Positions 1-64,000 of a stretch of 64,000 nt of DNA are shown one piece after another. This stretch comes from Squalus acanthias (lineage: Eukaryota): assembly GCA_030390025.1 (NCBI GenBank), contig CM059431.1, positions 117,678,001 to 117,742,000 on the forward strand. The letters are read 5' to 3'. The translations under genes and the position numbers were made by a program. The notes beneath the pieces are model-generated. The model did no database searches. It saw only the letters and a program-made list of their open reading frames with translations, and had not been told where the DNA came from. Within the stretch, counting starts at the first letter, position 1, and the number at the start of each line of letters is the position of its first letter.

Positions 1-1070
1 GTTCAACCTCCGTCACCTCCAGTCCAGATCCAAGGTCGTCCCATCCTCTGTCGTCGAATTACAGTATGCAGACGACGCTTGCGTCTGCACTCACTCGGAG
101 GTCGAACTCCAAACCATCGTCAACACCTTCACCGAAGCGTACGAGAGCATGGGCCTTACACTAAACATCCGTAAGACAAAGGTCCTCTACCAACCTGAAC
201 CACCACACAGTACTGCCCCCTGATTATCAAAATCCACGACAAGGCCTTGGACAACATGGACCACTTTCCATACCTCGGGAGCCTACTGTCAACAAGGGCA
301 GACGTCGACGACGAAGTCCAACACCGCCTTCAGTGTGCCAGTGCAGCCTTCGGTCGCCTGAGGAAGAGAGTGTTTGAAGACCAGGACCTCAAACCCGGCA
401 CTAAGCTCATGGTCTACAGAGCAGCAGTGATACCCACCCTGCTGTATGCCTCAGAGACATGGACTATGTACAGCAGGCACCTCAAAGCACTGGAGAGGTA
501 CCACCAGCGCTGCCTCCGCAAGATCCTGCAAATCCATTGGCAGGATAGGCGCACCAACGTCTGTTTTCTTGCTCAGGCCAACATCGCCAGCATCGAAGCT
601 TTGACCACACTCGATCAGCTCCGATGGACGGGTCACATTGTCCGCATGCCCGATACAAGACTCCCAAAACAAGCGCTCTACTTGGAGCTCTGGCACGGCA
701 AGAGAGCCCCAGGTGGGCAGAGGAAACGCTTCAAGGACACCCTCAAAGCCTCCTTGAAAAAGTGTATCATCCCCACCGACACCTGGGAATCCCTGGCCCA
801 AGACCGCACAAAGTGGAGGAGAAGCATCCGGGAAGGCGCCGAACACCTCGACTCTCTTCGCCGGGAGCAAGCGAAAGCCAAGCGCAGGCAGCGCAAGGAG
901 CGCACGTCAACCCAAGCACCCCACCCACCTGCCCCTTCAACCACCGTCTGCCCCACCTGTGACAGAGACTGTAGGTCCCGCATTGGACTCATCAGTCACC
1001 TGCAAACTCATTTTTAATGTGGAAGCAAGTCATCCTCGGTTCTGAGGGACTGCCTAAGAGAAGAGAAGAA
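1..1070 (+). mobile_element. RTE-clade LINE, 3' part (RT, C-terminal zinc finger, short 3' UTR, AAG-rich tail)
   Basis: Frame 2 reads FNLRHLQSRSK...ELQYADDAC (YADD at 65-76). After one frameshift near 220, ORF 247-1017 has RTE-typical motifs (YLGS, LYASETW, QLRWTGH, GGQRKRFKD) and a C-terminal CPTC...H...H. Tail is aagagaagagaagaa. Confidence 0.92.
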
Positions 1071-1372
1071 AGGTACTCCCACAGTGCTGTTAGGGAGGGA
1101 GTTCCAGGATTTTGACCCAGCGACGATGAAGGATCGGCGATATATTTCCAAGCCAAGATGGTGTGTGACTTGGAGTGGAACTTGGAGGTGGTGGTGTTCC
1201 CATGCGCCTGCTGCCCTTGTCCTTCTAGGTGGAAGAGGTCGCGGGTTTGGGAGGTGCTGCCGAAGAAGCCTTGGCGAGTTGCTGCAGTGCATCTTGTAGA
1301 TGGTACACACTGCAGCCACAGTATGCTGGTGGTGGAGGGAGTGAATGTTTAAGGTGATGGATGGGGTGCCAA
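1071..1372 (-). mobile_element. 3' fragment of the tRNA-headed non-LTR family, cut by the RTE insertion
   Basis: Highly similar to ~21703-22005. Translation AAVCTIYKMHCSNSPRLLRQHLP...SWNSLP matches ORF 21628-21951. Confidence 0.85.
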
Positions 1373-1949
1373 TGTGTTGGGGTCACATTCCCCATATTTA
1401 TGTAAAATAACAACTGAAAATGCTGGAAACACTCAGGAGGTTAGGCAGAATATATCTTTAAACATCCCCTCGCCACACTCTCCCACCCATGAATCTGGTG
1501 GTGATGCTGCGGCCCAGGGCGGAACAGCACAAAAATCTCTTTGCCCAAAAAGTTGTATTTCCTTGGTGAAAATGTCTTTAATACATAGTAGAAATCTAAA
1601 TGTAACAAACTGTTGCTTAAAAGAGCAACCTCCTTTCCTTGACTAGTGACCAGTGATGTTGCTGCTTATATCAAAAACATTGGAAATGTACTAAACAGCT
1701 AGGAATGGTCTCACTCTCGTGGCTAGTCTGCCCTGGACAATATTAATAACAGTGTCTTTGGTGTCTGCCTACATATTTGTCATATAGCATGGTCAATTCC
1801 CAGTTCTGTGTCAAACGTAAGCATTAGACAAATGCTTCCCCTTGCATAATCTTATGTTAAGGCAACAGTAAAAATGTTCCAGCGTCCAAAAATATACTAG
1901 ATTATGTCCACCCTCTTGACAAGCAGACAGTACAAATTTATATGAAGCG

Positions 1950-2098
1950 TTAAAGAGGGAATTCAAGTTGCTCGTCTCCGAGAGCCATGTACTGCTTGTG
2001 GCTGCCAAGGTCACTGCTGCCTTGACATTTTCTATCAAAGGATGTTTTCAAACAGCTACTGAAGGTATCTGGTAGCAGCCAGGCTTCCATGTCAAAAT
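1950..2098 (-). CDS. Candidate terminal coding exon of an unidentified host gene (DFDMEAWLLPDTFSSCLKTSFDRKCQGSSDLGSHKQYMALGDEQLEFPL*)
   Basis: Good acceptor (tttcctgactgttacttcag), 49 codons ending in TAA, non-repetitive sequence, and a possible ATTAAA on the minus strand near 1577-1582. No homologue recognised. Confidence 0.4.
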
Positions 2099-2487
2099 CT
2101 GAAGTAACAGTCAGGAAAACAGATCAATATATTTATTTTGCTATCAGAGACTCAGCAGCAACAGCAAGTCAAACAAGGGTTACAAGGGTTACATATTATA
2201 GCTGGCTTCCCTAATGTCTATGGGGCAATGCGGCACCTGTCTAGTCCATGCTCCTTGAGGTATTGAAGCACTTTCTGATGAATGTAAAAGCAGTGTGATC
2301 TCTGGTGTAAAGTGTAGCAACAATGTGACTACTAAGTATCCAGTTTCAAACTATGAATTATACATGTTGACCAGTTTTTGCATTTCACAGGTCATTTGAG
2401 ACTGTGAGATGGAAAGGTAGTGATCGATAGATATTTACTATTCCTCAGATCTATCCGTGGCTAATATGGACTATTTCTTTCTCCTGG

Positions 2488-3130
2488 AGGCCAATGGCCG
2501 AGAAAATATGCAGAACGCAGACTCGGTGCGCCGATCCGTCCGTGACGGCCTGAGGCCCGAGCCAAATGTCGCTGGAGAGCTATGGATGCCAAAGGGAACC
2601 GCGCTGTAGCTCGCCAGTCAGGGAGGGCTGCAAATCACTGAGCCTGCGGACAGGTGGTGTCAGCGGGGAGAGGGCCGGGAGGTGATCCCGGAAAGGGCCT
2701 CGAACAGGTTGGCATTGGGCCAGAGTATAATTGCAAACCTAAGAGGAGCACTCATGCTTTTCCAGGGCCAAAAAAATGTATAAACTGAAAATTTCATGGG
2801 CCGTATTTTGAGCGGGCTCCAGCGGTTCCTTTAAGGCCCCGCAACATCTGTTACAACTAGGTGGAGTATATGCAGCGCTGGCTCCGCCTATTTGTACCTG
2901 AAGTTTGCATTCGAGGTTCTACAACCGGTGTAGGACCCCGATCTGCCTATTTCAGGATCCGAATGCCTGTTTCAGGAGGGTACTCTGGACGACTAAAAGT
3001 TGCCTGAGCTAATATGGCGTCCACACAGTTCTGCCGAAATTCTGGCGCAGATCGCGACCTGAAACTGGGAGGTCTTATGCTGATTTAACTCCAGAAAAAC
3101 AGGCGGTTTTGAGTTGAATTTCTCCCCCTG
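2488..3130. mobile_element. GC-rich non-autonomous DNA transposon (MITE-like)
   Basis: GC/CpG-rich block ending gaatttctccccctg, with internal similarity to 48391-48998. Confidence 0.5.
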
Positions 3131-4559
3131 TAAGTGTATGATAGTGCATGACAATATTTCGGTTAGTAAAGTGCGGCAGACCAGCAACATAATGAGGTGT
3201 ATCATTCTGATTCACTGTGATTGAGAGGGCTTTCATGCATTTCGGAAGCACTGGCCACTCTAGAGATGAAGCACATATTACAAAAAAGCTGGCATAGCTA
3301 AGCAGTATATCGTAATTTGCTTTGTCTCATGAGATCATTGTAAACATTCATGAAAGTGAGACTAATAGGTAAAACAATAATCCAGAAGAATACCTACAAA
3401 CACTATTAAGTTTGTCTGTGGCAAGAGGGAAGAGGAGAGGTAAAATAAGGGTAATAATGGATATTTTATAATATCTGGGAAAGCCTATCTAAATATTTTT
3501 CCTATTGAAAAATAAATAGTACACATGAGTTAGATACTCAATATATGTTTACATAATATCATCATAGAATCATTGAGTGTCATTAAGTGTTGCACCACAG
3601 AAACCATTCAATTCTGTTCCAGTGTTTTTCTCCCAATGAACAATCAAGTCTAAGCATATTCTGCGACTAGTATTCCCCATACTTTAATGTTCTTGTTTTC
3701 AAGCAACTGTCTAGTTCCCTCATAAAAGTAATTATAAATGCTGCTTTAATAACTTATTATGGCGAAAGAATCCACATTCTAATCAACATCTGGGTAAAGA
3801 AATGTTTTCCAGCCTCTATTTAAATTTTTCTTGCAATTATCCAATCTTTCTTTCCCTCTCTTTATTTCACTTTCTGTACCTGATTTGACATTGAATTCAC
3901 CGGCCGGAATTTTCCCATTGCCGTGTGTGCGGGTTTGGGTCGAGGCAGCGCATTAGGAACCCGTTGTCATCCCGCCTCCTCACACCTTTAACTCGGGCGC
4001 ATTGCCAGCGCGCCACGGACTCAATTGGGAGAGGCTGTCAACTTAATTAAACTCATTAAAAGCTTGTTATTAGACCCTTAACAAGGTTTTTAACAGCAGC
4101 TTCTGAATTTAACGGCATGAGCACAGGAAGCACGCAGCTCGGGAGTCTCGCCTGTGAAGGGGAGGCGGAAGTTCAGTGGCCATTGTGCGAGGGCATTAAT
4201 TGACAGCTGGGAATACCACATAAATACACACACACCTTACACCTCATTTGTTGCCGAAGGGATAGGCTGTTGCTGACTCCATTTTGCGCACAGATTTAGG
4301 TTTCTGGAGTTTGCAGGTCATTTCTGCAACCTCAGAAGCCACTCTCACCACATTGCTAGTCACTATCACAACACTGAGGGATTGGCCCACTGATTGCTAC
4401 GTGACCTGCCATCTACGACAGCAGCATAGGTGCTGCTTATACTGTCTCACTGTGGTCCTCAGAATCGGACCAAGATAAGCCCCACCACCAACAACACCAG
4501 CCACAACACCAGCAGCAGCAGCAACCACAACAGCAGGCTTCTCCTCAAAGACCTGATGC

Positions 4560-5420
4560 TCCACAGGAGAGAGGGGGGCACCACAGGGCTGCAGTGCGCC
4601 AGAGGCGATACCCCCAACACAGGGTATACAGGCAGAGGATGAGCTTCCTGGACATGACTGAGCAGCAATGCTTCAGGAGGCTCAGGCTAACGTGCAAGGT
4701 TGTGGCAGACATTTGTAGCTTATTGGAACAAGACTTGCTGCCCAGAGGTCCTGGTGGACACACCTTGGCAGTGGTTGTCAAAGTCACCATCGCCCTCAAC
4801 TTCATCGCCTCAGGCTCCTCCAGTGATCTGCAACAGACATTTGTGGTATCTCGCAGTCGGCCGCCCACAGATGCATCATGACCAAAGCCATGTTTCACAA
4901 GTCAGACAATTATATCAACTTTGCCACTGATGAAGCCAGTGATACTGAGTGGGCGCTAGGCTTTGCGGCACTGGCTGACTTCCAACAGCTGCAGGGTGTC
5001 ATCGACTGCACACATGTGGCCATAAAGGCACTCCCTCATCACCCAGGAGTGTTTGTGAACAAGGGCTTCCACTCCCTCAATGTGCCGTTCATCTGCAACC
5101 ATAAAAAGATGATTATGCATGTGTGCGCCAGATTCCCTGTCATGACTCTTTCATGCTGCGCCAGTCCACCCTCCCTTAGCTCTTCGCACTTCCAAACAAA
5201 CTTACCGGCTGGCTACTTGGAGACAAGGGCTTTCCACTGAAGACGTGGCTCATGACATCCCTGAAGAGGTCAAGTACTGAGGCCGAGGAGCGTTATAATG
5301 AGAGCCACATTTCCACCAAATGTGTCATAGAACAAGCAATAAGCATGCTGAAGATGCGCTTCAGATGCCTTGACAGATCTGGAGGAGCCTTTCAGTATGC
5401 ACCAGCCAGGGTCTCCACTC
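4560..5420 (+). pseudogene. Harbinger (HARBI1-like) DDE transposase, frameshifted
   Basis: Fragments [44 protein letters not shown] (D), [10 protein letters not shown] (D) and YNESH...[16 protein letters not shown] (E) are spread over several frames. Confidence 0.88.
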
Positions 5421-5599
5421 GGCCATCGTGATCCGAGGAAGCATCTAGGGCTCTGACTGAGGGGGAGGCAATGGGGGAGACCTGGGAGCACTTTGAGAAG
5501 AGCCCCCACTTCCATGTGCCCTCTCACCATCATCCCTCTCATGGACCACCCGCACTTCCCTGCTAGCAAGGAGCTGGCGAGCACCTTGCTGCACAGCAG

Positions 5600-7065
5600 T
5601 GGGGCGATGATGGCCCAAATCAACATTAACATCCCTCCTTGAGAGGAGGTCTATGAGCGCCTGACATCTGTTGTCCACAGCTAGCATGTACTCTCGTGAG
5701 TGGCGCATTTGCTGCCCCATGGAAGATCACATCGTCACCATGGTGGTCCTCATGTTGGGGATGGATTCCTCCATTCTCTGAAAATTTGCAGACATCGCGA
5801 CTGCAAAAGATGCCAGAGCCTCATACAATTGTTGCTGCCCCTCCAAGATCACCCTCTTTCTTGATGGCCCCCCGAGGCTCAGCTTCTGCATGCAGCTCAG
5901 CAGAGCTTGGAGCGTCCTGTGCCCTCCGTCAATGAGTCTCCACCGCTGTCCCTATCAACACCACCTGCTCTTACTCACTTGTGAACTGTGAGACACCAGG
6001 TGACAACTCTACTCTTTGACGCAAAGGACCCATCGAGGTGTGCGTATCTGCGCTGGTGCTGGCTGCGCTTGTGTCTGCTGATGCTGCACCCTCAGAGGCT
6101 GGAGGTTCATCTGAGGAGTCATCTACCTACTCTGGCTGGACAATGGGGGGGGGGGGGGAGGGCGGCAGTTGATGGACCTGTGGGAGAGTAAAGAGATGAA
6201 TTAGAAGTGTTATAATAAGAATGGGTAACATTACCATTATACACATGATGACATTTCACTGGCTGCTGACATCAAGTTACCATGAGTGACTGTTGAATGC
6301 CACGTGGCTTTATGAGATGTGATTCTGTCACCAGGTTGCTGGGATGTGCCCCTCTCTCCATCTCCCACCGCCAGCGTCTCTCGAGCTCACAAAATTTCCA
6401 GAGCCGCCTCCTCTGCTGCTGTGAGATGTGCAATTACTGGAGGGCCACCTCCTGTTCTCTCTCTCTCTCTCTGTTGTTCTGGGCTCTCTTCTCTTGCAAG
6501 GAGAAAAAGAAGAGAAGTTTGAGTGAGAGTGATGGAATGAGTGTAAGGAATGGATAGGCTACTATGAGGGAGTGGGGTGCTACATACTCATATCCCCATC
6601 TGACTAACTACTCCTCACACTCACCCTCCTTCTAATGCAATCATTGCATTAGAATGAGGGTGAGTGTGAGGGGTAGTTAGTCAGATGGGGATGTGAGTAT
6701 GTACTTAGAGAGAGAGGGATGGGTGGTGTGAGTAATGATGTGCAGGAGTAGGCTTGAGAAGGTAGAGTGATGGGGATGTGTTGACAGGCCCTTCAGGATG
6801 ACAGTGAGTGTGGCATTGTGCGCACCTTTCCTGACCTCATGAGATCATTAAAGTGCTTCCTGCGCTGTATCCAGGTCTGCCTCACCACATCCCTGCTGCT
6901 GACATCCTCAGCAATATCCAACCAGGCACATTTTGTTGCTTGTAGAGGTCTCCTTTGCCCATCAGCAGGGAAGAGGACTTCGCAGCGTGCTCTGACAGCC
7001 TCCACAAGCGTATGCAACGAAGAATCAGAGAACCAGAGTGCAGCCCTCTGCCTTTGGCTATCCAT
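5600..7065 (-). pseudogene. Harbinger Myb/SANT-like DNA-binding gene, spliced (about 3 exons), decayed
   Basis: Exon 1 7065-6826 (FSDSSLHTLVEAV...EVLFP...AWLDIAEDVS...W.Q.RKHFNDL, donor aag|gtgcgc). Exon 2 from ~6492 (EKRAQNNRERERTGGG). Exon 3 acceptor ctctcccacag near 6177. Confidence 0.8.
6581..6702. repeat. Near-perfect ~120-bp palindrome (hairpin) in intron 1 of the Myb/SANT gene
   Basis: tacatactcatatccccatctgactaactac...ttctaatgcaat-c-attgcattagaa...gtagttagtcagatggggatgtgagtatgta, centred near 6642. Confidence 0.9.
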
Positions 7066-7528
7066 CCTTCAAAAGTTTTAGATGTACTGTGGCCTTTCTT
7101 TCACACCTACCACCCTCAACTGAAAACCTTCAAGTGAGTTCAGTGCAAGACTGCTTTAAATATGGGTGCTGGAAACGAGTCATCAATGATGTCATCAGAC
7201 CCGCAGCATTTAATAGGGCCGGGAAACGCGCATGAGTCTTGCAAGTGGGGCCATTAAGTGAAAGTCGCTCTGAGCAGCACGTTGCTCAGAACATCGCGTT
7301 TCAGACCTGCTATGCTGCCTGCATGCTCCCAACCTGACGCAATGGTGAAAATTCAGGCCACCCACTCTAATTCATCCTCCTTCTCAGTCCTACCTCTGTT
7401 TATTTCTCAATCCTTTAATCTCATTGGTTACGGAGATAGATTGTTGGTCCAATCATTCACCAAAGTCCCAGATGCCCTGTTGCCCTTGCCGCGCCGTTAT
7501 CAGCTTGCATTTCCAATGGACAAGGGGA

Positions 7529-9272
7529 ACGGTAGCATAGTGGTTATGCTACTGGACTACTAATCCAGAGGCCTGGACTAATGATCCAGAGGTGTGAGTT
7601 CAAATCCCACCACGGCAGCTGGAGAACTTAAATTCAGTTAATTAAGTAAATCTGGAAGAAAAAGCTAGTATCAGTAATGGTAACCATAAAACTATCGGAT
7701 TGTTGTAAAAACCCATCTGGTTCACTAATGTCCTTTAGGGAAGGAAATCTGCCGTCCTTACCTGGTCTGGCCTATGTGTGACTCTACACCCACTGCAATG
7801 TGGTTGACTCTTAACTGCCCTCTGAAATGGCCTAGCAAGCCACTCAGTTGTAAAAAACCGCTATGAAAAGCAATAAGAATAAAATGGGAAGGACCACCCG
7901 ACATCGACCTTGGCACCGGCTACAGACACGATAATGGCACACACAGCCCAGCCGACCCTGCAAAGTCCTCCTCACCAACATCTGGGGACTTGTGCCAAAA
8001 TTGGGAGAGCTGTCCCACAGACCAGTCAAGCAACAGCCTGACATAGTCATACTCACAGAATCATACCTTTCAACCAATGTCCCAGACTCCTCCATCACCA
8101 TCCCTGGGTATGTCCTGTCCCACTGGCAGGACAGACCCACCAGGGATGCGACACAGTGGTATACAGTCGGGAAGGAGTGGCCCTGGGAGTCCTCAACATT
8201 GACTCCGGACCCCATGAAGTCTCATTGCTTCAGGCCAAGCATGGGCAAGGAAACCTCCTGCTGATTACCACCTTCAGCCCTCCCTCAGCTGATGAATCAG
8301 TACTCCTCCATGTTGAACACCACTTGGAAGAAGTACTGAGAGTAGCAAGGGCACAGAATGTACTCTGGGTGGGGGACTTCAATGTCCATCACCAAGAGTG
8401 GCTCGGTAGCACCACAAATGACTAAGCTGACCGAATCCTGAAGGACATAGCAGCCAGTCTGGGCCTGCGACAGGTGGTGAGTGAACCAACACGAGGTAAA
8501 GACATACTTGACCTCATCCTCACCAATCTAACTGCCACAGATGCATCTGTCCATGACAGCATTGGTAGCAGTGACCACCGCACAGCCATTGTGGAGACGA
8601 GGTCCCATCTTCACACTGAGGACAACCTCCATTGTGTTGTGTGGCACTACCACCATGCTAAATGGGATAGATTCAGAACAGATCTAGCAGCTCAAAACTG
8701 GGCATCCATGAGGCACTGTGGGCCATCAGCAGCAGCAGAATTGTATTCCACCACCATCTGTAACCTCATGACCCGGCATATCCCTCACTCTACCATTACC
8801 ACCAAGCCAGGGGACCAACCATGGTTCAATAAGGAGTGTAGAAGAGCGTGCCAGGAGCAGCACCAGGCGTACCTAAAAATGAGGTGCGAACCTGGGGAAG
8901 CTGCAACACAGGACTACATACATGCTAAAAAGCGGAAGCAGCATGCTATAGAAAGAGCTGAGCGATTCCACAATCAACAGATCAGATCAAAGCTCTGCAG
9001 TCCTGCCACATCCAGTCGTGAATGGTGGTGGGCCATCAAACAACTAATGGGAGGAGGAGGCTCCATGAATGTCCCCATCCTCAACGATGGTGGTGCCCAG
9101 CATGTGAGTGCAAAAGGCAAAGCTGAAGCGTTTGCAACCTTCTTCAGCCAGAAGTGCTGAGTGGATGATCCATATCGGCCTCCTCCTGAGGTCCCCACTA
9201 CCACAGAGGCCAGTCTTCAGCCAATTCGATTCACTCCACGTGATATCAAGTAACGGATGAACGCACTGGATG
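7529..9272 (+). mobile_element. Non-LTR retrotransposon with tRNA-like head and APE endonuclease region; 3' part missing
   Basis: A box tagcatagtgg and B box gagttcaaatcc in the head, followed by EN motifs (PDIVILTES, GDFNVHH, PTRG..ILDL, SDH) in broken frames. Confidence 0.88.
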
Positions 9273-9324
9273 CAGTTACTAAAGCAAACTCCCAAATTTT
9301 GTCAAATCCTTTTTTATCAACGTT

Positions 9325-10084
9325 GGTCCAGAATTTGCTAGAGTGAGGCATCTCACAATGTGTCCTGTTTTTAGACTTGTTCCTGAACCCTTCAGCTCAA
9401 GCATGTTTGCTCACAACATTGCTGGAAGTTCCAGCTAATAACAAGATGGCAAGGGCAACAAGACATCTGGGACCTTGGTGAACAATGGGACAAATGGAGT
9501 TTCTCCTTAACCAGTGAGATTAAAGCATTGAGAAATAAGCAGAGGAAGGACTGAGATGGAGGGTGGATTAGAGTGGGTGAATTCAATGTCAAATCAAGTA
9601 CAGAAATAATGAGAGGGAAAGAAAAATTGGATGAAGAGAGAGTGAAATAAGTGACAGAAAGGAAAAGTAAGAAAACAAAATTAAAATTTGACATTTTTAA
9701 AATCTCCAACAACAATTCACAACCTGAAGGAATGAGACTTCACACTTAGAATTGTTCACGTTCTGGGCAAGGCTGGTTGATCAGTAGTCATTAGCAATGA
9801 TCACGTCGTTAAAAGTGTACTTACACTTTTAATTACTAGTCATAATTTTCTGTGGCGTGTTTAATAGGCAATTCATGTGCAAATGCAGCAACTTCATTAA
9901 CATCACAGGGAGGTTAAGGGCAATATGCCATTTTTGTGAAACTAATGGCGGAGCGGCATTAATTGTTCAGCAACTTGTGATGATTCACAGTTCACAGGGT
10001 ATCTCTTCCTCGTGATAGGTTGCTGCTGATTTGCACATTAATAACGTCCTACACACGCCATTATTTTTTCAGCAAATTCTTGCC
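9325..10084. mobile_element. Non-autonomous DNA transposon family X (TIR GGCCCAGAATTTGCTG-like)
   Basis: TIRs ggtccagaatttgct / agcaaattcttgcc. Reverse-complement similarity to 38963-40114 and to the sequence flanking the Harbinger (3830-3901 plus 7360-7520). Confidence 0.75.
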
Positions 10085-10774
10085 AATATATTAATTAACG
10101 TGATGATTAAGTTCTACAAATCATTCCCTTCACAACAGTGTTAGCATCAAATTTTAAACAGTTCCAGTATCAGGACCTGCTCTCCACTAATGAAAGAAAA
10201 AAAAAAGAAACCTTACAAATATATAAAAAGGTAACCAACTGTAGATCTTTTTTCTCTTGTCAGACCCATAATATTCTGAATGAGTGAATGATTATTTATA
10301 TAGTCATGTGAAATTCTGTTTTCATTTGATTTAAGTATTTGGTGAATGATGAAGGGATATTCTGTTCTAATCCCTGATGCGGTTGCAGACTTCAACTGTA
10401 AATATCAAGAGTTCATTGATTTTCCTAAAGACTGGATTGGAAACAACAACAACCTTAACAACCATAGAAGCTGAAGCACAATACAAGGTGATTCACTCCA
10501 CTGAGTCTGTGCTATCTCTTTATTAGAGCAATCCCAAACTAATCCAACTCCCAACTCTCTTCTCATAAATTTGTATGTTTCTCTGTTTCAAATATTTATC
10601 CACTTTTCCTTTAAAATATTCAATGGTCTCTGCCTGAACTATTCCCTGTAGCAAAGCATTGCCATGCTTCAACAATCGTCTGTGCATAGAATTCTTTCCT
10701 AACCTCTCTCTTCACTTCTCTTTAGACCATACGTTAGCAAAGAAGCTGTATTAGGTTTATTTGACTGAATCTAA

Positions 10775-11618
10775 GGGCGCGATCTTGCCAGCCCTGGTGA
10801 GGCGGGTTTGGAGGCGGAACTGCCGGGAAAATGGCAGAATCTGGTGGCGGGTGCCCATCCCGCCCCCAACTCACCTCCGTGCCATCTTCCCAGGAGGCGG
10901 GTAGCCAACCCACGCTGGGTCCCGTCTCCTGGAGGCGGGAAGGGGATTACAGCACTTAACTGTTTGTTAACAGGTAGTTAACAGGCAGATAAGAGGATTA
11001 TCCCCATTTTACCCACACAAGTGCAGGCTTCCCGAAGGCTGCGAACCCCGCCACGGTCACCGAGGCGAGCAGTGGGTCTGCGGGGGTCGGAGGGGTGCAA
11101 AAGTGCGTTGTGAAGGTAAGTGATGGGTGCAAGTGTGGAGAGGTACGTATGTGAGGTGAGTGGAAAGTGATAGAAAATGTTTACTTACCTTTGTTTCTTC
11201 CTGCAGGCTTCAACAGTTGGGGATGCGGAGAGTCTCGCATCTCACCAGCAGAGATGACAGATGGCTGCTACATTCTCCAATTCAACAACCATCTAATTTC
11301 TGCTCACAAAAGAGGTTTGATGAGTCTTGAATACAAGGACTCATCAAACAACATAGAATGTCAGTGATTGACAGCTTCACAGAGCTGTCAAATGATAACA
11401 ATTCATCTGTCAAAAATTTTTGACAGATGAAACGTCATACGCTGACGTTCTCTGTAACTGGCTTCCCCTTAATTGGCCTGCTAAGCTCGCTGGGCGGGCT
11501 TAACAAGGTCAATCAAGGGAAAATAGCATGGGTTGGCCAGAAGTCGATGGAGGCAGGACTAAAACCCGACAAGCAGCAGTCCCGCCTCCAACGCGCCCCC
11601 ATTGGTAAAATCTCCCCC
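10775..11618. mobile_element. Non-autonomous Harbinger-type element family Y
   Basis: TIR-like ends gggcgcgatcttgcca / tggtaaaatctccccc, TAA TSD at 10772-10774 and 11619-11621, and an inverted paralogue at 26332-27178. Confidence 0.82.
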
Positions 11619-11864
11619 TAAGATTCCAGGCTGGGATCTTAGGTTCAGTAAATGAGTTAAAGTGCAAATCTCCTTTCATGAGCATGGAAACCCAGGAATA
11701 TAAATATTAAATAGTGCTATTCCACTGGGAAGTAAAAGATAGCTGGCACTTCATTCCAAGAGAGTTGACTACCAGTGACCAAAATCAGTTACCAGAACCC
11801 TCTGGGGCAAAAGTCTTATTCTGTTAGATAGGTGGGAAGACTATAAAGTCAAAAGAGCTGGAAA

Positions 11865-12330
11865 AAAGAAAGACTTGCATTTATGTAGCACCTTTCAAGA
11901 CCTCAGGACACCCCAATGCACTTTACAGCCAAAGAAGTACTTTTGAAGTGTTGTCACTGTAGTAATGTAGGAAACATTGCCGCCAATTTGCGCACAGCAA
12001 GGTCTAACAACCAGCAATGTGATAATGACCAGATAATCTGTTTTAGTGATGCTGGTTGAGGGATAAATAATGGCCAGGGCATCAGGGAGAACTTTCCTGC
12101 TCTTCTTCGAAATAGTGCCACAGGATCTTTTACCTCCACCTGAAAGGGTAGACGGTGCCTCGGTTTAACAGCTTATCTGAATGACAGCACTTTCAACAAT
12201 GCAGCATTCCTTCAGTACTGCACGGGAGTATCAACCTAGATTTTGTGCTCAAGTCTTTGGAGTGGGACTTGATCCCACAACCTTCTGACTCAGAGGCAAG
12301 AGTGCGAGCACTGAGACACGGCTGACACCT
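11865..12330 (-). mobile_element. DeuSINE (SacSINE1-like): tRNA-like head, Deu domain, L2-type tail
   Basis: Head gtgtcagccgtg..tcagtg...gagtcagaaggttgtggg, central block (aaagatcc..tggcactatttcgaagaagagc) recalled as the Deu domain, and tail aaatgcaagtctttctt. Confidence 0.8.
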
Positions 12331-13189
12331 GAAATGGTACAATACCAAAGTCTACAAAGCCAAGGCAACATTATCATCTTCAATTTGATCCTGTACCCTC
12401 CTGATCAGGAGTGAGTTTGAGAATCAGAGGAAATAGGGGTCATACAGCTTAATTTTCTTTGCCAGGTGAGGGAAAGTTCATCCAGTTGTAGACTACTACT
12501 GTGGTAATTTTGATGAAAGATTGTCAGAAACCCCAAAGAAATGGTGCAAATGGTTTAAGGCAGAAAGCTCCATGGCAACAGTTGAAAATGGAGTAGTATA
12601 AGTCAGGGTTGAATGCTACTGCAAGTAATGTTGTTTTCAAACCTGAATTAAGTTATTCCTTTTCATTCAATCTAGGACTAGAAAGAACGACAAAACAAAT
12701 TCAAAATAGGAACTTTATTATACTAAGGTTCACGGACTTTGAAATCGAAGCTGAAAAGAAATCAGTCTTTTTAAAACACCAACTTGCCAATGTTTATGGT
12801 TGTCTAATGAGCTTCAAAGAGCTGTAGTCCTACCGTCAAAATAAGTTACGTCATATTCTGAAGATGAGTCACCTGTCCTGAGGACAATGATTTCATGGGA
12901 GGGGGAAGAAGTTTATGATGGAACATTAGTTAATATGTAGTGCTTTCCAAACAGAAATCATTCTTACGTTCAATATAAGTTAGAGCTAATTCTCCAACAA
13001 ATTAGGCTGTACGACCCCTATTTCCTTTGATTCTCAAACTCACTCCTGATCAGGAGGGTACAGGATCAAATTGAAGATGATAATGTTGCCTTGGCTTTGT
13101 AGACTTTGGTATCCTATCATTTCAGGTGTTAGCCATGGCTCAGTGCTCGCACTCTTGCCTCTGAGTCAGAAGGTTGTGGGATCAAGTCC
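12265..13189. repeat. Local inverted duplication: ~191-bp arms (12265-12455, 12999-13189) around a ~543-bp spacer
   Basis: The arms are reverse complements with roughly ten mismatches by eye, and include the SINE head plus its flanking non-SINE sequence. Confidence 0.88.
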
Positions 13190-13821
13190 AGCAGTAATGT
13201 AACGCTCCCTCCACCAGCACATTTCTGAAAATCAATTTGATGCCCATTAAAATCAATGGATGGAAAATCACAGACAATGAACCCATGATTTTCTGATACA
13301 TGGTGGCAGTGGGCAAGGTACTGTCTGTCTTTCCGAATTCACTTGTTGCATTACCCTTATTTTTTTATTTTAATTCTTCACTCCAAAAAGCTTAGATGGG
13401 TTATTTCTGTTGCCTTTTTCTTCCTTTGTTGCTTTGGAAATGTCTCTTTGCTTATTTATTTTATTAATTTCATGTTTTTGGATTTTTTTTTGGATGACTG
13501 TCAGCTGTCAGAATGAATGAATAGTGTGGATGGGGAAATACACGTCAATATGAAACAAATGTTGTCAAGTATTGACAGTTTGGCAAGGTAAGAAAATCTA
13601 GAGCATGAAAATATCTTTCAGCTAATCATACCAACTCCATGCATAGCCTATGTAGGATTATTCTGGCATAGCTCTACCAAAGAGCCAGCAAAAGCATGAT
13701 GGGCCGAATGGCCTCCTTCTGTGTTGTATCATTCTACAACTTCCTTCCCAGACCATATGTTGGTCCCCAATTTTGGAGGACACCATTTTCCTCCCCAGCC
13801 TTTCCCTGAATAAAAAAATCA

Positions 13822-14008
13822 TGGCGTGTAATGTTAACTTTTGCTGATAATATAAAATGGGTGATATCAGCTGGACTGCCTGTTATATATCACTCCTGAT
13901 TTTACATTCCATTGAAGTCAATAGAAAGAAAAATCATGAGAGGTGTATAATGGGGAGCTGATCCGATATCGCCCATTTTACATTATCACCAGAGTTAAAG
14001 TTACCCCC
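13822..14008. mobile_element. Small palindromic MITE (related copies ~13200-13355, 18725-18810, 30485-30640, 47870-47960, 58610-58705)
   Basis: Fold-back structure with central ccattgaagtcaat and ends resembling ggggtaa.../...ttacccc. Confidence 0.55.
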
Positions 14009-14344
14009 AAGGAGTGTTGTTAAATATTTCTGTAACTCAATCCTGCATTCTGGGATTTTATGATGACCAACTAGCCAAAGTATTCATTCAGATATGTTGA
14101 CTTTCTACTTACATCACTTCCAATAGTTGTAATCAGTTTGTTCTTTCACTGACTTTCTCTTCTTTTTTAGTAGTATTCTGATCTAGATTCCTATTGTTTT
14201 TCTTTGTAAACAATTTGAACAGTCTTTCCCAAATTCTCTTTTAAGAACATAAGAAATAGGAGCAGGAGTAGGCCATTTGGCCCCTCGAGCCTGCTCCGCC
14301 ATTTAATGAGATCATTTCTATCACAAGAAACCTTACAAGACAAA

Positions 14345-15190
14345 GGGGCCAATTTTAACTCCCTCTCCATCCAAGGGAAGCAGGGCGACAGCGGAATTAA
14401 AATTGTAGTGGTGGATGTATCGCCTCATTTTCTATACATCACCATAGTCCCTCTGCAGCTTTAATGGGTGGCAAAAGCACTCGTCTGAATCAGGTGGGAG
14501 CCTCATGATTTCATGCAAATTGAGATCCTCCGTAGAGGTGGAGAAGATGTTTCCAGTCGTGGGGGAGCCCAAAATTAGAGGTCATAAATAGAAGATAGTC
14601 ACTAATAAATCCAATAGGGAATTCAGGAGAAACACCTTTACCCAGAGAGTGGTTAGAATGTGGAACGCGCGACCACAAGGAGTAGTTGAGGCAAATAGCA
14701 TAGATGCATTTACAGCAAAGCTAGACAAGCACATGAACGAGAAAGGAATAGAAGGATATGCTGATAGGGTGAGATGAAGTAGGGTGGGAGGTGGCTCGTG
14801 TGGAGCATAAACACCTGCACAGACCAGTTGGGCTGAATGGCCTGTTTCTGTGCTGTACATTCGATGTAGCTCGATGTACATAGGACCCCGATGCCGTTTC
14901 AGTGGCCTACTGGCCAGAATGAGGCCAAAAAAGGTAAGCGTTACAATTACTTTTGTGAGACCAGAGGGAGCAAAAGTGCTCCTCCAAACTCCACAAGAAT
15001 AATGTGGGCCATTACCATCTTGGGACTCCCCCCACCCTAGCTCTCTCACAAACCAACCGGCCTCTGGGCCACCTGATAGGGTTGGAGGCGGCAGGCTGCA
15101 ACTCGCTGTGTGTATGTTAATGAGGCCTAGTCCTCAAAAATGAACCTGGCTTCCTACTACCTCACTCCACCTGATAGTTAAAATCCACTC
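14345..15190. mobile_element. MITE-like element containing a CR1 3' fragment (+, ~14530-14875)
   Basis: Ends ggggccaattttaact / gttaaaatccac. The inserted part has CR1 3' motifs (FTQRVVRMWN; gggctgaatggcctgtttctgtgctgta). Confidence 0.55.
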
Positions 15191-16080
15191 TAATGACTTG
15201 GAAGCTTTCTGTTATTTCTAATGCCGATCAATGTTTCTTATATGGTACAGCAGCCAAAGCTTGCCTGGAGGTACTTAGTTTTAATGCTTTCTAAGTTTGG
15301 ACAATTCAGTTTATTTGCTATTATTGGAGGAAGCTTTGTATTATCTTCCTCTGTTAATGACCTGTTTGAGCTCTCTCTGCTGGACTTGAGCGATACTACA
15401 GTAACCATGTGCTTTGAAGCATCGCCGCAAGGAATGAATGAATAAGCAGGAAAGACTCACACAGGTAAGTCTGCACAGAACTCAGGAGAAGTACAGGCCA
15501 CATGTAGTATTGGTAAAATATTACCACTGACAGATTTTAATGGTGACATTTAAAAAATCACAATGACAAACCCATCAAAGCGTTTGTGATGCTGTTTTAC
15601 ACTGAAACTCATAGAAGTTCCATTTTTCACAAAAACTTGTTACTGTCACTGGAGGTAAGTGAAACTTCAACTTGACAGCTCTGCACAATCTCTCCAGCGG
15701 CAGAATTTTCTCCTGTATATTGTTACAGATCGCAGGAGTTCTTTTAGCCACAGAAACTATATTTCTGCTGCATGAGTCACAAAACCCACTGGGCAAAATG
15801 GATTTCGTTGTTGTGAACTGATGCCAGTGTAGAATTGTTCACAAACATAAACCTAAGTTAATTCCATTAGAAATCATTAACTGAAAGTGGGACACAGTAG
15901 CATGACTGAACCTTCAGCTCCTTAAACGGCGCTGCAAGAAATAGAGCAAGTGGGGGTCATTTTCAACCATTGGCTGGCTGGTACTCTTGTGGAGTGGATC
16001 GGCAACCCATCGTAGAACCCATCTGATTTTCAATCCATACGGACTCTTTTAGCAATAAGTTCAATAAATTAATCATTTGA

Positions 16081-16472
16081 GTGTCATGCGTGGCTCAGTG
16101 GTAGAACTCTCGCCTCTGAGTTAGAAGGTTGTGGGTTCATAGTCCCATTCCAGAGACTTGAGCACATGATCCAAGCTGACACTCCCAGTGCAGTACTGAG
16201 GGAGCACTGCACTGTCGAAGGTGCCGTCTTTTGGATGAGATGTTAAACCAAGGCCACCCTCTCAGGTGGACGTAAAAGATCCCATGGCACTATTTTGAAG
16301 AAGAGCTGGGGAGTTCTGGACAATATTTATTCCTCAACCAATCATCACTGAAATAGATTATCAGGTCATTATCACAACAATGACTACACTTCAAAAGTAT
16401 TTAATTGGCTGCAAAGTGCTTCGGGGCGTCCTGAGGTCTGGAAAAGCGCTCTATAAATGCAAGTCTTTCTTC
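16081..16472 (+). mobile_element. DeuSINE (SacSINE1-like) copy with internal deletions
   Basis: Same head, Deu domain and tail as 11865-12330. Confidence 0.8.
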
Positions 16473-18896
16473 AAGGGGACAGAGTGCAGCAGAGTAGGAC
16501 TTCCACCTGCTACTTTGCCTTCCCGCATATATACATACTCAGGGTAAGCAGCCCGCAACTGTAGACTCACAACAGAACCGCCTGCCCCATAAGGTGGAAG
16601 AAGTTTGAGTGGGTATCACTGCTACTCTGATAAGGAGAACCTGAGACCCAGGAAGAGCTGAAGAAAAATGGAGATTTTATTTGTTTGCACCTCAGGGAGC
16701 AAAATCATTGATCCCTCACACTGTTGGCTTCAGCAGTTCTTTTGTGCTGATGTGGTGGCAAGGTGACTTGTTGTGCTGAAGCAGTTTAGACATTTGGGGG
16801 TAATTCCACAATCCCACGCTTTCAGCGGGGAGCTGTGCTTGTAGGGAGGGTAGGTTGCAGAGTTGCAGCTACAGTCTTGTCGCCACATCTCTGACCTCCG
16901 CTCCCCATGAGTGTAGCTCCCTGCTGGGAATGTGAGATAGCAGAAATGCCTTTATATTCCTAGAACAGCGCCATCTGGGGTACAGGCTGAGTAAATATCT
17001 GTAGCTTGTGTACATAACACTTATCAAAGAGGGGAATCTGTGCATAAGGCAGGACAGGCTTTTGTGAAATAAAGTCTTAATTGCTTAAAAATGCAGCCTC
17101 TGGCTTCTTTATGATACAAAGAAGCAGAAAATAAAAAAAAGATGTCATGAATTCTTGCTGCATAAACAAAACTAACCTTTACATTTGCTGAAAGATGACA
17201 ATGATGGTTTGTTTTTCCGATTTGGTTTTAAAAGGAACTCTACTGCTTAAATAAAAAAGAGTTACTACTAAACAAGTTAAAGCAAATAACATTTGAAAAT
17301 CACCAAACGATTAAGGGATTTGCACATTAATATTTCATAGAAGTCAGATTTTAGTTGTCAAAGTCATTAAAAAAAGCGCATTGGAATATCTTCAGTGGCT
17401 TAGTAGGTGAATACATCAGAAAGATCTGAGGTTTGATTCTTACTCTTCACGGAAGGAGCTGATTTCAGCTGTGACAAATGTAAAAGCATTATAATTGGCT
17501 TGTGTGGCTGGGAAGGGAAATTCATCCATGGTTCTTGCTTTTGATAGCTGGCTGGTTGTCCTGCTTGTGGTTTTGTGGGTTCAGTTCATCAGAGTCAGGC
17601 ATGTGGAGTGACAAACAAGGGAGCTTTAATTAACACAAGAGCAGTCCCCTTTCTGTGGTATTAAGCTTCTGTTAGAATTGACTCTGACTACCAATTGCAG
17701 GGTTTTACTCAGTGATGCTTCTCTTACAGTTTCCACTTGTCCCATCAGTTTGGTGTGTTCTTCCTATAATCAATCCAACTGATTTGCTATGGCTCTTCCA
17801 TAATTTATACTCACTCAACACTCTCCCAGTCTTTTATTAGAAGATTATTTATCATATCACATTACACATAATTGTCTCATCATCGTATATCAATGTCCAT
17901 ACTTCCAGGTCAATGTTTATTTGCTCCTACCTTCTTTCTATCTGGTGGAGACAGCTCCTCTACTCTCAGCCGCCCTTCAATTAGTATAATGTAATAGCGT
18001 AGTCCTGTAACCCAGATAACACTGCATCTCCTTTCTATACTTTTCTGACACATTCATTTTCCCCTAATTTGAGCTGTGGATATATATTCATAAGTCGCTT
18101 TTCACTTCCAAAATTCAGTATCTGTGTCGATCTTAACCTTCGACCATTCACCAGCACGATACCCACTTGCAATAATGACATAAAACAAACCTGGTAAAAG
18201 GCTGCCTTAATGGGATAATTGTAATGCTGTGTTAATAATGTGCTTATGCTTCCCGTCCTGAGTTCATCTGGCATTGCCTGGTCGGGTCTCTGGACGTTCC
18301 TGGTCAAATTTCCATTTTTAGGGCTGTACTAGCTGTTAGCTCAGTTATGCTGGCTCCTGAATACAAGACCTGTAATTTCTGCCCCTTGCTAAAGAAGAAT
18401 AGAACTTAAATTTTCATAGTGCATTTCATGTCCATTTGTGGTGCAGTCAATGTTGTTCTGTAGGCTCATATCACAACACATATGTGCAAAGCAAGATCCC
18501 ACAAACAGCAAATTAGCTAACAGGCCAGTTAATCTGTTTTAGTTGAGAGATGAATGCTGGCCAGAGCCCTGGGTTGAACTCTCTGCTCTTCTTCAAAATT
18601 GCCATGAGACCTTTTATGCCCACCTGAACAGATAGGCAGGCCTCATTTTAATATAGGATCCAAAAGACAGCACCTCCAACAATGACAGTATTCCCTCAGT
18701 ACTATATTGAAGTATGACTAGATTGGAAAGAAAGTCAGGCAGAGAGTAAAATGGGCAACTGATCCATTACCGCTCATTTTGTACCCTCACCGAAGTTGAA
18801 TTTCACCCCCTATCTGCTTAAATCTTAGAATGAGTATCATTTTTGTGATTTGTTTTTGACCATTTTGCCATAGAAAGGTTTTGGAAGGAGACTTAG

Positions 18897-19547
18897 GTGG
18901 GAATTTTAACCCCAAAAAATGGCTGTCATGCCTAAGATTTAACCACCATTTTAAATATAACAGTGGCTGGTTGGGTTTTGCAGGCCTCGGGGTACCCGCC
19001 AGCTAATGGAAGGCGAGGACTGCTGGATCCAGGAGATAAGTGCCTTTACACGTACCTCCTGGATCTAGTGTCCCTGCCTAACCCACCCACCCCACAATCA
19101 GAGAACTCCACCCCCCGCCCCCACGAGGCCTCCACCCATGCTCCTCCGGCTCCCCGTTGCCGTGTGCCTCCCACCCTCAATGCTCCTCCGGCCCCCCAAT
19201 ATCATGTGCCTTCCCCCCCCCACCCCTACCGTTCCTTCGGCCCTTTGATCATTCTCCAGAACCCTCCCCCACCGTACTCTTCCGGCCCTCCACTCATTCT
19301 CCGGACCCCACCTCCGATCAGCACCTGGCCCCCACTCGATCCCGCCCTCCCTCCTATCTTTGGCCAGGTGCCACAGGTCTACCCGTCCGCAGCCAGCCGG
19401 CCTCTCAATCTGGCTGGCTGCAGGTGGGAAACAGAGGTTTCCAATGTAAACCAGGCCCTGGAGTTAAATTCAGCAGGGCCTGCGGGAAACCCATTCTCTC
19501 GGATTTCCAGACCGCTTCCAACCCAACAAAGTATTAAAGTTCAGGCC
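18897..19547. mobile_element. C-rich non-autonomous DNA transposon (MITE-like)
   Basis: Ends ggtgggaattttaaccc / ttaaagttcaggcc. The low-complexity C-rich interior explains the Pro-rich ORFs. Confidence 0.5.
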
Positions 19548-20424
19548 TGAGTTTCAAATTTTGTATTTTACAGCATTGTGCATTTTAATAAGTTTCTGAG
19601 GCAATAGGTGGCTAAAATGCCAATAAGTTAATGTTTGATTTTTCTTCCTCATAGACTGTAAATTGTAAGCAATTCATTCGGCATTCTCCGCAATCGATCA
19701 AAAACTCACACCCATTATATTGGTAAATCTCTGCTCCTTTCTGGCTGTGAAGAGAGGGAGATACAGGCAGACAGACCCATCAAAGGCTGTGAGAAGGTTA
19801 GAATTCAGCAGTTTAAGAGGGTTTTTTTTCAGTAAAATAAGACAACCCATTGATATGGGGGTGGGGGGAGGGAAGCAAAATACGGCAAATGTTGGAAATC
19901 TGAAATAAAAACAGAAAATACAAGAAATACTCAGCCGGTCAGGCAGCATCTATGGAGAGAGAAGCATTAACAGGGGTAATTTTAAACCCCAACCACAACA
20001 ACTGGGAGAGGGTGGGTGGGGGGGGAGGGAGTTAAATTGGTAAAAATCTGAAACCCGACCCCAACCCGCCAGGATCGCGTCAACTTCCGGTTTAACCACG
20101 GAGGGTTTGTGGGTGTCCAAGTAACCCACTCTGGAGAGGTGGGTCAGTGATTATTAAATTTAAATGAGGCTCCATTCCTCAGAATTTGTGAGCCGTGAGT
20201 TTCTCCAGCATTTTCTGTTTTTATTACCACTGATATGGGCAAGTGTGTTCCTTACACTATTTTCTATTATAACACGAAGACAAGTTGTACTGATCACACT
20301 AAGTTAATCTGATCATATCTGTTGCTCTGTACATTCACTTGCTGTGAAATAGAGTAGCTTAATGATCAGTATCTGGCCTCACCTGAGCAAGTGGTTTCTT
20401 GGGTCACTTCCAAAGCGATTGAAG

Positions 20425-20564
20425 AAGCACATGTGCTAAAGGCATGAAGCTGGGTTACGCTATCATATAGATAGATAGAGGACAGTACAGGCACAGCCCT
20501 AAACAAACACATATCGAACTATCTGACAGCATAACCCAGGCTCATCTCTTTGGCACATGCTCTT
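20425..20564. repeat. Imperfect inverted repeat (~45-bp arms, ~48-bp loop)
   Basis: aagcacatgtgctaaaggcatgaagctgggttacgctatcatatag versus ctatctgacagcataacccaggctcatctctttggcacatgctctt. Confidence 0.7.
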
Positions 20565-21579
20565 CCTTAGACGGATTACAGGAGTGACTATAACCAATGT
20601 ACTTGAAAGAATATCTTAGGCAAGACCCTAAACTGGTCATAAATGCGACTTGAATCCACAACTGACTCTGAGACAAGAGTCCTACAACTGAGCCAAACTG
20701 ACACTTTTACCAGTTGACTACTGCACTGATGAAGAACTACCGCATTAACTTGATGTTAGTGTTTTGGTTTTAACTTACTATGTGATATTAAATTGCAAAT
20801 GACAACAAATACAGAATATACTCATCTACTGCTGTAGTCAGCTTCATGAATTCAAAAGTAAATGTTAGGTGTGATGTACCACAAAATATCTATTCAGTAA
20901 GCATTTGACACATGGTTCATGAATTGTTTATTAAAATCATGGAACTTTGGTTTCAGAAAACTGCCGCTAAAAGAAATAATTACCCAAGTGACTAAAGTTG
21001 CATTTATATGAATAATAAATTCATACTGGACATTATCCTTTAATACTGTGCTCATAAATAGTTAATGGCTGGCAATAATGAATATGCTGTGCCAAGATTT
21101 TTTGAATCAATATTAATAACAATGGTGCCTACGTTTCATTTTATTCACAGATTATATGCAATGCACATTTTTATTTATAATGGTCGCTGTAAATGACATT
21201 TGATGGATGGGCCTGTCTCACTACAATGGTGAACAAACTGGTATATTTTCCTTGTTAATGACTTTCCCTCTGCCAGCAACTCTATCTGATTACCATCCAT
21301 CAGCAAGGATGTGCAGTCAACTGTTACTTTTAGCTTTTGAGATTAAAGTGTTCTATTTGTCTTGCTTTCTTATCATCTTTACTTTTTATGTTTTTCATGA
21401 GTTTATTATCTTACCATTAATGTATATATATCTTCTTTCTCCCTGGTTGTCTCCTCTTGCTGGACTACTCCAAGCTTCTCCAGCTCCAAGTTAGTAGAGC
21501 AGGCAACTTCTAACTCCAGCTGCCATTGATATTGTTAGATGGCTGCCAGACTGAGTGCAAGGAAAGCTCAGAGGACATT

Positions 21580-24190
21580 TTTTAAAATTCATTCATGGGA
21601 TGTGGGCATCGCTGGCAAGGCCAGCATTCATTGCCCATCCCTAATTACCCTCGAAAGGTGGTGGTGAGCCGCCTTCTTGAAATACTGCAGTCCATGTGGT
21701 GAAGGTGCTCCCACAGTGCTGTTAGGTAGGGAGTTCCAGGATTTTGACCCAGCGACGATGAAGGAACGGCAATATACTTCCAAGTCAGGATGGTCTGTAA
21801 CTTGGAGGGGAACTTGGAGGTGGTGGTGTTCCCATGTGCCTACTACCCTTGTCCTTCTAGGTGGTAGAGGTTGTGGGTTTGGGAGGTGCTGCCGAATAAG
21901 CCTTGGCGAGTTGCTGCAGTGCATCTTGTAGATGGTACATACTGCAGCCACGGTACGTCAGTGGTGGAAGAAGTGAATGTTTAAGGTGGTGGATGGGGTG
22001 CCAATCAAGCGGGATGCTTTGTCTTGGATGGTGTCGAGCTTCTTGAGTGTTGTATTATTAAGGAAATCAAGGGATATGGGGATAGTGCAGGAAAGTGCAG
22101 ATGAGATAGAAGATCAGCCATGATCTTATTGAACAGCGGAGCAGGCTCAAAGGACCAAATGGCCTACTCCTGCTCCTATTTCTTATGTTGTTGGAGCTGC
22201 ATTCATCCAGGCAAGTGGAGAGCATTCCATCACACTCCTTATTTGTACCTTGTAGATGGTGGAAAGGCTTTGGGGGGTCAGGAGGTGAGACACTCACCGC
22301 AGGACACCTAGCCTCTGACCTGCTCTTGTTGCCACAGTATTTATGTGGCTGGTCCAGTTAAGTCTCAGGTCAATGGTGTCCCCCAGGATGTTGATGGTGG
22401 GGGATTCAATGATTGTAATGCTGTTGAATGTCAAGGGGCGGTGGTTAGACTCTTGCTTGTTGGAGATAGTCATTGCCTGGCACTTGTGTGGCGCGAATGT
22501 TACCTGCCACTTATCAGCCCAAGCCTGAATGTCGTCTAGGTCTTGCTGCATGTGGGCATGGACTGCTTCATTATCTGAGGAGTTACGAATGGCACTAACC
22601 ACTGTGCAATCATCAGCGAACATTCCCATTTCTGACCTTATGTTGGAGGGAAAGGTCATTGATGAAACAGCTGAAGATGGTTGGGCCGAGGACACTGTCC
22701 CGAGGAACTCCTGCAGTGATGTCCTGGGACTGTGATGATTGACCTCCAACCACCACAACCATCTTCCTTTGTGCTAGGTATGACTCCAGCCAGTGGAGAG
22801 TTTTGCCCCCGATTCCCATTTTACTAGGGCTCCTTGATGCCACACTTGGTCAAATGCTGTCTTAATGTCAAGGGCAGTCACGCTCACCTCACCTCTGGAA
22901 TTCAGCTCCTTTGTCCATGTTTGGACCAAGGCTGTAATAAGGTCTGGAGCCGAGTGATCCTGGCGGAACCCAAACTGGGCATCAGTGAGCAGGTTATTGG
23001 TAAGTAAGTGTCATTAGGTAGCACTGTCGACGACACCTTCCATCTCTTTGCTGATGATTGAGAGTAGACTGATGGAGCGGTAATTGGCCGGATTGGATTT
23101 GTCCTGCTTTTTGTGGACAGGACATACCTGGGCAGTTTTCCACATTGTCGGATAGATGCCAGTGTTGTAGCTGTACTGGAACAGCTTGGCTAGAGGCACG
23201 GCCAGTTCTGGAGCACAAGTCTTCAGCATGACAGCCGGTATGTTGTCGGGGCCCAAAGCCTTTACTTTATCCAGTGCGCCCAGCCATTTCTTGATATCAC
23301 ATGGAGTGAATCGAATTGGCTGAATACTGGCTTCTGTGATGGTGGGGACCTCAGGAGGAGGCTGATATGGATCATCCACTCGGCACTTCTGGCTGAAGAT
23401 GGATGCAAACGCTTCAGCTTTGTCGTTTGCACTCACGTGCTGGGCTTCACCATCATTCAGGATGGGGATGTTCATGGAGCCTCCTCCTCGTGTTAGTTGT
23501 AGTTAGCAGGAGGTTTCCCCTTGCCCATGCTTGACCTGAAGCCATGAGTCAATGTTAAGGACTCCTAGGGCCACTCCTTCCCGACTGTATACCACTGTGC
23601 CGCCACCCCTGGTGGGTCTGTCCTGCCGGTGGGACAGGACATACCCAGGGATGGTGATGGAAGAGTTTTGGGACATTGGCTGAATGGTATGATTCTGTGA
23701 GTATGACTATGTCAGGCTGTTGCTTGATTAGTCTGTGGGACAGCTCTCCCAATTTTGGCACAAGTCCGCAGATGTTGGTGACAAGGACTTTGGTCGACTG
23801 GGCTGGGTGTGTCGTTGTTGTGTCTGTAGCCGGTGCGGTAGGTCAATGCCGGGTGGTCCCTCCGGTTTTATACTTCTTATTGTTACAACTGAGTGGCTTG
23901 CTAGGCCATTTCAGAGTCAACCACATTGCTGTGGGTCTGGAGTCACATATAGGTCAGACCAGGTAAGTACGGCAGATTTCCTTCCCTAAAGGACAATAGT
24001 GAACCAGATGGGTTTTTACGAAATTCAATAGTTTCATGATCACCATTACTGATACTAGCTTTTTTATTCCAGATTTATTTAATAATTTAAATTCCCCAGC
24101 TGCCATGGTGGGATTTGAATTCACATCTGCTGAAGCATTAGTCCAGGCTTCTGGATTACAAATCCAGTAACATAACCACTATGCTACCAT
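21580..24190 (-). mobile_element. tRNA-headed non-LTR retrotransposon, both ends present, internal deletion in the EN region; CR1 tail inserted at 22053-22185
   Basis: Head matches 7529-7850. RT motifs KALGPDNIP, NYRSISLLS and MFADDCTV. Tail ...cccatgaatgaattttaaaaaa. Deletion junction near 23500. The CR1 insert is flanked by a TGTTG duplication. Confidence 0.9.
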
Positions 24191-24319
24191 TCTGTTTGCC
24201 TACAGTGTCACTCCTCCCTGCATTGCCATAACTCTGCTAAGGGTCACTGAAAAATGGTTTAACATGTGTCCAAATTAGGAAACACTCAGTCACACTTGCT
24301 TATAAATCTGTTACTTCTC

Positions 24320-24460
24320 CAACTTTTTCCAGTTATGACGAAGGGTCATCGAGCTGAAATGTTAACTCTGTTTCTCTCTCCACGATGCTGCCTTACCTGC
24401 TGAGGGTTTCCTGCATTTTCTGTTGTTGTTTCAGATTTCCAGCATCCACAGTATTATGCT
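24320..24460 (+). mobile_element. Penelope terminal fragment (related fragments ~19875-19970 and ~1410-1445)
   Basis: Reverse complement of the 50867-51000 terminus, including a degenerate hammerhead motif at 24331-24367. Confidence 0.7.
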
Positions 24461-26331
24461 ATTGTCCAAATGAGGACCCTCTTTGGGTCTGCAATGTCTG
24501 TCCCTTTAAAAGTTGGTGGAGATAAATTAATTATCTGGTTATGTGGAACACTAATTTATGTGCTCCACCATAGTAGTATTCCTGTACTACTGGACAAATG
24601 TCTGTTACCAGCAGTTAACAATTGTTTTATAGACAAAAGTATATATATTAATTGATTTTGCTGCTCCTTGTTTATCTGGCTTTGGATGTCCATGCCAAGC
24701 AACTTTGTCTGGGAGCAACGTTTGTGAACGTATGGTCATTTGGGTGGTTATATTTGTAAACCCATTCAAATTGGCAGAACTAAGCATATAGTTGTTTAAT
24801 TCTATATTTTGAATCTAGAATAAAGGTCCTCAACTGTCAGAGTAAGTGGTGTAGCAGTCCTAAGCAGTCTATAGAGACAACTAAATCTTGGCTGTGATTG
24901 TGGTAAGCATAAATATGTGTTCTTAGAGAGTCAGTGTTCATCTTTCCAAATAGGTGGTCCAGTGGTAAGTAAGGAATCATGTTCCTTGGTAGTCAATATG
25001 TGAACTTGCACTTGTATTCCCAATCAGCCATGAGTATCAGTGCTAGTCAAGAGGGTGCAGAGATATATCCACATTGCTGAGTAGTCTGTGGAGACTTGTA
25101 TACAAGCCTTGGTTATCAGGTTCTATTTTCATCTTCATGAATGCCCAGATAATACCTGAAAGAACCAAAAGCCTGTCCTTGAGCTCAACACCAACATTTG
25201 TGCAGAACTTCATCAGTTTCTGATTTATGTGTTTTTAACAGTCAATTATCCCTAATAACAAGCGTATCAAAAAGGGACCTATTTGCAAAAATAGTATAGT
25301 GGCAGAGTAAATGTAGCATGCTAATTTAATGATCTTATATTACATCATTCTTACATTACAAGTGATGAATGCTTGTTTCTGCTTCCATACCAGTCTGTCC
25401 ATAATTAAATCAAAATCAAATTCATGGACGTACCACAACCTGTGATATAATAAACACATTTTACAGCACCCTCTCAAAATGAGAAGCTATATAAAGTTAT
25501 AAACTACAACATAGTTCTGATAGGTATCTTTATAAAGAGGCCTTCATTATCTTGGGAAGATAATCATCACAGAAGATAATTAAGCACAAACCCAATTGTA
25601 CAATATGAGATTGGTTGACACCATAGGACTTGGGTTGTTATCTAACTTTACTGATGAAAATTTCTTCACACTGCTATGTAGGGATCTCAGCTGAAATGCG
25701 TTTGGGCAGTTTCAACCTAGTTCCTAATGAGTGCAAGCCTAGAGCACAATGTGTTTCAAAAAAGGCACTAAAATTCTATCAAAGAGGTCATAAAGATGGC
25801 TAGTGCAGGAATGTTTCATTGGTTCACTGTTCTGAGGTTGGAGTTAAGGTACGTTACTGGGGTTAGATTGGAGAGAACCTTATTATACAACTGGCTCTGC
25901 GATAATCAACCTGGGAATGCTTTGATACCAACCTTAGGTACCAAACGTAGAAAAAGTCCCAACAGCGATAATCCCACCTTGATAAACACCAAAATTCACC
26001 AAAGCAGAATTGAGGGAATGGGAACTAATACATTACACATATGGAAAGAAAATCTATGGTTTATTTCCTCCTGCCACTATTTTCTAGCATTCACACATCA
26101 CTAAGCACATCAATCAGATGGCGTGATTTCTGTTTGTTAAAGCATTCACTTCAGTGAGAGAGACAAGCAGAGACAATACATTCTGAACAAATTCCCTCCT
26201 CAGTGCCAGATACCAGAACATTAGTTCAAAAAGTAAGACCGAAAATAATCCAAACTCCACTTACAATAACAGATTCAATGTTACTTTTATCCCCATTTCC
26301 CCCTCAATTGTGTCTGATCCCTGAGACTGTT

Positions 26332-27178
26332 GGGCTGGATTTTGCCAATGGGGAGCTTTTGGAGGAGGGACTCCCTCTTGTCGGGTTTCAGTCCCGCCTC
26401 CACCAACTTCTGGCCAACCCACGCTATTTTCCCTTGATTGACCTTGTTAAGCCCGCCCAGCGGGTTTAGCAGGCCAATTAAGGGAAAGCCGATTACAGAG
26501 AACGTCAATGTATGACGTTTCAACTGTTATAAATTTTTGACAGATGAATTGTCATCATTTGACAGCTCTGTGAAGCTGTCAAACACTGACATTCTCTGTA
26601 GTTTGATGAGTTCTTGAATTCAAGACCTCATCAAACCTCTTTCTTTTGCAGAAATTAGATGGTTGTTGCATTGGAGAATGCAACAGCCATCTGTCATCTC
26701 TGCCTTGGGGGTGCGAAACTCTCTGCATACCCAACTCTTGAAGCCTGCAGGAAGAAACAAAGGTAAGTAAACTTTTTCTAACACTTTCCACTTACCTCAC
26801 ATACTCACCTCTCCACACTTGCACCCATCACTTACCTTCACAGCGCACTTTTGCACTCCTCCGACCCCCGCAGAACCACTACTCACCTCGGTGACCCTGG
26901 CGGGTTTCGGAGCCTTCGGGAAGCCTGAAAATGTGTGGGCAAAATGGGGATAATCCACTTATCTGCCTGTTAACTACATGTTAACAGGCAGATAAGTGGC
27001 TGTAATCCCCTCCCCGCCTCTAAGGAGACGGGACCCTGCGTGGGACGGCTACCCACCTCCTGGCAAGATGGCACGGAGGCGGGTTGGGGGCGGGTTGGGC
27101 ACCCGCCCCCAAATTCTGCCATTTTCCCAGCAGTCCCACCTCCAAACCTGCCTCCCGAGGGCTGGCAAGATCCAACCC
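26332..27178. mobile_element. Non-autonomous Harbinger-type element family Y, second copy, inverted relative to 10775-11618
   Basis: Colinear reverse-complement match over the full length. TIRs gggctggattttgcca / tggcaagatccaaccc. Flanks GTT/ATT. Confidence 0.82.
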
Positions 27179-29363
27179 ATTTTCTCTAGGTTCTGCCAGC
27201 TTAGTTCTTTCAAAAATCATCTGGTGAAGGATTCCACCCAAACTGTTAATCAATCGTTCCCTTTTAAATGCTCCTCAGATTGCTGTGGATTTTTGCTTTT
27301 ACTTCAATTGTCCAGCATTCCGAGTATTGCTTTTTCATCTTGTCAAGAAATAGTGCTTGTTTGTTATTAAACCAATTGAGTATTTTCTCTTCATAATACC
27401 TTACAATTGTGCCAACAGTATGAACACATATTTATACAGCAAGGTAAACTGACTGAGCTGTCTGGATACTTGAAAATATGCTGTGTTATATTTTCAGGCA
27501 GAGCAGCTGTATCAGATAGCAGCACTATCTTATACCTCATTATTTCAAAATTGGTGACAACATGTCAAATAACAGAGTAGCCTGATCCATTTCATATTAG
27601 GAACATTTGCCAAACTGCCATATAACATAAAACAGCCTTCAAAATGATTAACATTCATTAAAAAAAAATCCCATCTTCGCTGTCCGTTAATTCTTGTTTG
27701 GTGAATAATGCTTAGAGGATTATGACAAAGCAAAGCGTTTTGTTAATTTGCTTGAGATGTCATCTGCTTTGCGCACAAATAAGGGAACAGTTTAAGCATA
27801 AATCCGTGAAGAAAAGTAGATTTAATTGTTCTCACAGAAAACTATTTAGATTAGTTTCAGTGTTTCATTAGAATTAGAACCGTTCTCCGTTTAGCAATAT
27901 TGCCAGTAGGGTTCTATATCAGACCTTTGATGTCATATCATACATCCCTCTTGTGTGATGAAAAATATGACAGGCACACTCATGGGAGCTACATGAATCT
28001 ACACCACTGTCAAACTACAGCCTCTTCTTTCCTCGTGAAAAGCAGCACTGCAGCGCCTCAGCTATCAAAGCTCTGAGGGTTGGTGTCAGAGAGGCCCGGG
28101 CCCAGCTGAATCCGATTTTCTGAGGAGAAGCATTGAAGCCATTTAAGGTTTACTGTCATGTACTGAAATATTATCTCTAAATACTCACTGGGCATTGTTA
28201 AAAGAAAATTGCAGAGCATAGTTCATGCCAGCACAGTGCATGCTGCGCCTCGCAAATCACGGGTGGATACATGCAAGGGGGAGCCTGTGTAGCTCATAAA
28301 TGTTTAACAACTAGGATTTTTATGTCTTTGCTTATGCTCATCTAAAGTTAAGTGTTGACTTTGCAATGATTTTTGAGTTAATAAATTTATCATCTGTATA
28401 TGTGATAAAATAAGACTAATGCACTTTGTGCAATTTGAATTTTGAATTGAGAACAAATATAGCTGTAATAGTTGCAGAATCATAACGTCAATATTTTAGC
28501 TATAAAATGCTCCATCTGGTCTTTGAAAAATACACATCACTTGCCTCTTGGCCTCCAATAAATCATTCCAGCTACACAAAATCAATCCTTAATATTATAG
28601 GCCTCGCTTTGCTGAATATTCTCAGACATATACGTGTACGCGGAATCCATAATGGGAATTTATTTCCACCCAGTCAATGGGGTATGGTGGTTTATTGTAT
28701 TCCATCTAGACCATTATCATCATAACACCTCTTTGGCCTATAAGTCTATAAGGTCATTTGCAATCCTATGGCAGAAAGCAGATGCTGATCTCATCTTCTG
28801 CCATAAAACTTCATACTTTATTACGTGTTATTCTACAACATAGGAGCTGTAAGAAGCCTGCCTTCGCATTGTAACAGAATTTTATAAACAGAGGTATGTG
28901 TATAAAAAATACATAACCTGTAACATTTCAGAATACACTTTGGTAATAATTTAGTTAGTTGTGCTGAAATTCTGCGCACTTTTATTGTACCGTGGCTGAG
29001 AATCGGTGAAATAGAAAGAGGCAATGTTAGCTAAATGGATGTACAACACAATCAACAAACCCTTGGAAAATAACAAGCATCCTCCAACTGCATTACTGGA
29101 GTGCTCACATCAACAGAGCAGTCATTCTAATGTTCAGCCTGAGTGCAGATATAAATACTGTAAATGAGAAAACAGTTTTATGCTAAAAGTCTAGATTTAT
29201 TGGTCTATTGATTTTGCAAAAAGTTATTTTGGTCCATTTTCTAGCAAATACATAACGTTGAATTTTGAGGTCTCCCAACTGGGGGGATTTGGATGGCAAC
29301 GCACTGAAAATGGGATGGAAGAACTTACCACCCCATTCCCATTGAGGCCATTTCCATCTTGCT

Positions 29364-29975
29364 GTGTCAGCTGTGGCTCAGTTGGCACCACATTCTCCTC
29401 TGAGTCAGACGGTTGTGGTTCAAGCCCCATTCCAGAGACTTGAGCACATAACTACAGTAGTGAGGGAGTCAGAGGTGCCGTTTCTCGGAAGAGACTTTAA
29501 ACCGAGGCCCCATCTGTCCACTCAGGTGGATGTAAAAGATCCATGGCACTATTCGAAGAAGAGCATAGTGACAGGAATAAGCCATTCAGCCACTCAAGCC
29601 CGTTCCATCATTCAGTGAGATCATGGCTGATTTATATCCTAACTCCACCCACCTGTCTTGGCTCCATATCCCTTACTACCCCTGGCTAGCATAAATCTAT
29701 TGATCTGAGATTTAAAATGATTAATTGAGCTGCTTTTTGTGGGAGAGGTTGCCACACTTCTACCACCCTTTGTGTGAAGAAGTGTTTCCTAATTTTTCTC
29801 CTGAATGGCTTGGGAGTTCTCCCCAGTGTTCTGGCCAATATTTATCCCTCAACCAACATCAGAAATATTTCCTACATTACAACAGTGACTACACTCTCTA
29901 GAGTACTTCATTGGTTGTAAAGCACTTTGGGATGTCCTGAGGTCGTGGCTATATAAATTTAAGTCTTTCTTTTTT
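29364..29975 (+). mobile_element. DeuSINE copy interrupted by a CR1 3' fragment (-, ~29566-29812)
   Basis: The SINE consensus breaks after gaagaagagca and resumes at gggagttctcccc. Confidence 0.75.
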
Positions 29976-31801
29976 CATTTCATTCGGCTCAACTGGTCTA
30001 TGTCGGTGTTTATGCTCCGCACGAGCTTCTTCCCGTCATTCTTCATCTAACCCTATCAGCATATCCTTCTATTCCTTTCTCGCTCATGTACTTATCTAGC
30101 TTACCTTTAAATACCTCTATGCTATTTGCCTCAACTACTCCTTGTAGTGATGAGTTCCACGTATCTACCCCAGTTTCCTCAGTATCTCTTCAACTTTATC
30201 CAGTTAAAGGACACATTTTTATCCTCACATTTACCTCCATAATCATTCTTTTCACGATCCTCCCTCTCTCATTACTAAACAAATCATGACATATGTACAA
30301 CTGATTAGACTTTGTTGTAAACTGCTTTGTTAATTTTAATTGTCCCACGGAGGTTGTTGATCTCTTCAGCATCTGAAGTTATACTCAACAGCTTCTCCAA
30401 TAAGCCATGAATTAAATCTGTTCAATTCACAGAAGGCACATTCAACACTGATATAGCACATACAATGAGGGTTATTTTGATTTTGGGCGATAGTGTAAAA
30501 CGGTTGATATTGGACCAGCTGCCTGTTGTCCATCTCTCCCGCTGACTTCAATGGAAATGAAAATGGGGAGAGATGTATAACGGGCAGCTGACCGCTATCC
30601 CCCGTTTTACACTATCGTTCAAAGGCAACATTACCCCCAATGTGTTCTGTTTTTTTTTTATCATCTGGACATTGAGTACGTTTACTATATTGTTCTTGAT
30701 AACCATTCATCGAATGCCAGCAGGCGCTCCTTCAGCCTAAGTATTATAATTAAAGTAGATGCTCAAAAGCGACCTGTTTTATGTAAAAGCTCTTGGCAAA
30801 TCATTATTCTTTATTGACAAAACATTTAATGCAGTAGTGTGAAAATGTCATGTTATATAAAAAAAAGTTTCTATTTCTGTCCTATATTCCAATGGAGAAT
30901 CAAAGACAGCTCTCGCATACCGTCAGGTCAAAGTGGTTGGTGGAGGCCTGGGAACAGGTTGTCTGATTGCGCTTTTGGTCACAGGAACATGAAGGAGCCA
31001 AAAATCCTTGGCCCATCTGACACACTCCTGCTGTCAGTCTGGTGGGAGTACGGCAATAAGGCCAGAAATAATGCCTGATCCTGGCCATCCTACACATTTT
31101 CAAAGGGGACTTGTTTGGGGCAGAGCTTCTGCAAACAAGGACAATATCAGAGGGGGCGTGGCAGGCAAAGGGACTCCCAAACTGGGAGTTTCTTTGACCC
31201 CCTAACTGGGAATCTGTCAGGTGCTGCAACATCTAGTGAAACAAGGCATAATGACCCCCAACTAGTGTTGTCAGTTTTAATTTGTATTAAAAATATTGTA
31301 CAGAAATCTAAATAGATGCATGATTGTGTTTATGTGCATATAGAATACAACTGCTTCTATAAAATGCAAATTTGAAAATAGACCACAAATATAGAGACTT
31401 CATACCTTCAATGCCAATATGTTTTATTCAATTATTTTCTTTCAGATGAATATATCTTACACGGGCATTTGTTTTAACGAGGCAACCTTTTCATCTTCTT
31501 AGAGCATGACAAGGTGTGAAAAGAAAAAAAATATTGTTCAGCAGAAGGAAAACCAGATTTGATTTCCAAAAATACTTTACAAGCTAGCAATACTGTATAT
31601 CTTTCTCTATGTGGCATCACACAACACCAAATTTGTGAACTCTTTACTTCTTAAAGGATCGATACTGTCCTGGCAAAAATATATAGCCTTACATGTCATT
31701 TTAGCAGGTTTCCACACAGAGGTATGCTAGAGTAACCAGTGCTTGTTCATTGTGTCATTGAAACAGCAGCATAAATTTAGTAATAATTCTCTGCCACTAA
31801 G

Positions 31802-32295
31802 AGGGCAATTTTAACTGAACCAGCCAGATGGAAACTGAGTGGGTGGGTATTTAAAATTGCCCAGGTTACCTACCTGCCCTCCAGCTGCTGAGATCCCACC
31901 ATCTGCGATTTTTGCCTCAGGCCTCTGCAGGGGCAACTAAGCTGCCCACCCAAAGCTGGCGGGGACCTCGTTGACATATGCAGATTGGGGCCCCGATGAG
32001 GTCAAGAGGTTCCTGCTATTTTAGTTCCAGCCTGAGCGGGGATGTCACTGTGGCTTTCCCGCCAGGTAAAGTCAAGCGGGAAGAGGATCTAGGACTAGAA
32101 GAGGCCATTTAAGGTAACTTGTTTTGCTTTCCTTGTTTGGCCAGTAAGAGCAGGATTGCTTCTCCGGGCCCCACAATGTAAGTTTAGGCCTCACTCTGCA
32201 CCGGAATCACGCCTTCCCTCCTGCAAGACCCTCCCAGAACCCCCTTCCCCATAGCGACTTGCATACTGGCGAGCAGGCTGGGATAAAATTGATCC
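31802..32295. mobile_element. MITE-like element
   Basis: Ends gggcaattttaact / gataaaattgatcc, with interior similar to the host element at 14345-15190. Confidence 0.5.
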
Positions 32296-32304
32296 TTTAT
32301 AAAA

Positions 32305-32765
32305 GAAAGAAAAACTTGCATTTATATAGCATCTTTCACGACCACCGGACATCCCAAAGCGCTTTACAGCCAATGAAATACTTTTTGAAGTGTAGTCACT
32401 GTTGTAATGTCGGAAATGCAGCAGCCAGTTTGCGCACAGCAAGCTCCCACAAACAGCAACGTGATAATGACCAGATAATCTGTTTTAGTGATGTTGATTG
32501 AGTGATAAATATTGGCCAGGACATCAGGGATAACTCCCCTGCTCTTCTTCAAAATAGTGCCATGGGATCTTTTACGTCCACCTGAGAGAGCAGACGGGGC
32601 CTCAGTTTAGCATCTCATCCGAAACATGGCACCTCCAACAGTGCAGCGCTCCCTCAGTACTGCACTGGAGTGTCAGCCTAGATTTGTTGTGCTCAAGTCT
32701 CGGAATTGAGATTTCGAACCCCCAACCTTCTGACTTAAAGACAAGGGTGCTACCAACTGAGCCAC
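32305..32765 (-). mobile_element. DeuSINE (SacSINE1-like) copy
   Basis: Near full-length match to 11865-12330 and 39578-40036. Confidence 0.85.
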
Positions 32766-32779
32766 TTTATAAGTCTTCA

Positions 32780-33270
32780 ATGTGTTTTCTGCTGCAATTG
32801 TCCTTGGAGCTGACATGCTCTCCATAGTGGCCTGCTGTGTTGTTAAACCAGTCTCCAATGTTGCATGCTGCTAGTGAGCATCTTCACCTGAAATGGCCAT
32901 CTGCAACATACTGATGTGGCCCCAATGTCCGCACCAAAGCTTGATGCTCTGCCAGCATCATTCTTTTAAAAGCAGCACCTATGAGCTCTAGACTACAAGG
33001 CTGTTGAATGGAGCAGTGGCACATCCTGACCCGTATGACAGCAACGTCCTCTTCCTCATGCACCAGCCCCAGCTGCTTCTCTTCACTTGTGCTCTGTATG
33101 TCACCCAGCACACTCCCATCTGACCCACTCTCTAACTTCCCCAGTGTGGATGTCTCTGAGCTGGTGCTAGGAAGAACAGAGTGAGTAATGGTGCAGGCTG
33201 ATCAGTGTTAACAGCAATGGGGGCAGAGGGGTTTGTGAGTTCTTTGTGAGGCACATTTAGAGGAGAAAAA
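32780..33270 (-). pseudogene. Remnant of the C-terminal exon of a Harbinger Myb/SANT-like gene
   Basis: ORF 32884-33111 (...LIGAAFKRMMLAEHQALV...) has a layout resembling exon 3 of the element at 5600-6177. Confidence 0.4.
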
Positions 33271-33340
33271 GAGGAAGAAAAGTTAAAATGGTTTGCAGAG
33301 AAGCAGCGCTCAAGTGCCACTTTTCGTAGAAGGGTTACAT

Positions 33341-33965
33341 TGTAGTAAATATATATATAAATAATAATAAAATGAAGTTTTCATATAAAAAATGAAAAAT
33401 AATTGGATCCGGAATGTTTGAAGTCAATAGAAATGTTTGCAAGGGCTGCTGAGTCACACTGCATGCTTGATACAAAGGAAGGACTGATCACCATGGAGAC
33501 CTGCATAACTGAGCCACAGCGAAGAGAAAGGGTAAGGGAATGCCAGACAATTCCTAAGCTGTATTCAAAGGAACCAATCAGACGTCAGATACCACAATGG
33601 AAACCATATATGGAATCGGAACTGGAAACCCTGCAACTAGGGAATTAAGCCAATAGGTGGCGAAAGGTGTGGTCCCCATCAAGGGAACTATAAAATTGAT
33701 CATGTGGCAGAAACTTACTCTCTCTCTCTACCCAGCTGCTTCTTCCAGCCTAACTCCTCCATGACTATCCTGAACTTGAGAAAAGAACATAATTAGTTCC
33801 ACTAGTTGCAGGCACCGAGACATGTACAAGGCCGCGACAGACTTCAAAGCCTAAGGCAACCCTAAGAATACTTAAAACTTTCTTATACGGGATCAGTATA
33901 ATACGGACCTCCTTCATTAATAAAGGTCTGCATTTTGGAGTGAAAATGTTTTCTTTTCCTTTACA
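33341..33965 (+). mobile_element. Putative solo LTR
   Basis: TGTA...TACA termini, CCAAT (~33574, ~33650), TATAAAA (33689-33695) and AATAAA (33919-33924) in LTR order. TSD not checkable because a CR1 tail abuts the 3' end. Confidence 0.5.
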
Positions 33966-36900
33966 TAGAAACATAGAAACATAGAAGATAGGAGCAGGAG
34001 TAGGCCATTCGGCCCCTCGAACCTGTTCCGCCATTTAATTCGATCATGGCTGATCATCCAAATTCAGTACCCTGTCCCTGCTTTCTCCCGATATCCCTTG
34101 ATCCCTTTAGCCTTAAGAAATATATCTAACTCCTTCTTGAATATATTTAATGAATTGGTCTCAACTGCCTTGTGTTATAGAGAATTCCACAGGTTCACCA
34201 CTCTCTGGGTGAAGAAATTCCTCCACATCTCAGTCCTAAATGGCTTACCCCTTATCCTTAGACTGTAACCCCTGGTTCTGGAGTCCCCCACCATCGGGAA
34301 CATCCTTCCTGCATCTAGTCTGTCTAGTCCTGTTAGAATTTTATAAGTTTCAATGAGATCCCCTCTCATTCTTCTAAACTCTGGTGAATATAAGCCTAAT
34401 CAACCCAATCTCTCCTCATATGTCATTCCTGCCATCCCAGGTATCAGTCTGGTGAATCTTCGCTGCACTCTCTCCATGGCAAGAACATCCATCCTCAGAT
34501 AAGGTGACCAAAACTGCACACAATACTCAAGGTGTGGTCTCACCAAGGCCCTGTACAACTGCAGCAAGACATCCTTGCTCCTGTATTCGAATCCTCTCGC
34601 TATGAAGGCCAACATACCATTTGCCTTCTTAACCGCCTGCTGCACCTGCATGCTTACCTTCAGCGACTGGTGCACAAGGACACCCAGGTCTCGTTGCACT
34701 TCCCCTTTTCCCAATCTATTGCTGTTCAGATAATAATCTGTCTTCCTGTTTTTGTCACCGAAGTGGATAACCTCGCATTTATCCACATTATACTGCATTT
34801 GCCACGCTTCTACCCAATCACCCAACCTGTCCAAATCATACTGGAGTTTCTCTGCATCCTCCTCACAGCACACACGCCCATCCAGCTTTGTGTTGTCTGC
34901 AAACCTGGAGATATTACATCTAGTTCCCTCGTCTAGATCATTTATATACATTGTGAATAGCTGGGGTCCTAGCACCGATCCCTGCGGTACCCCACTCGTC
35001 ACTGCCTGCCACTCGGAAAAAGACCCGTTTATTCCAACTCTTTGCTTCCTGTCTGCCAACCAGTTCTCTATCCAAGACAGTACCTTACCCCAATCCCGTG
35101 TGCTTTAACTTTGCATGCTTATCTCTTATGCGGGATCTTATCGAAAGCCTTCTGAAAGTCCAAATACACCACATCCACTGGTTCTCCCTTATCTATTCTA
35201 CCAGTTACATCCTCAAAAAATTCCAGTCGATTAGTCAAGCATGATTTACCTTTTGTAAATCCATGTTGACTTTGTCCGATCCTGTCACTGTTTTCCAAGT
35301 GCTCTGCTATTACATCTTTTATAATGGACTCTAGCATTTTCCCCACTACCGATGTCAGACTTACTGGTCTGTAATTCCCCGTTTTCGCTCTACCACCTTT
35401 TTTAAATAGTGGGGTTACATTAGCTACCCTCCAATCCATGGGAACTGTTCCAGAGTCTATAGAATTTTGGAAGATGACCAGCAATGCATCTACTATTTCT
35501 AGGGCCACTTCCTTAAGTACCCTAGGATGTAGATTATCAGGCCCTGGGGATTTATCAGCCTTCAATCCCGTCAATTTCCCTAACACCATTTCCTTACAAA
35601 TACTGATTTCATTCAATTCCTCCCTCTCATTAAACCCTATGTTCCCCGACATCTCTGGGAGGTTATTTGTGTCCTTCTTTGTGAAGACAGAACCAAAGTA
35701 TGTATTTAATTGGTCTGCCATTTCTTTGTTCCCCGTTATAAATTCCCCTGATTCTGACTGCAAGGGACCTACACTTGACTTCACCAATCTTTTTCTCTTC
35801 ACATATCTATAGAAGCTTTTAAGTCCGTTTTTATGTTCCCTGCAAGCTTACTCTCATAATCTATTTTCCCCCTCTTAATTAATCCCTTTGTCCTCCTTTG
35901 CTGAATCCTAAACTGCTCCCAATCCTCAGGTTTGCTGCTTTTTCTGGCCAAATTACATGTCCTCTCCTTGGATCTCATGCTATCCCTAATTTCCCTTGTT
36001 AGCCATGTTTGAGTCACCTTTTTTGTTTTATTTTTATGCCAAACTGGGATGAACAAATTCTGTAGTTCATCCATGCGATCTTTAAATGTTTGCATTGCCT
36101 ATCCACCATCAACCCTTTAAGTAACGTTCCCCAATCCATCCTAGCCAACTTGTGCCTCACACCATCGTAGTTTCCTTTATTTAAATTCAGGACCCTAGTC
36201 TCTGAGTCAACTACTTCACGCTCCATTTTAATGATGAATTCTATCATATTATGATCGCTCCTCCCCAAGGGGCCTCGCACAACAAGAATGCTATTTAATC
36301 CTTTCTCATTACATAATACCCAGTCTAAGATGGCCTGATCTGTAGTTGGTTCCTCGACATATTGGTCCAGGAAACCATCCGTATACAGTCTAGGAATTCC
36401 TCCTCCACAGTATTGTTACTAATTTGGTTAGCCCAATCTATATGTAGATTAAAGTCACCCATGATAACTGCTGTGCCCTTATCGCACGCGTCTCTAATCA
36501 TCCGTTTAATGCCACCCTCAACCTGAGCATTACCGTTTGGGGGTCTGTATACAACTCCCACTAACGTTTTCTGCCCCATGGTATTTATCAGCTCTACCCA
36601 TACAGGTTCCACATCATCAGAGCTAATATCCTTCCTTACTATTGTGTTAATCTCCTCTTTAACCAGCAATGCTACCCCACCTCCTTTTCCTTTTTGCCTG
36701 TCCTTCCTGAATATTGAATACCCCTGGGTGTTGAATTCCCAGACTTGGTCATCCTGGAACCATGTCTCCGTATTCCCAATTATATCATATCCATTTACAT
36801 CTATTTGCGCAGCTAATTCATCCACCTTATTATGAATGCTCCTCGCATTAAGACACAAAGCCTTGTTTTTTTAACACTCTTATTCCTTTTAGAATTATTA

Positions 36901-38010
36901 TTTACAGTGGCCCTGTTTGATTTACAGCCTTGATTTCTTTGCCTCCCACTTTTGCTTTTCTGCTTCCTGTCTTTTGTTTCTATCCTTGCTTCCCTTTCCT
37001 CTGTCTCCCTACTCAGGTTCCCAACCCCCTGCCATTTTAGTTTAAACCCTCCCCAACAGCACTAGCAAACACTCCCCCTAGGACATCAGTTCCGGTCCCG
37101 CCCAGGTGCAAACCGTCCAGTTTGTACTGGTCCCACCTCCCCCAGAACCGGTTCCAATGTCCCAGGAATTTGAATCCTCCCCCTTGCACCATTCCTCTAG
37201 CCACATATTCATCTGAAATATCCTTCTATTTCTACTCTGACTAGCACGTGGCACTGGTAGCAATCCTGAGATTACTACCTTTGAGGTCCTATTTTTTAAT
37301 TTACCTCCTAACTCCCTATATTCAGCTTTTAGGACCTCATCCCATTTTTTTACCTATATCGTTGGTACCTATATGCACCACGACAACTGGCTGTTCACCC
37401 TCCCCCTCCAGAATGCCCTGCAGCCGCTCCGAGACATCCTTGACCCTTGCACCAGGGAGGCAACATACCATCCTGGAGTCTCGTTTGCGGCTGCAGAAAC
37501 ACCTATCTATTCCCCTTACAATAAAATTCCCTATCACTATAGCTCTCCCGCTTTTTTTCCTCCCGTCCTGTGCAGCAGGACCACCCATGGTGCCAGGAAG
37601 TTGGCTGCTGCTGCCTTCCCCCGATAAGCCATCCCCCTCAACAATATCCATAGTGGTATATCTGTTTGAAAGGGGGATGGCCACAGGGGTCCCTTGCACT
37701 ACCTGCCTGCGCCTACTACTCTGCCTGGTGGTCACCCATTCCCTTCCTGCCTGTGCAGCCTTTACCTGCAGGTGTGACCAACTCCCTAAACATGTTATCC
37801 ACGATGTGCTCAGCATCCCGAATGCTCCAGTATGTATCCATTCGCAGCTCCAGCGCCACAATGCGGTCTGTCAGTAGCTGCAGCTGGATACACTTCCCGC
37901 ACACATGGTCATCAGGGACACAGGAAGTGTCCCTGATTTCCCATATAGTGCAGGAGGAGCTTGCCACGGGGCCGAGCTGTGCTGCCATGACTTACCCTTT
38001 AATTAATTCA
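33966..38010 (-). mobile_element. Near full-length CR1 LINE: ORF1 (zinc finger + SGNH esterase), ORF2 (APE endonuclease + RT), decayed
   Basis: ORF1 C..W...HVCGKC, AIVIGNFIVRG...LPGARV...HIGTND. ORF2 CLNARSI, GDFN, SDHN, KSPGPD, YLDFQKAFDK, GVPQGSVLGP, FADN (mutated FADD), RPHLEYC. Tail is (tttctatg)n on the minus strand. Confidence 0.95.
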
Positions 38011-38962
38011 AATTAAATTAAATCAAATCAATACCACTAATTACACTACAATTAAATAATATACTCAAGGGCCCTTGTTTAAAGCAATTCTAAATACCTT
38101 AAAACATCCTTAACTTCCAATTGTGTATGGACTGCAGATATTGTTTGGCTTTAGGTTTGTACTTTCTGGTGTATAATAAATTATCTTTTTATAAAGCCAT
38201 GGTTTTTGCCTGGAACAACTTCTCAGTTCAAAAAACCCCAAATTAAACACAAAACTTACATTGTGTGGGAATAAAATGTATTTCCCCAAATTAAGTAAGA
38301 ATAAAATCACAACAGTGCTGGAATTGCTTACCATCATGGTGGTGCTTTTTACATCCCCAGCCTTCAACTATTCCTTCAATCATATTCTTCCAAGCTTTCA
38401 CCCCATGAAAAACCTTGCAAGTCTTGTAACTGCCATGCACATGTCACTATATCCATTATAAGCTGAATGCTGAAATTTGAGTATTACTGCATGTCATGGT
38501 AACCAAATATAATGTCGCCCTAGTTGCTTTCTTTTTCAAAGCCAAAACAGTGCATAACAGCGACGGGTGGTGAACTTCAAAATTTCCGAGCTCTCACTTT
38601 GTATGAGGAGGAAGCATTCTGAATTCTGGGGAGAGATACCAGCAAGGATTATGATGTTGACTTGAACTAGGAGAAGGAAGGAGCTGCTGGGAGGACCATA
38701 CATGACAGAGGGTAGAATGTTATTCTATCAGTTTTGGCAGTGGTAATAACAATTGTTTGCACATGAGCGCAAAAAATGATATTGCATTAGATATTACTTA
38801 GGACTACTGTTCCAATCTGCAACTGTAAATTGAGATCCAGCTTCCTTATGTGCCATAACTTCTTATCTCAATGGGGAGTGTTGCTGTTGAATAGCTACCT
38901 GGTGTTATGACAAGTCTGAAGACATTCCTCTAAATATTTTTTCAGGCACAGAAAGACACAAA

Positions 38963-40114
38963 GGCCCAGAATTTGCTGAAAATGTAACGGCATCTGAATG
39001 ACACATGCCATTATTAATGTGCAATTCGGCAGCAACTGATGGCAAGGAAGAGATACCCCATGAACTGAGAATCGCCACAAGTTTCATGGTTTCATGAAGT
39101 TGCTGCATTTGCTCATTAATTGCGCATTAAACACGCCAAAGAAAGTTAAGTCTAGTTATTAACAATGTAAGTACCCTTTTAACGACAATTGTTAGTGACT
39201 GCCAATCAACCTCTCTGGCCCAGAAAGTGAACAATTAAAAGTGTGGAGTCTCATTCCTTCAGGTAGTGAATTGTTGGAAATTTTAAAAATGTCAACTTTT
39301 AAGTTTAAAAAAAAATTCTTACTTTTACTTCCTGTCTCTTTTTTCGCTTTTAATCCAGTCCTTATTTCCTTGTCTTTATTTTTCTTTCTGTGCCTGATTT
39401 GACATTGAATTCACCCACTCTAATTCACTCTCTTCTCAATCCATCCTCTGCTTATTTCTCAAACCTTTAATCTCACAGGTTCAGGAGATACACTGTTTGT
39501 CCCATTGTTCACCAAGGTCCCAGTAGCCCTGTTGCCCTCACTGTGCCGTTATCAGCTCACACTTCCAGCAAAAAATGTTAAGAAAGACTTGCATTTATAT
39601 AGCACCGTTCATGACCACCGGACATCTCAAAGCACTTTACAGCCAATGAAGTACTTTTTGAAGTGGAGTCACTGTTGTAATGTGGGAAACACAGCAGCCA
39701 ATTTGCACACAGCAAACTCTCACAAACAGCAGATAATCTGTTTTTGTTATGTTGGTTGAGGGATAAATATTGGGTAGGACACCGGGGATAACTCCCCTGC
39801 TCTTCTTCGAAATAGTGCCATGGGATCTTTTTTATGTCCACCTGAGAGAGCAGACGGGGCCTCGGTTTAACGTCTCAACCAAAAGACGGCATCTCCGACA
39901 GTGAAGCACTCCCTCAGCACTGCACTGGAGTGTCAGCCTAGATTTTATTATGTGCTTAAGTCCCTGGAGTGGGACTTGAACCCACAATCTTCTGATTCAG
40001 AAGCGAGAGTGCTACCGACTGAGCCACAGATGACACTTAAAACCTAAACGTGCACGAACATGTTTAACTAATGGGGCACACCACGCGATGACCCGCTCCA
40101 GCAAAGTCTGGGCC
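38963..40114. mobile_element. Non-autonomous DNA transposon family X, second copy, with nested DeuSINE
   Basis: TIRs ggcccagaatttgctg / cagcaaagtctgggcc. Contains the uninterrupted site gaattcacccactctaatt (~39407-39425). Confidence 0.78.
39578..40036 (-). mobile_element. DeuSINE (SacSINE1-like) copy
   Basis: Full head, Deu domain and tail. Confidence 0.85.
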
Positions 40115-40412
40115 GAAATAAATTATTGCACCATTAACAACACGACCTTTCCTGTATTTGTTCAAGAATTATTTGCTAGTACAATATACATTGAGGTTTG
40201 ATGGCCATGCCTTTTCTAGACCACAACTGTACACATCTGTGTCACTGGGCCAAAGCTCCTGTGAAACAAATTGAAGTACTTTCCATGCCACAATTTGTAT
40301 CAGCTTCATGTCCCTATCTGCTCCAGAGCAGGCTAGTATCAAATCACAGTGCTGATACAGTAACTGCTATCAAAATAACAGTATTTTATATGATAACACT
40401 GAGTTCTTTTAA

Positions 40413-42247
40413 AACAACAACAACAACTTGTAGTTATATAGCGCCTTTAACGTAGTAAAACGTCCCAAGGCGCTGCACAGGTGTATTTTAAGACAAAAAA
40501 TTTGACACCGAGCCACATAAGGATAAATTAGGGCAGGTGACCAAAAGCTTGGTCAAAGAGGTAGGTTTTAAGGAGCTTCTTAAAGGAGGAAAGAGAGGTA
40601 GCAAGGCGGAGAGGTTTAGGCAGGGAATTCCAGAGCTTAGGGCCTAGGCAACAGAAGGTGCGGCCACCAAAGGTTGAGCGATTATAATCAGGGATCCTCA
40701 AGAGGACAGAATTAGAGGAGCGCAGATATCTCGGGGGGTTGTGGGGCTGAAGGAGATTACAGAGATAGGGAGGGGCGAGGCCATGGAGGGATTTGAAAAC
40801 AAGGATGAGAATTTTGAAATAGAGGCGCTGCTTAACCGGGAGCCAATGTAGGTCAACGAGCACAGGGGTGATGGGTGAATGGGACTTGGTGCGAGTTAGG
40901 ACACAGGAAGCTGAGTTTTGGATGACCTCAAGTTTACATAGGGTGGAATGTGGGAGGCCAGCCAGGAGTGCGTTGGAATAGTCAAGTCTAGAGGTAACAA
41001 AGGCATGGATGAGGGTTTCAGCTGCGGATGAGCTGAGGCGAGGGCGGAGACGGGCGGTGTTACGGAGGTGGAAGTAGGCGGTCTTTGTTATGCTGCGGAT
41101 ATGTGGTCAGAAGCTCATTTCACGGTCAAATATGACACCAAGGTTGCGAACAGTGTGGTTCAGCCTCAGACAAATGTTAGGGAGAGGGAAGGATTCAGTG
41201 GCTAGGGAACGGAGTTTGTGGTGGGGACCGAAAACAATGGCTTCGGTTTTCCCAATATTTAATTGGAGAAAATTTTTGCTCATCCATAACTGTATGTCGG
41301 ACAAGCAGTCTGACAATTTAGACACTGTGGAGGTTTCGAGAGAAGAAGTAGTGAGGTAGAGCTGGGTGCCGTCAGCGTTCATGTGGAAACTGACGCTGTG
41401 TTTTCGGATGATGTCGCCAATTGGCAACATGTAGATGAGAAATAGGAGGGGGCCAAGGATAGATCCTTGGGGGACACCAGAGGTAACGATGTGGGAGCGG
41501 GAAGAGAAGCCATTGCAGGTGATTCTCTAGTTATGATTAGATAGATAAGAATGGAACCAGGTGAGTGCAGTCCCACCCAGCTGGACGACGGTGGAGAGGC
41601 GTTTGAGACGGATGGAGTGGTCAACCGTGTCAAAAGCTGCAGACAAGTCAAGAAGAACGAAGAGGGATAGTTTACCTTTGTCACAGTCACAAAGGATGTC
41701 ATTTGTGATGTTGATGAGAGCCGTTTCGGTACTGTGGCAAGGGCGGAAACCTGATTGGAGGGATTCAAACATGGAGTTGTGGGAAAGATGGGCACAGATT
41801 TGGGAGGCAACAACACGTTCAAGGACTTGAGAGGAAAGGGAGTTTGGAGATGGGGCGGTAGTTTGCAAGGACGGAGGGATCAAGGTTTGTTTTTTTGAGG
41901 AGGGGGTGATGATGGCAGATTTGAGGGAGAGGGGGACAGTACCTGAGGAGAGAGAACCGTTAACAATATCAGCTAACATGGGAGCCAGAAAAGGAAGTTG
42001 GGTGGTCAGCAATTTGGAGGGAATAGGGTCGAGGGAGCAGGTGGTAGGTCTCATGGACAAGATTAGCGCAGAGAGGTCATGAGGGGAGATCGGAGAGAAA
42101 CTGGAGAAAGATGCGAGTTCAGGGCTAGGGCAGGGGGGAACCTTAGAGGAAGTTTGGCCCAGTGGGCTAGGGGAAGGAAGGGATGTGGCAGAGGCAGCTG
42201 AATGGACGGTCTCAATCTTAAAGACAAAGAAGTCCATGAGCTCCTCA
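40413..42247 (-). mobile_element. L2 LINE, 5'-truncated
   Basis: LDPIPSKLL, QSGFRPCHSTETAL, LLDLSAAFDTVDH, LHWLPV and FKKLLKTYLF, with a (GTT)n tail. Confidence 0.92.
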
Positions 42248-44159
42248 TATATACAACATATATTATGTTACATTTCTTTTATGTAATGAGACTCACAAAG
42301 TAGCAGCTTTGAATTAACTTTTAAGTTTTTTTCAAAGTACGTACTATGTTTGCATTACCAGCAAGTAATTTTGTGAGTGCTGTTCAGCATTGATTATTCC
42401 TGGCTTTATCTTACATTGCCAAATTGCTCTCTGCATGAAGTAACTGCTTCATGGTGTTATAACACTGAATCCATGTGTTAGAGCTGTTGAGCTGTTAATT
42501 CCCTCAATTGGTATTTAAATGTATCACACACACTACTCTAAAACTCTCACATTGCACTTGTGTTGCTCTCAAACCTACAGCACATCAGTGATGACAGGCA
42601 GCTTAGTTTCATGGCCAGCAGGGCAGCAACTTAAGTAGTGAGAAAGCACTTTGACTGTGGTCAGAACAGAACGGAAATTGGATTCCGTGCACCTCTCGCA
42701 CTGCCTTTGCAGAAGATGAGAATCAGTAAAGTTGAAGGCCGCAGAAGGCAAAGAGTCAGATCTGCCAGAAACCTATGCAACAGATATACTACCGCAGACA
42801 CAGCTGCCTGTAATGGAAAGAGGTACAAAGTTTCAGGAGTCTATGACTAAGTTGGGAGCTAGTGACAGACCTGTGCAATGTGCTGCAAGAAAATCAGCAG
42901 GCTCAATCCAACACCAATATAATCTATGAATGACAGTAAAAATTATTACACCACCAAAATTCTATGCATCACATACAGTCCTTCCATTGCTGTACTACTG
43001 ATATTGCCAAGCTTAAATCCAACAGTAAGATTACATATGCTTCATTCTACCATGTTAACACTTTCATCCAATTTAGCATGGTCGAATAGTACATTTTTAC
43101 CACACTGCTGTCTTCCTAAGAGTGCAGGGAATCATCGACTGTACCCATGTTGCTTTTATTTTCTCACAATGTCATGCCATACATGAATTGAACAGGCTTC
43201 ATAGTTGCATAACAACTACCAACACAGAATAATGTAGATCGATCCCTGTTTATCAAAAAGCTCCCACAGTGCCTTTGTGGGGGTGCAGTAAATATGATTT
43301 GCCACAAGGCTTTCCTCTTCTGTCTGCACCCATCACAGCATCTAACTGCCTCCAGAATAATTGCAGAGGTTTTGCCTTCACTACTCTATCCAGAAGGCCT
43401 TTCACGGTATTAATTCCTCTTAAGTGGCTTCTGATTTAGTTCTGAACTCACTTTTACCTAATGTCCTCTTGTCTGTAACCATGAGGGGTAAGGCAAGACT
43501 CCTGGCGTGGAAATTCATCACCAGGATTGTCGATCAGGGAATCGGGAATTCTGCTAATCTCCACACCCTATTCTTCAATTCAACATCTCGTAAAATTTGC
43601 TCTATAGTTTAACGTAAACTAGTCCTCCAAATTAAGCTTAATTTAGATATCTCAATAAGGTCACTTCTTATTGGCCTCCTTTCAAGTCTAATAAGTCTGA
43701 GTTTTTCTATCCTTTCTCCATTAATCAATCCTCTGGCTGCAGCTGATTGACCTTTCTATCCACTCCTAATGACTGGAAAATCACAATGCCATGAATCTGG
43801 AATACTGACTTCCATGCCTGATTCTCTGATCCGTTCTCACATCAAGTGAAACCCAGTACTGGGAGTATAATTATTGCAAATTTAACCCAAGTTTTACTGA
43901 TTTGGCTATGCAACTCAGTCTTCTCTTTGTTTTTTTCCCTCATAGAACAAAAAGATATAGTGGCTGGCTGCATGGCTTCTTTATGAATGTGATGGGATTG
44001 CAATGGCACAAGACCTTTATGCACTGAGGAATCAGAAGGCCCTACATCTAAGTCAGCCATGTTAGATGTTGTTCCAGATTCCTGGTCCTGCATGCTTCCC
44101 AGCACATCAACTGTCGCTTGTTCAATGGTTCCTGACAGTACAGATTTATTGTTGTAATA

Positions 44160-44945
44160 AGACCCAAGTCCAAAGGAAAATGCTAAAATTTATTATTAGG
44201 GGCATGGTAACAGGGCAATTAGAAAATCATAATTTGATTGGGCGGCGTCAACACGGATTTATGAAATGAAAATCAGGTACAGCAAGCAATTAGGAAAGCA
44301 AATGGTATGTTAGCATTTATTACAAAAGGATTGGAGTATAAAAGTAAAGACGTCTTTCTGCAATTATATAGGGCCTAGGTGAGACCACACCTGGAGTACT
44401 ATGCACAGTTTTGGTCTCCTTACATAAAGAAGGATGTACTTGCCTTCGGGGGAGTGCAACGAAGATTCACTAGACTGATTCCTGGGATGGGGAGGATTGT
44501 CCTATGAGGAGAGATTGAGTAGACTAGGCCTATATTCCCTAGAGTTAGAAGAATGAGAGGTGATCTCATTACTTGTATAAAATTCTTAAAGGGCTTGACA
44601 GGCTAGATGCAGGAAGGATGTTTCCCCTGACTGGGGAGTCTAGAGCCAGGGGTCACACTCTCAGAATAAGGGGTCGGCCATTTAGGACTGAGATGAGGAG
44701 AAATATCTTCACTCAAAAGCATGTGAATCTTTGGAATTCTCTACCTCAGAGGACTGTGGATGCTCAGTTGTTGAGTATATTCAAGACAGAGATTGATAGG
44801 TTTTTGGATACTAAGGGAACCAAGGAATATGGTGGAGTTGAGGTAGAAGATCAGCCATGATCTTATTGAATGGCAGAGCAGGCTTGAAGGGCCAAATGGC
44901 CTCCCCCTGCTCCTATTTCTTATATTCTTGTGTTCTTATTTTCTT
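44160..44945 (+). mobile_element. CR1 fragment (internally deleted, 3' end present)
   Basis: QHGFMK, YKILKGLDRLDAGRMFPL...NLWNSLP, and the CR1 3' hairpin/tail. Confidence 0.88.
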
Positions 44946-45235
44946 ATGTGCCTAATCTTTGGCTACTACAAAGTGTGTTCCATGGAGACAATTGCCTCAT
45001 GAAGGAGGATCCTGCTTGGACAGTCTTAGAGGGTTTTTTAAAAATTATGATAAGATGTTCTATCTATTCCTCAAAGTCAATAAGGTTCTTCAAACATTGA
45101 GGTCAAGTGTTCCTAGTTTTATTAAGCATACAGTACATGCAATAATACTTAGGCATACATTTAAAATGTTTGTATCCACACCTGATTGTCGGGGACTCAA
45201 ACATGAGCTCAGTATTCAGGTTGATCAAACCCTAT

Positions 45236-45976
45236 GGGGGAAAAATTAGGTCGCGCCCCATTTGGGGCGCAAATATCATCTGGACGCAAATATTAGCGCC
45301 TGGCGCTAATTATCGCCACTGACTGGAAACTTCACTTTTACCGCCCCGGGAGGTGAGTGGAGCGCTAAATCAGGCGCTGCACACCTGTCTTAAGGCGCAA
45401 AGGCCGAGCAGTGAGGCGCTAACTCAGCGCGCGAGCGCAGCGCAGGTGCTGCCAGTTAGCGAGGGAACACAGACACACTGGCGCCGGCCAGTTCTTAAAG
45501 CGGGGGGGGGCCAACTGTTAGGATCAGTAGGCAAAACTACCTCACAAAGCGTTGACTCAATGCAGAAGTCTCTCTTTCTCTCTCTCCGAATCTCTCTCTC
45601 TCTCTCTGAACGAGTGGTGCATAAATGTCAACCACAGAAAAAGACAGGAAGAGGCCCCCTTTAAATAGTGCCCCCCCCAGCCCCACAGCGATTGATAGCG
45701 TTCCAGTCTTCCGGTCGTTGGATGCGCCAGGCGGTAAGGCAGGGGGCGCCACTCAATTTCCGCTCCGGGGCGCCACAAGGGCGTTGCACCATGGAATGAC
45801 GTCACAATCTGCGCGCGCAGGTGGTCGCAGCGGTAAAGTTTAGCGCCGCCGCACAATGTCTAGTTAAGTTCCCGAGCGGCGCAAACATCGCTGCGCCCGG
45901 GCGTTAGCAGCTTTGCGCCCCATTAGCGCCCTCTTAAGGCGCTAACGGGAGGCGCAACCAACTGAATTTTTACCCC
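45236..45976. mobile_element. GC-rich Harbinger-type MITE
   Basis: TIRs gggggaaaaatt / aatttttacccc, 3-bp TSD TAT at 45233-45235 and 45977-45979, and subterminal gcgcc/ggcgc repeats. Confidence 0.75.
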
Positions 45977-46134
45977 TATGAATCAAAATCCTCCTTACAA
46001 ATTGTTACTTTTCATAGATTTCTCTTACCGATACTATGTGATGATTCACTACATTTCTATATTACATGGTTACATCAAAAAATGTCAATACTCAGTTGAT
46101 AAGTATTTTTCCAAAACAATCTGTATAACTTTCT

Positions 46135-46631
46135 GGAGTAAAGTTTCCGCTTTGGGCGCAATCGGTAATCCGGGCGCAAATTTCTATGAAAAAATTGCAC
46201 TCAAAATTGCGCTCGTTTTCCGAAGTGATGTTATGGCTCAAGTTTCCATTCAAACTCATTTGCATAATCACAAACGTAAAATCTTCCATGAACCAGGGCA
46301 GTCGTGCAGTGTTTTAGAACGTAACTTTTTTTGCATTAAAAAATATTCCTTGATATATTTAAGAGTGGTAACCTGATGCAGCTTGATTACTACAGCTGAA
46401 AATGGGTTTATCACAAAAAATAAGCATTTTTAATCAGTGTCTAATCCAGCACCTGTGAGTAACCCGATTTTAAATAACTGAAAATGACTTACTAGCGCAA
46501 AAGATCACGGAAACTTGTTTTGTGCTGGATGTAATTGCCGCTTGAAATTCCTCCATCTTTTGCACTGTTTTGGCCGATATTGGGTGAATTGCTCTGGAAA
46601 AACCAACGCACCCTAACGGAAACTCTACCCC
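46135..46631. mobile_element. MITE
   Basis: TIRs ggagtaaagtttccg / cggaaactctacccc. Confidence 0.65.
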
Positions 46632-47350
46632 CTATTTCTGTTATCACATTCCTTTCCTCTTACATTTATTATAATTGAAGTTTCATCAATTGAACCTACC
46701 AGTTACAACTCTGAATTGGATTATGAATTGGATTATGTATTATTTATTCAGCATTGATTTGATTATGTTCTGTCCTTGCAGCTACAGATCCGTACTACAA
46801 TGATTGAAAGGGGAGAAAGTAACTCAACCTTCAAAACATCTTTGTTTCTAACTGAACTTGACTACAAGAAGAACACTATCTTTCCAGTGCCAGGCTGTGG
46901 ACTTTCTCAGGGTATCTACCAGCATAAAGATGCAGGCGTTTATCTTAAGTAAGGCTCCTGGGCCAACCTTCTAACAAATCTCTCTCTCTCTCTCTCTCTC
47001 CCTCTCTCTCGTGCTTTGATACAAAGTGAACTTCTCTGCCTGTCCTGTCTCTGTGCTGCTGAAGTTAATAATCCTTTGTTACCCATGTCTTCTATTAAGT
47101 TTTCTCATTAAGCAGATGATTGCTTCATATTAGAATCTGCTAGTTCTGTAAGGGTCTGCCTCAATTCTAATGTTCAGTGCTCACAACCTTCGAATTGCTG
47201 TAGCTATTTTTAAGATATCACAATTTAAGAAGCGTACATCCATTCCTACTTAACAAACAAAGGCTAAAAGCTAACATTAATACAATATAAAGGAAAATCA
47301 ATAGCAGTATTACATTAGCAGACTTCATGTCAGTGTGATTAACCCTTCTC

Positions 47351-47644
47351 TTACAACAGCAAGCTCCTTTGGTGAGCAGGCCCTGTGAGATCTGAATCCC
47401 CAGATGATGGAGCAGGAAGACAGGCTGAACTGCACTCAGCAGGTGCCTGGACTTGTGTAGCCAGTTCCACGTGGTGTTCTTCACCCATGCCCGGTGGATC
47501 ACCCTCTACTTTATCTTCTAACTCATTATCTACATCCTTCGGGATATGATACCTGCGCTGGTGATTCATTGAGCTGGTGTTTGTGACACCTGATGGAATG
47601 ATGTACGTGCTTGCTAGTTTATGGCTCGCTATATTCTTCTATTT
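47351..47644 (-). CDS. Candidate terminal exon of an unidentified gene
   Basis: Strong acceptor ctttgcttttctcacag (exon start 47644), with a second AG 6 nt downstream opening 96 codons (KNIASHKLAST...HQRSLLL*). Unique sequence. Confidence 0.3.
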
Positions 47645-48390
47645 CTGTGAGAAAAGCAAAGGACACACTGTCTGCATATTAGCTCAGTTAATTTAAACAG
47701 ATTGCAGCAGCACCATCATCGCGTGATATTCTCTGTGGTGTTTCTCAAGTTGAGTGTGTGCCTGCATATAACTGTTATTCAGTCGGATCATGTTACATGG
47801 TGTGGCAATTATGGTACTAGCTGCCAGAAATTGGAAAATTTGTATTAGTTTATTGCAGAAGGGAAAAATGACCACCATGAGTATTCCATTGTGGAAATAA
47901 AAATCGGGAGAGATGTAAAAAGGGCTGTCGATTCACTGTCACCCGTCAAAATCTACCCCGTGGTGTTTATACTGCAAATAGGCCCAAACAGTTCATCCTG
48001 TATTAGCATAAGTAGTTAACTCTCTTTGACTGGTAATGAAATATTCTCCACACTGTGAACATTTGTATCCTCTCACAGCTAATAATCAGTCTATAGGAAG
48101 TTTGATGTCAGACAGGAATGTTGTTTATGACTGATGCATCTTGTGATGCTAGCCTCCCAAAATATAGCCCATTGTTTAATTATTGCACGTACATTTCACT
48201 GGTTCTCCCACTGTTTAACTGCATGATCTTGCACCAAGCAAATAGAGCAAAACTACACATTCAGAAGCTCGTTGTATTACACAGCAAGAGCAGAAGCAAC
48301 ACTCAGTTAACCCTTTATTGTCACAATTGTACCCATGGACTTCAACATTTACATTAGTTTAGGGAATGTTTCCATATATAATAAAACTAA

Positions 48391-48998
48391 CAGGGTGCAA
48401 ATTCCTTTAGGCCCATTTTCCAGCCTGAAGTGGGCTCTGAGCACAGAGCACATTGCAATCGGTTGGTCCGAGGCCAGTCCGCTATTATTTGAGTGAGCTG
48501 CTGCCACCTGTTGCACCTCCGCAGGCAGCTTGTCCTTTTTCGGAAGGTTAATGTCAGGCCACTAGCCTCGCTGCCAGCGGCGCGAAGGCGAGTCAAGAGG
48601 GTGAGGAGAACTATAGAGAGAGACCGAACCCGGGCCGGCAATGGACCGCGGGACAGCTGTGGAGATGGGAGGAGCATTCCTGCTCCTCCCGGCTCCAGCT
48701 CAATCCTAAAAAAACAGTAACTCACCCTTTTGGAGGCAGCCGCTTGCTCGGTTCCATCCATGCCTCGCAAAAACAAATGATCAGAGCAGACGCGACGCCT
48801 GCTCTGCTCAGGGAAGCCCAATTTCCTTGATGGGCCCTAAAACAGACATTACGCCCCTCATTAGCATATGCAAGGGGCCTTAACGCCTGTTTAAGTGGCC
48901 ACCCCAGATGCCTGAAAAATGGTCCGACCCAATACCGGCTCCAATGTCTTTCAGGCGCTTTTGGGGTGCAGGACTTTGGTCCCCGAAATTGGCCCCTG
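48391..48998. mobile_element. GC-rich MITE-like element
   Basis: Ends cagggtgcaaattc / gaaattggcccctg, similar to 2488-3130. Confidence 0.6.
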
Positions 48999-49067
48999 CT
49001 GCTTCTATTTTATCCCCATAGAATGGGTGCAAAGGCGTCCAATTCCTACCTAACAAGTCCATGTCAT

Positions 49068-49595
49068 CGAGTCATAGAGTCATAACGGCACAGAAGGAGG
49101 CCATTCGGCCCATCGAGTCCGTGCCGGCTCTCTGTAGAGCAATCCAGTCAGTCCCATTCCCCCGCTCTATCCCCATAGCCCTGCAAGTTTATTTCCCTCA
49201 AGTGCCTATCCAGTCTCCCCTTGAAAACATTGAGTGTGTTCGCTTCCACCACTTCCATCGGCAGCAAATTCGAGGTCATCACCAGTCGCTGTGGAAAAAA
49301 GTTTTTCCTCACGTCCCCTCTGTATCTGATGCCCAAAACCTTAAATCTATGTCCCCTAGTCCTTGTACCATCAACTAGTGGGAACAGCCTTTCCCCGTCT
49401 AGCCTATCCAAACCTGTCATAATCTTGTACACCTCTATCAAATCACCCCTCAACCTCCTTTGCTCGAATGAAAACAAATCCAGCTTCTCCAACCTGTCCT
49501 TGTAGCTAACATCCCCCATCCCCGGAACCATTCTGGTAAATCTCCTCTGCACCCACTCAAGGGCCTTCACATCCTTCCTCAAGTGTGGTGACCAG
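49068..49595 (-). mobile_element. CR1 3' fragment
   Basis: ORF 49148-49582 (VQRRFTRMVPG...RRLRGDLIEVYKI...TRGH) plus the CR1 tail. Confidence 0.9.
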
Positions 49596-49792
49596 GTGAT
49601 GACAGTATGCTATTTTAAGAGCAACTTTTCTGAGGTCACAGACCTTGAGGAGCTTGCTAATCCCCATGAAATGCAATCAACTGACTTAGTTCCTGACTCT
49701 GACTCCTGGACAGAAACAGCTGGCTTTTCACCAGGTTGTGACCATGAATCTTTGTCACCTGCTTGGAGAACAAAGTCTGTCAAATGAGTCAC

Positions 49793-49858
49793 CTTGTCCA
49801 GCTCTTGTAGAAGATTTTCAATATCAAATGTAAGGATGTCAATCATTTTTAAAGCTGT
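49793..49858 (-). CDS. Candidate 66-nt internal exon (TALKMIDILTFDIENLLQELDK)
   Basis: Pyrimidine tract then attaag| acceptor, AAG|gtgact donor, phase 0/0, amphipathic helix-like peptide. Confidence 0.22.
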
Positions 49859-50866
49859 CTTAATATGACCCACAAAAAAAAATACAAGGGAAAGGAATGC
49901 ACAGTATGGCAACTACACATCAGAAATAGTATTGATGTTTAGTGATGTCGTGCTTTGCATGTCATTACTGGAATCATTCTAATTGGCTAATTCCTTCAAC
50001 CTGTGCAGTATTTACTACTGTACATGCAAAGACTATTACATTTAACATATGTAAAGAACTTTACCTTGTATTTATTTAAATAGCTGTTTCTTGTTGCACG
50101 GTAAAAGAAACAACTGTGCAACCCTCATAAAGATTAAATGGAGAGAGAGCGTAACCAAAGAAAAACGCAATTTAACTAGTTGGGTTTTGGTGCCCCATTT
50201 AAAATCTTTATGCTGTATAGCTGGCATCAGTCACTGTAAAAAATAAAGTAGATTACAGAGCAGGTTTTCTGCAATTTTTTTTTTCAAGAAATGAGGCCCT
50301 GGATTTGGTGGATATGTGGTGAAGGCATAGCCTGGCAGCTTCATAAGGCACCATTTACTCTCGTCCCCAAAACGTTGTTCCTGAGCTACTGAGTTCTGAG
50401 GTTAGAACTGGCAAGATTGGTTTGATTAGTCTGTTTGTTCATTTTCCCTTGTTTCCAACATGGTGTCCCAAGGCGGTTGAACCGATGGTGCCTCAATATC
50501 TCCCTCCTTAGAGAACCTCAAATCCTTCCTCAGTTTCAGAAACCTATGGAAAATGTTTTGAATGAGCAATGTCTCTGCGACACTATCTTTCTTTGAGAGA
50601 TGACCCAAGGTAGCAGGTCACGGTTTGTTACCATCTCGGCGTCCAATACAATAAAGAGCGCAGGTTTTCCAGCTTTGATTGGAGGAGCGGATTTGAATAT
50701 TGGAGTCTGCCTACCAGCAGAATCCAAAAACTGAGGCCTTGCTCGAATTAGTAGCGGATCTCCCATGGCATAACTGATGATGAACCAGAGAGAGCGCCAT
50801 TGGGAAGGGTGTGCTGGGTGGGAAAGTGTAAGAGGGCTCCTCAGAAACAGTAAAGTAAGTGCTATT

Positions 50867-52907
50867 ACGATAGCAAAATACTGCGGATGCTGGAAATCCG
50901 AAATAACAACAGAAAACGCTGGAAAAACTCAGCAGGCCAGGCAGCATCCGTGGAGAGAGAAAGAGAGTTAACGTTTCAGGTCGATGACCTTTCATCAGAA
51001 CTGGGAAGAGCCGGAAATCAAATAGATTTAAGGCCAGGGTAAAGCTGGGAAAAGGGGGAGGGGATAAAGGAACAAAGGTGGAGATGAAGAGACATTAATA
51101 GACATTAAGAGATATGCAAGGCTAGAGGTGGTGTTAATGTAACAGATTAAGGCTGAATGAAGTGTGAAATCCACTGGCAGAATGAAGGACAGCTGCCAGC
51201 TTCTAGGAGGAAAAAAAAGGTGGGGGGGGACAAATAAAAGGGTGGATAAAATAAAATATAAATGTGATTGGAGCTGAGGTTATGATCTAAAATTGTTGAA
51301 CTCGATATTGAGTCCAGAGGGCTGTAGCGTGCCTAAACGAAAGATGAGGTGCTGTTCCTCGAGCTTACGCTGAGCTTCCGTGGAACAGTGTAATAGGCCA
51401 AGGACGGTGAGGTCAGAGTGGGAGTGAAGCGGTGAATTAAAGTGACAGGCCACCGGGAGCTCGGGGTCCCCCTTACGGACTGAACGGAGGTGTTCCGCAA
51501 AGCGGTCACCCAATCTGCGTTTGGTCTCCCCAATGTAGAGGAGTCCACATCGTGAGCAGCGAATACAGTATACTAAATTGCAGAAAGTACAAGTAAATCG
51601 CTGTTTCACCTGGAAGGGGTGTTTGGGGCCCTGGACAGTGGGAAGAGGGGAGGTATAAGGGCATGTGTTGCATCTCCTGTGCGTGCACGGGAAGGTGCCG
51701 GGCGAAGGGGAAGGGGTGCTGGGGGTGGTAGAGGAGTGTCGCGGAGGGAGCGGTCCCTACGGAATGCTGAAAGGGGAGGTGAGGGGAAGATGTGTTTGGT
51801 GGTGGGATCACGCTGGAGGTGGCGGAAATGGCGGAGGATGATCCGTTGAATGTGGAGGCTGGTGGGGTGAAAGGTGAGGACAAGGGGAACCCTATCGTGG
51901 TTCCGGGAGGGAGGGGCAGGGGTGAGGGCAGATGTGCGGGAGATAGAACGGACACGGTCGAGGGCAGTGTCGACCACGGTAGAGGGGAATCCTCGGTTGA
52001 GGAAAAAGGAAGACATGTCAGAAGCACTGGTATGGAAGGTGGCATCATCAGAGCAGATGCGGCGGAGACGGAGAAACTGGGAGAATGGAATAGAGTCCTT
52101 ACAGGAGGCGGGGTGGGAGGAAGTGTAGTCCAGGTAGCTGTGGGAGTCGGTGGGCTTGTAGTGAATGTTAGTCAATAACCTATCCCCAGAGATGGAGATG
52201 GAGAAGTCGAGGAAGGGAAGGGAAGAGTCGGAGATGGACCATGTGAAGGTGAGGGAAGGGTGGAAATTGGAAGCATAGTGAATGAAATGTTCTAGTTCAG
52301 GGCGAGAGCAGGAGACGGCACCGATACAGTCATCAATGTACCGGAAAAAGAGGTGAGGGAGGGGACCCGAGTAGGACTGGAACAAAGAGTGTTCCACATA
52401 TCCCACGAAAAGGCAGGCATAGCTAGGACCCATGCGGGTACCCATAGCAACACCTTTAATTTGGAGGAAATGGGTAGAGTCAAAGGAGAAGTTGTTCAAT
52501 GTGAGAACAAGTTCAGCCAGGCGGAGGAGGGTGGTGGTGGATGGGGACTGGTTGGGCCTCTGTTCAAGGAAGAAGCGGAGCGCCCTCAGGCCATCCTGGT
52601 GGGGAATGGAGGTGTAGAGGGATTGTACGTCCATAGTGAAGAGGAGACGGTTGGGGCCGGGAAACTGGAAACTGTTAAAATGGCGGAGGGCATCGGAAGA
52701 GTCGCGGATGTAGGTGGGAAGAGACTGGACAAGGGGAGAAAAAATAGTGTCGAGATAGGAAGAGATAAGTTCCGTGGGGCAAGAACAGGCTGAAACGATG
52801 GGTCTACCGGGGCAGTCCTGTTTGTGGATCTTGGGAAGGAGGTAGAAGCGGGCTGTGCGGGGTTGGGGAAACTATGAGGTTGGCGGCCGTGGGGGAAAGA
52901 TCTCCAG
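50867..52907 (-). mobile_element. Penelope-like element (RT + GIY-YIG endonuclease), 5'-truncated
   Basis: MDVQSLYTSIP, KGVAMG, FRYIDD, LPFLD and LVYCIRCSRCGLLYIGET. 13-bp TSD agtaagtgctatt at 50854-50866 and 52908-52920. Confidence 0.95.
50966..51002 (-). ncRNA. Minimal type I hammerhead ribozyme motif in the Penelope terminus
   Basis: Minus strand: AGTT-CTGATGA-A-AGGTC-ATC-GACCT-GAAACGTT-AACT. This gives stem I (AGTT/AACT), an intact core, stem II and a palindromic ACGT stem III. Confidence 0.65.
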
Positions 52908-52965
52908 AGTAAGTGCTATTGATTGGTTCCTGGGAAATAAATATGTTTTTTCTTACCTACTAGAG

Positions 52966-55165
52966 CAACAACAACTTGTATTTATATAGCGCCTTTAACA
53001 TAGTAATAAGTCCCAAGGCGCTTCACAGGAGCGTTATCAAACAAAATTTGACACTGAGCCACATAAGGGGATATTAGGACAGGTAACCAAAAGCTTGGTC
53101 AAAAAGGTAGGTCTTGAGGAGCATCTCAAAGAAGGAGAGAGAAGTAGAGAGGCGGCGAGGTTTAGGGAGGGAGTTCCAGAGCTTAGGGCCTTGGCAGCTG
53201 AAGGTATGGCTGCCAATGGTCGAGCGATTAAAATCGGGGGATGCGCAACAGGCCAGAATGAGGAGCGCAGAGATCTCAGAGGGTTGTAGTGCTGGAGGAG
53301 GTTACAGGGAAAGGGAGGGCCAAGGCCATGGAGGGATTTGAAAATAAAGATGAGAATTTTAAAAACGAGATGTTGTCGGACAAGGAGCCAATGTACGTCA
53401 GCGAGCACAAGGGGAGGGTTTTAACAGCAGATGAGCTGAGGCAAGGGCAAAAACGGACACTGTTACAAAGGTGGATGTAGGTGGGGCTTGGTGATGGAGA
53501 GGATATGGGTTTGGAAGCTCATCTCAGGGTTAATTAGGATCCCAACTTTGGGAATGGTCTGGTTCAGCCTCAGACAGTAGCCAGGGAGAGGAATAGAGTC
53601 GACTGCTAGGGAAAGGAGTTTGTGGCAGGAACCGAAGACAATGGCTTTGGTCTTCCCAATATGTAGTTGGAGGAAATTTCTGCTCATCCAGTACTGGATG
53701 TCAGACAACAAGCATGACAAAATCAGAGGCAGTGAAGGGGTCGAGAGAGATGGTGGTAAGGTAAAGCTTGGTGTCATACCTGACGTTGTGCTTTTGGATG
53801 ACGTCGCTGAGGGATAGCATGTAGATGAGAAATAGGAGGGGGGCCAAGGATAGATCCTTGGGGGACTCCAGAGGTAATGGTGTGGGAACAGGAAGAGAAG
53901 CCATTGCAGGTGATTCTCTGGCTACAACTGGATAGATAGGAATGGAACCAGGCGATGGCTGTCCACCCAGCTAGACAATGAAGGAGAGGCGTTGAAGGCG
54001 GATGTTGTGGTTAACCTTGTCAAAGGCTGCAGAAAGGTTAAGAAGGATGAGGAAAGCTAGTTTACCATGGTCAAAATCACATAGAATGTTATTTGTGATA
54101 TTGATAAGAGCTGTTTTGGTACTGTGGCAGGGAAGGAAACCTGATTGGAGGGGTTCAAGCATGGAGTCGCAGGAAAGATGGGATCGAATTTGGGAGGCAG
54201 CAACACGTTCAAGAATTTTAGAGAGGAAAGGAAGTTTGGAGATGGAAGATAGTTTCCAAGGATGGAGGGGTCAAGGGTGAGTTTTTTGAGGAGAGGGTTG
54301 ATGATGGCTGATTTGAAAGGGAGGGGGACAGTAACTGAGAAGAGGGTACCGTTAACAATATCAGCTAACATGAAAGCCAGAAAGGTAAGTTGGGTGGTCA
54401 ACAGTTTGGTGGGAATAGGGTAGAGGGAGCAGAAGTTGGGTCTCATGGACAAGATGAGCTCAGAGAGGGAATGAGAGGAGATAGGAGAGATACTAGAGAG
54501 AAACTAGTACAGGGCTAGGGTGGGGAGGAACTTTAGGGGAAGTTTGGCCCGGTGGGCTAGGGGAAGGGAGATAAGTGGCAGAGCCAGCTGAATGGATGGT
54601 CTCAATCTTAGTGACAAAGAAGTTCATGAGTTCCTCACACTTGTTGGAGGCGAGGGTGGAGGAGATAGTGGAGAGGGGTTTAAGAAGACGGTTTGAATAG
54701 AAGCTGGGGGTTATCATTTCATTCCAGGATGATTCTGGAATAGTGAGCTATTTTGGCACAGGAGAGCAGGACCTGATAATACTTTATATGGTCCAGCCAG
54801 ATATGGCGATGAGTGGCTAAATCAGTTGTCTACCATAAACGTTCAAGTCTCCATCACTTGGATTTAAGGGAGCAGAGATGAGGGCTGTACCAGAGGGACA
54901 ACCATGGTGGCAGAGAGTAATGGTTTTAATGGGGACAAAGGCATCAAAGGTGGAGGTGAGGGTGTGATTGAGCAGATGCTGATGCAGATGTTGCAGAAAT
55001 ATCATTGTAAATGGAGGGCAAAAGGCTAGACAGTTGGGAATTTGAAAGTGCCATTGTAAGTGACTTAGGGAAAGTTTTTTTCATGGGCGGACACAGAAGG
55101 AGGTGGCGTTGGGAGGGGGAAGGGAGATGTGAGCTGCGAGAGAGACAAGGAAGTGATCAGAGATG
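52966..55165 (-). mobile_element. L2 LINE, 5'-truncated, more decayed than the 40413 copy
   Basis: Colinear with 40413-42247. QSGF..CHSTKTAL, LNLSAAFDKV, VHWLLV, and a (GTT)n tail. Confidence 0.9.
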
Positions 55166-55614
55166 TCCTGCAGATAGATAACTAGATACCATGCTTAATA
55201 CAGCTGCATTTGTTTGCATAAACAATCATTTTTGAATATTCAGTATAAACAAAAAACAATGTAGGTTTAATATCATTTGAAATATATCACAAAATACAAA
55301 GATTCCAATTTTGGGAGGAGTCTCTTCTTTGGAGTGGTGTTCCAACAAGGCAGGATTACTGCCTGACCCTCCCATATCCACCCCAGCCCCAACCCATTTT
55401 CCTGAGCCAGGGCTCATTAAATAGGATTGGCTGTCTCCCGGCAGGATTCGCACCTTCAGGACAGAGCCTGTCAGTGCAACGTAGATGAATGCCAGTAGTA
55501 CTGCACTGGTGACACCCGTGTTGGCAAAATGGAAGATGAGGCTGCCAGTACAAGGTCAATGGGGGCACCTCAGGGTTAGTACCGGTGCTTTCTCGGGCTT
55601 GCCGCCATTTTCAC

Positions 55615-56005
55615 AGAAACCTAGAAAATTACAGCACAGAAGGAGCCCATTCGGCCCGTCGTGCCTGTGCTGGCTCTTTGAAAGAGCAGTCATGCTTCGT
55701 CCCACATCCCTGCTTTTTGTCCATAATCCAGTAAATTCCTCATCATCAAGTACCTGTCCAACTCCCTTTTCAAGTTATTTATGGAATCAGCTTCCATCAC
55801 CTTTTCAGGTAGAGCGTTTCAGATCCCGACAACTCTCTGAGTGAAAAAAAGTTCACCTAATCTCCCCTCTAGACCTTTTGCCAATGATTTTGAATCTATG
55901 ACCTTTAGTTATTGAGAGGGAATCATTTTTCCCTATCTACTCTATCAAAACCTCTCACTTTCTTGAAAACCTCTATTAGGTCACGTATTAACCTTCTCTG
56001 TTCCA
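55615..56005 (-). mobile_element. CR1 3' fragment inside a degraded MITE (other short CR1 tails ~3560-3810, 10465-10710, 29980-30170, 63146-63465)
   Basis: SLEQRRLIRDLIEVFK and the tail motif ccattcggccc. Confidence 0.7.
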
Positions 56006-56294
56006 AGGAGATTTGGTAATAGCACAGCAGAAAGAAGGAAAATCCACTGAGGACCTGTGCCCCACGCCTCTCAATGACCATTTTCCTTTGACGGTCAGGG
56101 AAGAAGCTTACAACACCAATCCTCGCAGGGGTGGGAGAGGGAAATCCCAGTAGGTGTGGTGACATGGCAGTCAGCCTCACTCGACTACCTTCCTGCTATT
56201 TCTGGCATGATCCACCTGATTTTGGGCAGTGATGGAAAATCTCCCCCATTGTGTCCCTCTCTCTCTCCACTCTCTGTCTGTTTCTGCATATGTT

Positions 56295-57232
56295 ATGTTA
56301 GCCTTTGTTGCAAGGGGGTTGGAGTATGAGAGTTTGCTGACGATACAAAGCTAGGTGGGAAAACAAGCTTTGAGGAGGACGCAAAGAGGCTGCAAAGGGA
56401 TATAGGCAGGTTAAGTGAATGGGCAAGAAGGTGGCAGATGGAGTATAATGTGGGGATATGTGAAATTATCCACATTGGTAGGAAGAATAGAAAAGCAGAA
56501 TATTTTTTTAAAGGTTGAGGGACTAGTAAATGTTAGCATTCAGAGAGATTTGGGGTCCTTGTACACAAATCACAGAAAGTTAACATGCAGGTACAGCAAG
56601 CAATTAGGAAAGTAAATGGTATGTTAGCCTTTATTGCAAGGGGGTTGGAGTATAAGAGTAAGGAAGTCTTGCTGCAATTATATAGGGCTTTGGTGGAGTA
56701 CTGTGTACAGTTTTTGTCTCCTTACCTAAGAATCGATATACTTGCCTTAGTGGTTTACTGGATTGATTCCTGGATGAGAGGGTTGTCCTATGAGGAGAGA
56801 TTGAGTAGACTAGGCCTAAATTTTCTATAGTTTAGAAGAATGACAGGCAATCTCATTGAAATGTATAAAATTCTTAGAGGGCTTGACAGGGTAGATGCTG
56901 AGAGGCTGTTTCCCCTGGCTGGAGTGTCTCGAACTAGGGGTCATAGTCTCAGGAGAAGGGGTCGGCCATTTAGGACTGAGATGAGGAGAAATTTCTTCAC
57001 TAAGAGGGCTGTGAATCTTTGGAATTCTCTACCCCAGAGGGCTGTGGGTGCTCAGTTGTTGAGTATATGTAGGACTGAGATCGATAGATTTTTGGGCGCT
57101 AAGGGAATCAAGGGATATGGGGATAGTGCAGGAAAGTGGAGTTGATTTAGAGGTTCAGCCATAATCTTATTGAATGGTGGAGCAGGCTCAAGGGGCTGTA
57201 TGGCCTACTCCTGCTCCTATTACTTATGTTCT
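56295..57232 (+). mobile_element. CR1 3' fragment
   Basis: FADDTKLGG, QVQQAIRKVNGMLAFIARG, NLWNSLP and the tail. Confidence 0.9.
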
Positions 57233-57235
57233 TAT

Positions 57236-58435
57236 AACAACAGAAAATGCTGGAAAAACTCAGCAGGCGAGGCAACTTCCGTGGAGAGAGAAACAGAGTT
57301 AACGTTTCAGGTCGAAACCCTTCGTCGGAACTGAGAGAGCAAGAAATAAACAGATAAAAATGCAAGGGGGAGGCTGGGGGGAGGAATAAAAGAACAAAAG
57401 GGATGGTCTTTAGTGAGTAGAGACATTGAGAGATGCTCAAGGCAAGACGAGATGGTAATGGGACAGGTTGAGAAACAAAAGGTAAGGTGTGAAATGCTGG
57501 CAGAATCAGAGACAGCTGCCGTGGGGGGAGAGAGAGAAAAAAAGGAAAAAGGCACGGACCAAAAGAGTGGATAAAATGTGTACATATGTGCTAGAGGCCG
57601 GGGTTATGATCTGAAATTGTTGAACTCGATATTGAGTCCGGAAGGCTGTAAAGTGCCTAAACGGAAGATGAGGTGCTGTTCCTGGAGCTTACGCTGCGCT
57701 TCCGTGGAACAATGCAAGAGGCCGAGGACGGTGAGGTCTGAGTGAGCGTGGAGGGGTGAATTAAAATGACAAGCGACCGGAAGCTCGGGGTCACCCTTCC
57801 GGACTGAACGGAGGTGTTCCGCAAAGCGGTCACCCAATCTGCGTTTGGTCTCCCCAATGCAGAGGAGACCACATCGTGAGCAGCGAATACAGTATACTAG
57901 ATTGCAAGAAGTACAAGTAAATCGCTGTTTCACCTGGAAGGAGTGTTTGGGGCCCTGGAGAGTGGGAAGGGGGGATGTATAAGGGCAGGTGTTGCATCTC
58001 CTGCGCTTGCACGGGAAGGTGCCGGGTGAAGGGGAAGGGGTGCTGGGGGTGATAGAGGAGTGGACTAGGGTGTCTCGGAGGGAGCGGTCCCTACGGAATG
58101 CTGAAAGGGGAGGTGAGGGGAAGATACGTTTGGTGGTGGGATCACGTTGGAGGTGGTGGAAATGGCGGAGGATGATCCGTTGAATGTAGAGGCTGGTGGG
58201 GTGAAAGGTGAGGACAAGGGGAACTCTATCGTGGTTCCGGGAGGGAGGGGGCGGGGTGAGGGCAGAAGTGCGGGAGATGGAACGGACACGGTCGAGGGCC
58301 GTGTTGACCACGGTAGAGGGGAATCCTTGGTTGAGGAAAAAGGAAGACATGTCGGAAGCACTGGTATGGAAGGTGGCATCGTCGGAGCAGATGCGGCGGA
58401 GACGGAGAAACTGGGAGAAGGGAATAGAGTCCTTA
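57236..58435 (-). mobile_element. Penelope-like element, shorter copy with intact GIY-YIG-containing C-terminal ORF segment
   Basis: ORF 57604-58350 is open over the segment that is frameshifted in the 50867 copy. Hammerhead variant at 57297-57332. Confidence 0.93.
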
Positions 58436-59472
58436 CGTTTACATGAACAATCATTTTTGTAATTCTCAGTCTAAAGATAAAGGGCTGTATTTCCATCATC
58501 TCTGAATCTTTTATATTTTGTAATGTAATCTTCCTCTTCCTTGTTTCTCTCTCTCTCTCTCTGTCTTCTCTTTGTCTTTCCATTTGGCTCTGTCTCTGTC
58601 TGCTTGTGGGGGTAATTAACATTTCTATCACTGGGCAAAAAATGGGTTATCACAAATCGGCAGCTCATTTTTCACTCCGCCCTATATTCTTTTCCATTGA
58701 AGTCTGTCTCTCTCTCTCTGCCCTGTCCTTCCTCGCTCACCTGTACATGAGAGTTTGGAGGGAAAATATGTCTGGTGAAATGAAGAAAATTATTTTTAAT
58801 TGAGAGAAAATATAAGATTGAAATTAGGCAATTGGGATGGAGAGTATTGATTTGGGCTGGTACAGAGAGGGAAATGTATTCTTCAAGGCTACTGTCTCCA
58901 ATCTGTCACAAAAAATCTGCAGTTGAATTCTCCTCCCAAAAAAAGCAACAAATCAGCTTTGAACCCTTTAAAGAACCACACAAGCCAGTGGGGAGATTTG
59001 AACTCTCATCTTTGTGATTATTAGTAACTTTACCACTATGCTACCAAAACCATGCCATACTTAAATAAAGTCAAGAGGGCATGGATAGCACCTTTGATCC
59101 ATTTCCGTCTCAAATACACTCCAAATAAATACTGTCACTATATCAATGGTCGGAAGAGCTGCTGCAAAGTATGCCTGAAGCAGACAACACATTAGGGAGG
59201 CCATTTTGTGCGATTTGCACTTTAAACATGGATTTGTCAATGGGAATACCTTTCTTTTGATGTGATGAAGAGGAGGATGATGAATACACGAAAGAGGTTA
59301 GGTTGGAGGCTCTTTGATTCAGACATCACTAAAGGTATTTCTTTCCTACACATAGACAATCAATCATTAGGGTTTACAGACCAAGAAGGTCTTACTGAGG
59401 CATCCCCAAAGCATGAGGTGGCTGCACACGACGGAGAGGAATTGGAACAGAAGAGCTAGGAAATAATTAAGT

Positions 59473-59858
59473 ACGGTAGCATAGTGGTTATGTCACTGGA
59501 CTAGTAATCCAGAGGTCTGGACTAATTATCCGGGGACATGAGTTCACAATCCCACCACAATAGCTGGGGAATTTAAATTCAGTTAATTCAATAAATCTGG
59601 AATAAAAAGCTGGTATCTGTAATGGTGACCATAAAACTACTGGATTGTTGTAAAAACCCATCTGGTTCGCTAATGTCCTTTAGGGAAGGAAATCTGCTGT
59701 CCTTACCCGGTCTGGCCTATATGTGACTCCAGACCCACAGCAATGTGGTTGACTCTTAACTGCCCTCTGAAATGGTGGTTCACCTTCTCAAGTGCAATTA
59801 GGGACGGGCAATAAATGCCTTGCCAGTGACACCCACATTCCATGAACGAATAAAAAAA
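59473..59858 (+). mobile_element. SINE made of the head and tail of the tRNA-headed LINE
   Basis: 59473-59775 matches 7529-7830. 59775-59858 matches the reverse complement of the LINE tail at 21580-21675. Confidence 0.88.
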
Positions 59859-60138
59859 TATATTATTTTTCTAATGCTTAACCATTCAAAATAACCCTTC
59901 ATTGGTAAGTTTTGTTTATTCTGAAGCATTGCAACTTGGTACAGTTTCCACCACATTTTCTTGCAAACTCTGTTGAACATTTTTGGGCCTCTCCTCTCCG
60001 AAGATCACCACTGTTCTCGCACCACTGAAATATTATTAGATGAAAGACGTTGGCCTTACAACCCTATCTGCACAACAGGATTGTTGCAGAAATTGAACTG
60101 TAGCCACCAGTCAGAGGCTGTCAGTTTTCTGTCTGCTC

Positions 60139-60793
60139 TGTAAGACGTTTACATTTTAACTCCAGTCTAACAGTACTTAGAATTCAAACTCGTATTGGAA
60201 CAGACGACTCAAGACAAAGATTTCAGGGTAACTATTCTTTACTTAAAATCAACAGCGATTACAAGCAAGAACAAACATGCATACGTACTAACACCAGCGA
60301 GTGATCAGTTTGGCGGTGACTAGTAGATTCTCTTCTCTGTGTGACCAATCAAGTCGCCCAACTCACTGCGGCAGCCCCGAGTGTCTTTTGACTGCAATTT
60401 TTATACCCCAAAACTTAGCAGACCTCCCAATGGGTATGTGTCCCAGACCACGTTAACAATGGCCAGTAGTTGTTGTTTTTTTCCTCTTCTCCTTATCTGT
60501 TAGTCAGTGGGCCTCAAGGCCGATTACACCATTGTCTGAAGAAGTTCCTCTTTTGCAACGGCTCAAAGGTTTGTTTTGCTGAACTCTCGAGGCCCACTTC
60601 CTTATCTGTGAACAGCTTGCAACCGCTGCAGTTCTATTTTTACGGAATTTGCCTAGGAACACAGCCCTCAGTCTCTCAAGGCATGCCGGTCCATTAAATT
60701 TGGTCAATTTTGAGTTTAGTCAAGTTAGTCAAGCTCTAAAGCTGAAATCTCCATCCTTTTCATATTTAGTAATGCGGGTTGCAGGTTGGCACA
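60139..60793 (-). mobile_element. Possible solo LTR
   Basis: TGT...ACA ends and a TATA-like motif on the minus strand near 60400. No clear TSD. Confidence 0.25.
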
Positions 60794-60816
60794 GAAATAT
60801 TTCTATTGGTATTAAT

Positions 60817-61558
60817 GGCCCAGAAATTAAAGACGGAGCCTTCCTGCGGGGGTAAGGCTTCCCCGCGATATCTCACTGCGTGCCTGCCTTTTCCTTCCGA
60901 GCTCGCACAAACTTTAGTTTCAAGACTGCAGCTGTGCAGTGTGTGCGTATCCCACAGACGCAGTTAATTCGTGCGAGCTGTGGGATCACGTGATTAAGTT
61001 TGAGCCAATGGCAGCACACCATCTTTCATTCATAGTTTTCACAGCAAGAGCTGTCAAAGCTATGAATCTATACCCCCCCAAAAGAACAGCTAAACATCAA
61101 TTAAATTTAAAAAAAAACATCACATTAATAAAATAAGTATAGTTAAATAAATTAACCACTTTAAACAAAAAATTAAATTTTTGAAAAAGTTTAAAATCTT
61201 TTTAAAAGTTATAAAAATAAACTTACCTTTCTTTAAAGTCTCTAAAAAAGATGTACCTGTTGAAAAAAATTAAAAATAATACTTAATTAACTACTTACCT
61301 TGTTAAAAGAGGGTCTTACGCCTCCTTTCTTTATGTGCAAAATCTTCCATGCTTACCTGCGCGTTCAAAGCACTAAGTGCACTGCGTGCGCGCAGCCTGT
61401 AGCGCGCACGCGGTTCACCTAGGAACCACCCCTTTTTGAAATCACCAAGTGCCGGTTTTCAGTGCAGGCGCAGTGCATGCTGGAAACCGGCAATTGGAGA
61501 CAGAATACGCGAGAGTACACAGTGCGTACTCTCACGTACTGATACTAATTTTTGGGCC
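60817..61558. mobile_element. MITE with A/T-rich core
   Basis: TIRs ggcccagaaatta / taatttttgggcc, with CpG-rich subtermini. Confidence 0.7.
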
Positions 61559-63470
61559 ATTATCTCTAAAGTGACACAAAAAATCAGTTAATTTTGTGTT
61601 GAAACAACATTTTGTGTCAGGACTGCATTTATCCTTACCCTGTTGAATCAACAGAAACCTCACCTATTTAACAAAGCAATTTTTTTTCATGCTTGTGCAT
61701 TTTGTGTTTTGAAAACTTGCTGTAAATTGCATTCTTCAACTGTAGATACACAATGATGTTCATAGGGGATAATTTCCCACCTGGCTTAAATTTTCCTGAG
61801 CTTTCATGCTTAATGCCATGTGAATAACGGTTGTCAAGCAGACTAGGGAATTATTAACACCAGAAAGCATTTTACTGCATAAGATTAACACAATGGGCCG
61901 TAATTTGCGGCCCCTACGAGTGCACCTGCGGGAAGCCTCTGACTGCAAATTCAGGTCCAATGGTCTTTTACATAGTTGGATTAAATCACCAGATTAGCCA
62001 TTCATTATGCAGCTGAATCAACTAACTTAAGTTATACTGCAGATTCTGATTGCAAGATGTTATGCAGCCTCACTATGTAAATATGCATCTGGGTGTTCCC
62101 AGATTTCATTTTAGTGAGGACACAGTCCACTCCGCCTTCTGAAGGAATGTCAATGGCCAACATCTACCTCTTATAACTGACATGTCTCCTCATCTGTCGG
62201 TGCAGAACATTCCATTTGCTTGAGGCACTGGTGGAGGATCTGGCAACATGGGATGGTTTTTTGCACTGCATATTGTGTATGTCCCTCCCCTAGGAAATGG
62301 ACTTACATGTAAATAGAGTAAAGTTGGAAGAAGACAGTAACTTCCTTGTGGAATCGAGGGAAAAATATAATCGTCAATTTTGTACAGCTCCATTCCCAAA
62401 AATTAGTTGCTGGAAACTATGGGGCACTGCAGATAGAACATGCCGACCACTGCGGCCAATTTTCCAGTCCGTATTCATGTTGAAGAACGTTTCAAGCTGG
62501 GAACGCATTCTTGGAAAATTTACACTGTAATTTATTAATGGGGACTACGCATGCATTAGAAATGGGGACAGAGTGTTCCAGATGTCACACTGGTAGACGG
62601 TAATTTAAGGGAATGAAGTAAAACTGTGGAATATGGAACAGACTTCATGTATATGAGAGACTTTAAAAACTGATATCAGTTTGCTGCCTAATGTACCATT
62701 TATTCACTGTTCTATCTAACTACTGTTACTGTGGTGGGAAATTACTTGGAAAGAAAGCATTGTCAGTTTACCAGGCATCGAGGAGGATTCTCCCTCAGGA
62801 ATTAACTTAGCTCACTGATGTGTTTTGACCTTTCATCATTGTGGGCAGTCTTCTTTTGTGAAACCCTTTCGATGCTATTAATGGGATTTCTGCAGCCCTG
62901 CGGTATTTAATGAATTTCTGAAATGTTATTGACTCTTTTCACAATTTTGGTCTATATATGGGATTGTCTCTCTAAATGGAAAAGCATTGTCATTCTTTCA
63001 AAGAATGTGTTTTTGAATTGATGAACTGTTTTACCAAAATAGACAAATTAGTTCAGAAAAATACAGTCACTTCAAGTCCTACTTTGCAACTTTGCTGCCA
63101 GCAGCTTGTGATATCTCTGCCATTTGCGTTTATCAACATTTATTACATAGAATCACATAGAATATACAGCACAGAAACAGCCCATTCGGCCCAATCAGTC
63201 CACGCCAGCGTTTATGCTCCATTCAAGCCTTCTTCCTCAACTAACTATCAGAATAACCCTTTATCCCCTTCGCCCCCATATGCTTATTTAGCTTCCCCTT
63301 AAATGCGTCTCTACTATTCGCCTCAACTATACCAGGTGGTAGCGAGTTCCACATTATCACCACTCTCTAGGCAAAGAAGTTTCTTCTGAATCCTATTTTA
63401 TTTCTTGGTGACTATCTTATATTGATGGCCTCTAGTTTTGCTCTTCCCTGTAAGTGGAAACACACTCCTT

Positions 63471-64000
63471 GGGCTGGATTTTAGCAACCTCGGCAGGTCT
63501 GTGGCGGGCGAAGTCCGTGGATGGTCCCGACCCCGCAGCTGTCTTGAGCCCGGCCTCCGACATGATTTTACGTTGATAGGGCTTGTTAAGCCCGCCCTGC
63601 GAGGTTCCCGGCCAATTAAAAGGAAGCGTGTCTGATTACGTCATCTGACAGCACGTCATCAGCCAGTTTCCTTAAAGGGACCATGCCCACATTCATTTTG
63701 ACAGGTGTGCTGCCAGTGTTCTATAGCACTGAAGTGTTGCAAACACTGACAAGCACTGCACAATGGTGCACAGCTGCACACAGGCTCTCCCATGACTCCC
63801 TCCATATGTTTACAGGGAGGTTCTCTTCCCTTCCAATGGGCGGAAGAGACCTCCCCAGGACACCAATGCAGCCTGGTTGCACATTGCACAGGAGGGTACA
63901 AGCAGGAGGGAGGATCTGGTTGCAGTGGCACAAACCTTTCACAGCATCAAGTGAAGTAAATCTGGCCATGGTAAGGCCATCGCTGGCCTCCCGGGCAGCA
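63471..64000 (+). mobile_element. Left end of another Harbinger element with a decayed Myb/SANT exon 1; runs off the window
   Basis: End gggctggattttagc as in family Y. EVLFPSNGRKRPPQ...AWLHIAQE matches the Myb exon at 6826-7065. Donor-like gtaagg at ~63971. Confidence 0.75.

Follow-up and report, generated by a model that had tools for sequence, protein, structure and literature searches.

Can a tRNA-like head serve as the promoter of a protein-coding LINE? The question is raised by positions 7529-9272 of a 64,000-nucleotide stretch of Squalus acanthias DNA (the window), where the original prediction saw an endonuclease–reverse transcriptase (EN–RT) retrotransposon that had captured a Pol III-type promoter as its 5' end. 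LINEs, which code for protein and are transcribed by Pol II, are usually classed apart from SINEs, the non-coding products of Pol III; a Pol III LINE, if true, would unite the two.

Two insertions carry the element. In copy 1 (plus strand), the tRNA-derived head (7526..7611) is followed by a SINE body (7612..7850; 90% over 303 nt vs 59473-59775), which is near-identical across seven published consensuses compared by eye over their first 400 nt, by an A-rich linker of variable length with an Arg-rich N-terminal extension in the endonuclease frame (7851..7961), and by the decayed 5' half of ORF2 with the APE endonuclease and linker (7962..9272; Pfam Exo_endo_phos_2, E=1.5e-5). This half has a frameshift near 8150 and stops at 8423 and 9158, and it matches the N-terminus of the relative P0019 (38%, E=4e-14). 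Copy 1 ends at ~9274, before the RT, and so has no RT and no tail; beyond 9275, the family sequence runs on in other contigs. Copy 2 (minus strand) has its head and body at 23880..24193, placed by alignment to copy 1, and an ORF2 at 21655..23790 that includes the EN start, an RT with a FADD motif and the C-terminus (Pfam RVT_1, E=5e-7; RT region 41% vs P0019). Its 3' tail, a stem-loop and A-tract at 21577..21660, is shared with a third locus (79% over 85 nt vs 59781-59859), and the stem-loop folds at -28 kcal/mol (z=-2.7). The A-tract closes both of these copies and is a poly-A tail, not a microsatellite. The ORF2 of copy 2 has an internal deletion of ~770 nt (EN/linker) near 23500 and contains the nested 3' end of a canonical CR1 (22059..22192, plus strand), which reads antisense to the Zenon copy and is accompanied by a duplication of ~6 nt; CR1 was therefore active later than this Zenon insertion. 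The nested piece, no part of the Zenon family, matches four further CR1 ends of the window at 76-89% identity. A further internal fragment of the family, from the ORF2 3' region, lies at 1070..1373 (minus strand; 91% over 304 nt vs copy 2).

Copies 1 and 2 align at 83% over 752 nt (7527-8271 vs 24192-23496), with a second block at 89% over 232 nt, and their upstream flanks are mutually unrelated, so the claim of two loci with a common head is upheld. The insertions given in the original prediction as 7529-9272 and 21580-24190 do share the head, but neither is intact: copy 1 is without RT and tail, copy 2 is deleted and holds the nested CR1, and the two jointly span the entire ~3.3 kb. Both claimed insertions are real, but a third head copy at 59473-59859 had been overlooked. 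No target-site duplication of at least 6 nt is found at any of the three head-bearing copies, which differ pairwise by ~9-12%. The two tail-bearing copies in the window are both headed and the ordinary 5'-truncated copy is absent, which is unusual for a LINE.

The third copy (59473..59859, plus strand) is coding-free: its head and body meet the last ORF2 codons and the tail across a short imperfect microhomology. Judged from its sequence, this one copy may be an HE1-like SINE or a single deletion product. V-SINEs such as HE1 have a conserved V domain of ~80 bp in the body. We take the SINE body at 7612..7850 to be of the V-domain type and the 59.5-kb copy to fit an HE1-type SINE, tRNA-headed and with the tail of its partner LINE; the LINE and SINE of the window are then presumably the HE1/HER1 pair, a V-SINE and a LINE of sharks and rays reportedly described by Ogiwara in 1999 and 2002. 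Three SINE-body motifs and the term 'HE1' gave no match in the published supplements searched; the available text of one source gives HE1/HER1 as the older name for the shark V-SINE and its partner (PMC3747384). A head-only remnant (58990-59045, minus strand) lies 430 nt from the coding-free copy; it has exact A and B boxes, lacks one of two duplicated arms and is followed by unrelated T-rich sequence. Other elements are also present in the window. Just upstream of copy 1, decayed convergent frames at 4405-5240 (plus) and 6790-7070 (minus) resemble what we take to be a PIF/Harbinger transposase and its Myb/SANT partner; the two plus-strand frames in 4405-5240 have no Pfam support. Penelope-like copies with RT and a GIY-YIG endonuclease lie at 50903-52871 (minus) and 57234-58470 (minus), 86% identical over 1.2 kb.

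Copies 1 and 2 are assigned to the elasmobranch CR1-Zenon LINE family. Seven published consensuses carry the elasmobranch Zenon label (five species, 2,886-3,314 nt; PMC13343379), and in the first 400 nt, compared by eye, all seven match the head, junction and linker; SquAca_Zenon-1 is the closest to the window element over the first ~400 nt. Neither head nor junction is seen by eye in the first 400 nt of the three Zenon consensuses from hagfish and coelacanth. In the available parts of Stuart et al. (2026), Zenon is described from elasmobranchs, coelacanth and hagfish; it invariably lacks ORF1 and ends in poly-A. EN and RT are full length in five species at >84% identity (section 13, Table S3), and in Table S3 the families number as many as 2,313 copies, likely near-full-length and hardly any of them with ORF2 intact (PMC13343379). 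The element analysed here likewise has a single ORF2 with APE and RT domains (Pfam) and no ORF1. The ~435 nt between the 5' end and the start of EN contain no ORF >35 aa, and the first endonuclease motif, at 7962, lies ~110 nt past the junction, which leaves no room for an ORF1, as had been predicted. The absence of ORF1 is a known Zenon trait and hence not new; the loss is older than the head and thus needs no Pol III explanation.

Protein matches at 65-86% identity are from sharks and rays. Among full-length relatives, those nearest to the element consist of one ORF of 935-983 aa each, in several cases on a contig of 3.3-4.0 kb, together with amphioxus and moth proteins. The RT falls into an 18-member clade with the moth and amphioxus proteins (support 0.961 from FastTree, in a tree of 40 of 193 rows without a Zenon-labelled protein), and its identity is 30% to the CR1 and 25% to the L2 of the window. 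ORF2 fragments of this LINE are contained in shark gene models (P0001-P0014; aldo-keto reductase, LRRC32, ROS-like and others), and in NCBI/UniRef models such fragments likely reflect faulty annotation or exonisation. Animal LINEs also make up many GTDB MAG contigs that bear the label Sedimenticola or Ca. Thiodiazotropha (L083-L102 and similar), a case of host contamination.

Whether the head could act as a promoter depends on its boxes and its start. The Rfam tRNA match at 7532-7611 scores 28.8 bits (E=4.6e-4) against a gathering score of 29; neither ARAGORN nor Rfam at gathering level detects the head. In copy 1, an anticodon-arm-like segment is duplicated between the boxes, and the head alone does not fold as a cloverleaf (z -1.0 to -2.1). 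The expectation of A and B boxes in both insertions holds for the A box TAGCATAGTGG, an exact TRGCNNARYGG match in copy 1 (7533..7543, plus) and copy 2 (24186-24176, minus), but for the B box only in copy 1, where GTTCAAATC (7598..7607, plus; motif 7598-7606) matches GTTCRANNC exactly; the B box is mutated in copy 2 and intact in one of the three window copies. The 5' boundary of the element at 7525/7526 falls at about tRNA position 1: 374 contigs have unrelated ends before 7525 and no common upstream sequence (agreement 0.33), a count (run X2) in which SINE and LINE copies are pooled and not separable.

The boxes recur across species. Within the first 400 nt, examined by eye, the head, junction and A box are found in all seven elasmobranch Zenon consensuses, the B-box 10-mer is exact in six and degenerate in stingray, and the spacer between the boxes varies by species while the boxes stay. 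When six B-box 10-mers were compared with the first 400 nt of ~1,003 CR1-group consensuses, only 6 rows matched, all of them elasmobranch Zenon. Rfam gives a tRNA match in 0/15 related loci. A B-box scan of the regions upstream of relatives found 2/79 vs 1.2 expected, with a scan that recovers just one of the three window heads.

A second signature concerns runs of four or more T (T4), the Pol III terminator, whose depletion had been proposed beforehand as a test. The 3,291-nt sense strand contains none vs 5.0 expected (P=0.005, mononucleotide shuffle), counted on a non-overlapping cover from copies 1 and 2 that excludes the nested CR1 as well as copy 2's terminal tract, in which one TTTT occurs. 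In the same 3,291 nt, A and G runs are as expected and C runs number 9 vs 14.2 expected. Over 920 in-frame codons and under a synonymous-codon null, runs of at least four T number 0 vs 4.26 expected (P=0.0055) and TTT 8 vs 26.8 expected; the Phe codons TTT:TTC stand at 3:19 vs 74:123 in the other two-fold boxes (Fisher P=0.033). Among relatives, none of 110 related ORF2 spans (from 160 loci) and none of 114 related ORFs is T4-free, and their lowest TTT ratio is 0.43 vs 0.30 in this family. In the first 400 nt, by eye, T4 is absent from 7/7 shark and ray consensuses and present in 3/3 from hagfish and coelacanth. Single copies are not significant in dinucleotide-preserving shuffles (P=0.49, 0.12), so the signal is one of TT/TTT avoidance. 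Further LINE copies served as T-run controls (33983-37900, 40418-42267 and 52966-54637, all minus; 199-1017, plus); we take the first of these to be a long CR1 that has an ORF1-like frame further upstream, the next two to be L2-like and the last to be the 3' part of an RTE-like element. The headless CR1 of the window is also T-run-poor (3 vs 7.9 expected, P=0.012), and partial depletion is seen in two of five clade relatives (L082, 1 vs 4.9; L081, 28 vs 37.6). The depletion in the headed family is thus the extreme of a wider trend, with zero reached solely there.

Partial depletion outside the headed family lends some weight to an explanation in which the integral head acts as an internal promoter for Pol II, or as a TFIIIC-bound helper of one, capped RNA is made and U-runs are generally avoided in CR1-group coding strands. 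In the sources as available, Pol II is generally regarded as the polymerase of LINEs (PMC5786205), and swaps of the LINE 5' promoter are common (bioRxiv 2022.11.04.512097; PMC13174262), and in six of the seven consensuses (by eye) an AUG in the +1 frame stands just ahead of EN. This AUG, however, is out of the EN frame and is ATA in both window copies, the total absence of T4 has no parallel among the 114 relatives, and the two boxes as well as the start at tRNA +1 are retained across the sharks and a ray of the published set. We therefore regard a capped Pol II transcript as possible but unlikely.

The coding frame raises the problem of translation. The EN frame has no Met in its first 245 codons and 18 in the other 675; a Met-less EN also occurs in 3/61 related proteins. 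No conserved in-frame AUG lies ahead of the endonuclease in both copies and the compared part of the seven consensuses. Neither 7863 nor 7884 is accepted as a start, since the ATGs there are private to copy 1 and missing in copy 2 and the seven consensuses; position 7863 is ACG in the three Squalus consensuses. Initiation at the +1-frame AUG followed by a -1 frameshift was also rejected, as the codon is ATA in both copies and no conserved slippery heptamer was seen by eye. A 2A-like peptide was not seen by eye in three-frame translation, and the linker has no PDB match. In all three clade relatives whose start is visible, a Met in frame lies directly ahead of EN. The head was thus gained, and T4 runs and the AUG lost, on one lineage, the pattern expected from an RNA becoming uncapped. 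An uncapped 3.3-kb RNA is expected to translate poorly. In the published accounts available, type 2 Pol III promoters can give translated reporter RNA, with output about doubled by TTTT removal (PMC8223928), and ORF1p is dispensable for the retrotransposition of Pol III RNAs (PMC2666806).

Cap-independent translation would not be needed if labour were divided, with Pol III making the template RNA as a giant SINE and ORF2p supplied in trans by capped read-through RNAs that Pol II makes from some copies. Such a division accounts for the T4-free strand and the conserved boxes, and fits an element without a conserved in-frame AUG in the sequences compared. Yet the read-through RNA would likewise have no in-frame AUG, and an untranslated template should lose its ORF, whereas in the published data available EN and RT are full length in five species at >84% identity (PMC13343379); we consider this arrangement quite improbable.

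These readings take the head to belong to the LINE, and it is almost certainly the integral 5' end of this EN–RT element, as the original prediction held in calling it no chance neighbour. The head is the fixed 5' end in the seven elasmobranch consensuses as published, and the head–EN junction, whose quoted sequence is confirmed in both copies, lies at the identical base in these copies and the seven consensuses, always before a complete EN. No SINE remainder lies 3' of the copy 2 tail, which argues against LINE insertion into SINEs. Contig depths are similar over head and body, but they are not copy numbers and are given no weight here. A 30-nt junction pattern had no matches in the genome, viral and metagenome contigs searched, no relatives were found in viral contigs, and the raw-read runs X22 (49 reads) and X23 (none) added no information. 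Site-specific LINE insertion into SINEs or fresh SINE–LINE chimeras like U6-L1 could be read into the coding-free headed copy, into the failure to find a duplication bracketing head and tail, and into known tRNA/L1 chimeras (one-off, mostly half-length and antisense in the available account; PMC13174262), but the same-base junction, the tail without SINE remainder and, more weakly, the lack of another 5' partner among 13 listed of 2,934 loose-end rows make this very improbable.

How the LINE came by its head is most simply explained by a single capture in an elasmobranch ancestor, since in the first 400 nt of the consensuses the B-box 10-mers are confined to elasmobranch Zenon rows and no tRNA match occurs in the 15 related loci. 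In bivalves, Zenon LINEs are described, in the source as available, as partners of V-SINEs (PMC11481361), so that donor and recipient RNAs would have met on one enzyme. On balance, we favour an account in which a V-SINE-type head, captured once, would drive Pol III transcription of an uncapped LINE RNA translated without an AUG. In five species, a single unit of ~3.3 kb comprises head, body, EN, RT and stem-loop A-tail. A SINE already using the LINE's tail would have given its head and body once, in an elasmobranch ancestor, by template switch or recombination, leaving other Zenons without a head. TFIIIC would then bind the internal boxes and Pol III continue until it meets its first T-run, at the tail or past it; this step is suggested by the conservation of the boxes, by a 5' end that falls at tRNA position 1 and by a sense strand free of T4. 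Translation is the weakest step: ORF2p may be made from the same RNA by non-AUG, cap-independent initiation in the linker. In CR1-group LINEs, ORF2p attaches to the stem-loop at the 3' end of the RNA, which it then copies by target-primed reverse transcription. Here, ORF2p would do the same with the element RNA, so that every full-length copy would bring its own promoter and coding-free head-plus-tail copies, through the common tail, could move in trans. The Pol III transcription and the translation route are proposed from sequence signatures; among the 3,989 contigs obtained from the RNA-like run X15, not one spans the element.

A bolder version, which we hold more tentatively, is that shark and ray Zenon is a self-promoting Pol III protein-coding retrotransposon, in effect an autonomous SINE, that after capture would have purged terminators from an ORF of ~960 codons, given up its AUG for cap-independent initiation and let head-plus-tail SINEs be re-born by internal deletion. 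If true, a high-copy vertebrate LINE with a type 2 promoter would make a natural long Pol III mRNA, and both uncapped-RNA translation and a link from polymerase choice to the ORF1 requirement would become testable (the latter following the available text of PMC2666806). Module exchange from SINE to LINE would be the opposite of the usual direction. Shark repeat libraries probably count these LINE 5' ends as SINEs.

What is known here is the Zenon family and its lack of ORF1; what appears to be new is the tRNA-head promoter architecture, unremarked in the published text available, and a quantified T4 test. Stuart et al. (2026) use none of 'tRNA', 'promoter' and 'polymerase' in the main text, nor 'tRNA' in the supplement portion examined, and the tRNA head, promoter, T4 absence and start-codon problem are all unremarked in these parts (PMC13343379). 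A tRNA-headed or Pol III-driven shark LINE was not found in a published description, in a search that left Repbase, Dfam and Ogiwara 1999/2002 outside. With elasmobranch CR1-Zenon (CarCar, HypSab, RhiTyp, ScyCan, SquAca), the window element shares family, length (~3.3 kb), a single EN–RT ORF and an A-tail, with no structural difference in the published portions (PMC13343379). The Zenon-like LINEs of hagfish, coelacanth, amphioxus (P0030), moth (P0035) and ENA (P0019/P0023) also have a single ORF of ~940-990 aa, preceded before EN by a short, often basic extension, at an RT identity of 39-44%. Unlike the window family, these non-elasmobranch elements have no tRNA head (0/3 vertebrate consensuses, in the part compared, and 0/15 loci) and keep an in-frame AUG and T4 runs.

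R2 offers a partial parallel, being a single-ORF non-LTR element with an uncapped non-Pol II RNA and no conserved AUG. Its RNA is transcribed by Pol I along with the rDNA and freed by a ribozyme; the element is site-specific, has an RLE endonuclease and carries no promoter of its own. The likeness to the window family lies in the single ORF and the lack of a conserved AUG, and an uncapped RNA is the case in R2 and predicted here. Bipartite LINE-derived SINEs (Bov-tA, RTE/Vingi) combine the 5' and 3' ends of a LINE (Kojima, 2018; PMC5786205). In the available text of that source, tRNA heads were previously found on non-coding SINEs only and the Zenon clade is not listed as bipartite-forming; bipartite SINEs bear the tRNA head on a deleted non-coding LINE, whereas in the window family it stands on a full coding LINE. 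HE1/HER1 of sharks and rays resembles the present case in having a tRNA-headed SINE with the 3' tail of its partner LINE (PMC3747384; PMC4824008). In the reports as available, that pair is described as having a tail in common, whereas the LINE and SINE of the window share head, body and tail.
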